Source: Ascidiella aspersa (taxonomy: Eukaryota). Taken from it: a stretch of 64,000 bases of DNA. A program made the translations under genes and the position numbers. The notes under the pieces are model-generated. The model was not told the DNA's origin. It saw only the letters and a list, made by a program, of their open reading frames with translations, and searched no databases. The stretch covers positions 7,440,001 through 7,504,000 of the forward strand of contig OZ004614.1 in assembly GCA_963924565.1 (NCBI GenBank). Reading direction: 5' to 3'. Shown here in pieces: positions 1 through 64,000 of this stretch; positions within the stretch are counted from its first letter, which is position 1, and every line of letters starts with the position of its first letter.

Positions 1-371
1 GCACATTTTATATTTTTTGAGATAATATGTCAAATGCAGTTTCTGACTTTTGGTTCAGTGCAAGAGGGAAGTAAATTCTTAATCTGGCGCTTGTTGACTG
101 CCACAAGTCCAGGAAAATTTCTTTAGAAAGGGCTTTTTCTTTGATGTGTGTCCGACAATTTATGCCTCATTAAATAGCAATACTTGTTACTTTGAAAAAA
201 AATTATTCGTCTCATCGGATACCAAATATTTTATTGAAAAAATGTCATAATAAGATGAAAAAAGATTCCAAATTAACATAAAAAAAACATAATTTTCTCT
301 GTGTTTTTCTATATTTCGCTTTAACCAAACAAACAAGATAAACACGGTATGTTAAATGTTACAAAGCTTAC

Positions 372-2612
372 TGCAATTGAGTATTGGATCAGCATCGATA
401 TCACCTTGATGAGGATAAGTAGCACTAAAACATGCATTTCAAAATCCTATATTAACATCCTATTTTGCCGACAAAATACATGCCGGAGCGAAAGCCCACA
501 GAAGCAAAAATCTCGTTTAGGTAAACCATAATAAAATATTTAATTAGGAGATTCACAATTCTTTCCAGGGCCCCTTAGTTAGCTGGCATTCAATGCAAAA
601 AAAATACCAGCAAGAATTATACACACAACTCAATTGGTTTAGTTGAGTCAACCACTTTGAAACGGCTTATCTTTTTTCATGTCGAAACCATTTTCATTCA
701 TTTGTTTTACGCGAGTCTGGTGTAAAGTGAAAGATATCAACTCACAAAATTTATGTGTGCTGAAAAAAATCACAATTTATCGCTGGTCGATAGTCAACAC
801 TTTACAATGGGAAAAAATCATGTTTGTAGGCATTGAAATGTGTACAGAACATTATTGAACCTGAAGGTTTTCATAGTACGCTGTTCAAAATGTTTTTTTA
901 CCAGACTTCACATAAAAAATGTGTGTTTACGCAATTCGCGCTACGTTCCCTGCACAACTTTTTGTTAAACTAAGAATGTGTTCTTGCAAAAATGTGTTTT
1001 GGCAACATATAACAAGCTTCTAACTACTAAAGCTTTTCGGAAAACTTTAGAGACGTCCTTTTTTATACATAGACAATAGACACTGATAAAACCATCGGGT
1101 GAAACGAAACAACTACAACAGATTTAAAAAAAATGTCATACTTGATGCTGACGTTTGATCCCCCGCAGTATATCGACAAGTCGTCTGAGATGTTGGAATA
1201 GGTCGTCATGTCTAAGTAAAGCAAAATAAACGAAAATTGAAAAGCCCCTGATATGAAGACTAAAACCGTGACAGCAGATTGCTGTTCCACAAACTTAGTT
1301 ATTTTTAAAAGACTTTAACCAAATCCAAAACACCGTTATTAGCATAAACTTGATTTTCAGATAATTGACAACTATTTATAAAAGAATGTTATCTTGCAAT
1401 TTAAAACATACGGCATGATATGTAGGCCTAGTGGAGAGCTAAACCTGTAATTAAAATATCTCAGCAACAGATGTATCTGATGTTTAGCTTGTATTTTATT
1501 GTTATTTAACTGACTATGTTTTTGATAATACAATAACTATTATTTAACGTATTGATGTAAGCACTTCATAGAATAGTCACAGGAGTCTAAGACGGCAAAG
1601 TGTAAAAGACATTTTTTTGTTTTTGTTACAGAAAAATGCCTTAAATTCTAACAAAACGTTTTGTTAAAGGAAAAAAAAAATTGGTCTGGAAAATGTTATA
1701 TTGAAATGGGTCAATATGGCTGTGCTATTGGTTCTTGATGTTGGCGAAAATTTTTCTTTGTGTTACGTATAATGTTTCACTTTGATTGATTCTTGCATTT
1801 ATTTTTAAATTTATCTTTGTATACAAACTGCCAATGTATGTCGCGAAATTGTGATATAAACTAGATATAACATTCTAGGAAATATAATGAAAATACTTGT
1901 TAGAAAAACTCACTCATTCCGAAAACGTCCCAGTCAATAACTTCCCGCTTTTCTCTGAGGTTTTCATTCCCTAAAAAACATCGTACAATCATGCTACTTT
2001 TCAATATTGTATTAATTAAACTCGTAACATACAATGCAGATTATAAAACTTTGAAAGCCTGCGCTAAACGAAAGCTTATAATTAAAAACAATCCTTAAAA
2101 GCACGGGTTCTTAAAATGCGGATCATGGACCCATTGGGGGTCCGTATAAAAGTTTTAGGGGGTCCATGCAGGCCTAATGGAAATATTAGTGTATATTTAA
2201 GAAGTAATCATTAAAAAAAAGTTTAATTAAAAATAAAACGTTTTTGCACTAAATGTAGACTTTATGTAGACCGAAAGCATCACGTTTCTAAAGTTTTACA
2301 TTATTATTCCGGCAATTTATGATGTCATCTGTGAAAATTGCTTGCCAACCGTGGTCTGCGAGAATCAAAGATAAATTTTTGGGGTCCGCGGTAAAAAAGT
2401 TAAAAAAAAACCTGCTTTAAAGGAATTTTTTGGTAACCACAAAGCATTCGCGTTTATGGAACCGCTTTAATGTTAGCAAACAGGCTGCGTAGATTTACGC
2501 TCACTGTTACCTTCACCAAAAGTATAAATTTAATTTAGTCGAACGTACCGCTGGCCACAGCCGCGAGACACATCAAGAGGAACACAGCAGTTGCCACGTT
2601 TGCTGACGTCAT
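372..2612 (-). CDS. Uncharacterised secreted or cell-surface glycoprotein precursor, 5' exons only (3' end unresolved, probably beyond the window start)
   Basis: Exons 2549-2612 (GCCACG-ATG, MTSANVATAVFLLMCLAAVAS, donor G|GTACG), 1914-1970 (GNENLREKREVIDWDVFGM, A|GTGAGT), 1142-1211 (NMTTYSNISDDLSIYCGGSNVSI, AA|GTATG), 372-424 (NATYPHQGDIDADPILNC, A|GTAAG). Phases 1,1,2,1 join without stops. A 5'UTR acceptor lies at 2792. Confidence 0.7.
2102..2414. mobile_element. hAT (Charlie/Buster-like) MITE
   Basis: CACGGGTTCTTAA ... AAACCTG; TSD CTTAAAAG/CTTTAAAG; GGGGTCC subterminal repeats. Confidence 0.75.
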
Positions 2613-2842
2613 CGTGGCGTAATCAGTTTTCTGCGGGTGCAAAACAGTGCAGGAATAAATTGAGTGAAAGGCTCTTTGCAAAGCAGTGGCTACGTTACCG
2701 TTCGACAATCGTTTCACCTTCAGCTGGTCGCTGAGCTTTAATTTTCCGGTTGCGTCGGTCAGATAGTTACAGGTAACAGCCAACACAATTCCCTATGTTA
2801 AGAACAGAAAACAAGCTATATGGTTAAAATCAGCGTTGTAAC

Positions 2843-3547
2843 CAGCGTTGTGAAACTTGACTTGAGTGCACTTAAGTTACTGTTTTCGAATGACTTGGCT
2901 GAAGTTTTTTAGACAAATGGCTTGACTTGGACTTAAGTCATTGAGTCGCATGACTTGGGGTGAATTTAAGTATTTTTATTTACCATTTTATTATAAAGTT
3001 GAGCTATTTATCGCAAGTTTTGCACATAAAACGATTGGGTTACAACAGGTTGCTTTTATTTACTTGTGAGTTAATCTATTGCTTTTAACCGGAAGAGTTT
3101 ACCCCTTTTATTGGTTGATCGTTTTTTTAATATATCAAAGGTTTGACTTGAAGATGACTTGCTGTAATAATGACTTGACTGGGACTTGACTTGGGCAACT
3201 GATGACTTGGTCTGGGACGACTTGACTCGCTATTTTTAACAAAATACTTGTCTTAGACTTAAGTTATTTCACAAATGAAGTACGCAGCTCGAAATTATTT
3301 GCGTAATATCTCCGAAAGTAAACAAGATATCGATCTGAAATTTCTACACATTACTTAAAGAAACCTAAGCTAGCCAGCAATCAGACTTTTTTTTTAAAAA
3401 AACTTTAAAATATTAATATTCATATTTATGAATATTAATATTCAGTAATATTTGGCCCTAAAATTAAAATGTGCCCTAAGTGACTTGCATAGGGTGATAG
3501 CTATGAGTCTACTCTTTAAAATGAGATATGACTTGTTTATAACACTC
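2843..3547. mobile_element. Family A MITE, diverged and interrupted by a ~200-bp unrelated insert (~3278-3480)
   Basis: Starts CAGCGTTGTG, GACTT repeats to ~3270, right end ATGACTTGTTTATAACACT at ~3528-3546. Confidence 0.7.
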
Positions 3548-4089
3548 GTTAAAACTGTCATGGACTGCGATGAAAGGTAAGCACTGCATATAATCCTGCC
3601 TATCGAACAGAACGCACCTAACGGACATAACACAACTCCTTGGCTGATCAAACAATACATTAACTACTTCCGTTTCATTGTCGGGACACTAATACGATCT
3701 GCTGTGCGTTCGGAATGCAAATAATTTTAAAATCTCTGTCACAGAACTATCTTTCAATCAAAGTTTACCAACCTTATTGTACAGTTATCTCCTAAGTATA
3801 TTTAGTGTTTGCTGATAAACAAAGCGTTTTTCTTTTCATTCTAAATTTCATTCTTTGTTTTCAATCTAATTTGACATTGTAATTATAAAAAAAAAACTAC
3901 TTGAGTGTTGGTTAATCGAGAAACTATTAATTCGATTTTTGATTATTTCTTCTCTATATAATTATAATTTCCTGGCAAATTCAAGCAACAAATAAAAGTT
4001 TCTAATTTTAGTACCTGATTTATTAAGCTAAATTACAGCAATAATAACGAAATCGTTACTAATCTCAATATCACTGAAGGAAATTCTCA

Positions 4090-4560
4090 CCCAGATTTAC
4101 GTTTCTGTCGCATATTTAACCAAGCTAAAAAGTGCACGCCGGTACAGCTGCGAGCCAACCTTATCTTTAAAATTTCGGCGTACTGCACTTTACTTAAAAT
4201 CCACGCCAACTAACGCGAACTTTTTCGACGGGCAAAAATGGGCCGTGTTGATCTCGTAAGAAAAACCCTGGGCGAATGCATCGAAACATCTCGCCTCCCA
4301 ACAAGCTGTAACACGCGCAAAGCCTTCTCAAGCCGAACAACGAAGCAGCTCGGCGGAAGACGAGAACTGGCGTGATTTCATCGCCGCGTTTCCGCCCTAC
4401 TCGTCGTCGACAATTGTTCTTCGCTGTGCAGGTGTGTGCGCCAAATGCCCGCGTCTTGACGTGCGCCAAGCAGTGATGTCACGACGTTGCGGGCGCGCGG
4501 TGTGCGCCGAATACAGCAAGCGCTTTTTAATCGTAACACATCGTAACAAGAGGAACAAAT
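4090..4560 (-). promoter_or_regulatory. Candidate promoter / non-coding first exon of the secreted-protein gene
   Basis: CpG-dense patch 4200-4520 upstream of the ATG exon. Donor-like TGG|GTGAG at 4091 could pair with the acceptor at 2792. Confidence 0.35.
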
Positions 4561-5545
4561 CGCCTTTTAAACAGCGAGCCTCTGCAACCGGCCGCGGTTT
4601 TAACATTTGCTGAAAGAGTCCGTTTGGTAGTCTTCCGACTTTCCAATGACCAGTACTTCATTATGTTTCCCACGCACGGAAATTAAGCGGTCCTGGACTA
4701 AACACACAACCAGTAAAAAAATGTTTCCTTGAGATGCTTACAAACAACACAAGCGCAGCAAACCTACATATGTGTCAATTGACATCTGTTTCCAATGAAA
4801 AAATATGACGGGCCTGACGTGCGTTTTATTTTCGGATGAAGCGCTAGCGTTCGGCAAACTGTAAAAAAATGTACAGAGAATGAAATAAAACAATTCCTTT
4901 TTAAACGCCTTTTTAAACAGTGGGCCTCTGCAACCGGCCTCGGTTTTAACATTGCTGGGAAGAGTTGGTGGTCTTTCGACTTGTTAATGACCAGTAGTTC
5001 ATTATCTTCCCCACACACGCAAATTAAGCGGCCCTTGACTAAACACACAACAAGTAAAATTGGCAATTTTAAAACGTAACACATCGTAACGAAAAGTTTT
5101 TTTTCGCCTTTTTAAGAGTGACCCTCTGCAATCAGCCGTGGTTTTAAGATTGCTTTAAAGCGGGGGTTCTTAAAATGGGGTCCATGGACCACTTGGGGTT
5201 CTGTGAACTATTTTTTTAAGAACCCCTGCTTTAAAGAGCCCGCTTTGTTCTCTTCCGACTAACCAATGGCCAGTGGTTGGTTATGTTTGCCACGCACGGA
5301 AATTAAGCGGCCTTGGAGTGGACACATGACAATTTAAAAAACAAAGCTATGTGCCGAATTCCACTTTTCGGCAAAGCTATTTTCTTAAGCTGCATGCAAG
5401 AACACAATCGGGACAAACCTATATTTGGCAATTGGTATTTGTTTCAGCTGAAATGAGTATGATGAGCTTGCCGGCCGTTTTTAATTTACGGATGAAGCAG
5501 TAACTGTAGAAAAACTAAATGTACAGAGAATGAAATAAATATTAA
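4524..5545. repeat. Diverged tandem triplication (units start ~4561, ~4906, ~5105)
   Basis: Repeated CGCCTTTT..CCTCTGCAA..GGTTTTAA, CACGGAAATTAAGCGG and ATGTACAGAGAATGAAATAAA blocks. Confidence 0.85.
5161..5228. mobile_element. 68-bp minimal hAT MITE, relative of the 2102 element
   Basis: CGGGGGTTCTTAAAA / TTTTAAGAACCCCTG; perfect TSD CTTTAAAG; absent from the paralogous tandem units. Confidence 0.85.
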
Positions 5546-7477
5546 AACGTAAATGCAGTTCTATTTAACTAGCCCAGTGTTTTAAAGATCAAGTGATTAT
5601 TTCCAATGTCCTATCAAAAGACACGACGGATTTTTACGAAATCGATCGGTATATTCATCAAAAAAAACCTTAACGCACAATCCTGAAATGTTAAAATTAA
5701 AAATCGATCGAAACAAGAAGCAATCATTCTTATCTACTGACTTCTTTGTATTGAAACCAGATAGATGGCTGATAATTTTAATTGAAGGTAGTTCCATTTT
5801 TGACGGAAAGCGTGTGAAATTAAAATGTTTATGGGATCCACTTGGGTAATAAGCAATTTTTGTAATGCAACAACCAGCATATATCGTTGTACATATTATT
5901 CATATATCGTTGTAGATATTAAGTTTTTGTTTAGACAGAAATGTAAAAAAAATCATTTTTTAAGAGCTTTTCTATATTTTTTTCTCTTGTACCACAGAAA
6001 ACAGCACTTTCAAGCTGTGCAGGTTATGTGCTTTAGCTCCTTTTGTGAGGGCGTATATTTTTAGAAATACAGGAGAGATTTAATCTATATTTAACAAATG
6101 GTTCGCTTATTAGGCGCGTATCTAGGATTGACAGTGAGAATAAAAAAAAATAAAAATGCCGTCACAAAGGTACTTATAAAGTGACGTTACAGAGTTATTA
6201 AAAACGTGACGTCAAGAAGTAACCGTTACGTCAAAACGTGACGTCAATAAGTAACCTTAAGAACACCACACAGTTGATTTATTTTTACTACCATCAGTGC
6301 AGTTTGTGCGCTGCAGAACAAGGCGCTCCGATTTTTGTTTGTTTATAAAAAATGATTTAATTAAAAAAAAATAAAGTAAAACTAGCGCCGTTTCAAACCA
6401 TCGTGTACTTCCATTATAATTTTCAGGCTTTGCAATGTTTCGGCGAAGTAATTTCCATAACATAATGCAATTTGTGCAACATGTACGTTTTTAGCGTAAC
6501 TGCAAGCATTCTTCGAGAGCAAATATATTTATTTTGTGGGATCAAACATACTTTACGTGTAGTAATTGCTTGCTTTGAGTGATACTTCATAAAGGAAACA
6601 AAAAAGCCAAAAATCACGGGCATGGACCAGCATAAAATAACATTTTTTGCCGATTCGATCGATCGAAACAGAAAAACCGTCAAGTTTTAAAGCTTAACAA
6701 ATATTTTATTTCGCACTTTGCGCGAATGTTTGCCGTTTGTTAAATATCAACAAAACATCGAAAATGTAATGGACCTATTCGAATTTGCCAACTGAACATC
6801 GATAGAAAGTTTAAATAGGCCCAAAATATATATTTACGGGGGGAGGCATGACAAAGCACCCACTTATTCGTTGTAGGGGATTTATATCAAAATTATAAAT
6901 GATTTATTTAACCGCACAGCATGCAGATTATTCCTTCGCCTATATCACATTTGATAACCACGTACATTCGTACATATTGGATCATTAAGTCTGCCATAAG
7001 GAAAATGGCCTACTAGTTACGCAAACTTTTTTTTTTTTTGAAACGGTGCGGGAACCGGTTAAATCCCATCACTGGTTGGTCACAAATGTATTTTACAGTT
7101 CGACCACTGTTCAATTCGTTCGATAGCGACATAATGCGTTTTCACTTCTCGGAGAGCGAGACGGCTGTGCTTCCAGTTGAACTAATAAGTGACGTGACAT
7201 ACAGATGTCAGTGATATTCTTTCTAATTTGGTGCCCTTCGAATGCTGCTTGGTAACAGGTTTAGCCACATAAATGCCATTGTATTGCAAAAATACTATAT
7301 TCTTTGCCTAAGCAAACGTCTATCCGGAATTTTTGAATGACTGAAGTCACTCTTTTTAAAAAATTGTTACCCGCGTGTTTGTCGTGAAATCAAATCCCAT
7401 TCAGGTGGACTAGTAACTTCAAATACATAGGAAAATTGGGTTATATAAAAAGCATCATCTCTACAATTTAACATAAT

Positions 7478-7483
7478 TTTATT
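7478..7483 (-). other. Probable polyadenylation signal (AATAAA) of RPN2
   Basis: AATAAA on the minus strand ~200 nt after the RPN2 stop codon. Confidence 0.55.
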
Positions 7484-7678
7484 TCGAAAGGGCTTCAACC
7501 TGGGAAGATTCAGAAAACAAGAGAACTTTGAAAGAATTTAGCCGGGAGAAAAAATTTGTTTCGCCTTTGGCCCAAAATTCAAAACGAGAAAAGAGCCGAA
7601 ATAAAATCAAAATGCTTCACGGTTCACGACGAGGGGGGTGGCGTTCGCTAGTGAGGGAAACCACCCGGGAACGTGACG

Positions 7679-10600
7679 TCAGCGGTTCTGGGCCATCTCG
7701 GACAGGACCGAGTTGCCGAAGACGAAGGTTACGGCGCCTACGCCGGACAGGTACTGAATCGTTGTGAACATGTCGAGCTTGAGCCAGAAGAAGAAGTACA
7801 AGACGAAGATGCCTGGAAAAGAAGTATTTTTGGTTTTGGTTTGAGCCTAATATTGTATCAATAATACTTGACCCACCAAACTAAAACCCGCACCCTAACC
7901 CAAATAATGTTTGCAATATAAACCCCGAACGAAAATGTGGTAGGATTTACTACTTGACCCACCCAAACCCAAACGCTATAACTCGCAGCTTACCACAAAT
8001 AATGTTTGCACAATAAACCCCTAGACGTAAATGTGGTAGGGTCCAAGACCAGCGCCCAATTTTCTTTCGAATTTTTTTGTTGGATCATAAGGCTGTTTGT
8101 TTTGGCGAGATGCCTTGTTTAGGTTTATTTTTAGGTCGAAGGGATTATTCGTGCGAAACATTAAACTCTATCATGCTGTGTTTACTTTATACCTTTACCA
8201 AAATACCACGGGCTACAGGTACCCCACCCCTAAACAGCAAAGAAGATAAAGAAATTTTTCAGATATGCCATCAGGATGTCATATAATATTGTTTTTCTGG
8301 GTTAATAAATTTCCAGGTCAGCGTTTGCAAAATGCGAACGTAGAATTAAATTAGAGCCATCAAGAAATCGGTAAAACAGGTGTCTTACCAGCAATTCCAA
8401 GATGGAAGATGAGGTTCTTGGGCGCCAAACGCAGGTTTCCGAGGTTTGCTCCAACACGAATCCACTGTTAAATAAAATAAATATTTACTTCAATTTGCTT
8501 TTTTGTTCAAGTTGGGGGAAAGAACAAGTAAAATATGGGTCAAAATATTAGATTCGCTAAGTACTAAAAGGGCTTGATTTCGTTTTAAGAGAATATTTTT
8601 ACATTTGTATTAAAACAGTAGTAAAAAAACTTTTTTAATTGGATTACATTTTTTTCAAAGAACCTCGCTTTTTTAGAAAAAACTAGTCGAATGCCTTTTC
8701 AAAGCAGCAAAATAACCATTAGCAATCACACACCATGATGAACAGCAGGACGATTGGAAGCAGACAGGCCACTGTGAAAGCTTGTGAAATAACCGCTGGG
8801 GGGCGCTCCTCTGGCAACCTAAACACGTGACGTATCTCGGGCTTGGGGGCGTACTGCTCTTCGAATGCCGCCTTTGGTTTCTTGGTTGATTCGCCCAACT
8901 TCAAAGTGACGCTGCCCTGTGGTTTTAAACGATCGGAAAAGTTATGAAATGCTCGCTGACAGCAAACCGCAGTGTAATGTAAGTCATAATGTTTTGGTTA
9001 GTACAATGTCGTTTATTGCTTGGTATGAGGATGGTTTTATGTATCGACTAAAAAAAGGCCTAAACGCCTGGACATATGCTAAATTTCATAGGTATTTTCT
9101 GGCATTTTTTTAATATTTAAGGGGTGTAACAATCACGCAAATATGCCAGAAAAAATCGTGTAAAGGTCACATATCAATGATCATTCTAAAAAACGTATCA
9201 AAAACGAAGAAAGCATTAAGTCGGATAATTCAATGCTCTTCAACCAGTGTGCACGGTGCACCAAAATATGCATGTGGTGCACCAGTACGAAAAGCTATAC
9301 AAGGGACAAGGGTGCATCACAAACTTTAATGAACCATTATTATTTTCACCTCAAGTTTGTTTGACTGCGGTTTCATGACATGCAATTGTACTCGTAAGCA
9401 GCCTGCAGCCATAATCGAACTCTCACCGACAGTGTGTAAAACTTCGGCAGCTCCGCTCGGTTTAATTGACATGATATTGATATGCATAATGATTTTTCAT
9501 ATTGTTTTTCACCAAACAAAATTAGGTTAAAGAGAGCTGGGATAAGTAACTGTTGTTACCCGGCCCAAGTCGAGTCTACATCCCTCAGTAAAGCCAAATA
9601 GTCGAAAACATACATAAACAAGGCATAGCGAAATGCACAAATTTACGGCAAGCATTTTTTTAATGTCGATCACTGCTACACTGATGCAAATGTCAAAAAG
9701 CGAAACCATAAAGTTTGAAAAATAAAGGTTCATTTATGATGGGACGTTTTTATTTATGACAATAACCTTCTCCGGTATACTCTTGGTTGTAGAGAAATTA
9801 GGGTTCCGATTATACTAAATGCATACTAATTAAAATCCAACCCCTAGTGACGAATTTTCACCCAAGTGTTAAACTCTCATATTTAAACAAAATAAGGAAA
9901 AATACGTAAAAAAACGCTAGCACTTACGAACTGCCAGAAGACTGGGTTGGAGATGGCCGCATCGCCGACGATCAGCGACATGGAGTACTTGCCCGAGATG
10001 GAAGCAAACTGGTCGGAACCGGCGCTGGCCAGTTCGACCTCGAACTTGTAGGTGGAAGACTTGTCCGGCTCGGCCACGAAAATCACCTCCTGACCGCTAG
10101 TCTCGTGGACGAAGCGGACAAAGACCTGGCCGTGAATGGAATAGGTTAAGAGTAGGATAAATAACAAGAGAAGACGTTAAACAAGGTAAGCTATAACAAA
10201 CACTATAGTGTTCGGCGAAAAAGGCAATTAATAGGAATAGCGTAGTAAAACATAAATTAGTAAAAAAAGCACCGGGTGAAAAATGATTTTTTTTTAAAGT
10301 GGCGAAACACGGTAAAAAATATGACCAACCATTCTGTGACGTGTGGTGTGGTAACTTAACGGCGCCATGTGAAAAATGATTTTTAAAAAAAATGATAAAA
10401 AAGGTAAAAAAAAATGTTTTTAGGCATTCTGTGTTGTGTGGTGTAGTAATTCAGTTATGGGATTTATTTTGAACTGAAGGACTAGTGGTAGTTAGTATTT
10501 ATACACGAGTAGGGTATTAGGCATAACATCAGAATGGCGAATGGTGATCCATAGCTAGGCACATGGATTTCAAGTTTTCATTGTTGTTAGAAAAAACTCA

Positions 10601-13600
10601 AAAGTTTTAGAGCTTGCTGCCGATTAATTGCAAGTTTGCAGCAAAAAGTTCACCTGGTGCGGGAGCATTGGCGTTCCTGCGTTGACGTCCTTGACCTGGA
10701 ACTTCATCACGATTCGCTGCTGGGTGTCTGCCTTTAGGGCGTCAGCTTGTTTAGGGTAAGTAACACTGGAAAAATAAATAACCACTTTACCACAAATGCA
10801 CAGGAGTCCTTCGTTTTGGAAGCTTGGAGTGATTGTTGTTTCAAGGTGTTGAAAACTGCTATATTTACTTTGCGCATGTAGTCACTTCAGCTATCCGCAA
10901 TGAAACAAATAACGAATTAAACGAATAAGAAAACATTAACCCAACCAAGTAAACAACCCATACAAGCCGAACAGTAAACCATTAAACACACTACTAACCA
11001 ACGCCTCTTTATTATAATAATAGCAAATCTAAAATCGCAAACGTAAGCTTGAAAATCCACCTAACTTATCAACCAAACACATATACCAACCACTCCGCTT
11101 CAATTTTACAAAATATTTTATTAAAACAACCAAACAACCACACACTTCAATTGCACCAACAACCAAATCAATCAAACTCACCTCTTAAGGTCGGAGCCTG
11201 CGTGGTCTTTTTCTCCGGTGCCGAGCTGAATGTCCACGATCGCAATCTTGGTGGTGACCTTCACGCGGTACTCAAGGTCGGACACGCCCACCAGGTTTTT
11301 GGACGGAGACGTAATGCTGAGAAAAAGAACAACAACGTGTTGCTTATCCTGTTGCTCATTAACATTAGGTATGTAGATTGGGTTACCAAGTTAGAATTGA
11401 TAAGATCGTTTTTAATGTGAACCCTACAAAGATTTTTTTTAAGTGTACAATGTACGGTTCCAGCGAGGGATTGTAGGATATTTCACTCCCTAGATTTAAC
11501 ATCTCTTCAGTTTGCATGGCAGTATTGGCCTAAAAGTAATTTATGTGTGTCCTTGTGCTCAAGTTTAGCGCAATGTTACTAAAGTTTACGCGGCCCCTTC
11601 AAAAAAGGGGATGGTCAACTATGTTGAAATGTTCATTGGACAACATTTCATGGGGGAACAGAACTACAAATAAACATTCTTTAATAAAATAAACGGCAAT
11701 TCTTGCCGAAAAATGGCCCCACGAAGCGCATAGTCATCTACACAATGAGGCAGTCTGCTAGGTGCAACACGCACTCAAAACACCCCCAGATTACGTCACA
11801 AGCAAGAACCCACCCGAGTGTGACGTCATAGAAGCCGCTGGCGGGCTTGTCCTTCCAGAAGAGGACCTTGTAAACGGCGCGCTGTGCGTCGAACTGGAAC
11901 GGCACGTTGCTTAGCACCACTTCGTTGTCACTGCCTCGGACCACTGAGTCGATTTTCACGCTCAGCTTTGGCATCGGTTGTCCGAGCACGTTGAGCACAG
12001 AAACCTGCGCAAAAAAAGGGATTGGGCTTTATGGCCTTAAAAGTGGAAGTGTAGTTGTTGGGAGTGGTTTGAAAATCGTGGAAGAAATTTATGCGAATGG
12101 GTTTTTAAGAGTTTTGGAATGAAATTGAAAGGTTGCTTGAAAGCACGCAATAAGGTAAGAATTAGGGAGAAAAACTCAATATGCTTTGGAAGAAAATACA
12201 GCACTACAGCACAAGGTATAAAAGTCTGAGCCACGGTTAAATTTGCCTTTTTTTGAAGGCGGTATTTTGTAAAACAAAAAAGGATGAAACAAAGAGTTCA
12301 AATATGGCGACACATTTAGCAATTAATTCACCAGCCAAATAATTGTGACAAAATTACGCGACAAGAACTTAAATTTTAACAAAACAAAAGCAAATTTTAC
12401 CTCCAAGTATGGACTGTCCTCCGACACAGAGTTGCTTGACACCAGTTGTGCCTTGGCAGCCGATACTTGGCTGGAGGCGGCCATCTGTGAGAGTGGTATG
12501 ATGACCAGAGCGGCCTGCTTGCTGCTCCTAGCAACCGACTTGCTCTTCAGGAGGAAGTTGGCAAAGAGAAGACTCTGATCCTGAACACAAATTGATAACA
12601 TGTTTATTGTCTTTGACGGAATATTTTAAAGGAGCTAAAATTGGGACACTTTTACATGGGTCTTGTAAAAACGGCTTTGGAAATGTTTTTTTTTTATAAA
12701 TTGTTACTAAAGGACAGCAAAATAACATGCTGTTCAATTATTAGATTTTGCAGACGGTATCATCTCCCAAGAGAATTATTGTACGTTAAAAGTACTTTTT
12801 TCTTTATTGTTTTACGGCGGTAAATCGCGGTATATTTTACAGTAAAAGTCTTGCCACTGTTAAGTAGCAAAAAAATTAGTTGTTGGGCAATGGATTTTGT
12901 AAAAACTGCTTTCGAAATGTGTTTTTTTTTACACATTGTTGCCAAATGACAACAAAATAAATTGCTATAAATTAATTATTAGATTTGCAGAGATCTCCCC
13001 AAGAGTATAATTGCAGGTTGATACCCTAAAGGTGTGATTTTTGTGATATCACCGCTTTTTTACTTTTCAGTTGCTACATACTAATCAGCAATGGAGTAAT
13101 ACAGAATGGGTAACCTGACGTTTGATTGTGCAAAATGTAAACTACAGGATAACTTTCAGAACAAATACATTGCAAGAAAGATAGACAACAATCTTACTGT
13201 TGAGATGCCCAATGGAGATTTCTGCAGATCACTTAGTGCAAAGACAGCCGACAAAAAGTTGGAAGTGGTCTGAAGATCGTTCTCGAAATGGAGATAGCGT
13301 TCGTCAACTTCATCAGCTTGAGCAGCCATGTCCTGCAGGATTCAAATATTATTTATGTACATGGTTTTAAGCTTATTGCTTGCATGAAAAACAAGACAAG
13401 AAAATGTAATGCTTGTTAGTGATTACAATTTATTTCACTGCATCGTGAAATGATAAAAAAGTAAGCCTAGCATTTAAAAAAAAATGTTGTACAATTTTAA
13501 ACGCAAGATGATGACAAACTATATGTCTTTCCTTATGTAGTTAAAAAACTGGTTGAAATAAAAAGAAAAAAAAAACACTATAGTACCTCAACATCCACTG

Positions 13601-16000
13601 ACTTTAGGAGAGAAGCCAGCTTTGGCTTGTCAAGTTTTGAAGCAGCCAAGAGAGCAAAGGAGGCGCTGAGAACACTGTTTTCATTCTTCACTGCACTAAG
13701 AAGGGCTCCAATCACCTCATCATTGTCAACTGCAAGTAGAGAGTTTCAGGTAAAAGATATGTGATATGACTGCTCTACTTATTTTCATTTAATGCCTGTT
13801 GAGGAATAAATAGAAAAGTGAAATTCTAAATAATCTAAACAGTTAGTGGAGGACAAAAAATGCTGAATGAGTACGTACAAGTCAGAGGTCCAAAAGACAG
13901 GGATACACACTTGATAATTTGTAAATAAAATAAGTTCAAAATAAAATTTTGAAATTTTAAACAAAACCACATTACCTGGTTTTCCAAGACATCTTAGGGC
14001 AGACACGGCATAGTAGATGGTCTTTGTATCGGATCCCTCATTTATTTTGCTCTTGGCAAAGTCAACAGCTTCTTTGGGTAACTGAAACTGCAATGTAAAA
14101 ATCCAACTTTATTATATTTGCTGAAAAATTCAACAATCAATGTAGAGCATTAAATAAATATATTAAATATACAAAAGCTGCTGAACAATACAAATTAAAA
14201 AAAACATTGTGTTAATGTATAAAAACAATAGGTATTTATTTCTTTAGATACCACTTACCTTGCAAGAAGTGCCAAGTTTGGAAAGGGTTGAAGCTGCAAA
14301 GAAAATTGATGACAGTGATTTGGCATCAACTTCCTTGACCAACTTGCAAGCAGACTGTAAGGAAAAAAACAAATAAACATTACTTGGATTAAAATAAAAT
14401 TTTTTAAAAGTGTACTACAAATTGAATGTGTTCTACATTTACATACACTAATTGTTAATAATGTTTTACAACCATATGACATAAATATTATAAATATATA
14501 GCTAGATATTAGTACAAATAGCAAAGGTTAAACTAACGCAATAAATTATGATACACTTCTGCAATCTAGAAGATGCATAATTAGTCCCTAAGTCCTAACT
14601 AAGTGACATGATGAGTCTAACGACAATCATTTCAAGACACTTTCTCAGAGGTCTGCAGTGCCAAATTAGCAGGTGGGCAGTGCAGGTTTAATGCACACCA
14701 AGGTTTGGAATTCTACAACAACTAAACCTTCTATTGAAATTGATATGTACAATCAGTAATTCAGGCATGCACACATTCCTTTTAACAAAATCTTGGTTGT
14801 GCACCTGCCACAGAATGCAGACTACTAGACACAAGCATGGCACTACAACGGAGAAACGGCTAACTACCCTTATCCTTACCTGCTGTTCGGCTTGGCCAAT
14901 TGCACCACCCTGTGTGTAGGCTTTCAGAGAAGTAATTCCATAATATGCCGACTCAAGATCTTGAAAAGGAGCCTTGAAAATAAACACAATAGAATAAAGC
15001 TTAGGCCATTCACAAAAACTTACAGGGTATGAATTAATAGATGCCAGTAGTAATTATTTTGTCCTATTAATATGCTATTTTTTGGATAACAAATTACCTT
15101 AAAGTGTTCTAAAAGCTTTTTTCCCTCAGTTGGCGTCAAAACTGAACTTAATTGTGCTGAGAAGGAGGCACCAATAAGACAGACACAAACAACAATCCCT
15201 GCAATGAAATCACTTGGTTAGAAAATTAAAGTAGGTACAAAGTTGAAAGTGAAATTAGAATTAACAGTTTTTCCATACAACAGAGGTGTCCAACATTTAA
15301 TAACTTAAATAATGTTGGTGAGATTCTAGACCAGCGGCAGGACTGTTTAGACAGTTTAGACAGTGCAACAAGTTGTCGAAATTAAAATTGCAAAAAAAAA
15401 ATAAATATGGGAGAATAAATACAATAATACTGGACCCACTCAAAACGCTAACCCACACCCTAACCAAAATAAAGTTAGCAATATAAACCTCAAAACAATG
15501 TTAGCAATATAAATTTGGTAAGATTTTAGACCAATGACTAACGTTTTCCTAAATTGGTTTATTTTCATCACTTGAAAATGTAAAAATTTACGCTGGCGCC
15601 TATCATGGCACTCTATAGTTTGTATTTATGAAATGCTACTAAAAGGGTAATACTAGTTTACGGAATAATGAATGGTCGGAATGATCGGAACGCTCACTAA
15701 TTTAAGTGTTACCCCGTTAAAACAATTATTAAACCAACGCACAACATTTGAGTTAGGGTGGGGGTTAGCGTTCGGGTGTGGGTGCGTCAAGTGGTATTAT
15801 ATTTAATAATAATACTGTGTTCGTTCCGACCATTTATCATTCCGTAAATTAGTGTTACCCTACTAAAACGTCTATCACTTTAATTTTTGAACGAACACTG
15901 TATATTAGGCATGCATACACAATAAATTTATTTGATTATAGCTAATATGGAAATCGCTTATATGCACGAAATATTAAAAATACTTACCTAATAACTTCAT
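7679..16000 (-). CDS. RPN2: Dolichyl-diphosphooligosaccharide--protein glycosyltransferase subunit 2 (ribophorin II), complete, 15 coding exons, 633 aa
   Basis: Phase-consistent GT-AG exons: 15988-16000, 15098-15198, 14880-14972, 14259-14354, 13976-14087, 13587-13729, 13198-13332, 12401-12580, 11814-12004, 11182-11316, 10654-10765, 9928-10125, 8734-8916, 8389-8464, 7679-7812 (1902 nt). N-terminal signal peptide MKLLGIVVCVCLIGASFS. Ribophorin II motifs DLESAYY, AQADEVDERYLHFE, PHQVFVRF..E..QEVIFVAEPD, SLIVGDAAISNPVFW, YAPKPEIRHVFRLPEERPP. Three C-terminal hydrophobic segments ending FWLKLDMFTTIQYL..GAVTFVFGNSVLS. Confidence 0.97.
15645..15860. mobile_element. GG-terminal MITE (Merlin-like) in RPN2 intron 1
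   Basis: TIR GGGTAATACTAGTTTACGGAAT / ATTCCGTAAATTAGTGTTACCC; 8-bp TSD TACTAAAA; internal GTTAGGG..GGGTGTGGGTG core. Confidence 0.75.
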
Positions 16001-16187
16001 GTTTTTTTCTTCGTGTTGAAAACAATGTTTTTGAGTTATCCAGAATTAAACACGTAAGGACTTTACTCGCAGTTTCTCAACGTGTGCAAACGAGTTCGCT
16101 GGAGCGAAATTTTACCGGCGCGCTGGAATAATTTCTGTGTTTTTTTTTGTGTAAGGGTCGTGCAAAAAGTTTAATTATACTATATAC

Positions 16188-16719
16188 CAGTGTTGTAAGC
16201 AAGTCATTTTGAAATAACTTAAGTCCCAGTCAAGTCATTCGTAAAATAACTTAAGTCCAAGTCAAGTCTTTTTGAATAAATAACAAGTCAAGTCCCAGTC
16301 CAAGTCATCGGTTGCCCAAGTCAAGTCCCAGTCAAGTCACAATTAGAGCAAGTCAACTTCAAGTCCAGCCCTTGTCAAAAAAATAAAACTTTAAATTATG
16401 AAAACCGGCAAACTCCTCCGATTATTATGAGCAACTCAAGTAAAAAATAACATAAAAGCAGCATATTACAAGCAAATTTTTTTATGTGCAAAGATTGGGA
16501 TAAATAACGCAATTTTATAAATAGCCTAATTGCTTAATTAAAACAATTTATTTTAACCCAAGTCATTTGTCCAAATGACTTAAGTCAAGTCAAGTCATTT
16601 GCCCAAAAGACTCAAGTCAAGTCATTTTGCCCAAAAGACTTAAGTCAAGTCAAGTCATTTAAAAACAGTGACTTAAGTGCACTTAGGTCAAGTCATTGAC
16701 TTTAGTCATTACAACACTG
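16188..16719. mobile_element. hAT-type MITE, family A (TIR CAGTGTTGTAA, internal AAGTC/GACTT repeats), full length
   Basis: Perfect 11-bp TIRs and perfect 8-bp TSD CTATATAC; many subterminal CAAGT repeats. Confidence 0.9.
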
Positions 16720-19005
16720 CTATATACAATACAACATAAGTCATTTAAATAATAAATCTTTTAGAAGTCATTTAACTAATAACTCCTTTTAGAAATATCG
16801 GTATCAATATTGCGTTTTATAATCATTAACACAAGACTACCAATTTAATTTTTGGGGTATTAATTTTCCCGGAACACCGTTTGGTAGTGTTCCCGTATTA
16901 CAGAAGTTTACAATACTATGCTAGTTTACCTGTAATATTTAAAACAGATAAAAATAGAATCCAAAAAACGTATCCGCCATAACGTATCCCATATTTCAAA
17001 TAACGTTTGCATTTAAAAGTCCCATAAAGAAAAAATTTCCTAATCCTGTATAGGCCTATCTCTAAAACTATATGACCTGGTACAGTTATTATCGCGTAGA
17101 CCGTAGAGCGTAATGCTCATGAATAACTTTGCTTTTTTACACTAAGCCGTGATGCATTGTCGAACAGCACGTTTTTAAGCCACACAAGTTTTGTTTAGAC
17201 GTTTCTTTCCTTGAGAGTAGTAGCCTACTTTATAAAGTACAGTTATATTTTCCTCATTTTTTAGGGAAAAACACAATTAAAAAAATAATTACGCGCAGTT
17301 GAACAACAATGCGTGTGAAACAAACTAATTCAAGTTGATAGCCCTGACTCCAATCGCTGGGTGGCGGCAAAGGTTAGCGTGAATGCCATCCTGCAATTTT
17401 TGCTTACAGCTCTAAATCCTGAAAAATAACTTTGCTGAGGTAAACTAACTCGAAAATCAAAACAAATATATTTAATAATCTGTGCGCGAGTTTATTCTTT
17501 AATGAAGAATATACAAATAGGACGTTATAGCAAAACCGAAATAAAAGAAATATCGAGAAAGGACAGTAAAACGTAGAACCAATTCACAAAAAATATCGTT
17601 TGCATTCAAACACACGCCATTCGGACTTTCTGCAGTACAAAGAACAGTGCAAACCATTGTAGGCAGCAAATTTGCTCAGAAAAGACTTAAACGTAGGACT
17701 AAAAAACGCAAAACAATTGTGGCGTTTTGGGGACAGGCCTCTTACTTAAAAATAACAACGAAATCGCACGTTAAAAATAAAAACTCACAGCGAAAGGAAC
17801 TGTTTTAGATTGATCTGTTTACTTTTCGGTTAAGTATTGCGCAAAGCGAAAAATTGAAACAAAATATCAAACGGCAACACCGAAAAAATTACGGACAAAA
17901 ACACAAAAATCGATTCGGAAAAAATTGTGATAAAATACAGTAGAAAGAGGAATAGAGTTCAGTTTTTGCGAGTGCGACGTTACACATTTTGCTGAACAAC
18001 CGAAAATCATAATACATAAAAAAAAATAAGGTGAAACTGTTGCGGATAAAAAATAGCTCAAAATTTCAAAGAAGTGTGTAAACAGTTTTGTACCCGCATG
18101 TAAACTGCAGTTGCTAAATCGTTTCGCCAAATTGAACTTTTATCGACCAAAAGTGCTTAAATAGTAAAATTTCCAAAAGGTTTAGGTCTTACAGCAACAA
18201 CCTGCTAGTTTCCGCAATTGGTCAACATATAGCGACTGAATAATTATAAACATCCGATGATTTTCTTACGAAGTACACGTTCCTGACATTTATCAACAGT
18301 TTATAGGTTTTGAAGGGGCCGGATGGCAAGAAAAACAAACTTTTTATTGCGCTGTCATCAGGCGGTGTAAAAACAAACAGAAAGCAGTGCAACTCTTAAA
18401 AAATTGAAACTGTCGTTGTCTAATTATCTAGTCTTTAACAAAGTTCGGCAGTTGACGGCAAAAACGTTTGTTGTAAGATTGCCGTTCGCGGTTGACGAAT
18501 TGGGTCTGCGTATGAGAAATGAAATGATGTCTATTGTATGAAATTGCCTAATAGAAAAATGAATTTTGGCGTGGAACGCTTAAGTTAGCATAATAATTAC
18601 GCAAGCATGGTCCTTTTAAAATTACTATCCATGATTTTAGGCAGCACTTTTTGGAGCTACGGAAAGGTCTCGCTTTATAAAGCGTACATCCAGTTTCTGC
18701 AAAACGACCGGAGTGAGTGCCCAAAAGTGCCGACTTAGTAAACCACCAAATTGGGTGCGACGGTAATCACTTTAACATACGACTCGGAAAGGAGTTTGTG
18801 ATTTAAATTCCAATGTATTGAACTTCCAAGTTATTGACTATATAGCGGGGATTGTTCGCACAAGTGTCATTCAAAGGACTCTTTCCCAATAGGCCTTGCC
18901 AGTACGTGTCACATTTTCTCTTATTAAAGCCAAAAAACAAAAGACTTACAGCATTTTTGCAAAGTCGACAAAAATCGCCTATGAGTGGTTATAAAAAAAA
19001 ACACT

Positions 19006-22000
19006 TCATAGCCCTGCCACCAACCGCTGGGTGGCGGAAAAGGGTAGAGCAAAGGGGTCGCCGCAATCGGGGCTCGGGGTGGCCTGGACGCGTGACGTCA
19101 GCGTTTCGTCACCGCATATTGACGTGTCGGAGGGCGCGAACGACTTCGGACTGACCTCGCCGCTTTCGGTGAAACTGAAAGGAAAAAGAGACGCATGAAA
19201 AAAAAAAGCAACGTCTGGAATGAAAGGCGCTGTCAAAATAATAACAATATTAAATCCACATAATTAGAAGACTTGAGAAAACTGTAATTATCCTTGTTTT
19301 GACAAACTGGGAAGTGAAGGAATAGGTGAGGTGCCCTCGTTTATTCATTAAAATATTTTACAATTGAGATAAAAACGTAAAGACTTATTACACACGAAAA
19401 AAGTCGGCAGTCAAAGGTAAATTAAGGCAAGGTTTTATTTCAAACATTAAAAAAACAGTAAATGTAAGATAGTGGCGGAACTATAGGCTCTACTTTATTT
19501 CTGTGTTAGCTACTACAACGTTTTGGTCCACGTCACATTTTTTCGTATTATTTCAAGGCTTGTTTTCGCTTACTGAATCATGTTGCGTCCCCTTGAAAAT
19601 TTTCGGGAATTAAATGTTTACACGGGGTCGTTAACATGTGGCTGTACGTTTACTGAACATTTACTGTTTTCTCGTGTTTTAGAATTACCACGAGTTTACG
19701 GCCCTGGCATTAACTGACTTAAGAAGGTTTTGCAAAGCGGCCCCTTAACGGACTGTCTATCGATCAGAAAGGCAACGCCATGGCCCTTTAACATCGCAGA
19801 TCAAAACCAGTAGGATCATTGCTAGTTCAAAAAAGTTTTAGGCTCTATATCAGTGATTCCCAAACTTTTTTTCTCACGTACCATTTTAAGCTTGTGTACA
19901 GTGTTCATGTACCACCTAGCCAAGTTACATCTGACTGGAACCAAACTATAACTATTTTAGCATATATATAGGAAAATGAGCATGTAGCTGTATTAAAGTT
20001 TAGCAAGTGTCATTCCAAGAAGACATAAAAGCCATAAATTAAGCAAAACCCAACCAATAGTTTTAATGCGATCGATGTAGATGACTGTACTTTCGTTTTA
20101 GACATGTTCCTTTAGTTCTCGCACTGACCCTCTATTTTAAAAGAAATTACAGTAGTTCAATATGATTGAAATATCATTATACATACGGCATACTACACTG
20201 CTGCTATTAGTTCATTACTACAAACCAGCTAGCAATTAACGTTTTATTATGTGGAACCAGTTAAGTGTTACGTCATAAACGTGCAAAACCTCAAATTAAA
20301 GGTAACTGAAACACAACATTGCTAATTACCCAATCTGAAAGTTTTCGCAAATTTATACGTATGCCTTGAAAAGTTTTCGCAAAATTTATACGTAGTCGCG
20401 TACCACCTAAAAGACTCTCGCGTACCACCGGTGGTACGCGTACCACAGTTTGGGAACCACTGCTCTATATGTTCTGCCTCAGTATATAAGAACAAGTTTA
20501 GCTGAAAATTAAAAACCTAATCCACAACTTTAAAACCAATTTAGAAATATTTTATAATTTAGATTAAGAGCAGTATAATGAGTTGTTCAAAAAAAAAAAC
20601 TGAATATATGGATTACAATATAGGTGAATGGAGCCAAATTAGACAATATAATTATTTTGTTGGAGACTAAATAAACAAACAAATGGCTGAAATTCTAATA
20701 ACTTCAGACAATCGAATTAATACACGCAAAATTAAATTTCAATCCCAAGTCAAATTTATCAAATTTAAAGCCAAACTTTCAAGTTCCTTTGTCCCAATGA
20801 CTGCAGTCAACGTTTCTTTCGTGAAAATGAAAAACTCAGTGCTTAAGGGGCAAATCAAAGCGAAGCAGACTTTCAATCAACAGACGACCCTTTTGTGGGG
20901 AGGGGGAGAAAAACAGGTAGCAAGTCGCAGTTCAAGGCTAAACGAAATTAAGTGCACCTGGCGGGTCGCTACTGCCGCCGCAAAGCAATTTGCGGGCGAC
21001 GCAAAATTGGGAACTCGAAAGCAGCAACAACAACGGCAACAGAATTAACGCCGGCTGTCGTTTTGCTGGCAAAGCTCGTTTAGCAGACGGTTGCTGTACG
21101 GACAGGATGCACTTGGCCCGTTTACAAAACCACTTACAAACAGACTTGGACAGCTAAATAATTCTAGTTTTCTAATTCATTGAATTATAGCAAAATGCGA
21201 CTGATTCTAGTTCTAATCTAATTTGTGAATTGCCTGTGTGCTCTTATTCTAGTTCTAATCTAACTCGGATGTGTCAAAAAGTTCTAGTTTGTCCAAAGGC
21301 ATTTTAGTCTTTCAGTTAACAAACACAGAATTTCAATTAAAACTCTTTGGTTAGACCGACTTACGTAAATATTACAGTCTAAAAAGCATAAAACAGCATA
21401 AAATTAGCAAAGACATATAGCATAGTTAACTTACGCGTTCTTATAAGAATAATTTGCGATTAAATTAAATTGAATGTAAATAATTAAATGTTATTCTAGT
21501 TCAAATTCTAGTTGAAATTTGTTTTTTTAAGAATTCGGTAATTCTACTCTAATTTGAGAAAACTCAAAACGATCTAATTCTAATCTAATTTTAAAAAGCT
21601 AAAATAAATCTAGTTGTCTAAGTCTGCTTACAAAAGCCACGGAATGGCACTGAACGCGGTTGGAAAAGATACCGCTTTTTGAGCCGCCGCCGCAAAGTTT
21701 TCGTCAGTAATTGAGCGACTTTCTCCCTGTCGAAGTTAAGTCAACTTTTGAGGCGTGGTAGTTACTTTAAGTATACGTTTTTAATTGAGCTCAACGCTCA
21801 GGTATGCAGTGAGTTAATTTTTTCAGCTAGTGGCACACCAATATCAAATATTTACGGCACACCATTGTCCTTCACTATTGCAACCATACAATACAGTTCT
21901 ATACTGTTGCATTGCGCAACTGTCTTACTGCACGCCAAACAATAGCTATTATGCTTTATTAGTAAAAGTTATTTTTTCCAAAGTGTGCACTTACACACAT

Positions 22001-25000
22001 ACTTGCTAAATTTCTAATGCACAAATGTATTTTATCGTATTGCAAATGATTTTCTTTTCATTTGGTATAGTGTGGATTAACATTTTACTCGTTAACAAAT
22101 TATTTAATTTGTCACGCCCCTATGGCCAATTGACATTAATATTGGTAAAGCTTGGATAGAGTGTTGACCAAAGGATGCGGAACAAATATTTACCCTAAAA
22201 TTGCGCAAATAACCTTGATAAGAACTGTAATACCAGATAAGAAAAGTAATACATCCCTGTGTCATATATAATTCTTCTTATTAGGCAATTTATAAATTAA
22301 ACCTCGTTTTTACTCACATTGTACGTTTTTAAACGGACATGATAGTAAAAAATGGTCACTTTCAAAGCAAGTGTCTTTTTTCACAAAGTGCAAGGAAAAT
22401 GTCACATTCAGTTGTTGCTACAGTAAAATGCTACTGCGCAAATTGGTATTAGGGAGCAGTAAATACTTCTGCGTAAAATGGGTATAAGTAAATGCTTTTA
22501 CGCAAAATGGCTTGCTGTTGCAGCGCACGGACCTTAGAGAGGCCATCACGCCATTCAATGATTAACGCATAGCGCTATTAAGCATATAGCGGCAAGCGCC
22601 TGAATGCAAATTGGTTAAACGCTAAGCTTACCTTTCGGATATCCGGCTGTCTGACTTATCCAGGTCGCCACCGGTCGACGTCATCCTGCATTTTTCCTTT
22701 TTCGCTTCAAGGAAGGCGATCAAGCGTAACCTGCAAAGACAATGGCGGGAATTTGAATGATGCTTTTTAAGCAGCGGTTGAGTGGCGACGATGTAATGCA
22801 GTGGTTCTTAAACTTTATTCCGCGGCATACCAGTCTGCCCAGAGCGTGTTCTTAAACCGGTGGGCCACAGGAACATTTGGAAATTGTTAAGTCTGAGAAG
22901 CTTTTAGTTTATTTGCTTAATGATTTTACAGTACATTCTCAAGCTTCGCATTAACAGTGGCGTTATTGGTGGGTTATAATAAAATGTCCTTCTTCTCACA
23001 TTTTGAAGTTATTATTGATTTCTTACACATTTTAGTGGATTAAAACCGATTTAGGCAGAAATCTGAGAAGTAAGCCACGGAATATTTTCAAAACAAAAGT
23101 GGGTCACGACCATAAAAAGGTTAAGAACCCCTGGTCTAGAAGGACCTTTAAGTGTGCCGCTGAACTTTTGTAACTTGTAAAATTGTCATTTCATATTACA
23201 ACTGGAAATACAGTCAAGTAGGTATGTTCGAGACTTTAATGCATGCTATTCATACTCTGATCATAAAAAGATATTTACACACTGCCTTACCACAGTTTGG
23301 GTGAAGCAGCTTTGTTTGCAAAATTATGCCGCGCCTTATTAAAAAAAAGAAAATGATCGCCGATGCAAGGTATGTACAAAAAGTGACTTTTACAAGTACA
23401 AAGGTGGGGTTTTCAAATGTTTACATTTTTTTTTAAAAAGAAGGGAACGTTTTAGGTTCCTGGTTTATGGGGTTGCAAAAAATTCTGTCGTGAATTTTAA
23501 CGCCATCATATAGAGAGAGTTGCATTTCAGACGTATGGGCACCATAAATGAGTCGCTTCGTAATGCAATACGTCGGTATTATTAATCACTTGACAACATC
23601 AACATTAATTATTAAACGAGCAATTGAATGCAGCATTCATTTTTAAATTTTAGATGGACTGCATTTTGTATTGGCACACTCGCACGTTTTCGCTTTTCAT
23701 TAATTGTGTTATCGTTTTACCCGTTTGGCTGACATATCACCTTTTTTGCGTGTAAAATTTCAAGGAACTTTGTTGAGAGCATTTGAGTCATGTTTACTTG
23801 TCCAAACGGTTACTTGAAGTTTCTGTTCTTTGTAAATAGCCGTATCTGTCTAATTGTAAATATGGTAATAAGGTGGCACTATACAAAGACAAATTGTATC
23901 GAATTATCGACAACTTTTTTTTTACCGTAAAACAGCCCGCATAGATGCGCTATCGAAAGAATCCGTTTGTTTACGTATATTGTAAATAGTGTTGTTTAAC
24001 GCAAAACGAGGAATCTGCGTTGAAAGCTGTCGCGAACAATTTGCCCAGTCAAAAAAAATGAGCGGATTTTTTATTTTCGGCTCAAAGATTTGCCGCCATA
24101 CTTTTTCTAAAAAAACGTTGACCTCACAAAAGTCGGCATAATGGCGCGATCGGCAAAACCGTTTATGTCGATAAGCGTCGCAAGTCGGTAATAGTAGGGC
24201 CAGTTTACAAGGCCATTAGAGAAAAGCGCCGGGTCCGTTTTTTTTTAACATATTCTTTAGTGTATAGTGTTTTAATTCAGGAAACTAAAAATTGCCAAAG
24301 GGGGCCTATTGCCAAACTGGCATACTCTTAACACTAGCAGTGCTTCTGGTATGCAAACATAAGCGAAAAGTGATTTATCTCTAATCACCTTAATACATAT
24401 AATTAATTATAGCCGAACAATTTATAGCATCTATATCTCTACCTAAAATTGAAAATGATTGGTAAAAAGTAACCTCCTACCTGCCCAACACTTACTATAG
24501 TGTACATTACGATATTTCAGAAAGGGTCACGCGTGTATATTTACCAATGCTTTCGGTTGTAAAACCTTATCACTTTCTAATAATTAAAAGCAGCTTTTCT
24601 GGTATCTGCAACTGTTAACCAATTTTTGGGCGACCTATTTAAATCTCCCTTGGGATGGTGAATGACACCCAATGCTCGTAGAATATAAATGGAAAAACAT
24701 AAAAGATAAAGTGCGAGCAAAAACACGATAAAAAACAACCTACAGCCTCTAGTCTGTAAGCAAGTGATTATCATGGTTTTACCCCTCTTATGAACTAATA
24801 ATTTTTTAATCAACATTGCGGTCGCAAAATCGGCCGGCCTGGTTTTCGAACCGCTGGGGTGGTCTACAAAAGGAGCCGGCCGCTTCCAAAACCGGCTCGA
24901 AAACCGCGAAGGGCATTAAGACGGGCGATTACGGCGAATTTGATCGACCCGCGAACTTCGACCGCAAAAACGCTTCGGAAATGGGCAAAAGTGACGCAAA

Positions 25001-28000
25001 CGCGTTGAGATCGGCCGCGATAACGAGCACTGTATCGGACTTCCGATCTTTTTGCAGCTTGTCGGAGCAAGCGCTTTTGTTTGGAAAGATCACATTTTAT
25101 TTTTTATCCATCCATGACGAGACAAGATTATTTTTAGACTGCCTTTTTAGAAGATGCGATTTATTTTGGGATCAGTTGTAATGCAACACAAAGAATATCG
25201 AGTTAAAAAAAGTAAAAAAATCTAATAAATGGATTTCTCACTTTTTCTTATGTAGCGCGTTTATTGAGTAAAAGAACGAGTTTTTTCTTTAAATCATAAT
25301 TTATTTTCATAAAAATAAAATGAATTTTGGAACAGTAAATGTAAACAATTTTTTTTGTTTTATTTTTCTTGTTTTTGTGAATGATATTTGGTCCCATAAA
25401 TTTTTGGCCAAATAACGATCCACCTAAAAAACTACTATCGAAAACAGATGTTTTCGCACCTGCTTCGACGTTTGGCTGACGGGGAGACTTTTTTCCGAGT
25501 TTTTTTTTTAATACCACAATTTATTTCTATAAAAACATAAAATTTTTGGGAACAGTAAATGCAATTAGGGATTGCTCAATTTGTTTTTGTAGGTTCTCTT
25601 GTACTGTGAATATATATTTGGTCCCACATACGGCCTACAAAATTACAATTCCCGTAAAAAATTACTATAAAAAACAGACGTTTCCGCACCTGCTTCTACG
25701 CTTGGCAGACGGGGAGACTTTTTTCCGTCGCTGCTGCTGCTGGGTTTTGTGCAGAGCGAAGGCTACAGAGGCGGGGTCGCCTGCCAACTTGCTTTGCATC
25801 TGGAAAGCGAAAGAAAAGGTGTGAAATTGCGAAGCACGACGAAACGCTCTTGTCCTAATTTTCACAAAAACTTACGTGTGCCACAGTAACACAGTAATCA
25901 TATAAGGGGGTGAAATTTAGTCTAACAGTGGTTCATTACAGTTTAAGTTTTCTGCTTTATATCGGTTAAGGCTCGGTTTTGATACACAAAGCCTTTCGTT
26001 ATTATTTCACAAATAAGAAAAACTAAAGTTGCAACTTACTGTGCGTGTTTCGTGCGGATTAAAATTTTCCGAAATAACAAAGTGCGAAAGGTTCTTTTAA
26101 GGTTGAAAATCACTAATTTAAACTATTTATAAAAAAAACAGTAGGTAGGATTTTAAGCAAAGTTTATTAAAACAAGACGCAAAAGCAAATAAAAAACAAA
26201 AGCCAACAATAAAAAGGGTTACATCACAAAAACTATTAGCAGATTTGGTACTTTTGCCGTATATAGTCCGCGTATTCCTGCTGCTAAATGGTCGGGTGCC
26301 ATCTGCAAGGCATTTGCGGTGGGCGTTAGTCAAACCGCCTTGACAGTTCTGACAGGCGCAACAAACATGCGTAGGGGGTAGGGGAGGGTTTTGGCAGCAG
26401 TCAAGGGCGCTGCGGCGGCGGGTGGCATTTTTGAAACGGATGCAATTCGTTCCGAGCAAACCTCAATACGCTGGTTTAACACAAACAGTCTTTTTACGAA
26501 TTAATTGAAGTGTCTTGCCTTTTAATACAGAACGGCGATTGATTCTGTTGATTTCGAAGTGGATTCGTTCTGTTTTGTTGTTGCTCGCACAACCCGTACA
26601 AAGCAATGGCGTTTTACAGATTTTCAACAATGTTCTGTACAGTAAGTATTCCCTGTATGTTTATTAGGCCAATTGCATTGGCAGTAAACCTGATAAAGAC
26701 CGCCTTGATATGGGATGCGTCTTCGAAAAGTTGGGAGGAAAATACGCAAAAGCTAATAGAGCTGTTTAAACTCACTGATTAAGTATATGACTGTGTGTGC
26801 GTGCGTCCTGTGCGTGTATAATCTTCGAATTTGGGACAGCGTGCATATTTTCCCGCACGTGTGTTTATTCGCCGACCAAAACGAAAACTTTCGCGATTGC
26901 GTTTTACGGATTTTAAACGACTATAGAGTAAGTATTTACTGTATGTTTGTTCATAAGGCCTAAATTCTTAGTCTTAGCAATCCTGAACATTTACTGTGTG
27001 TTTATAAGGCCTAAATTCATAGTGTTAGCAATCCTGAATATTTACTGTATGTTTATAAGGCCTAAATTCATAGTGTTAGCAATCCTGAACATTTACTGTG
27101 TGTTTATAAGGCCTAAATTCTTAATGTTAGCAATACTGATAAAGAAAAAAACCCGGATAATGGATACGTCGTCAAAAAGTTGGAGGTACACGACAATAGT
27201 CAGATGTTCTGACAGATTAAGTAATTCCTGTATGTTTATAAGACCATTTGCATTGCCAGTAACACTGATGAAGCGATTTGAATAGGTCTTCGCAAAATTT
27301 GAAGGTAAAAAAAAAACAGATTAAGTATCGTGTGCGCGTGCGACGTGCGTGTATAATCACCGGATTCCAGACAACGTGCATATTATTTTTCCGCAGGTGT
27401 GTTTATTTGTCGACCGAAAACGAAAACTTTCGCAATCTTCTGGTTCTCGAAATCACGGCATGCGACCGGCGGCTTTGTATACGCAACGCCTTAACGCAAA
27501 TATACAGATCAGCACGCGATATAAGGCTTATCTGCTTTAGATGGAGCTTCGTCACTCGCTAATTTAAAACCAACCGACCCGGGGTTAATTTCTGCGACCG
27601 GCTGATAGGACACGCGTTTTAATCAAATGTCAAGCTTGTTGCCACCGCTCAGGTCATTGGTTCCCAAAGTGGGATTCGGTAAGTGTTATCAGGTGGTCTC
27701 CGATTTAAACGATCTTTGTCTAAAATTTTTTTCCCAAGTTAAATAACTGAATAAATAAAACAAGTGAACCTATCTTTTAAAATTTTCTATCTATTTGTTT
27801 ATCTTATGATTTCTTTCATTGCGCAAAATATCATTTTTATGGTAGTTTAAATTATTTTACAGAAGGGGCCGTAGGTCGATAAAAAAGTGCAAAGGGGTCC
27901 GCCATAAAAACGATTTAGAAAAGACTGAGAACCACTGACTGAGAGGAATTCCGTTTTGGCGAAGTCGAGTTCAGTTTTAATTTTGACCAAAACGTGGAAA

Positions 28001-31000
28001 AAATGAGATTCAAATCAATATTTAACGAACGGCCAAAAACAAGGATGGCAATCGAATTTGAACCATATTTTCCAGCAATACTCCTTTTGAGGTTTATACA
28101 GTACGAGCGTAAAATACAAATGCAAAATACATAAAAAATCTTAGAGGTTTTGGATGTGAATGACGTATGCGGTGACGTCACAACTGCCGGGGGCGCAGGT
28201 CGCCGACCAGGCAAGTGTCCGCGAAATTACTCGGACCGAAACGCAAGCGCCAGGAATAGCGTATGACGCGGGCCCCTGTGTATAAATATGCGGGTGCGCG
28301 TGTAAGCATTTAAATCTACCTGGATGCAGAAAAGTAACCAAGGCCCGAAGCGTCTCGTACGAAAAGAACAGCGTAAACACAAATATACAGAGAACGGCCG
28401 CTGTGTATGCGTGGCTGTTATCCCAACGGACTGAACAATAAGCTGGTTGTGGCAAGGTCGGGTGGCCGGTCAAACGTGGCCAATATTTTCTACGTGTCCG
28501 TCGTTTTTATCGGCGGGATTATCGTCGTCTCTTTGGGCGTAAATTCACGTTTAATCAGCGTAATACACAGCTGCTGTGGCTACGATCAGGTGTTATTTTA
28601 AGAACCTGGTCAGAATGTAGATTTGGGCGGCTGGGAATAATAAAAGCAAATATTTTTTGCAAATTAGTTATAGTTGCCGAATCTCAAAGAAACTAAAACT
28701 GGACTTATTTTAATCCAAGTTTCTTCACAAATTGGAAAAAAAAAATTGGACTTATTAAATCGAGTTCCTCCACAAATTAAAAAAAAATCATAATAATTCT
28801 GTGTTTCTAAAATAATTTGTTGGACTAAAAATTTGGTCTGAATTCGTTAAAACGGCCCGTCGTTTAAATAATTATTATCTAACTCGGAATTAGGTTACTT
28901 ATTCAAAATAACATTGAAAAAAAATTGGTTGCCTTGATTTCTAATACATTAAATAATAAGTAAAAAAACTGTAGGTTTAGTTTTGGGGGTTTGCCATGCA
29001 AAATTGCCTTAAATCAATTGGGTAGGTAATAAAATAGTGTAACAAATGTACGGCTAAAGACTTGACTGATATTTAAAAAGACTTTAAGTGGGTCGTTTGC
29101 AAACATGATGGCTTGAACAGGAAAAACAAAATTTGTTAAAAAAATCTAGAAAAAATGTAAAATACCATGTCTTGTACATTATTATTTTTTTATATACTGT
29201 TAACCTGACGTGGTTTATATTCAGCACGTTACGTGTTGTAACCGAAATCACAATGCACCAGGATATTAGTTAAATATTCATCGGCTACTGTGCAAAACGC
29301 AGACAAACAAGCGACTTACCGTGATCTGGGAAATGTGCTGGAGCGTCGTAAGGCCGTGCTGGCAGTTGGGGTCGAATAGGGTGGTCGTTGGCGCCGGGGG
29401 TGCAGGGCTGGGGGTGGCGGCGTGATGGGGCGCCACGTAGTGGAGGTGGCGTAGCAGGAGGTTGGGCGACAAGTAGTCGCCACCGGAGGGCAGCAGATGC
29501 GCCTGGGCTTCTTGAGGTAAAACGGGAAGAATCTAAAGGGAGAACGTGAAAAAATGATTAGTGTCTCGATTTGTTTTGCCGCTTAGGGGGACTTCGATCA
29601 CAGGATGGAGATTTCCACGCTAATAATCTCATACGGTAGTGGTGGAAAATTCTATTTAATAAGTTTGGTTTAGGTGGCTTTTACCACGCTTTTAGGATCA
29701 CAGGCTGGAGATTTCCACGCTGTAAATCTTATGTTGGTGGAATTTAATTTTTTACCAATTTGCAACCCAAGGTAGATTATTACAATCTCTAAATTTTACA
29801 GTGATGGCATATAGTTTAGTTGAATGTAGAACTGGTGTGACCGAGTCAAGTGGTCGAATCTTACTGCTGGCTTGGCTGCAGAAACATCCTTAATTTTATT
29901 CAGACATTCTATTACAAGGCTCCATGCAGTGTAGGCAAAAACCGTGTTTAGATTTACGGACAAAATTCTATCTTATAAACATATTTCCTTTAGGTTCTGT
30001 TCTAAATCAGAACTTACTATTTGTTTTTGTTTAATTATAAGATTCTATCCATAGACCTGGTGCCAAACGACCGATGGAATTGAGTTGTTTGTTTTGTACT
30101 GTGGCTCACACACATTGGTAAGAGGCCCTAAAATAGTGACCGTGGGCGGTTTGAATTATTTACCAGCAGCCATTTTAACTGTGCGGACTGAGGTGACACG
30201 TATATAGAATTTTAAACTAGGTCCTTGCGCCGTAAGCTCCAGGTAAAAATGATAGGGAAAACATATATATGTATATCTGGGAGAAATAGCGAACGTCATG
30301 AAAAGATATTGTGGTAACGCTTTAATTAAATCCTGGTTTGTGTTTCAGATGTTTACTCGTGTGTTTATATTTCCTTTTTTTTAGTTTTAAAGTAAAGTGG
30401 TTAACTCGTGCGGTAGACAGATTTCGATAGTTCTGCCTTTCTTACCACAAAAGTCTCGAAAAACAAAATCTTTGAAAACAATATCTTAAGTTCAACATTT
30501 GCATAACATACGGATATAGGACAAAGAGCAACGGATCAGCTCCCAGGCGTATTTATAACTGTTCGTTGTTATTACAGTGGCCATTATGCTGGCCCGAAGC
30601 GTCTCAGTATCATCCTACGTAAATGCTCCGGTCTTCCTGCGATATTTAAATAGCTCGTGGTCGCGCTATTTTGAATCGAGAGCCTCGTATATGCTCATCA
30701 GGACAGACAACAGTCGGCCAGTTTGCATAAGCCCCTTTACAATCGGCAACCTTTTCCTGGACTCTATAGGCATTAACGTCGGAATACAACACAGTTCGAA
30801 ATAAGAAAAAGATCAGCCCAAAACCAAAACCTTATAGTCGTAATATTGTCTAAATCGGAAAGTCCTAAACCCATTTTGGTCATTTAGGCCTTATCTAAAT
30901 AAATTTAAGACTTATTCCCACAGGTTTATGTCTTATTCGATCGATTAAGTTCTTAATCTGTCGTGGATATTAGTGCGTATTTGGCTTTATTATGTCGTTG

Positions 31001-34000
31001 GTATTAAAGTATACTTTTTATAGATTTCTTTGCTTTAGATATTGTTGCTTTTCAAGTCTTGTTGTGCGTTCCTCCATTTTTCCTACCTTGTTTGGGTGCT
31101 ATTTTTGTACGTTGTGCTGCTTGAATTTTTGTGGGTATTTTTACGTTTAAAGCGGCTAACCCGAAGACCGCGAAAAAAGGGCTAAAGAATATGGTATGCG
31201 ATTAAAGTCTTGCGCAATCTAAAGCTACTATGTAAATGTGAACATCGTTTGTCGTGTCTACTTTTAAACCAAATTCAACCTACGCTAATCAAGTATAGCA
31301 ATATGCAAATGCAACTTGATACAAAAAGGTGTTTCAAAGAGCAACGGAAAAACATTCAGGATGGCTATAAAGGTCACGTTTTATATACAACTACCGCAAG
31401 TCCTATATCACAACCTTTTTAGAGAAATCTGCAGGCCAATATAGTTTTGAGGGTGTGATTTTTGGGACGACAGCTTTTCGTTTGGGCAAGCCTACAAGTA
31501 TTTCACCACACGACACGCTTAAGTCATAATATCCTATTTTTAAAACCACTGGGTAACTGCTTTAAAACTCAAAAAACAATAAATTATATTTAAATGAAAA
31601 GCTTGATCGGTAATAATCAATAGTCCCGTCTCCCGCGCACAGTCGCTACTTTTTAACAGGCGACCTTTTTAAATAAACTTTAGTTTTATATCAGGGGTTA
31701 AATTATGAAAGAGTTTGAGAAGCACTGCATTATTTTTTAGTTTATATAAAAGGGCGTATCTTAATGAAGTCCACTACTTGTCGAAAAAAATAAATAAATG
31801 TCTGATCCTAATTTTTAACTCGGGAATTTTAAACATTTAGTTTAATTGTTTTCAGGTATAATTTGCAATACTGTATTTTTCGAACAGGCCAAATTTCGCT
31901 ACAGCGATTTCGGCGCTCACCTGCTGGGGGGCGGCAGCGGGGTGCAACATCACGTGGCCAGCGGCGCCGGTGGGTGACACGATCATCTGGGGCTGGTGGG
32001 GCTGTCCCGACAGGACGGGGTGAAGCAGCTGTTGCTGGGGCTTTCCCACTGACGAAACGTCGTGATGATACGTCAAGGCTGGCGGGTAGAAGGCAGGCAG
32101 CCAAATAGTGGAGGCGAGCTGTCGGGAAAAGAAAATATTTCAATTAGGCCTTCATGTTCATAAGCCCCTAAAAGTAAGGTTCAATAACGAAGAAGACACG
32201 ACCATGATCTAGTCAATTGTTTCGATGGTTATATAAATGCGAGAGGGATGTCAATACTTTTATTTTAATCTGATACCCCATAGTTTATAATTCCAGAGAA
32301 AAGTATACAACAGTCTGATCTAATAAAAAGTTACGTCATTACTATGACTATATATAGGCAAAATTTGTCTACTTGTAAAGTGCAATGGTAATTATATGCA
32401 TTCTTAAGGTTAGTAAACTCGAATTTGCTGTTTCATTAGGAAAATTTTGCCTTAAATTTTTTTGATTGAAAATTCACCTTTCAAAAACAAAACAAAAAAT
32501 ACGTTCGCCAACCAAGGCTAAAAACTTCACAATTTCATTTGGTGTCGAATTGGCAGCGATTCTACCCGAGTATTGCATGATTAGGACACTATCACTTAAT
32601 ATCAGGCACCGGCTTCGATATTTTAAGACATCCCTATATTTCTGTTATCTGGAAAAAGGTCCGGAAAAACAGCTTACGTATCATTTGGTCAAAAAGCAGC
32701 TTCAGAAGGGTTAGATCACAGTTGTTGACATACACATATGTGTTATTGTGTGTGCATGTTTAATTAAATAATCATAAGGTACTGTAGATCCCCTTCAATG
32801 TGAAGTTGCTTATACCAACAGAATGTAGGAAATCGTCAGGCGTACAGGTGCACGGAGGTGGCCCGTCAATGAAACACGATAAAGCAAACCAAAACCAGGG
32901 GATTACGGCTTCCTACATGCGATCCCATCCAGATTGCACCGCTTTACTGGCGCTCAAGGCCTACAGTTTCTCCCTTCCGTAATGCTGTCGATGTAAGGCT
33001 CCCAACAAACTGCCGAGTTTCATAACGGCGGTTATCGCTCGCGGCTCTGGCGTGTTTATTGACACCCAAACTTTGGCCGTCACGTTGAGCGGCCGTTTAA
33101 GGAGCTTATACCGAGATTCGCCCGGGGATTTTGCCAGCGGAGAAAGTGCGCAGCGATCACGGTGCTTCGATTTGTTTAAACGCGCCAACCGCCGCCGTAT
33201 GTTTACCTTCAGTGCTCCGGTTTATAAAAAGGGCGTCGTGTGTTGCTAAACATTTTGATGCAGCGCCTTCCAAGAAAATCAGTCGGGATTTCAAAGAGAC
33301 GTGCTGTTTTCAAACCTTGACGTTTGTTACCTGTTCTTTTAATTTAAAACAGGGCACAGCCCCTGCTTACACGGCGAACCCCAGGAATAAGGCATTATAA
33401 TTAAATCATCGTTAATAACTGTAGCGTACAATTTTTAGCATCTTTTAACGCTACATTGTAAAATGAAAATCATTTCACAAAACAGTCCATTTCTCACGAC
33501 ATTTTAAAACGTCGTAAAGTGCCGTGCGCGTGGGTCAAGCAAAATTACCATGTTCTAATCTCCGCCAGCCACGTACTTTCAAAAAATCATCGTTAGCCGT
33601 CAACACCTCTTACCACCCATTACCCAACGCTAACCCATAAGGGCAAACCGGTGCCAAAACAGCGGCGCTCACCTGTCGATACCAGAACGACCGACGTTAG
33701 AAAGACCCATGATAATAGATTCTCTCTCTACGGCTTTAAATGTTATTTGGGCTATTTAGATTTTATTTCGATTCAGACTTATTCCGAAATGTTTGGACTA
33801 CGGCGTGTTTCGTTTTCATTATGTTGTTGGTCATAATGTTGGGTATTACATAATACTACTTTGGGTATTGTTGCTTTATAAATCTTACTGTGTGTTCCTA
33901 TACTTGGCATCACACAGCTCTATACAAGTGGGTTCACGAAGAAAAAACCTTTAGCGTTCTATTCTTGTTTCCACGTCGCCGGCTGGCCGATTTCGCACCG

Positions 34001-35013
34001 CACAAAAACTCGTCTCGTTATGAAAGGAGGGCTTAATTAAATGATTTAATTATTCGCTTTTCGACTGAATCTCCGGTCACGCGGAGCAGCAACAATAGCG
34101 CTTGCTCGGAGCGGTTTTTCAGCAGTTGTTTGCGACAAAGCAAAGACGAATTTCGGGAATCGGATTGGTTGGTCAACAACTTGACAAGGCAGATAGTTAT
34201 TGATTGCGCGGTTTTAGGCCTCAGCAGCCAATTATAAAATGCGATTCGTTGCCGATTGGCGCACGACATATTGCCTCCGCAAACGCAATTGCGTACAGCC
34301 GTGCCGGCCAAACCGCTTTTTCCACGTCGGCTTTAATTGCCCGGACAGCAATACGCGAGCTCTGTGGACCAAGATCAATAACAACGGTACGCAGTCGTAA
34401 TAGGCAACATATTGCAATCTAATACACTTGGCCCTCACGGATCTGACCGGGAACACCTTTCTCAGAATATTACTTTAGATTTTAAGCAATTAGGTCGACC
34501 CTCCGTTTTCTAAATCCCTTTGTATTCTAACGTTGAACCCTTTTTGTTTTAAATGTACGGTAATGTATATTTTCGTCGATTTTTTAAGTTTTGCTTTAAT
34601 TCTAATGCGGTTATTAAGCGATTTTTTTTATCCCGCTTTGATTACATTATATATAGTTCCACTTATATATTTCTCGGCTGTGTCTTGACATTTAATATGG
34701 CATCCACATCCCGTTTTCCCGTTTTACTGCTTCCCAAAAAAAAACGATTGTTTTTCAAATGGTCGCAAAAACTGACCGGCGGTTGACTAATAACACAAAT
34801 TGAAAACAAAATATTTCTGAAAAAAGCAAGGCCTCGTCAGTGGTACAGCTGTCGTAGACAAGCAAGTCACCACTACTAGTGGCTCTTTTGGGGGAAGGTT
34901 TCGAACCCATGGACTCCTATTTTAAATCCTTTCAAATTATATCGACCAGCGGTCTTGCGCTGCATAAAAATCGAGAAATCGAACTTTCGTCTCCACCTCA
35001 CCTGGGTTTCCAT
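19006..35013 (-). CDS. Uncharacterised 266-aa Pro/Gln/His-rich protein with basic NLS-like motif and amphipathic helix (possible nuclear regulator)
   Basis: Exons 35002-35013 (METQ|GTGAG), 31921-32118 (LASTIWLPAFYPP...AAAPQQ), 29320-29532 (ILPVLPQE...QHISQIT), 25690-25799 (MQSKLAG...QQQQRRKKVSPSAKRRS), 22632-22730 (RLRLIAFLEAKKEKC...), 19006-19174 (SFTESGEV...QRLVAGL*). All junctions are GT-AG with pyrimidine tracts. Phases 0,0,0,2,2, total 801 nt. Exons are GC-rich against AT-rich introns. The start exon is the least certain part. Confidence 0.8.
19851..20462. mobile_element. hAT (Charlie/Buster-like) MITE
   Basis: TIR CAGTGATTCCCAAAC / GTTTGGGAACCACTG; perfect TSD CTCTATAT; subterminal palindrome CGCGTACCACCGGTGGTACGCG. 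Confidence 0.9.
21141..21626. mobile_element. hAT-type MITE, family B (TIR CAGACTTGGACA, internal TTCTA/TCTAA repeats)
   Basis: TIR CAGACTTGGACA / TGTCTAAGTCTG; perfect 8-bp TSD CTTACAAA. Confidence 0.9.
22799..23133. mobile_element. Nested degenerate hAT MITEs
   Basis: Left end CAGTGGTTCTTAAAC at 22799, a second left end (CGTGTTCTTAAACC) at ~22845, and a right end GGTTAAGAACCCCTG at 23133. Confidence 0.6.
25300..25726. repeat. ~230-bp tandem duplication including an exon 3' end and its splice donor
   Basis: 25441-25497 copies 25671-25727; GGAACAGTAAATG and ATATTTGGTCCCA are also duplicated. Confidence 0.85.
26640..27440. repeat. Local duplication with a 51-bp minisatellite (x4, ~26930-27140) between the copies
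   Basis: Unit TTTATAAGGCCTAAATTCATAGTGTTAGCAATCCTGAACATTTACTGTGTG; 26640-26900 resembles 27215-27437. Confidence 0.85.
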
Positions 35014-35794
35014 GATTTCCAAACGCCGACGAATCTTTGGGGCGATTATTCAGCGAAAAGCCAACAACGGTACGGTTCCAAATCACGCCACTTGTGCTTA
35101 TACGGCAGTTTTGTAAGACGGCGTGTGCTGTACAGAAGTTATTGCAGCTGCAGCAGCAGATTTTTTCCCAATTTCTACACGAGCCTTTGCTTACCGCACA
35201 TTCCTGTTCAAAACAAACAAGAAAAGGAGTGAGTCGGGTCAGGTCGTTTACAAGACACGGAATGGTTGTAAAGCAGTGCTTCTTAAACTTTTTTCGTTTT
35301 GTTCACCCCTAGCATCTATCTCCAGATTTCCTTCACCCCTGTTTCATGATGTGATAAGACTATCTCGTCTATATATACTGAAACAGGTTGAACACCCGGA
35401 ATATCCGCCCTGCTCGCAAGCTATCAACCATTTCTGACGGTTCACCCTTATTCACCTCTTTCAATTGGTTGACCCCTACAAAAATGTTATCCTTCCTGTG
35501 ATGAACCATTCACCTGATTAGTAAACACTGATGTAAAATACCGTAGCCACGCGCACGCTCGCGTGATAAAGCCTCTCCTCGCCTGAAAATCAGCTTTTCC
35601 GAGTAACGTTAGGCCAAGATGCGGCGGCGCCTTGAAACGCGAAACGCCAAAAAACGCACCGGTGCCTGTTGACATCAGGGGCCGACGCTCACGATCGTAT
35701 TTAAGCCGCACACAGGAGATTTGGGCGCGCACTTCTTGGTAGAGATTACAGCGTGAAAGCTCTCGGCGCTATCCCGGGCAAGGCGAAAAGCGGA

Positions 35795-36420
35795 TTGGCC
35801 TCGTGGTGCCTGTAATCTCCGCCGTTTGTTTGTTAGCGCTATAGCGCCTCTTGGCACACTGGCATGCGTCGCTTAGAACTTTACTGTGTCCCTGAACATG
35901 AGAATACTAATTCCATTTACAGGCCGTTTCACGGTATCGCTTCCTTTAGGAATTATGTCTGATAAGACAACAGAAAGACGCATTGCAAAAAGCCGAGCTA
36001 TATGGAACAATAAACGCACTTAAAAAACACTTGTGAATAAACCGTCGAAAAAAATGTAAATGTGTGTGTTGCGAATAACACAACAGAAAGACGTATTGCG
36101 AAATTTGCCTTCAGATACGAATGAACAAAATAGTTAAAAATCATAATTTAAACCCATAACAAAGTGTATCTCCGCTATGCCTCGTGGTGCCTGTAATCTC
36201 GGTCATTTGTTCGTAAGCGCGAGCGACCTAGTACCACCGGCACACTGGCCTAAAACGCTTAAAACTTTACAGTGTTCCTGAACAGTCTACTTCCATTTAC
36301 AGGGCATTTTACGGCAATACTGTCGTTCGTTTGGGAATTCTGCCTGATAAGCTAAGATGTTGAACGCATTGCAAAAGTTTGCTTTTATACACGAATAAAC
36401 CAAATATCTAAAAAACAAAT
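35795..36420. repeat. Diverged ~380-bp-period tandem duplication in intron 1 of the 266-aa gene
   Basis: CCTCGTGGTGCCTGTAATCTC, GGCACACTGGC, TTCCATTTACAGG and ACGCATTGCAAAA each occur twice in the same order. Confidence 0.8.
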
Positions 36421-36544
36421 GTTAACCTCGGCAGATTTTAACAAGCTAAAAGTTCAGCGCACAAAAAAGGTTATCTGCAATAAGACTGCTTTCTTACACA
36501 TAACTAAGCAAAAAAAATACCTTCTTCGGTCAGCCTAATCTTAC

Positions 36545-36950
36545 CTTTCTACACCAGGAACTCCAGTTCAATGGAAGACATTTTAAATCAATCTGAATAT
36601 AGATAACAATAAACCGACTGGACCGGACCAAAGCAGCGACTAATTCACAGCGTTGCGTTTTTCGCGCAATCCACAAAAATCCGCCCGGGCTCCAAATAAA
36701 GCGCTTCGCCTCGCAAAACACGGACCTGTGTCGCCGACTCTGCAAATGCGTTTTTATTAAAACGAGCGCGCGCTCGGCCCCTTCGCGTTATGCCGAGGCC
36801 AATCAAATGGTGAGACGCTTTCGCGAAGGAAGCAATCAAAGTGCTAAAATAAACCCGTACTAGCGAACCCTGCTTGCTGATTGGCCGCCGTCAATTCGCG
36901 ACCAAGGCATACGGTGAGCGATTTGACGTCAGCATGGTTCTGTGTGTCGC
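36545..36950 (-). promoter_or_regulatory. Probable promoter and non-coding first exon of the 266-aa gene
   Basis: CpG-rich patch with CCAAT 36799-36803, ATTGG 36880-36884, palindromic CRE TGACGTCA 36924-36931, TATA-like TTAATAAAAA at ~36751-36760 (minus). Perfect donor AAG|GTAAG at 36545 and a matching strong acceptor at 35203. Confidence 0.55.
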
Positions 36951-37297
36951 AAAAAAGTGTCCGCTGCTTTTTGCAGACCTTTTGGCTGGAAGGCGTGCTG
37001 TTTTGGGACAAAACGTGACGTTTGCGAGACCTTTCGGGGTTCAGATGCGTACATCGCATCTTATGGAAACGATCGTATAGTTAACTTAATATAAGTTTAT
37101 TATTTTTTGTTTATTCTGACTGTACCCTTCCTTATGCGGTATCAGTAACACGAAAGAGTATGCATACGAAACAGAATAACCGCTCTGCCGTTTTAAAGCA
37201 TGGTTTTGCAATTTCCTTTATGTTTTTTTAGTGCAAAACACGAAGAAGTTTTTTTTTTCACTCCAAAATACTACATACAATCACGTAGTAATACTAA

Positions 37298-37490
37298 AAA
37301 TAATTTCTTCTGGTATATATTTGTTTGTCGAACGTTTCGGCTATCTATCCAAAAAACCTTCATTAGGGAATGTGACGATTCCTGATAAAGGCTTTCTGGA
37401 TAGTTAGCCGAAACGTTGGACAAACCAATAAATACCAGAAGAAGTTATTTTCAGTATATAATTTGACTAGTAGCAACAGCATATTTAATA
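37298..37490. mobile_element. Palindromic pair of degenerate hammerhead-bearing repeats (Penelope-like LTR remnant), same family as 61340-61540
   Basis: ~75-bp arms form an inverted repeat centred at ~37373. Each arm has CCT(G/A)AT(A/G)AAGG...GCCGAAACGTT. The right arm continues into TAGCAACAGCATATTTA, also found reverse-complemented at ~61343-61359. Confidence 0.55.
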
Positions 37491-38877
37491 ATCACATAGT
37501 AAGTTGTGTTTGCCACACAACTACAAAAAGCGGCCGTAAGCTGACAATGATAGCGGACCTGAACCTCATAGCAATGTCGTCATTTCCTGCCCCCGGCAAT
37601 TGTCCGTAGAACAATGACCCAAAGACACAAGTCTAGGCCACCGTAAACAATTCAGCATTAAAAAACAACACTTGGTGCTCTTTGGTTTTGATAAGTAGAA
37701 AGTAACGCAAAAAAAATAAAAAGGTACGGTCTACAAATATCGCAACGCACATTAATTGGGTTAGGGTGCTGGTTAACGTTTAGGTATAGTTCAAGCATAA
37801 TTATCAATATCAAATACAATATTACTTGACCCACCCACACCCGAACACTAACTCTAACCTAATATTGTGCGTTATCTCTTAATTTTGTAGATTTTTGATT
37901 TTTTGCGTACCAAATTGAAAGAGCCCCAACACTTTTACTACGCCCAACTCTAGAAACGCGCGCTTTTTTAGCCAATCCCTTTTGTATCGTTCCCCTGCAA
38001 TCTGCGCTTGTATGCGTGAAAAAATACGCAGATACAGTCCGCCATCTTTCTAGACCACTTCCTAATCAGCTAAAAGACGCGTTTATCATCCCGTTATATA
38101 CGCTTCGCAGGAACCTCAACCTCCCATTCGTCTTGTGCCGAAATGCGTCCGTTTTGTCGAAGGGAAGCCGCTATAATCGGCCATCATCTGATACATAATG
38201 TGCGCTTATGAGAAAGAGCACGCAACGCACTTTATTTTTTCTAGCGAATATTCTTTCCAGTTTAGCCTGACCCCGACGAAACGTTATTTTCGCGACTGCG
38301 TTCGTCTTTTCATATACAGACAAGTCGCCCTTATGCACCGGTTCTACCAAGTGGGATCCTATATATAGGGCGGGCGCATTAACCACCGGTCACACACACA
38401 CACCATGCCTGTGTGCACTTGACGCAATTTCGGGCAATTGGGCACGTTTTGCGCATTAAACCCTTAACTGTCGCTTGGTCGCGCGACTAAAGTGGGCCGT
38501 TGTTGTCGGCACATCTCAAAACCAACACTCTCAAGCTGTTTGTCGATAGAAAGCCAAAGGTTCAAAGCAATTAAAAGGCGCCTATATCCAAAGCCAAACA
38601 GTACGCGAACTGTCTTATATTGGCTTGATAAACAGCACATTTATAGTCAATAGTTTGTTGGCTTAATTTGGATACGACCAAAGAGCAACTGTCCTGTAAA
38701 TCTGTTTAACTTTACGACACGCAATTATATTGGGTTTGTAATAACCATTTAGTTTGGGTTTTAATACTGGCTTTTTTCTTGTATTATTGAGTGGTAAAAG
38801 GTCATTGTATATTCTTTAGAAATACTATAGATGACGAGGGTTTAGTTTTTTGCATTCTGCACATTGTTCATTTAAAA

Positions 38878-39176
38878 CAGTGGTTCTCAACCGGGGTGCC
38901 GCGGCACTCTTGGGTGCCATTTACAGTCCTGAAGGGTGCCGAAGGATATTTGACAATCTTTAAGAATCTGATTTTTGCTCGACTCTTACAACTTTTTTGT
39001 GTAAGATTAGAGTGGAATAAATCCAATTATAACTTACGTTGTGCATAGTTGATGTGTGTTGTTCCATTTATTGCGACATTTTAATGAATTACCTACTGAA
39101 AACTCTTGTAAGGGTGCCGCAATATATTTATTATTTTTGAGGGGTGCCGCCCGCCATAAAAGACTAAAAAACACTG
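38878..39176. mobile_element. hAT (Charlie/Buster-like) MITE with GGGTGCC repeats
   Basis: CAGTGGTTCTCAA ... AAACACTG; TSD ATTTAAAA/ATTTAAGA; paralog of 40182-40499. Confidence 0.85.
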
Positions 39177-40181
39177 ATTTAAGACAAGGACATTTACTTG
39201 CAAACGGCCTTTGTTGGCCAGCTGCGAAAACCTAACTTGGGTAGAGTGGGGTGTGTGGTTAATTTAAGGTCCGTTGACCCCCAAGAGATCAACGGTGACT
39301 CACGCTTGCTGAGCAACCAGATACACTGAATGGCGAAATAACGCAAGACGCGGTATCAGTTCGTGACAACACGCGAGCATCCTTATCTGCCGCTAAACTG
39401 CTCCGACCACCACCGACGATATACGCGACAAGGAGGCCATTGTCTGTCGCGCCGCCGTTCAGCGTTGTTTTTTTCTCACTTAGTTTTGCCGCTACGCGAA
39501 AGCGAATGTGACACTTTCCACACTATAAATATGGACGCTTGATCCTCCCTCTTCACCTATCTCACCTGAATACAGCACGTATTTACCAGATGCTTATTGT
39601 TGAGTCACTGCTGTATATCGCATGATTAAGTTTGTTAAATTTGAGATTATGGTTCTGAGCAAGATGTCTAAAAAAAAAAAAAAAAACACAGCCTACTTTA
39701 TTTAAATTCGAATTAAATGAATGGTATAGGCGACACAAAAGGTTTGAGAAACACTGTTCTAAGCCTTACTTAATTTGGTCTCCAAAGTTAAACGAAATGC
39801 CCGCAAATCGTTCGCGAAAAGTTTCTTTCTAATCCTCTAAGCGGCGTTTAGAGGTCATGCAAAATACTCTTCGGAAAAACCCGATAGATACTCGCACCTG
39901 TGCACCTGGTATGACCTGCAAAAAATAGTGCCTCTATACGGAGCTGTGTATAGAAGCTATAAACACTGACCTGACACGCTATGTATAGGGCGTTGTTGTC
40001 TTGATGTACGACCCACGGACCACAGGCGTATCCGCTGCCTGGTTATTAGCCTGGCGTGATGAAGGCATGTATACGTGGGCTAGGACTACAAGGTGCTGTA
40101 AATAGTACCAAGAACCTATGTTTGCGTGAAGCGATATACTGTAGATATCTGTGCCTTGCATTTCAGTAAAACTGTTTATGG

Positions 40182-40499
40182 CAGTGGTTCTCAACAAGGG
40201 TGCCCCGGCGACCTGGCGTGCCATTTCTAATGCTCAAGGGTGCCGATAGGTATTTGAGAATTTTTAAGAATATGATTTTTGCTCAATTGACAACCTTCTT
40301 GATACAACTATTTGTGTACGATTTGAGAACGTTATATCAAATGACGTCTTTCTGTATGTTTTATGTTGGGTGTGTTGTTCCACATCCATTTATAGTGACA
40401 TTTCAGTAAAACATTCAACAAAAATTCTAGTCGGGGTGCCAAAAATCTATTTATTATATTTGAGGGGTGCCGTAAGCCATGAAAGGTTAAGAATCACTG
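40182..40499. mobile_element. hAT (Charlie/Buster-like) MITE with GGGTGCC repeats
   Basis: CAGTGGTTCTCAA / TTAAGAATCACTG; TSD GTTTATGG/GTTTAAGG. Confidence 0.87.
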
Positions 40500-42209
40500 G
40501 TTTAAGGCCTTGAACGCATTGGCACCAGATCTTTCGACCTGCGGTTTGTTTGTTACCCTTTCAAAGGTTGGCAGATTATTTTAGGTCGTACCACACAGAT
40601 AAAAGATAAATCGGTTGATTCTGCGAAATGATAGCGCGCGTTTGGTTTTGCCTTAATCGAATACCAGAGACCGTTTTCAATAAAAAACAGCCTCAAACCT
40701 GTCACTAACCGAATTTACCAAGGCCTGTATGTATCGTCAGTGTTTACAGCGTTGTCTTTTATATGTTTTCGATGTATTTTCACTGTTTTTTTATCTAATA
40801 TACCTCAAGCGAAACGAGACACTTTTCGCCTTACAAAGAGAACATATATTCTAACTCACAACAGAACATGTATTGTCCAGCTATATCCTAAATACACCAA
40901 ATAACGGTATAGCTGTGATCAAATGAAAGCTGAAACTATTAGCAGACAGTCTTTAAAATTGTGCCTTTTTATCATAACCACTTATTTTACCTCCAGGTTG
41001 TGCTACTTAAATATCATGTACACTTATATTTTCTTTAAATCAACTGTAGGAAAGTATAGTGACAACACTTGTTACACTGAAACAAATCGTTGTTTTACGA
41101 TAGTTTTTTTATAACACGATGCCTTTAGATATAGCTGTTTGCCCATGTAACAAAATCCGTAAAATATGCGATTGGATCTGGGTGGGTCAGATTCCTTGAA
41201 AACAATCAAGAACTTCTTGTATCGACTATAAACATACAACCGATATGAATAAACACTTATCTACTTGCAACACACAAATATTTTAAATAGTTACACAACC
41301 GTGGCAATGCGCACAGAAAACACAAAAAAAAAATCTTATAGCGTATAATACAAGCCAAACCTTCAAGCAGTAAATACTACCATATTTTATTCTAGCCCAA
41401 AACAGTTTGTACACGACGGAGTGTGCTTTGAAGGGGCGCTGTTGATATACCAAAATTAGCAATCAAAAATTAACAAACAGCTCATGTTTCCTTGCATTAA
41501 ACCCGGAAGTATAAGACACGTTCTTACGGGTTGCATACGCTGACTATAAAAACAACCAGCATATGCACTTTAGATTATAGACTACTAGCGCTAAATATTT
41601 GAGCCGCCTTGTGTTGTAAATTCATTTAACGATTTTTTACCTTATATTGCCTCAAAAACTCTCTTTAGTCGTATGTACGACTGTCAAGCCGGAATAACTA
41701 TTTTACCAAATCCTGCGACATGGGCTACTTGCTGTTACTTAACTCCGCAGATTTGTGAAACCGTATATCTTGACAAAATAAAGACGACCATTGTAAATTC
41801 GTCAAGACAAAATTTGGCATACGGCACCACAGTTGTTTTTTACAAATCCTTGATATAAGATTGAAGTTTCCAAAACAGATTCTCTGAGGCACTATACTCG
41901 AGAATATTGAGCTTCTCATAGGATTGCATTCTAAGCTACGAACAACGTTCTTTTGAATGACAAATTCTATCATCAGAAACTGATCCAATACCAATAAAGG
42001 TCCCAAGTTGAATTAACCGTCTTTCATTGGCCCCAAGAGACTATCGAAGACAACACGCCACGGCAAAATCGATTTTTTTTAATACATCTGATTAAAACCG
42101 CGTCGATTAAGCCCAAATCTTTAGATTAAGTTATCAGTCGGGGTCATCATTGCACGCAAACGTAATTAAAATCATTCCTGTTTACAGTCTCTCACTTTTC
42201 TGTTTAAAG

Positions 42210-42497
42210 CAGCGGTTGCCAAACTTTTTGGCTTACGACACACTAAAAAAATTTTAACTAATTTGCGGCACACTTTTAACAGGACAAGTTAGAGTAATTT
42301 TCATAGCGCCCTTAGCACACGACAAACTATATGTAAATGTCTCAATATTATTAACATGTAATAGATAGTGTACAATTAAGTCTAAAATGCTTGCGTGTAT
42401 GGTAATACGAATACTCTCTTTTCCGAACATACAAAAAAATTTGCGGCACACTTGGCAATCTCTCGAGGAACACTGGCACACAGTTTGGGAATCACTG
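42210..42497. mobile_element. hAT (Charlie/Buster-like) MITE with GGCACAC repeats
   Basis: CAGCGGTTGCCAAAC / GTTTGGGAATCACTG; perfect TSD GTTTAAAG. Confidence 0.88.
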
Positions 42498-45400
42498 GTT
42501 TAAAGACACAAACTGCCCATCGGTTGACATTTAACAGTTAGTGATACTTACACACATACGCAAAAGCTGTACAGGTCATTTGGCGGGTAAGATGCGTTTG
42601 CGGACACATGCTGATATATAAATTAGTAATGTGTCGGTAAATGCACGCGATTCTGTACTGATGGTGCTTTTTCTAAATGACGCCGTGTATCGTTTATTTT
42701 CTTAACCGGGCTACGCTTGAAAGCATTAAACTCTTAAGGTCAGTTTGCAAACTTAAAGAAAGAGCAGAAGGCATATTCTTCACCAGCAGGCAGCAACACG
42801 ATAAAGCCAACTTCAACGGACTTATCCCTGAAAAAAGGCGCCGATGTTGTGTTGAAAAAAATAGAGACGACATAATTTAACCGGTTTCTATATAACACCG
42901 GGCTCGAAACATGCACATTTATCGGCAAAGATACCCAAGGAACTCCTCGTGCGACGTAAGCTGTACTTTTCTCAACTGGTTCAGAGCGACATCTGTCTGC
43001 AAGATGCATATTTAACAACAAACGCGTCGGCGCCTCTCTGTTTGTTATCGCAGGAGGCCGCCTTTCCGCTAGCCGAACTGCGACTCGGAAAAGTGATCTC
43101 GCATAAAAACAAACGCGCAAAAGCTACTATTCTGCTGCTGGAACGAGCATTCTAATTGAAAAAAAGTAAGTTTATCTTGTGTGGGTTAGAGTAGATTCCC
43201 GCATTTTTTCTGGAGAAAACAGTTTTTTTCGTGGGCTGTAAAATACAACAGAAACGATCCTTAATCATTATCTGACCGACATATTAAACCATTACATCCA
43301 TCACAAGCAAAAATGCTAAAATGCTAAGCTTCTGTCGAGCTTAGTTCAAACTCAGGCCCTACCCCGTGGCGACACCTGCCTCCATAGTGGAAACAGTTTT
43401 CCACGAGGGCTGGCCTTGAGACCACTTTCAGATTTGTTCACGCAGTCCCGGCCTACTGTATTGCCAATGGGAAAAACACATCCACAACCCTTACAATTAT
43501 TTTTACTTTTACTTTCCTTTAAGGTTAAGTCCATTGGTGTGAAAAAACAGAAAAAGAGTATGAAAGCGACCAAATTAAAGGCACCGGCTTTCTGCTAGAG
43601 GCGCGCTCTAACCAAATAGACTGGTCCGAAATGAAAATCAATGCCGCGATCTGTCGCAGCTCCTGTCATAATCGCCATGACATCACCGTCGCACAAGATC
43701 GACTTGTGATAAAAGACGCAAATTTGTTTTTGAGGCGGGCGTGCGAAACAACGCGAGGTGCCTTGAAACTTTTTTCTCGTTATGTTGAGAAAAGACATCG
43801 CGGTTGTCCGATATTATCGGATCTCAACCGATAACTCGATACCACTTGGCTAGGAGGCAAATTTAAATCCAAGGCAGCCCAGCGTCCAAAATCCTAAAAT
43901 CAAATTGTGCCTTGACAATCTGTAAAACATAACATTATAACATTTGCATGACTTAATTTATTTAACATTTTGCTTATTCGACGATTGTTTTTACTGCAAT
44001 TTAGTACTAAATCTGGCGGTTGCACTTATTCCGGAATATAAGGTATGGGATAACCTACAGAAAGCTCCTCAAGATTAAACAGGCTTTTTCAATAAGCACA
44101 CAAAGTAACTGAATAAAGTTGGAATAAAAAATATACACAAAGAGCAACTTCGTTTATACCAGGTTATAGTAAACATAGCCGCCACTTAAACGGCTGGCAG
44201 CATAACAATCTGTTAAAAACACTTTACTTTCGTGTTTAAAAGCTCAAAAAATGCGACAAACGGCGCTTTTAAAGATACAGCGGTGCAGACGATTTAACTA
44301 CCCAAACTTGACACCAAAATCGTCTCTTATCCTGCAAAAACTCTCTCCACGAAACAAAAAAATCGGGAATATAGCCGTGATTCATTGCGCAAATCCTTTA
44401 ACAATCAAGGTCGCCATACATGACTGCCCACACAAAATCGCGCGGCAGTGACTCAAAATCGTGAAAGCGGCATTATGTAGGTAACGCCGATTAACTTGCA
44501 AAATCGCGCCGTAGATGCCCCGCGTCAGTTGTTTACTGTCTCCGAGTTTTTCGGCCCCTTTTCACACGCGACTGACGGACGGACGCGATCCAAAGGCCCG
44601 CGACGTGCGTGATTCACTTTCGGTCGTTTCGCTGACCACGCATAAAACACCGCCTTTGGTCGTTGCGGTCGCGGCAAATCAAGCGCGAAAATCCCGCCGA
44701 TTGCGCGTTTTTTTTCCGATACCCAAACGACGAGCCACTTCGGGCGGGCGAACGCTGAAGTTTTTGCGATTCGGCGTTTTTTTCTGACAGCTTCGCATAC
44801 GCGTTTTCGCTGTTTTAGCCCGTTTTGCACTTTTTCGAAATACCAGCGACGAAAACCGAGAGTAACTCCCAATAACAAGATTCGCCATAAAATTGCACAA
44901 TCCTAAAGTTTAAATCTTACACAAAGTTGCAGTGAAATGTTGTTTCATAGAACTATAATTAGTGGAAGCAAGCATAGCCTTTAAAAAAACAAATAGACAA
45001 CTTAAAAAAGTGTTTGTTTACCCAAATTTAACGTGATTTGAGGTATTATTGCTATTCATAAAAGTTTGTGCCACAGAAACAACAGATTCCATTAAATTTT
45101 CAACGTTTCTGTGCGAACTCGAAACCTACACCGTTGCTTTTGTTGGTTATAGCTTGTTCAGTAGGCCTATTGGCCAAATGAGAACGTGAATAAAACCAAA
45201 AATATTTATTTGATGTTATGTGATTGTGTGATGCAATTTAAAAATTGGTAAACACTGCTTCTCGACCGTATCCTATTTAACCACACAAATATGCCTGGCA
45301 CGGGTTGGTTTTTGCGGCAAACAAGGAAAATTGAAACTTGATTTTTTTTCTACCCTATAGTTTGCATAGCTACCTTATTTTTTTTACTGGCTCGAAAACC

Positions 45401-47143
45401 GGACCAAACAAGCAGCCGGTCACTTTCGTAAAGGTTGTTTAAACTTGGCAAGAAATGAAGAGCGTGACAAGATACGATATATTTGTTTTTTTAAGCTAAG
45501 GCGTTCAACCTGAGCTGGCCTTAAGCGCGAATCCCCTTATTTACGGCCTACACCAAGCGTGGTTAACCTATGATGCAGTATAGTCTACGATTCAAAGTTG
45601 CGCACTATACCCCGAAGATAAACAAAGAAAAACGTCCGTTGGTAAATAAACAACACTAAATAACAAGAAGTTACGACACAAATATTACTCGAATATCAGT
45701 AATTTATAGCTAAAAATGAGATTTACTGAGATTAAATCTGAACATAACAATACTTTTATTAGTTTTGTTGTTTCGCGTGAATCTATAAGTCATTTTCTTT
45801 AAACAATAATCCCCCACCTTGTGATTACTCAACCGGGGTGGATCCACAAGGCAATAACCCTTCAAAACTTATTTTTCGACTATTTTAACTACGTAAATGC
45901 AATTAAAACACATTTTCATGTATGTTTTCGTCCATGTTGAGAGAATTATTCAGCCCTGCCAATTTAATCGATAAAACTGCCGGTTTTACGCGCTGTACGC
46001 CAATGTTCTCGATCGTTTTAGTTACATCATTAAAATAACGACTCTTTTTAAATTACAATGATTGTCTTTATAATGTTACAAATGTACATAGCACCTATCC
46101 AACGCAAAATTTTACCAGAATAGCCTTACTGAATGATTTTTTTGCCCTAAACGCGCAGATTTGACGTGTTTTTTATGTTGCTGTGGTTTCTGTATAAACA
46201 TTTAAGGACCATAGTCCTCAAAACATATGTGCGAATATCATGTTAATGCTTTGTTAAAATCATCCTAATAATATAACCTTACGTCGGGCAAAATACGCTT
46301 TTGTGTATGCAATGCGCATCTTAAATTATAAGTTTTTAAAACTTATACAAATTGAACAAACATAAATTTTTGTTTTTCGTCCTTCATTGTACAAGTTCAT
46401 TTTGACTCGATTTTGGTTGACCTTGCGCACAAGTTCGACCGATAATAGCAGGTTTTATGTTTACTTGTATTATAACATCACGTTTTATATCTGAAAAAAC
46501 TTACAAAGTTACGTGGTCCTCCACAAACAAAATTTTTTATGCACGGTTGATTCAATACAATTTGTCGTTAAAAGGATGTCACCTAATTTCCCGATTTAGA
46601 ATTAGACAAATACGGCTTAACAAAGATAAAAAAAGCAAAACAAGAAGATTGAAACCCAAATTATAAACCTTCGCATGACTGACAAAAGGAACAGTTTGTG
46701 TGGCGCATCTCAACTACAAGCGATAAAAAATGCACATACGGCAAAATGGTCGGGCGCCCCTATACCCTGCGCAATCTAAAGCCAAAAAGCCAAAGCGCAG
46801 GAACTAACGGATTAAAATGGTGACGAGCTTCTCTATGGATTAGCAGTTGAAAGCTGACTGGCCCAAACAGAAAAACACGAGTGCGCTTGAAGGAGCAACA
46901 CGTTGAGGGGATTACGGATTGTGGGTGTCCGACGTAATCCGATGGGAGCTCATACCCGATGCCAACTGATGTAAATAGGCCTCAATATCCGATATTTACC
47001 TTGCATTAGCGTTTTAGCCGTACTTTGGTATTTAAACGGAGCGTTTATTATATAAAAAATATAAATTTCTTAGAAAATTCAACAGAAGGAATCCTAGCGC
47101 TAATGTAATGTTGGGCCGAATAAGCTGAAAAGATACCTTTGCA

Positions 47144-47522
47144 CAGGGGTAGGAAATAATTTTTTTACCGCGGGCCGCATGAGGGACATAAAAATATTGC
47201 GGCGGGTCAGGTGAAAAATAGGATCTCCAATTCACGCAATATGATGTCATACTGTGGCGCTATAAAACGTAAGTTAAAAAAACTATTATTAACGTTTGGA
47301 ATTGCAAAAAAAGTCGCGCGAAACGCGAAAATAGTTTACACTTTGTCTTTCAAACAGGTCAACAACGGAGTTTGGCGGGCTCATACATCCGTACCTGGAA
47401 GGGTGTATATATTTGTTACCACCAAACATAGAAAGTCGCCCTGGTTTTGTACTTTACGAAAACTCGACCGCGGGCAGAATTAAATTGCTGGGGGCAAGCG
47501 GGCTGTATTTTGCCCAGGTCTG
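47144..47522. mobile_element. hAT-type MITE with GCGGGC repeats
   Basis: CAGGGGTAGG ... GCCCAGGTCTG; TSD CCTTTGCA/CCTTAGCA. Confidence 0.75.
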
Positions 47523-48669
47523 CCTTAGCAAGTTTCAGTGCAACTGAGTTTGAATATTTGACCTTATGTTGGGATGTGGTAGTTTGGTTTTGACACTGAC
47601 ACTAACACTTTTTCTGAAATATCGACTATATCAGTATTGAAATACAATACACATTATCCGATATAACGTCACGGATATTTCTTGGCGCGATGCCACTCAA
47701 AACAGTTAGACCGGCTTCAAAAACAGCGTTGGAAGAACGTCCTGATGACAGAAAAATACATATATTTTATATTTTTTTTTGGAACGCAACTGTCTTAAAA
47801 CACATTGAAACGGGACACGGCTACAAAAAAGTGAAAAAAACACTTACGTTGATGTCACTAATAAGTTTGTTTACCAATAGAATAAAGTCTCAATCCAAAA
47901 TTCTGAATATTTGCTAATAATGCACACACTGTATTGTGGACATAGTCTTCAGAACAAATAACGCTACATTAATTAAAATTAAACGTTTTCGGGATTCTGT
48001 TAATTACACCTTGCTGTTTTTAAACAGTAAATTAGCGCTCAAGTGGGTATCACTGTTAAATAAACTTATTTAATAAGAACGAAATATCGCCAAAACGAAA
48101 CAGAACACAACCCTTTATTTGTCTGAATCCTTCAAAAACCAAACCGCCTAATTAGAACAATTATAGACCCGAGGCGAGTGAAGGTTTTCTCCACAATAAC
48201 TGGCCGAAGCGCATTTTTTTGTACTACTACTTACCGCATTTTTTGTACTGTACTATACTTACCAGACACAAAACATAACAGGTGTGACAGTAAGATTAAA
48301 GTCCAGCTAGCCTGTAAATACCTTTAAAAACAAAAAACGAACAGTTTTGCTGATTGAAAATTCAAAAGCCAGCCTGACAATTCTCCTCTCGCCTACGGCA
48401 AGACAAAAAAAACAAACGCTGCAGTTAAAATAAACAGGCGTTCGCGGCAGAAAGTTCCTGTTATTTTTTTTCGGTCGTCTAAATGCCGTTCGGTGCGGCC
48501 CGAATCGATTATGTGTCGCAAATTTCATTTCAGAGGCTGGTATGCGAGCCATGAACACCATTAATACGCAAAATGGATGCCTTTTTAACCTCAACTCTCG
48601 CTAGCGGCGATCAATGAAGAACTGAAAAAAAAATCTCTAGCTATATACGTTAGTTGCCGAGTTCTTACA

Positions 48670-48964
48670 TCCAGCCCAACTTATGTTTGACTGCGATCGA
48701 CTGAAATATTTTTGGAGACTCGCGATCGACTGGTTCCGTAAAAAAGTCACAAGAACACTTACTAAACATTTTGAGCGTTAATTGCATTCCAAGCCAGCGA
48801 TGGAGGTTAATTTGTTACGTCAACAAACGCTTATTTGGCCTGTGTAGACAACAGTTGGTCATTTTAATGTTCCGCTTGTGAGCGACAGCTACTGTAATGA
48901 CGTAACACATATTCGACGCGATCGACCAGGTGAAATGTGGCGATCGACGTGTTGGCTACCCCTG
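48670..48964. mobile_element. Degenerate hAT-type MITE with GCGATCGAC repeats
   Basis: Four GCGATCGAC motifs near the two ends; right end GTTGGCTACCCCTG; left end degraded. Confidence 0.6.
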
Positions 48965-49947
48965 TATACAGAAAAAGCGTGCAAAACGTATTATGACAAA
49001 GCGCTGAAATTCGCCACTGCTAAAACCGAAAGACATCTGTGGGTTTTAACAAAGTGGGCTATTTATCTCGATTAAAATGCTGCATAAGGCTGCTTGCTCG
49101 TATTGAGTGTAATAAAGCAATGCTTTCCGAAAGAAGGGATGCATCTAAAAATGTTGTACTTCTTGCTCCTTTGGATACACACATGTTAAAACTAAAACAA
49201 GACTAAGAACTGAACTGCGCACATTATTTGAGGAATCACGTACAGAGGCAAAAAACGCATTATGTTCTGTTTATAAGTCCCATACATGTATAGGGTCGCG
49301 GACAGGTTTAATAAGCAATAGGGACGAGGAAGTGAAAAGTTTTGAAAGACCTTTGTTAAAGGATCGAAACAAGTTTCCATCATGCAACTTCTTACTAAGC
49401 TTAAGCGGCCTGCTGCAAAAGGAAATGAACTCTGTCTCCTGTCTCATTGACCCACGATGGTTTCAATATCACACTGTGTTCAAACGACACTATAAGATTA
49501 TAACTCTAGCACGATAAGATTATAGCCTAATATCCACTTCAAGGCTTCGACAAAACGCATTACGATTCAACTCGTTTTGTTTGCACTTTTATCCAATGTA
49601 AATTATTCAAAAAATAAAAAACAAATTGACATGAGTGTATTAATATTACAGTCGTTCATCGAACTACCACATACATAACTGTTGTAGTCTCGAACGCCGA
49701 CAGCTGTCCATCAAACGAATATCGACACAAAGCGCCGAAAGAAAGAGGCTCAAAATCGACAAATGTATACAATACAGTCACAGAGGGCAAGTTTTCATTG
49801 CCGCTTCAAAAACAGCCGACGCTCTATTATTTTTCGTCCTTTTGTGTCAGTTGACTTTGATGCACCGATAAAAAGAATATGGTATAAACATATGAACAAC
49901 GGAAGCTTTAGCTTCAAGAGGTAGCCGTAACTGGATAATGTAATTGA

Positions 49948-50478
49948 CAGTGTTGTAAGGATCTAAGTCATTGACTTGACTTGTGTACACTTAAGTCACT
50001 GTTTTCAAATGACTTGACCTGACTTAAATCTGTTAAGCAAAATGACTTGAATTAACTTAAATCTGTTAAGCAAAATGACTTGAATTGACTTAAATCTGTT
50101 AAGCAAAATGACTTGACTTAAATCTGTTAAGCAAAATGACTTGAATTGACTTAAGACTTTTGGACAAATGGCCAAGTATTTTGGACAAATGAAACTTTTT
50201 TTTTATTGCTTTTTTTTTATTTGCTGTATATTGCATTTGTTTATTTTTTGTTTTTTTTAGATGTATTATTGCCCATAATCATACAAGTTCATGCCAATTT
50301 TACATATTTTACAGTTTACTTTTGTGTCAATCATGACTTGAAATTGACTTTCTCTCATAATGACTTGACTGGGGCTTGACTTGGTAGTATTGCAAAAGAC
50401 TTGACTGGGACTGAAGTTATTTTTTAAATGACTTGACTTGGACTTTAGTCATTTCAAAATGACTTGTTTGCAATACTG
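49948..50478. mobile_element. Family A MITE with internal ~32-bp tandem expansion
   Basis: TIR CAGTGTTGTAA / TTGCAATACTG; TSD GTAATTGA/GTAATTGG; ACTTAAATCTGTTAAGCAAAATGACTTGA repeated 4 times at ~50022-50150. Confidence 0.88.
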
Positions 50479-51055
50479 GTAATTGGTTTAGCTTCCGTGA
50501 CTTTATCATTGACCACATCGGTTTTAATAACAGAGAGGTGCTTCCACTTTTAAAAACCTTAACGCCCTAACAATTTTCAGTTAAATAGTCGCACTTAATC
50601 TCACAAAGATAATAATCAATACATTTTTTGACTGACTGACTTTTTTAAAGTAAGAAACCTCATATTGGGTTTTAAAGCTATTACACAGAACCTAGCAACT
50701 TAAGTCCCCAATGAGTCATAAAGAGAGCGAAATGATATAATTCCGATAGCTTTGGATATATTGATTTTATCTTTCACCAACATTGGTTCACATCGCGGGG
50801 GATTTACCAGCTTCGGGATCCGGACAGAATACTTTTTAGCCTAAAAATCCATAGCCACTGTTCGAGTCAACATTAAGACTTAATAAAGGAAAACAAAAAT
50901 GCAATTGAAATATTACTCGGTCCATCCTCAACACCCATGGCGCAATTTGAAACGCGTTTCGGCCGCATTTGTTTAAAATAAGCACAGACTAGACGACAAA
51001 TCAAACTAACAGTTACCAGCACTATTGTTGACAATTCGTTTTGAAATGACTTCAG

Positions 51056-51475
51056 CACCGGTCAAGTCATTTGTAAAATAACTTGAATCAAAGTCGAGTC
51101 TTTTCAAAAAGTTAAGTCCAAACCCAAGTACCAGTTGCCCAAATCAAGTAAAGTCATTATTAGAGCCAGTCAAGTCAAGACATTAATATAAAAATAAAAC
51201 GTTGAACTATTAAAATTAATAAACTAAACCGATTATGGGTAAAAACCTAACTAAAAAATAACAAAAACACAAATAGAAAGATGGTTTTATGTACAAAAAT
51301 TAGATTTAAACGTAGAAATATTGAGATAAACACCCCATTTTTATAAAAAAACTTTAAAAAACACTTATTTTAACCAAAAAACTGGCCGAATGATTTCAGT
51401 CCAAAGCTGGTCATTTAAAAACGGTGAATTTAGTGCACTTAAACGGAGTCATTGGCTTAAGTCATTTCAACACTG
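51056..51475. mobile_element. Family A MITE, diverged, opposite orientation to the 49948 copy
   Basis: AAGTCA repeats colinear with the 16188 copy; right end TTTCAACACTG. Confidence 0.7.
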
Positions 51476-52747
51476 GTCACCAGGTGCACACCAATTGTTA
51501 AATGGGCACCAATATAGGGTTAAAACAGACTGCTGCATTGAAATTTTTTGGCCGTGCTACTCGCTAAAAACCCTGCAGCGCATATGGGACGGTGACTCGC
51601 AAGCACTTGTAAACAAATTAGTTGGAAATGGCACAAGGCTATAAGGTCAAGTTATTTGCAGTACATAATAATAAGTCGAAGATAATTTAGTGTCATCCAT
51701 GTTTAAAATAATATTGAAAATCGTAAACTTATTGTAGACCAATGGAAATATTTCGGTAAGCAATAGTTTTACGTGTATAAATAAAATAAATACGATTATA
51801 GAGGTAAAAAAATGCGATCCTAAGAAAAATGATATCTCTATAAGTGTTGAATATTTTATTGCCTATTGGTATTTGCTTTTGCATTTGTGGTCGCAACAAA
51901 AAGGGAAATAGATTATTTTATATTTTTGTCATTCAGTTGAACTATAACTTACAGCATAGAAATCGCATTTCATCATGAACGTCCTAGCCTGTGCAACTGC
52001 GCACACCGGAAAGATTTTTTTCACTGCAATTTCCTACGTGGTAATAAACGTATGCGGTTACAAAATTGTACTGCAAAGAGCTGGACGGTTGCAATCTCTC
52101 GAAGCTTAACCAAATTATGCTCCTTTCCTAACGAAACCGATTATTTAGCCAGCGCATGTCATCCGGTGATGCACTCTAAAACCGCAGATTCGGCATTAGT
52201 AGCGCACTTTCAGGGTATTGTAGCGAAATGCACGTCAACAACAATCTGCTGTTCATTATAGGGTACATTAGAAATCACCATAGCTTCCATTTTTCGGCCG
52301 GTTTCTTTTACTTTCTCGCACACAGACATCGATTGTGGCCAGTTCCGCTATTTTTCATTCAAACGCAGCTCGAAAATGAATAAATAACTACTGAGGTATT
52401 AATTAGGCAGACGTACGCGCAAAATGCGACACCACACAGCAAACACCAACCGTCGATGAAAAATATGGCTTTTACATTGACCTAAAAGGCGAAAAATCAT
52501 CAGGCATAGCTAGCAACGAGCGAATTTACAGCGCTGGACAGTTATAATCAGGCAGCGTACAAACTTGCACGAACATAGTGGGTAATGGGTATATTGGCCA
52601 CTATCATATAGTCGGCGTTGGATATTGTGCTTTTCAGCCCTTTGCTTTCACTTTTAACACAGACGCTGTTATAAAAAATAGAGCCCTATTTAAACCATCG
52701 TTTCAATTATGGAGATGAATAAAAAAGTGCCGGTCCTTTTTATAAAC

Positions 52748-53109
52748 CAGCGGTTTCCAAACTTTTTGACCCATGTTTCTTGTAGTACACTAGTGCAGTC
52801 ACTATTCTTTCTAATGTAGCAACTTCCTAACTAATAAATGCGAACGATTCGCTAATAGCAGGTAGTACAGCATAATAGATACTTTATGATGTCACAAGAG
52901 ACATCATAAAACACGCTATAGGGTCGAATAATAAAGCATAACTAAAGACAATAATGATGAAATACAATGCTTAAAACATAGATAGACTCATCTTTAAAAA
53001 CATTCGCTGAGGACTACTGTTGAAAAACAAAACTAATTTTCCCTGCGGACCCTCTGAAACTGCTATACGGACCCCAGTTGGTCCGAGGACCCCGGTTTGT
53101 AAACCGCTG
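52748..53109. mobile_element. hAT (Charlie/Buster-like) MITE with GGACCC repeats
   Basis: CAGCGGTTTCCAAAC / GTTTGTAAACCGCTG; TSD TTATAAAC/TTATAAAT. Confidence 0.87.
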
Positions 53110-53414
53110 TTATAAATGATTGTATATGTTCGTTAGAATCATGTTTTGGTGACTGTCACTCTCTGCTAAGCTTTACTTGAATAATGCAACAGGCGACGCA
53201 GCGTGGAGTTTGCGGCGAAAACTATACGAGAATGAGACACCAGTCAAATGCTGGGGCGGTTCAAATTGCGGTGTACCCGTGTATCGACCGTCCGTATCGT
53301 ATGGCCTGAATCGCAATTTGCTCATGGCTGCAGCACTCGTAGCAACGATGAATTATGGGGCTGGCTCCATTTGTTTTAAATATAGAATTGAAAAACAATC
53401 CTAAAACCATTCCA

Positions 53415-53768
53415 TAGTGTTGTAATTATTTAAGTCATTTACTTGATTTAAGTGCACTTAAGTCACTGTTTTAAATGACTTGACTTAACTTAACTTAAGT
53501 CCTTTGGAATTTGGATAAATGGATTAAATTAAGTGTTTTTTTATTAAAATTTATCTCAAGGTTGCACATTAAACACTTTTATAGATGGTAGCGTTTATGC
53601 TATTTTTAGTTGTTGCCCATAATTAATCGGACGAGTTTTCCAAGTTTAATAGTTCAACAGTATATTTTTATACCAATGATATAATTTCAAATTGACTTGC
53701 TCTCATTATAACTTGACTGGGACTAGACTGGGACTTCGTCATTTCAAACTTACTTGTTTACAACACTG
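53415..53768. mobile_element. Family A MITE, internally deleted
   Basis: TAGTGTTGTAA / TTACAACACTG with perfect 8-bp TSD CCATTCCA. Confidence 0.88.
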
Positions 53769-53904
53769 CCATTCCACGCAATTTTATCCCTGAATAATAC
53801 AGAGATTACCCATTTGTTTGCGCAATTCAACATTGACTTGATTGAGAATTAAGAGGCTTACGCACGCATACGTATTCATTAAATTGTGATAACGGGGTTG
53901 TATG

Positions 53905-54414
53905 CAGAATTGGACAACTAGATTTATTTTAGCTTTTTAAAATTAGATTAGAATTAAAATTAGAGCATTTTAGTTTTTCTAAATTAGATAAGAATTAGAT
54001 TGTTTTAAGTTTTTTCAAATTAGATTAGAATTAGAATTCCTAAAAAAACAAATTTCAACTAAAATTTGAACTAGAATCACATACAACCAATTTAATTGAA
54101 TCGCAAAGCATTCTTATAAGAATGGGAATGGTAAATATGTGTGTGCTAATTTTTAAGCCTTTTGATTCTATTTAGACAGTAAAAATTACATACAACTCGT
54201 TCCAACCAAAGAGTTTTAATTGAAATTCTGTGTTTCAACTGAGTGACTAAAAATGCCGTTGGACAAAGTAGCAGTTTTCGAAAAATCCGAATTAGATTAG
54301 AACTAGAATTAGAGCACACAGGCAATTCATAAATTAGATTAGAATTAGAATTAGCCGCATTTTGCTCTAATTCAATGATTTAGAAAACTAGAATTATTTA
54401 GTTGTCCAAGTCTG
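53905..54414. mobile_element. Family B MITE, inverted relative to the 21141 copy
   Basis: TIR CAGAATTGGACAACTA / TAGTTGTCCAAGTCTG; perfect TSD GTTGTATG; end-to-end similarity to the reverse complement of 21141-21626. Confidence 0.9.
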
Positions 54415-54675
54415 GTTGTATGTTATGGCTCAGGATTATACTGGCGATATCTTTACCTATAGAGTACTAGATAATGATGGTCAAGACAGGTAAAGTTATA
54501 ACCAATTTGTACAACGCTAACGCTGTAATATTGTAACTATTGCTAAACGCTTTCGCATAAAAAGACAAGGGAGTCAATCTCCCAAAATTAAACGTTGTTT
54601 TACAATGGAAAATTTTACGGGAGCGAAACACAATGGCTTTGCAAAAACACAACCGGTGGCAGTTTTTATGATTTA

Positions 54676-55085
54676 AAGTGTTGTAAACAAGTCATTTTTA
54701 AATTACTCGAGTCCCAGTCAAGTCACTTGAAAAATAACTTAGGTCCAAGTGAAGTCTTTTGGAAAAATAAAGTCAAGACCCAGTCCAAGTCATCGGTCGC
54801 CCAAGTTAAGTCCCAGAAGTTAGTGTGAGAGCAAGTCAATTTCAAGTTATTTCATTGACATAAAAGTAAACTGTTAAACTATTAAAATTGGCAAACTCGT
54901 TCGATTATGAGCAAGAATTCAACTAAAAAATGACACAAATGTAATATACAGCAATAAAGGTGTTTTTTAAAGTCAAGTTAATTTGTCCAAATAATATTGT
55001 TATTTTGGTCAAAGGCTTAAGTCACGTCAAGTAATTTGAAAACAGTGACTTAAGTAAGTCAATGACTTTAGTCAATACAACATTG
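54676..55085. mobile_element. Family A MITE, diverged
   Basis: AAGTGTTGTAAACAAGTCA ... ATACAACATTG, colinear with the 16188 copy; no clear TSD. Confidence 0.78.
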
Positions 55086-56358
55086 ATATTCAATCATTTT
55101 TGGATTAGTACGGGAGAAAATTTGTTCGAAGCCACAGCGTCCATATAGGTCGCGGGCAAATCTGGCCAATCGCTGTAAAAATCCAAGTCAATTTCGGGCC
55201 CAAATTCGATAACGCGTTTCGAAAACAAAGGTCGTCGTGAATAATGCACGGACTACCATGTGTCGGCTTTCGGCACCGGATTATCGTCTCGAACACGGCA
55301 CTAACTGGACCTGGTACTTGCATCGGCAGGGAAACCAAGTAAACGTGTGTTATCGCCAATGCTTCGACGCCCCTGTACTGCTGCTGTCTTGAGCGAAATT
55401 TTATCGAAAAAAGAATCGTTTTGAATTATTCATTGCTTCGCCGCCGGACTGTCGAGCCGCAACACCTACAAAGAACCGGATGAAATTTGATTTGCTGTTG
55501 GTTGTGTGGTGCCTAAATGCGAGACTCGATTGTGGAGGTTGATTTTCGGTTTTGAAACCTTATTGAGTCCCAGGAATTCGCGGCTGAAAAACGTCGCAAA
55601 AGAATGGGGTTTCTGTTTTCGTTGTTTTCATCATGGGCAGTGTAATACTGTACGAGTTCACATTTCTTGTGGAATCCGATATGGAAAAATTGAATGCTTT
55701 TAACGAGTAGATTACTGAGAAAAAAATATGTCAGCCACATTGTGTGAAGATTATTTTTTTTTTGGTGGGCGACATAATTTGGTGATTTCTGTTGATAGCT
55801 GTATTCGTCTAATTCTAAATATGAAAATCAGGTGGCACTGTTGAACGACAAATAGTGTTGTATATTTGACAAGCTTTCGCACAATCGTGCTTCATCAGGT
55901 TAGTTAGAGTATGAGTTCTTAAATAAATGCTTTTATAACACAATTAATAGTTCATCATTGCTGAATAATTTCAATAATTTACTGAGAAACAGTTAACCGC
56001 AGCCGAAATGGCTTAAACAGGGGTACGAAAAATAAAAAGGCCAAGTTTTTTTAGAGCCTGCTCCATGGCGTGCAAATACAAATTGCCGAAACGAAACCCG
56101 AAGGAGGGGCTTTATAAAAAGCTCCGTCGCGTGTCAAAATCACCGCTCCATCAAAAGCGAGCAAATCTGGTGTTGTCTTTGCGCATCGACCATCGCTCTG
56201 GGATATTTCGATTTTGTCTCTCTAATGTACGAAGCTTTACCTTCGCAGCAGCCCTGTGACTCGGCCCAAAATTGCAAACTAATCTGTGTGCAAACAGCGG
56301 GCCGGTGCTATTAGACACAATCGCCTGTATCCCTTGGGTCCTCACGTGTACTGTATAT

Positions 56359-56845
56359 CTGTGTTGTAAGACTGAAGTCTTAAATGCACTTAAGTCACTT
56401 TTTCAAATGACTTGACTTTACTTCAGTCTTTTGGGCAAAATGACTTGACTTGACTTAAGTCCTTCCGACTAATGACTTGACTTAAATCTTTGGGACAAAT
56501 GACTTGGGTAAAAATGATGTATTTTCTTTAAGCATTTTGGGTAAAAAACTAAGCTATCTATCCAAATTTTTGCATCTAAAACAATTTGCCTGCTATATCT
56601 TGCCATTTTTTGTGTTTTTTAATTTAGTTACTGTTTATAATCGTACGGCTTTAATCATTCCAATTGTTTAACGTTTCTTTTTTATAACAACGACGTGACT
56701 TGAAATTGACTTGTTCAAATTAAGACTTGACTTGGACTACCGATGACTTACTGGGACTTGACTTGCTATTTATTCAAAAAGACTTGACATTGACTTAAGT
56801 TATTTTACAAATGACTTGACTTTGACTTAAGTCGTTTTAAAATGG
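56359..56845. mobile_element. Family A MITE, right end truncated
   Basis: CTGTGTTGTAA start followed by GACTT repeat blocks matching the reverse complement of the 16188 copy. Confidence 0.78.
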
Positions 56846-59800
56846 TCAGAAAAGAGTTGTTTTTGTTGTTGTACGTCTTCGTGCAAATATTTATCTGAAA
56901 AACTGTACTGTATTACGCTATATTAGCACCAAATTCCATTTACTACGCCAATTTAAGGAAAAATGGCTTCTTAAGTCAAATACTTAGTTAAAAAACTACT
57001 TCAGTCCATATTAATTTTGTAATTATTTTTTTTTATAAACAAAAACAATAATAGGTCAAGATTAGTGAGTTTGTTTTAATATTTATAGGCTAACATTAGT
57101 GATATAGCACATGAGAATATAACAGAACAATCTTGCTCAAAACATGATTTGTGGCAGCTTTACAAATCTTTATAGTCGATTATCTCCGAAGTTGTATTTT
57201 GTGAATTAAGCAGTTTTTAAACTCAGATCTTCAATTACCTTTAGACTTTTTTTTACAAAAAATATTTGGTCGTGGCTGCTGTCTGTCTTCTCCGTTAATT
57301 ACGTAAATCTATACTTTTACTAACTAATTTTTTTCAATTGTATGTCCAACTTTTTTGTAGTCAAAAAGAGTTTGTTGCGAATTAGCACACTTTCGACGAA
57401 ACAACCTTTCTAAAAATTGTAAACTAGAAACTCTTGAGAGTGATCGACGCATACAGAAAAAAAGCTAATACCAGTTTTTAGTATACTTGTACTCGTATTG
57501 GTCTTTCAGCTTCCTTATCACCTAAGCAGGATTTCGCCTGGCAAAACAAAACCTGTGTTCTCTTTCATAGTAAACCTACAGATGCCGCTACGAAAGCATT
57601 TTAAGGTTTACTCTCGTTATCATTCAATTTCTGATCTTACATTCAATACTTTGGAGATATTAAAAGATGAACTTTCGAGCTGCTTGCTTCCCTTAGATTT
57701 GATCGGACGCACACACATAAATTTCCACCATAAATTTAATACGTTATTTAATAAAACGTATATTTTTAAACGCAAAACTTTTAACGCAAAATCGGCATAA
57801 GAGCAACACATCGCCCATAGTATATCGCTCTCGTATGTATACCTGCAAAACGCCACTTTTGAGTACTCGAGCGTGTCGAAATCAATGGGCCACCACGCCT
57901 GACAAAATCTTGGGCTTAACCGCTAAGAGAAACACCGGCAAAACGACAAAATAATTCCTATGCTTCGGTCTGCCGCGAATTCGCTCCGAATCGATTTGTC
58001 ATCGCGGAAGCGTGCCATTCGGTTGCCGCTTCTCGCGAAAATTGCGAGTTCCTGTCGACAGTTTTTCACACCGGATCGGTCCTGCCGCTCTTAATAATTG
58101 ACGATAGAAAATAGGGGCGCGGGGAAAGGCGAACGGGGCGAAAATGATCGACGGCCTGTCATAAGAGGGGTGAAAAAAGCGAGACGGCCTTCTCTTTTTT
58201 CTTTGTTGCGTTTTGGACCGGTTTCACGGCCGGTCGTCGGACACGACGTTGTCATGTTTTATTCATTCGTGTTGCGCGTCCCCGGAACCGAGACAAACGA
58301 GGCGTATATACGAGCGCCTGGCCAATTGATGGTATACATATAACACGGTCATATAGCCATGGCCCTTTAGCGCGTCCGTTGAAATTGAAAAAGACATTCC
58401 GGACATCGTGAGTCAAACTGAATGGAGAAAAGACACGCATTTGAAAGGCAATCAAGGCTGCTTGTCGCTTTAGCGGTTATCGCACTATTCGACATGCGCC
58501 CTTATTTAACTCGATTGCCTTCGATTTTCGATTTGCCGCCATATATCTCCATTTATGCTTTTTCATTCCGGCTAATAGACGCGGACGAACAACAAAATCA
58601 TATCCACGCCGGTCGATAAAATCGATTTGCAACCAAAAATGAATCGTTAAAAACACGCGTCCAAAGCGCATTCTAATACATACGCGAGTTTGCCATAAAA
58701 AGATTCAGCAAATCCATTTCGTTTTTTAGTGTATGGTAACCGATTGGGGTTCTGATCATTCACTACAATCGTTATACGTTTCTTATTTTCAAGCTGTCTT
58801 ATAACTTTACCCAATGAGATCAATTTTTCGCGTAATTAAAAAATCAGGAACAAACACTCAAATAAACGTAATAATAAACTAATTCACGGTAAAAAAAAAT
58901 GCACATATCGGTACGAGAACTTTCTGTCAAAGTTTATATGCAAAACAAAAGTTGTCTAATTAAATAGGTAAATAAACTGTATGTAATCTACAAAATAATT
59001 TTCAATTCATTAGGCTTATTGCTGTATCTTAGGTATAAAACATCGGTTATTGATTGGTTGGCAAAATCATAAAAAATCGATTGTCGGTGACGGTAAAATA
59101 TATATCGGTCAATCTTTATACCTGAGGTGAGCAGCGCGAAGTGATCCACTATCTTGTTATAGTTAACAAGCTGCCTTAACCACCTGCAAAACGCCAATTA
59201 ATAACAAAATGTGCTGCATTATGTTAATTTGCTACTTTCCAAAATTACTGTAAGAAAAGGTATCTAAGGAAACGGCAGTTACAGTTGAACCAGTATAAAA
59301 AGCGACCGCTCAACATACTACATTTTCGTTTTTTGCAGTGTTCCAAAATTACTGCAAGAAAAGGTATCTAAGCAAGGTCACAGTTAAGGCAGTACAAATA
59401 GCGGCCTCCCAACATAATCATACTGCTCTCGTAACGGAAGCCACCGGTGCGATATAGCGCTAAGCACTTGACAATCGAAGAACGTCGGAATTCCGCAGAA
59501 AACGACTGCGTTCACCATCTAAGAGCCTCAACTCGACTGCCATTCCAAAGCCTGGCCACAGAAGCGCCCGTCAATAAATATTTCCTTGCGCGTGATATCT
59601 TTACGGCCTCTCGACCTGACCAAAGCCTCAGTCTAATCGTGGCTCAAGCCCCACTCGACTCAAACAACACCTCCCCCTCTCAAGTTTATGATTCGCCCTT
59701 AAGCCTTACCACTTATGATGGAAGGCGGTGCGGCTGTTTGAATTGCAGAAGCAACACTCCTCCAATATTGGCCCTCGCGTCACTATAGAGAGTTTTTTTT

Positions 59801-60023
59801 TCCGACTATTCATCGCCGATTGTCTCAGGCGAATGGGAAGTATACAATAGTGAAGCTGAGGAATGATCAATATCCGACAGAGAGATCCCTCCCATTGATC
59901 GAATGCAAACTTTAAGTTAACCTTAGCATTTATATTGTGCGAAAGTTTAAAATTTGCGCACCCATTAAAAAAATCTGTTTAACAACAAAAGGGTCAAAAA
60001 GTCATTGAAAGCCAAAGATTTCC

Positions 60024-60234
60024 GGCGATGGTCTAGAATCCTACCACATTTTCGCGCGGGGTTTGTATTTCTAACAATATTGGGGTTCGGGTGAGAGTTA
60101 GCGTTTGGGTTTGGGTGGGTAAAGTATTATTATTACATTTATTCTTACATATTTATGCCTTCCTTGCTATTTCAACTTGGACAACTCGTTTAGTTACTGT
60201 TAAAATAAATGTGGTAGGATTCTAAACCAGCGCC
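60024..60234. mobile_element. GG-terminal MITE; related partial copies at 7860-8058, 15310-15535, 37755-37870, 61790-61820
   Basis: TIR GGCGATGGTCTAGAATCCTACCACATTT / AAATGTGGTAGGATTCTAAACCAGCGCC. It shares the TACTTGACCCACCC..AACGCTAAC core with the other copies. Confidence 0.75.
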
Positions 60235-61399
60235 CCTACCATTTTTATAAATAAGTGCTTTCCTCTTTTATCAATCAGTGCTTTTCTTTTTTTTAAATCA
60301 GTGCTTTTCCTACTTCTTACTAAAATCAGTGCCTTGCATCAACTATTTTTCTGCAAAGTCATCGCTTGCTCAGGATTTGCACCGTCTGGTTTATTTACTC
60401 TAAGCTTTCTGGCAAGCAAGTCGTCGTAATTATAATGCTCGTGAGGCGAAGTAAGACCACACAGGCACAATCCCGTACAGCGCTGTGCAGTTCAATTACG
60501 CCGCGGTTTCTGTGGGAAACTCTCACGACGGCTAATTAACTTCGCCCCTTGCAGGAGTCTAGCGCGCGCAATCTGGCTGCTATACGCCGTTACACTTGCT
60601 CGCTTATGCATTTTTTATCGTGCCAATTTGCCTGGAACTGATGGAAGGCGTTGCTAACTGAAAATGGCAAGTTATCGCGCAACACATATCGCAATCCGGT
60701 CTTTTGAAATCGCGCCAAGAGCACCTGTGTTGAAAGCCTGCAAACATTATAGCTGACTTAATGCTGCTTTACAACGTGAGTTGCCTAAATTCGGTGTCTT
60801 TGTTTGGACACATTACAAGTTTTGGGGTCAGAACTCAGAACTGAGAGTTATACAAAAAAAATGTGAGTTTACTTTACAAGCTGGGGACCATAAAAATAAT
60901 GTAGGTTGTGTAATTAGTAATTACAATCTGGGAACCATAAAAGTAATGTATATGTTGTGTAATTAGTGTCAAAATATAAGCCCTAGTATAGCGTTTCGGT
61001 AAAATAATTTTGCAGCGGCCCGGTACCCGTAAGAAAAAGGTTATTTTCACCTGTCCACCTCAACACCTCATTAAATGTATTTAGCCTATTTCCAGTTGCA
61101 TATCTGCACGAAATCGAACGAAAACTTCAGGTTTCCAAAGGTTACTTGTTTTAAACGTCCCGGTACGACGTAACTTTGTGACGTCATCCATAAAAAAATT
61201 CTAGCGTTCTGATGGTAAAATTATTTTAATTCCACCCCTGGTTACAGCTAACATTTGATTCAATTGGCTTAGCTTTAGTTTTAAACAACCTCACAACTAT
61301 CCTAAATAACGATCGAGTTTATGCTAGATACAAATGTTTTAATAAATATGCTGTTGCTACCAGGCATAGTATATTTCAAATAGGTTCGTCATGTATTTC

Positions 61400-61450
61400 G
61401 TCAACCAACGTTTCGGCTTACTATACGGCAAGCCTTCGTCAGGGACTGAC
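61400..61450 (-). ncRNA. Minimal type I hammerhead ribozyme-like motif (Penelope-like element type)
   Basis: Minus strand reads GUCAGUCC-CUGACGA-A-GGCUUGC-CGUAUA-GUAAGCC-GAAA-CG-UU-GGUUGAC: core CUGANGA and GAAA, 7-bp stem II, palindromic ACGU stem III, UH triplet, and stem I with one bulge. Confidence 0.65.
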
Positions 61451-63139
61451 ACACATAGCCAACAAGACGCAAAATAAAATGACACAAAGAAAAAAGAAAG
61501 AAATATATGCCAGACGAACCTATTTCAAATATATACTAATGTTTTGTTGTCAAAACATTACAGAGAAAACTAATTGTGAAACGTAAATACACTCAAGATT
61601 TCACATCCCTTAAAATACGCCTTATTAATATTGACGACCTATATAGTTTGGGCTACCAATGTAAGCAGTTACCCATACACGCTTTTCCATACACTTCCGA
61701 TTAAAGCCTATCGTGATCCCTCAGTAAATCTATCAATCACGCACATGAAAAGGATTAGCCTGTCAGAACGGAGGTTGCTGTCCGCTGGTAAAGGTAAGAA
61801 ACTTCTAGACCAGCGCCGCCATCTTTAATATTGAACTACAATGTCATGTTTATGCTATATTTACCCGATGGACAGACACTAAAATAATCAACTACATAAC
61901 TCAGCTTAACGATCAGATACATTGCTGATTTTATTTCAACTAAATCTGGTAATCCTGTAACGCAAAAGATTCTGTTACGACGTGCACTAGGCGGTCAGTT
62001 TTAGCCTTCAGTACAAACAGTCCAGGCAAACCAATTGGAGCAGCTTGCACACGACTGGTAGATGCCTAATCTCGCATTTTCTATTGGCGGAAAAACCTTC
62101 TATTGGTGAAAGCGCTCTTGTTACGTAACAAGAAGCCCACTGCTATGTCGAAATCGGGATGAATTCAAAGTCTTTCGTCTCTTTGTGTGACGCATAATAC
62201 CAGTCCAGGTACAACAAAAGAATGGCTGATTATCGAAAGGCTAACATTTTTGAGGGCATTTTCTCGTTTTTGTGTCATCGACTCCTGACAACAACACAAT
62301 AACTACGGTAATTCGACTTTTTAGTGAAAACTAAAAAGTCTTGTCCAACCTGCGCAGAATAGTTGATGGTTTGGTGAGACTAAAAGTTAAGTGAAGAACG
62401 TTTTCTATAATGAAGAAATGTAGTTATTAGGCCTGCTTAATCCTTAATGACCAACAAGTGATTACTTTCATGCTAAACTGCACTTATATAAATATATTTA
62501 GGGCAGCGATCGAAACATATACTGGTCGCCATCTGCAATCTGACAGTCTCCATTTTAAATCCGTTAATAAAGTTTTATTACTTGCAATGTATAGGCTATA
62601 GGTACCTATAGTAGTCACACAGACAAAGGAATAAGAGTGCCTGGCCAAGACTATTGAATTATAGGCCTATCGATGCATAAAACTTATAGTGGAAAATAAT
62701 CAATTTATACGTTACAATTTTTTGATTTTTTACACCCGCCTTTTAAAATATTGTAAATGTTGCACTTAGGTTTAAAAGCCCGCCCGCCAAGTATAACACA
62801 CTTAAAACACGAAGGTTTACCCAAATATTTAGTTTGCCCTCGAAAAGTTACGCTTAGCGTAAACGGATTTAATCTTAAGCAAATGATACACACTGGACTG
62901 AATTCTAGACGCGATATAGGCTCAGTTAAAACAAATGGCTCATAAGCCGATTCACAGTATCAGCCTTGCTATACATTATTTATTATATATACCACGATGT
63001 CACGCTTTACATTAACCATCTCGCGGGTTTATGTTTTCGCACAGGTTTACACAAACGCCCATTTAAAAAATGCGCTAGTCAGTGTTTTCTAGGGAAACAC
63101 ACAATAAGAACTAAAAAGTAATAATACCTAAAAATCTAT

Positions 63140-63700
63140 TAAAAAATTAGTATTAAGACCAACGACATATTAAAGCCAAATACGCAGAAACATCCAGTAC
63201 AGAATAAGATCTAAATCGTCTGAATAAGACCGAAATCTGTCGTAATAAGGCCTAAATTTATCGGAATAAGTCTTAAATTCGTCGGAATAAGGCCTAAATT
63301 CATCTGAAAAAGGCCTAAATGGCCAAAAAAACGCCGGGTACCTGAAGGTAGACGGTATGGAACGATCGTGTGCCGTCGGTCTGGAATTGGCCGTTTTGTT
63401 GTCGACATTGAGATGCCCTAGTTTGACCGGCGTCGTTAGGGCGCCGCTGTTTTGGCACCGGGTTTTTGGCCCTGTTTGGGGTTATTGGTGGGTAAAGGAT
63501 GGGGTTGGAAAGTGGGTTAGGGTTGAAATTATTAGGGGAGTTATTAGTGTACTTTGGAGGGAGGTTTGGTGTTAGGTAACGTGTTGTTTAGGCCTGATTT
63601 TGACCATTTAGGTCTTATTCTGTCGGTTTTAGGACTTACTCCGATTTAGACGGTTGTGCGACTTTTATGTATTAGTCCTATTTTTGTTCTATTCCGAACT
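63140..63700. mobile_element. Foldback-like repeat with 21-bp subterminal repeats; related pieces at 30795-30950 and 33590-33810
   Basis: AATAAGGCCTAAAT-type 21-mers on the left mirrored by ATTTAGGTCTTATT on the right. Core GCGCCGCTGTTTTGGCACCGG is the exact reverse complement of ~33648-33668. Confidence 0.65.
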
Positions 63701-64000
63701 GTGTTTCATTATCACGATGATATTGTTCTAATTTAGGTTGATATTGTTCTAATCTTGGAGTCCTTTTGTAGGTCATGTGCTAAAAAATTTTATTAGCCAA
63801 TTTGGTTTTGGTAAAAACTTTTTTACCGATGACAGCAAAGTTTTAAATAGTTAACCAACGATAAGTATCTATCCAAATTAATTTGTACATTTTCGTCATG
63901 CTTTGCAAACTATAACTCAGCGTTTTTCACTTTAAAATATATTTTGTTAGAAAAAATGGGATTAAACAAATCTAATTTTGTTAGGTTTTTAGTTTAAAAA

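Follow-up and report, generated by a model that had tools for sequence, protein, structure and literature searches.

What is the short hammerhead-bearing repeat that lies near the end of a 64,000-nt stretch of the Ascidiella aspersa genome (contig OZ004614.1, positions 7,440,001 to 7,504,000, forward strand; 'the window' hereafter), and is its ribozyme still of any use? A preliminary description had proposed an intact hammerhead on the minus strand, carried by a small inverted-repeat element of a non-autonomous family. The ribozyme is present exactly as placed (61400-61450), from stem I through CUGACGA and the 7-bp stem II to the returning strand of stem I, whereas the element around it is of another nature. 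In all likelihood, the 197-bp insertion derives from the 3' end of a coding Penelope-like retrotransposon (PLE), 5'-truncated and in part inverted, and the hammerhead is this element's standard minimal ribozyme, predicted to be a weak cutter, active only as a dimer, and likely idle here. The locus is ordinary mobile DNA: the broken-off short end of a common PLE with hundreds of copies in this genome.

Anatomy and family of the stub

The insertion is composed of two arms lying head-to-head inside an 8-bp target duplication (Table 1). Its boundary is supported by the loose ends of family copies, in RNA as well as DNA reads, which pile up at 61341-61343, and no 8-nt match to the flanking AATGTTTT was found in 44 flanks of other insertions. 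The duplication is shorter than the family mode of 13 nt. The direct arm is 91-93% identical to its seven closest copies among those retrieved, and in longer copies the same sequence sits after the stop of a GIY-YIG domain. Its tail is the start of the element's ORF: in one copy (L118), the tail sequence runs on into an ORF start 57% like that of a sister family (L088). The inverted arm begins 5 nt past the predicted cut and stops immediately short of the tail. Since it retains family bases that are changed or lost in the direct arm, the direct-arm changes are private to the window copy.

Table 1. Features of the insertion, in window positions
Feature	Positions	Strand	Basis or remark
Whole insertion, two-armed PLE stub, 197 bp	61341..61537	.	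alignment with the family; target duplication
Target-site duplication, left copy, AATGTTTT on +	61333..61340	.	8 bp
Target-site duplication, right copy, AATGTTTT on +	61538..61545	.	8 bp
Direct arm: 5'-truncated pseudo-LTR, ribozyme and tail	61341..61496	-	starts 90 nt upstream of the predicted cut
Tail, 27 nt, first nine ORF codons (MPGSNSIFI)	61341..61367	-	continuation into ORF start in L118
Inverted arm, 40 nt copied from the 3' part of the pseudo-LTR, without tail	61498..61537	+	family sequence match
Minimal type I hammerhead	61400..61450	-	fold and covariation across families
Stem I, 5' strand, GUCAGUCC	61443..61450	-	sequence
Core CUGACGA (61442-61436) and unpaired A (61435) between positions 9 and 10.1	61435..61442	-	trait described in PMC4209133
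Stem II GGCUUGC/GUAAGCC, 7 bp, with 6-nt loop 2	61415..61434	-	fold, covariation
GAAACGUU: core G12-A15.1, ACGU palindrome (stem III only in dimer), GUU cleavage triplet	61407..61414	-	predicted cut 61407/61406
GAAA; ACGU palindrome; U17	61414-61411; 61411-61408; 61407	-	shared A at 61411
Stem I, 3' strand, GGUUGAC, 7 bp with one bulged U	61400..61406	-	last C private to window copy

Part of this geometry had been recognized from the start. An inverted repeat is present at 61367-61390 and 61513-61538, as described, but the right arm is in fact longer, spanning 61498-61537, and 27 nt of the element lie beyond the left arm, hence the repeat is not terminal. Could the arms of 24-26 nt nevertheless be the terminal inverted repeats of a MITE-like DNA element? 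The inverted repeat is real, and a 186-nt stretch of the stub folds as a long hairpin (z -5.5). However, besides the 27-nt extension past one arm, the length of the inverted arm ranges from about 30 to more than 1000 nt depending on the copy, the arm is missing at 33 of 75 sites, and the duplications measure 8-16 nt with variable sequence. These variable arm lengths and duplications rule out a MITE, to which we attach practically no probability. The inverted arm of a PLE stub can thus pass for terminal repeats.

The two arms also share a peculiarity. At 61373-61381 and 61524-61532, both are altered at one position of the family's TTTTAAAT (G versus C), so that both read ATTTGAAAT on the minus strand, and the direct arm has in addition lost 4 nt and carries an A-to-C substitution through which GACGAA occurs twice. 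Our guess is that template slips between or within the arms lie behind these changes.

The stub belongs to a high-copy retroelement family tied to a GIY-YIG and RT frame, as the preliminary description had anticipated. A 221-nt query in the same genome gave 712 first-look candidates, 40 of which were scored; the 33-nt core with stem II has 157 exact genome copies and the relaxed core pattern 807, the reversed control yielding 0 in both cases. Family copies share their 3' end and break off on the 5' side. An RT plus GIY-YIG frame is found about 140 nt upstream of the same end repeat and ribozyme in L029 (where the GIY-YIG stop lies about 140 nt before the ribozyme), L032/L067 and L062/L068. The open frame of L032/L067, although 5'-truncated, is the longest found for the stub's family at 555 aa, and L034/L036 carry the DKG motif of the RT. 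A single ORF with a PLE-type RT (DKG, YVDD) and, at its C terminus, a GIY-YIG with CCHH is present in L032/L067 and L034/L036 and absent from the window copy. Pfam recognizes the RT at E 0.0012 and the GIY-YIG at E 0.042, both under the curated cut-offs; the NCBIfam search with the family protein gave only weak RT matches, and the PDB sequence search gave no match. The same protein has 1213 homologues at E <= 1e-50 among the 7993 scored, the best at 49% identity.

Which PLE lineage is involved? No cysteine cluster separates thumb and EN in L032, that is, there is no Zn-finger-like linker; such an RT-EN linker is given as a mark of Neptune and Nematis in PMC8557442. By the criteria of that source, the domain order and the missing cysteine-rich linker point to the Penelope/Poseidon type, as judged from sequence. 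With EN+ Penelope/Poseidon elements such as Adineta Pen2a, as described in PMC3846280 and PMC8557442, the family shares a single ORF with RT followed by C-terminal GIY-YIG, 5' truncation, an inverted 5'-truncated copy, a tail overlapping the ORF start at one end and a short target duplication. The differences are a tail of 27 nt here and of 30-40 nt there, the 13-nt mode of the duplications, and the lack of any coding part beyond the tail in the window copy.

No intact full-length or partial-tandem source copy of the stub's family appeared among the best-scored matches, so that present-day mobilization might depend on a sister family or an allele outside this assembly. A related lineage at 47% identity is represented by an intact-looking element (L330, G000:C3:7034000-7040500), in which an 815-aa frame lies between two end repeats whose ribozymes are 2633 nt from each other; its ribozyme has no extra A and a bulged stem II. 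A more distant PLE family, at 34% RT identity, has a tandem period of 2671 nt and frames of 816-843 aa (L329, G000:C9:23484000-23493999; L332, G000:C3:10335500-10340500). L332 presents a hammerhead-like motif (first box UUGAAAA, with GAAACGUC) that overlaps the start codon and occurs once before and once after the ORF. We also observed, beside family stubs (L047 and L048, G000:C6, near 1.94 and 1.40 Mb), two similar frames of 234-240 aa ending in a nucleotidyltransferase-like motif (GSLAR..ITPYSDFE), which may represent a duplicated host or mobile gene.

The link to a coding element bears directly on the supposed non-autonomous family. Could the short copies form a self-standing family, retrozyme or SINE-like, that uses PLE enzymes and whose ribozyme processes its own unit RNA? 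Short copies do outnumber coding ones (the 712 end candidates of the first look compare with 41 matches to the endonuclease piece), and retrozymes have been argued to derive from pseudo-LTRs (bioRxiv 10.64898/2026.07.22.740005). Non-LTR animal retrozymes, as presented in that work and in PMC7229834, are likewise short, non-coding and PLE-related and carry a type I hammerhead. They are, however, head-to-tail units of 150-450 bp, each with a canonical ribozyme, and form circular RNA, whereas the stub is a single head-to-head insertion with one minimal ribozyme. The window holds one motif, and no short tandem or head-to-tail array of the retrozyme kind occurs among the family loci examined. The ribozyme is of the minimal PLE type, and not of the canonical type I with loop 1-loop 2 contacts and a short helix III described for retrozymes (PMC7229834). 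Finally, the 5' ends of the copies spread continuously into the coding frame: truncated at all lengths, the copies comprise from about 30 nt to more than 1.8 kb of one coding element. A self-standing family is thus very unlikely, and we consider the stub a truncated end of the coding PLE.

A minimal hammerhead and its conservation

As had been suggested, the motif is one of the minimal type I hammerheads of PLE kind, whose stem III is palindromic. It presents the CUGANGA...GAAA...UH core in type I topology, a 7-bp helix II that G10.1-C11.1 closes, one nucleotide left unpaired after A9, and, in a monomer without stem III, a palindrome at 15.2-16.2. The former reading of the 3' half as 'GAAA / ACGU / UU' had the right site and counted one A and one U twice; the segment reads GAA-ACGU-U (GAAACGUU), and the cut predicted at 61407/61406 stands. 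GUU is a weaker cleavage triplet than GUC. With the minimal hammerheads of metazoan PLE pseudo-LTRs described by Cervera and De la Pena (2014, PMC4209133), the motif shares type I topology, a helix II of 7-8 bp, a short helix I, a single nucleotide that stays unpaired between 9 and 10.1, the G10.1-C11.1 pair and the palindrome at 15.2-16.2. The extra A after CUGANGA that had caught the attention is therefore real, and is the rule among these ribozymes rather than a defect (PMC4209133). According to the same source, such motifs are, as here, mostly single ones from truncated elements, with some pairs on opposite strands, and show no activity as monomers and low activity as dimers; dimer cleavage is reviewed in PMC6765202. 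Relative to the motifs in PMC4209133, only the sequence family differs, with GUU as triplet here and GUC and GUA in sister families, and activity is here a prediction. Our literature search, whose coverage left out most subscription journals, found no paper on PLE hammerheads in ascidians.

Taken alone, the core pattern says little: its loose form was found once in the window for 0.68 expected, which is not significant. The fold of the surrounding 71-nt stretch has a z of -3.8, matched by none of 200 shuffles. In the monomer, a fold other than the hammerhead has the lowest energy: there, CUGACG is paired to CGUUGG (-24.1 kcal/mol), and the fold with an unpaired core (-20.8) is 3.3 kcal/mol costlier, likewise in three other copies tested. 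The Rfam scan that had been proposed as a check returned no hammerhead match at E <= 10 in 58000-64000; Rfam misses PLE minimal hammerheads of this kind.

Is the structure under selection? Sister families identified by protein similarity keep the extra A as well as ACGU while their stems have changed. Among 16 aligned representatives, 85% of cells pair and 8 of the 11 pairs change on both sides; the covariation score is reached in 0 of 500 shuffles, and slid controls pair at 23-48%. Eight of the representatives came from a pattern that dictates the core and three pairs of stem II, and the whole set is related, which inflates the significance of the shuffle test, and we take between-family covariation as support from sequence comparison, not as a probability. 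ACGU is present in 16 of 16, imposed by the search pattern for eight of them. The pattern did not require the extra A, and the sister families retrieved with the protein have it as well; L330 deviates.

The covariation expected in stems I and II holds between families and not within the family. Likewise, the core, which had been expected to be conserved above background, is no better kept than its surroundings in the 32 arms at least 94% identical to L029 (5/416 mismatches in the core, 38/1856 in its neighbors, Fisher p 0.32). This is what would be expected because the copies are dead, and family copies decay without selection on the core.

We observed separately that loop 2 (columns 27-31 of alignment A1) is conserved across PLE families beyond what pairing needs, with an invariant A and a nearly invariant G..A. 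This conservation may reflect a protein or tertiary contact.

Could this particular copy have been co-opted to cut a host transcript on the minus strand? All its core positions are intact, and the two changes private to it both add G-C pairs to the extended stem I; these could be read as selection, yet they lie within chance expectation. Its right junction is bridged in contigs from three runs of two studies, so that the insertion is not private to one assembly, although one run may be the assembly source. On the other hand, intact cores are common among neutral copies, the monomer favors an inactive fold, and stem III has no partner: no second ribozyme motif occurs in the 64-kb window, and the next 10 kb contain one loose core match, on the other strand and unrelated-looking. 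Pfam, applied to 109 window frames of at least 80 aa and 17 frames of the next 10 kb, recognized only ribophorin II exons; no recognized exon lies within 49 kb to the left, at a frame length that short exons would escape, and the next 10 kb yield one sub-threshold match only.

About 6% of one RNA run, assigned by species label and used without strand counts, gave 110 reads on 60900-62000, of which 108 fit only partly, and no read on the flanks adjoining the stub on either side. On L067, 126 reads give a depth that reaches 43 in the end repeat and stays mostly at 0-3 along the ORF, which suggests that family reads come from stubs inside other transcripts. In the same fraction of the run, no read-end pile-up was seen on the window stub or L067, which tests self-cleavage weakly, and no back-joint of a circular RNA was listed. 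We find co-option hardly credible. The locus itself is of little weight, one among several hundred dead ends of a known class.

Several other elements populate the window. The ribophorin II exons are located at 8722-12028 on the minus strand (Pfam PF23861, PF23860 and PF25147). A dispersed repeat family with GACTTAAGTC / GACTTGACTT subrepeats in both orientations occupies 2855-3278, 16176-16731, 49936-51267 and 53416-56846, and is likely a MITE or Helitron-type element. Another high-copy short repeat, of the GTGACGTCA type, lies at 61122-61232, 110 nt left of the stub, and coincides with a read-depth peak. Short tandem arrays of 51-nt and 21-nt units, at 26944-27139 and 63213-63320, have AAGGCCTAAAT in common, and the array at 63 kb has an inverted relative at 30874-31020.

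Two-armed insertions and the one-tail rule

How did a stub with two opposed arms arise? We sampled insertions by an internal pattern, taking the first 100 of 292 matches for the stub's own family, and 30 loci plus 20 chosen regions for each of two sisters, family C (168 matches, regions not strictly consecutive) and family D (267 matches). Loci that proved to be second arms of one insertion (6, 6 and 7 by family) were dropped, as was one duplicate. Two-armed sites numbered 42 of 75 in the own family, 26 of 44 in family C and 21 of 43 in family D. The tail is found on exactly one of the two arms in 42/42, 26/26 and 17/21 of these, or 85 of 89 overall, a rule that fits insertion from two primers. 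Target duplications of at least 7 nt, with a mode of 13, flank 40 of 43 own-family pairs as against 43 of 215 in a mismatched control; the sister families have them in 24 of 26 (C) and 20 of 21 (D).

A tail frequently at one end only was noted in PMC8557442, and in PMC3846280 the inverted form is put down to self-priming on a template of antisense RNA or DNA sense, an alternative origin of the inverted arm that is compatible with our data. From the one-tail rule we infer, as the simplest reading, two cDNAs, one per start site, which were primed on opposite strands and whose inner ends were then joined. Our literature search returned no relevant account of twin priming in PLEs. Inner junctions of two-armed insertions (L166, L253, L300 and L307) often display short templated repeats, as after microhomology-type repair.

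A close counterpart with biochemical data is PAc, the Poseidon element of the lizard Anolis carolinensis (Frangieh et al. 2024, PMC11167929). As reported there, its protein cuts the two target strands at AT-rich sites and extends both, reverse transcription starts at two adjacent sites bounding the tail, the protein assists the ribozyme, and uncut RNA is the main template. Our family shares with PAc an end-repeat ribozyme, a tail bounded by two 3' end positions and AT-rich targets. The ORF start is inside stem II in PAc and its tail lies about 110 nt into the ORF, whereas our family's ORF begins about 40-48 nt beyond the cut site, with the tail as its first nine codons.

In a scenario of this type, the element's protein would have made staggered cuts in both strands of an AT-rich target; a cDNA would have been primed from each of the RT start sites bounding the tail, giving one arm with and one without it; both cDNAs would have halted early, after 156 and 40 nt, and repair would have joined them head-to-head. 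The long arm runs across the cut site, hence it was copied from RNA that was uncut at this point (or religated). In the parent element, two ribozymes in tandem end repeats would pair ACGU with ACGU to form stem III, and the dimer would cut after GUU, likely aided by the element's protein. Selection on the ribozyme structure would have acted in such mobile lineages and not on this stub. The near-strict one-tail rule joins the in vitro two-start-site data from the lizard element to inverted genomic insertions.

Arm ends near the predicted cut

Do the insertions retain a trace of ribozyme cleavage? In the internal-pattern sample, 32 tail arms end 0..19 nt after the predicted cut, with 8 at -20..-1 and 3 at 20..39, and both arms are short together in 24 cases for 10.9 by chance, in a sample that cannot contain insertions with two very short arms. 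The inverted arm of the window copy itself stops at +5 from the predicted scissile bond. We also picked arms by their tail, obtaining 99 from the first 100 of 262 matches in the own family and 29 from the first 30 of 104 in family C. The own-family set, which is mixed with sister-family copies, has 28 arms at 0..19 and 12 and 11 in the flanking bins (n=99, p 0.017 and 0.009), and 11 arms form another bump at -60..-51; the corresponding counts in family C, 6, 4 and 1 of 29, are not significant.

This peak is no proof of cleavage, and we rejected it as such: it is weaker in the tail-picked sample, few arms start at the cut itself, 51 of the 99 tail-picked arms cross the cut site, and many short arm pairs are joined in a self-complementary AATATATATT stretch. 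Run-off from cut RNA followed by trimming, stalling of the enzyme at the ribozyme fold, transcription start at this point and microhomology are candidate sources of the excess, among which we favor microhomology and stalling. That the stubs record the full mechanism, with two cDNAs primed at the tail ends and an excess of arm ends left by RT run-off from RNA cut in vivo by the minimal hammerhead, seems doubtful to us. Our literature search, in which most subscription journals were outside coverage, returned no paper on truncation points at the ribozyme site. If true, however, this reading would provide genomic evidence for germ-line cleavage by the minimal hammerheads of PLEs, and the excess of arm ends behind the cut offers a cheap, genome-only way to ask about ribozyme cutting in vivo.
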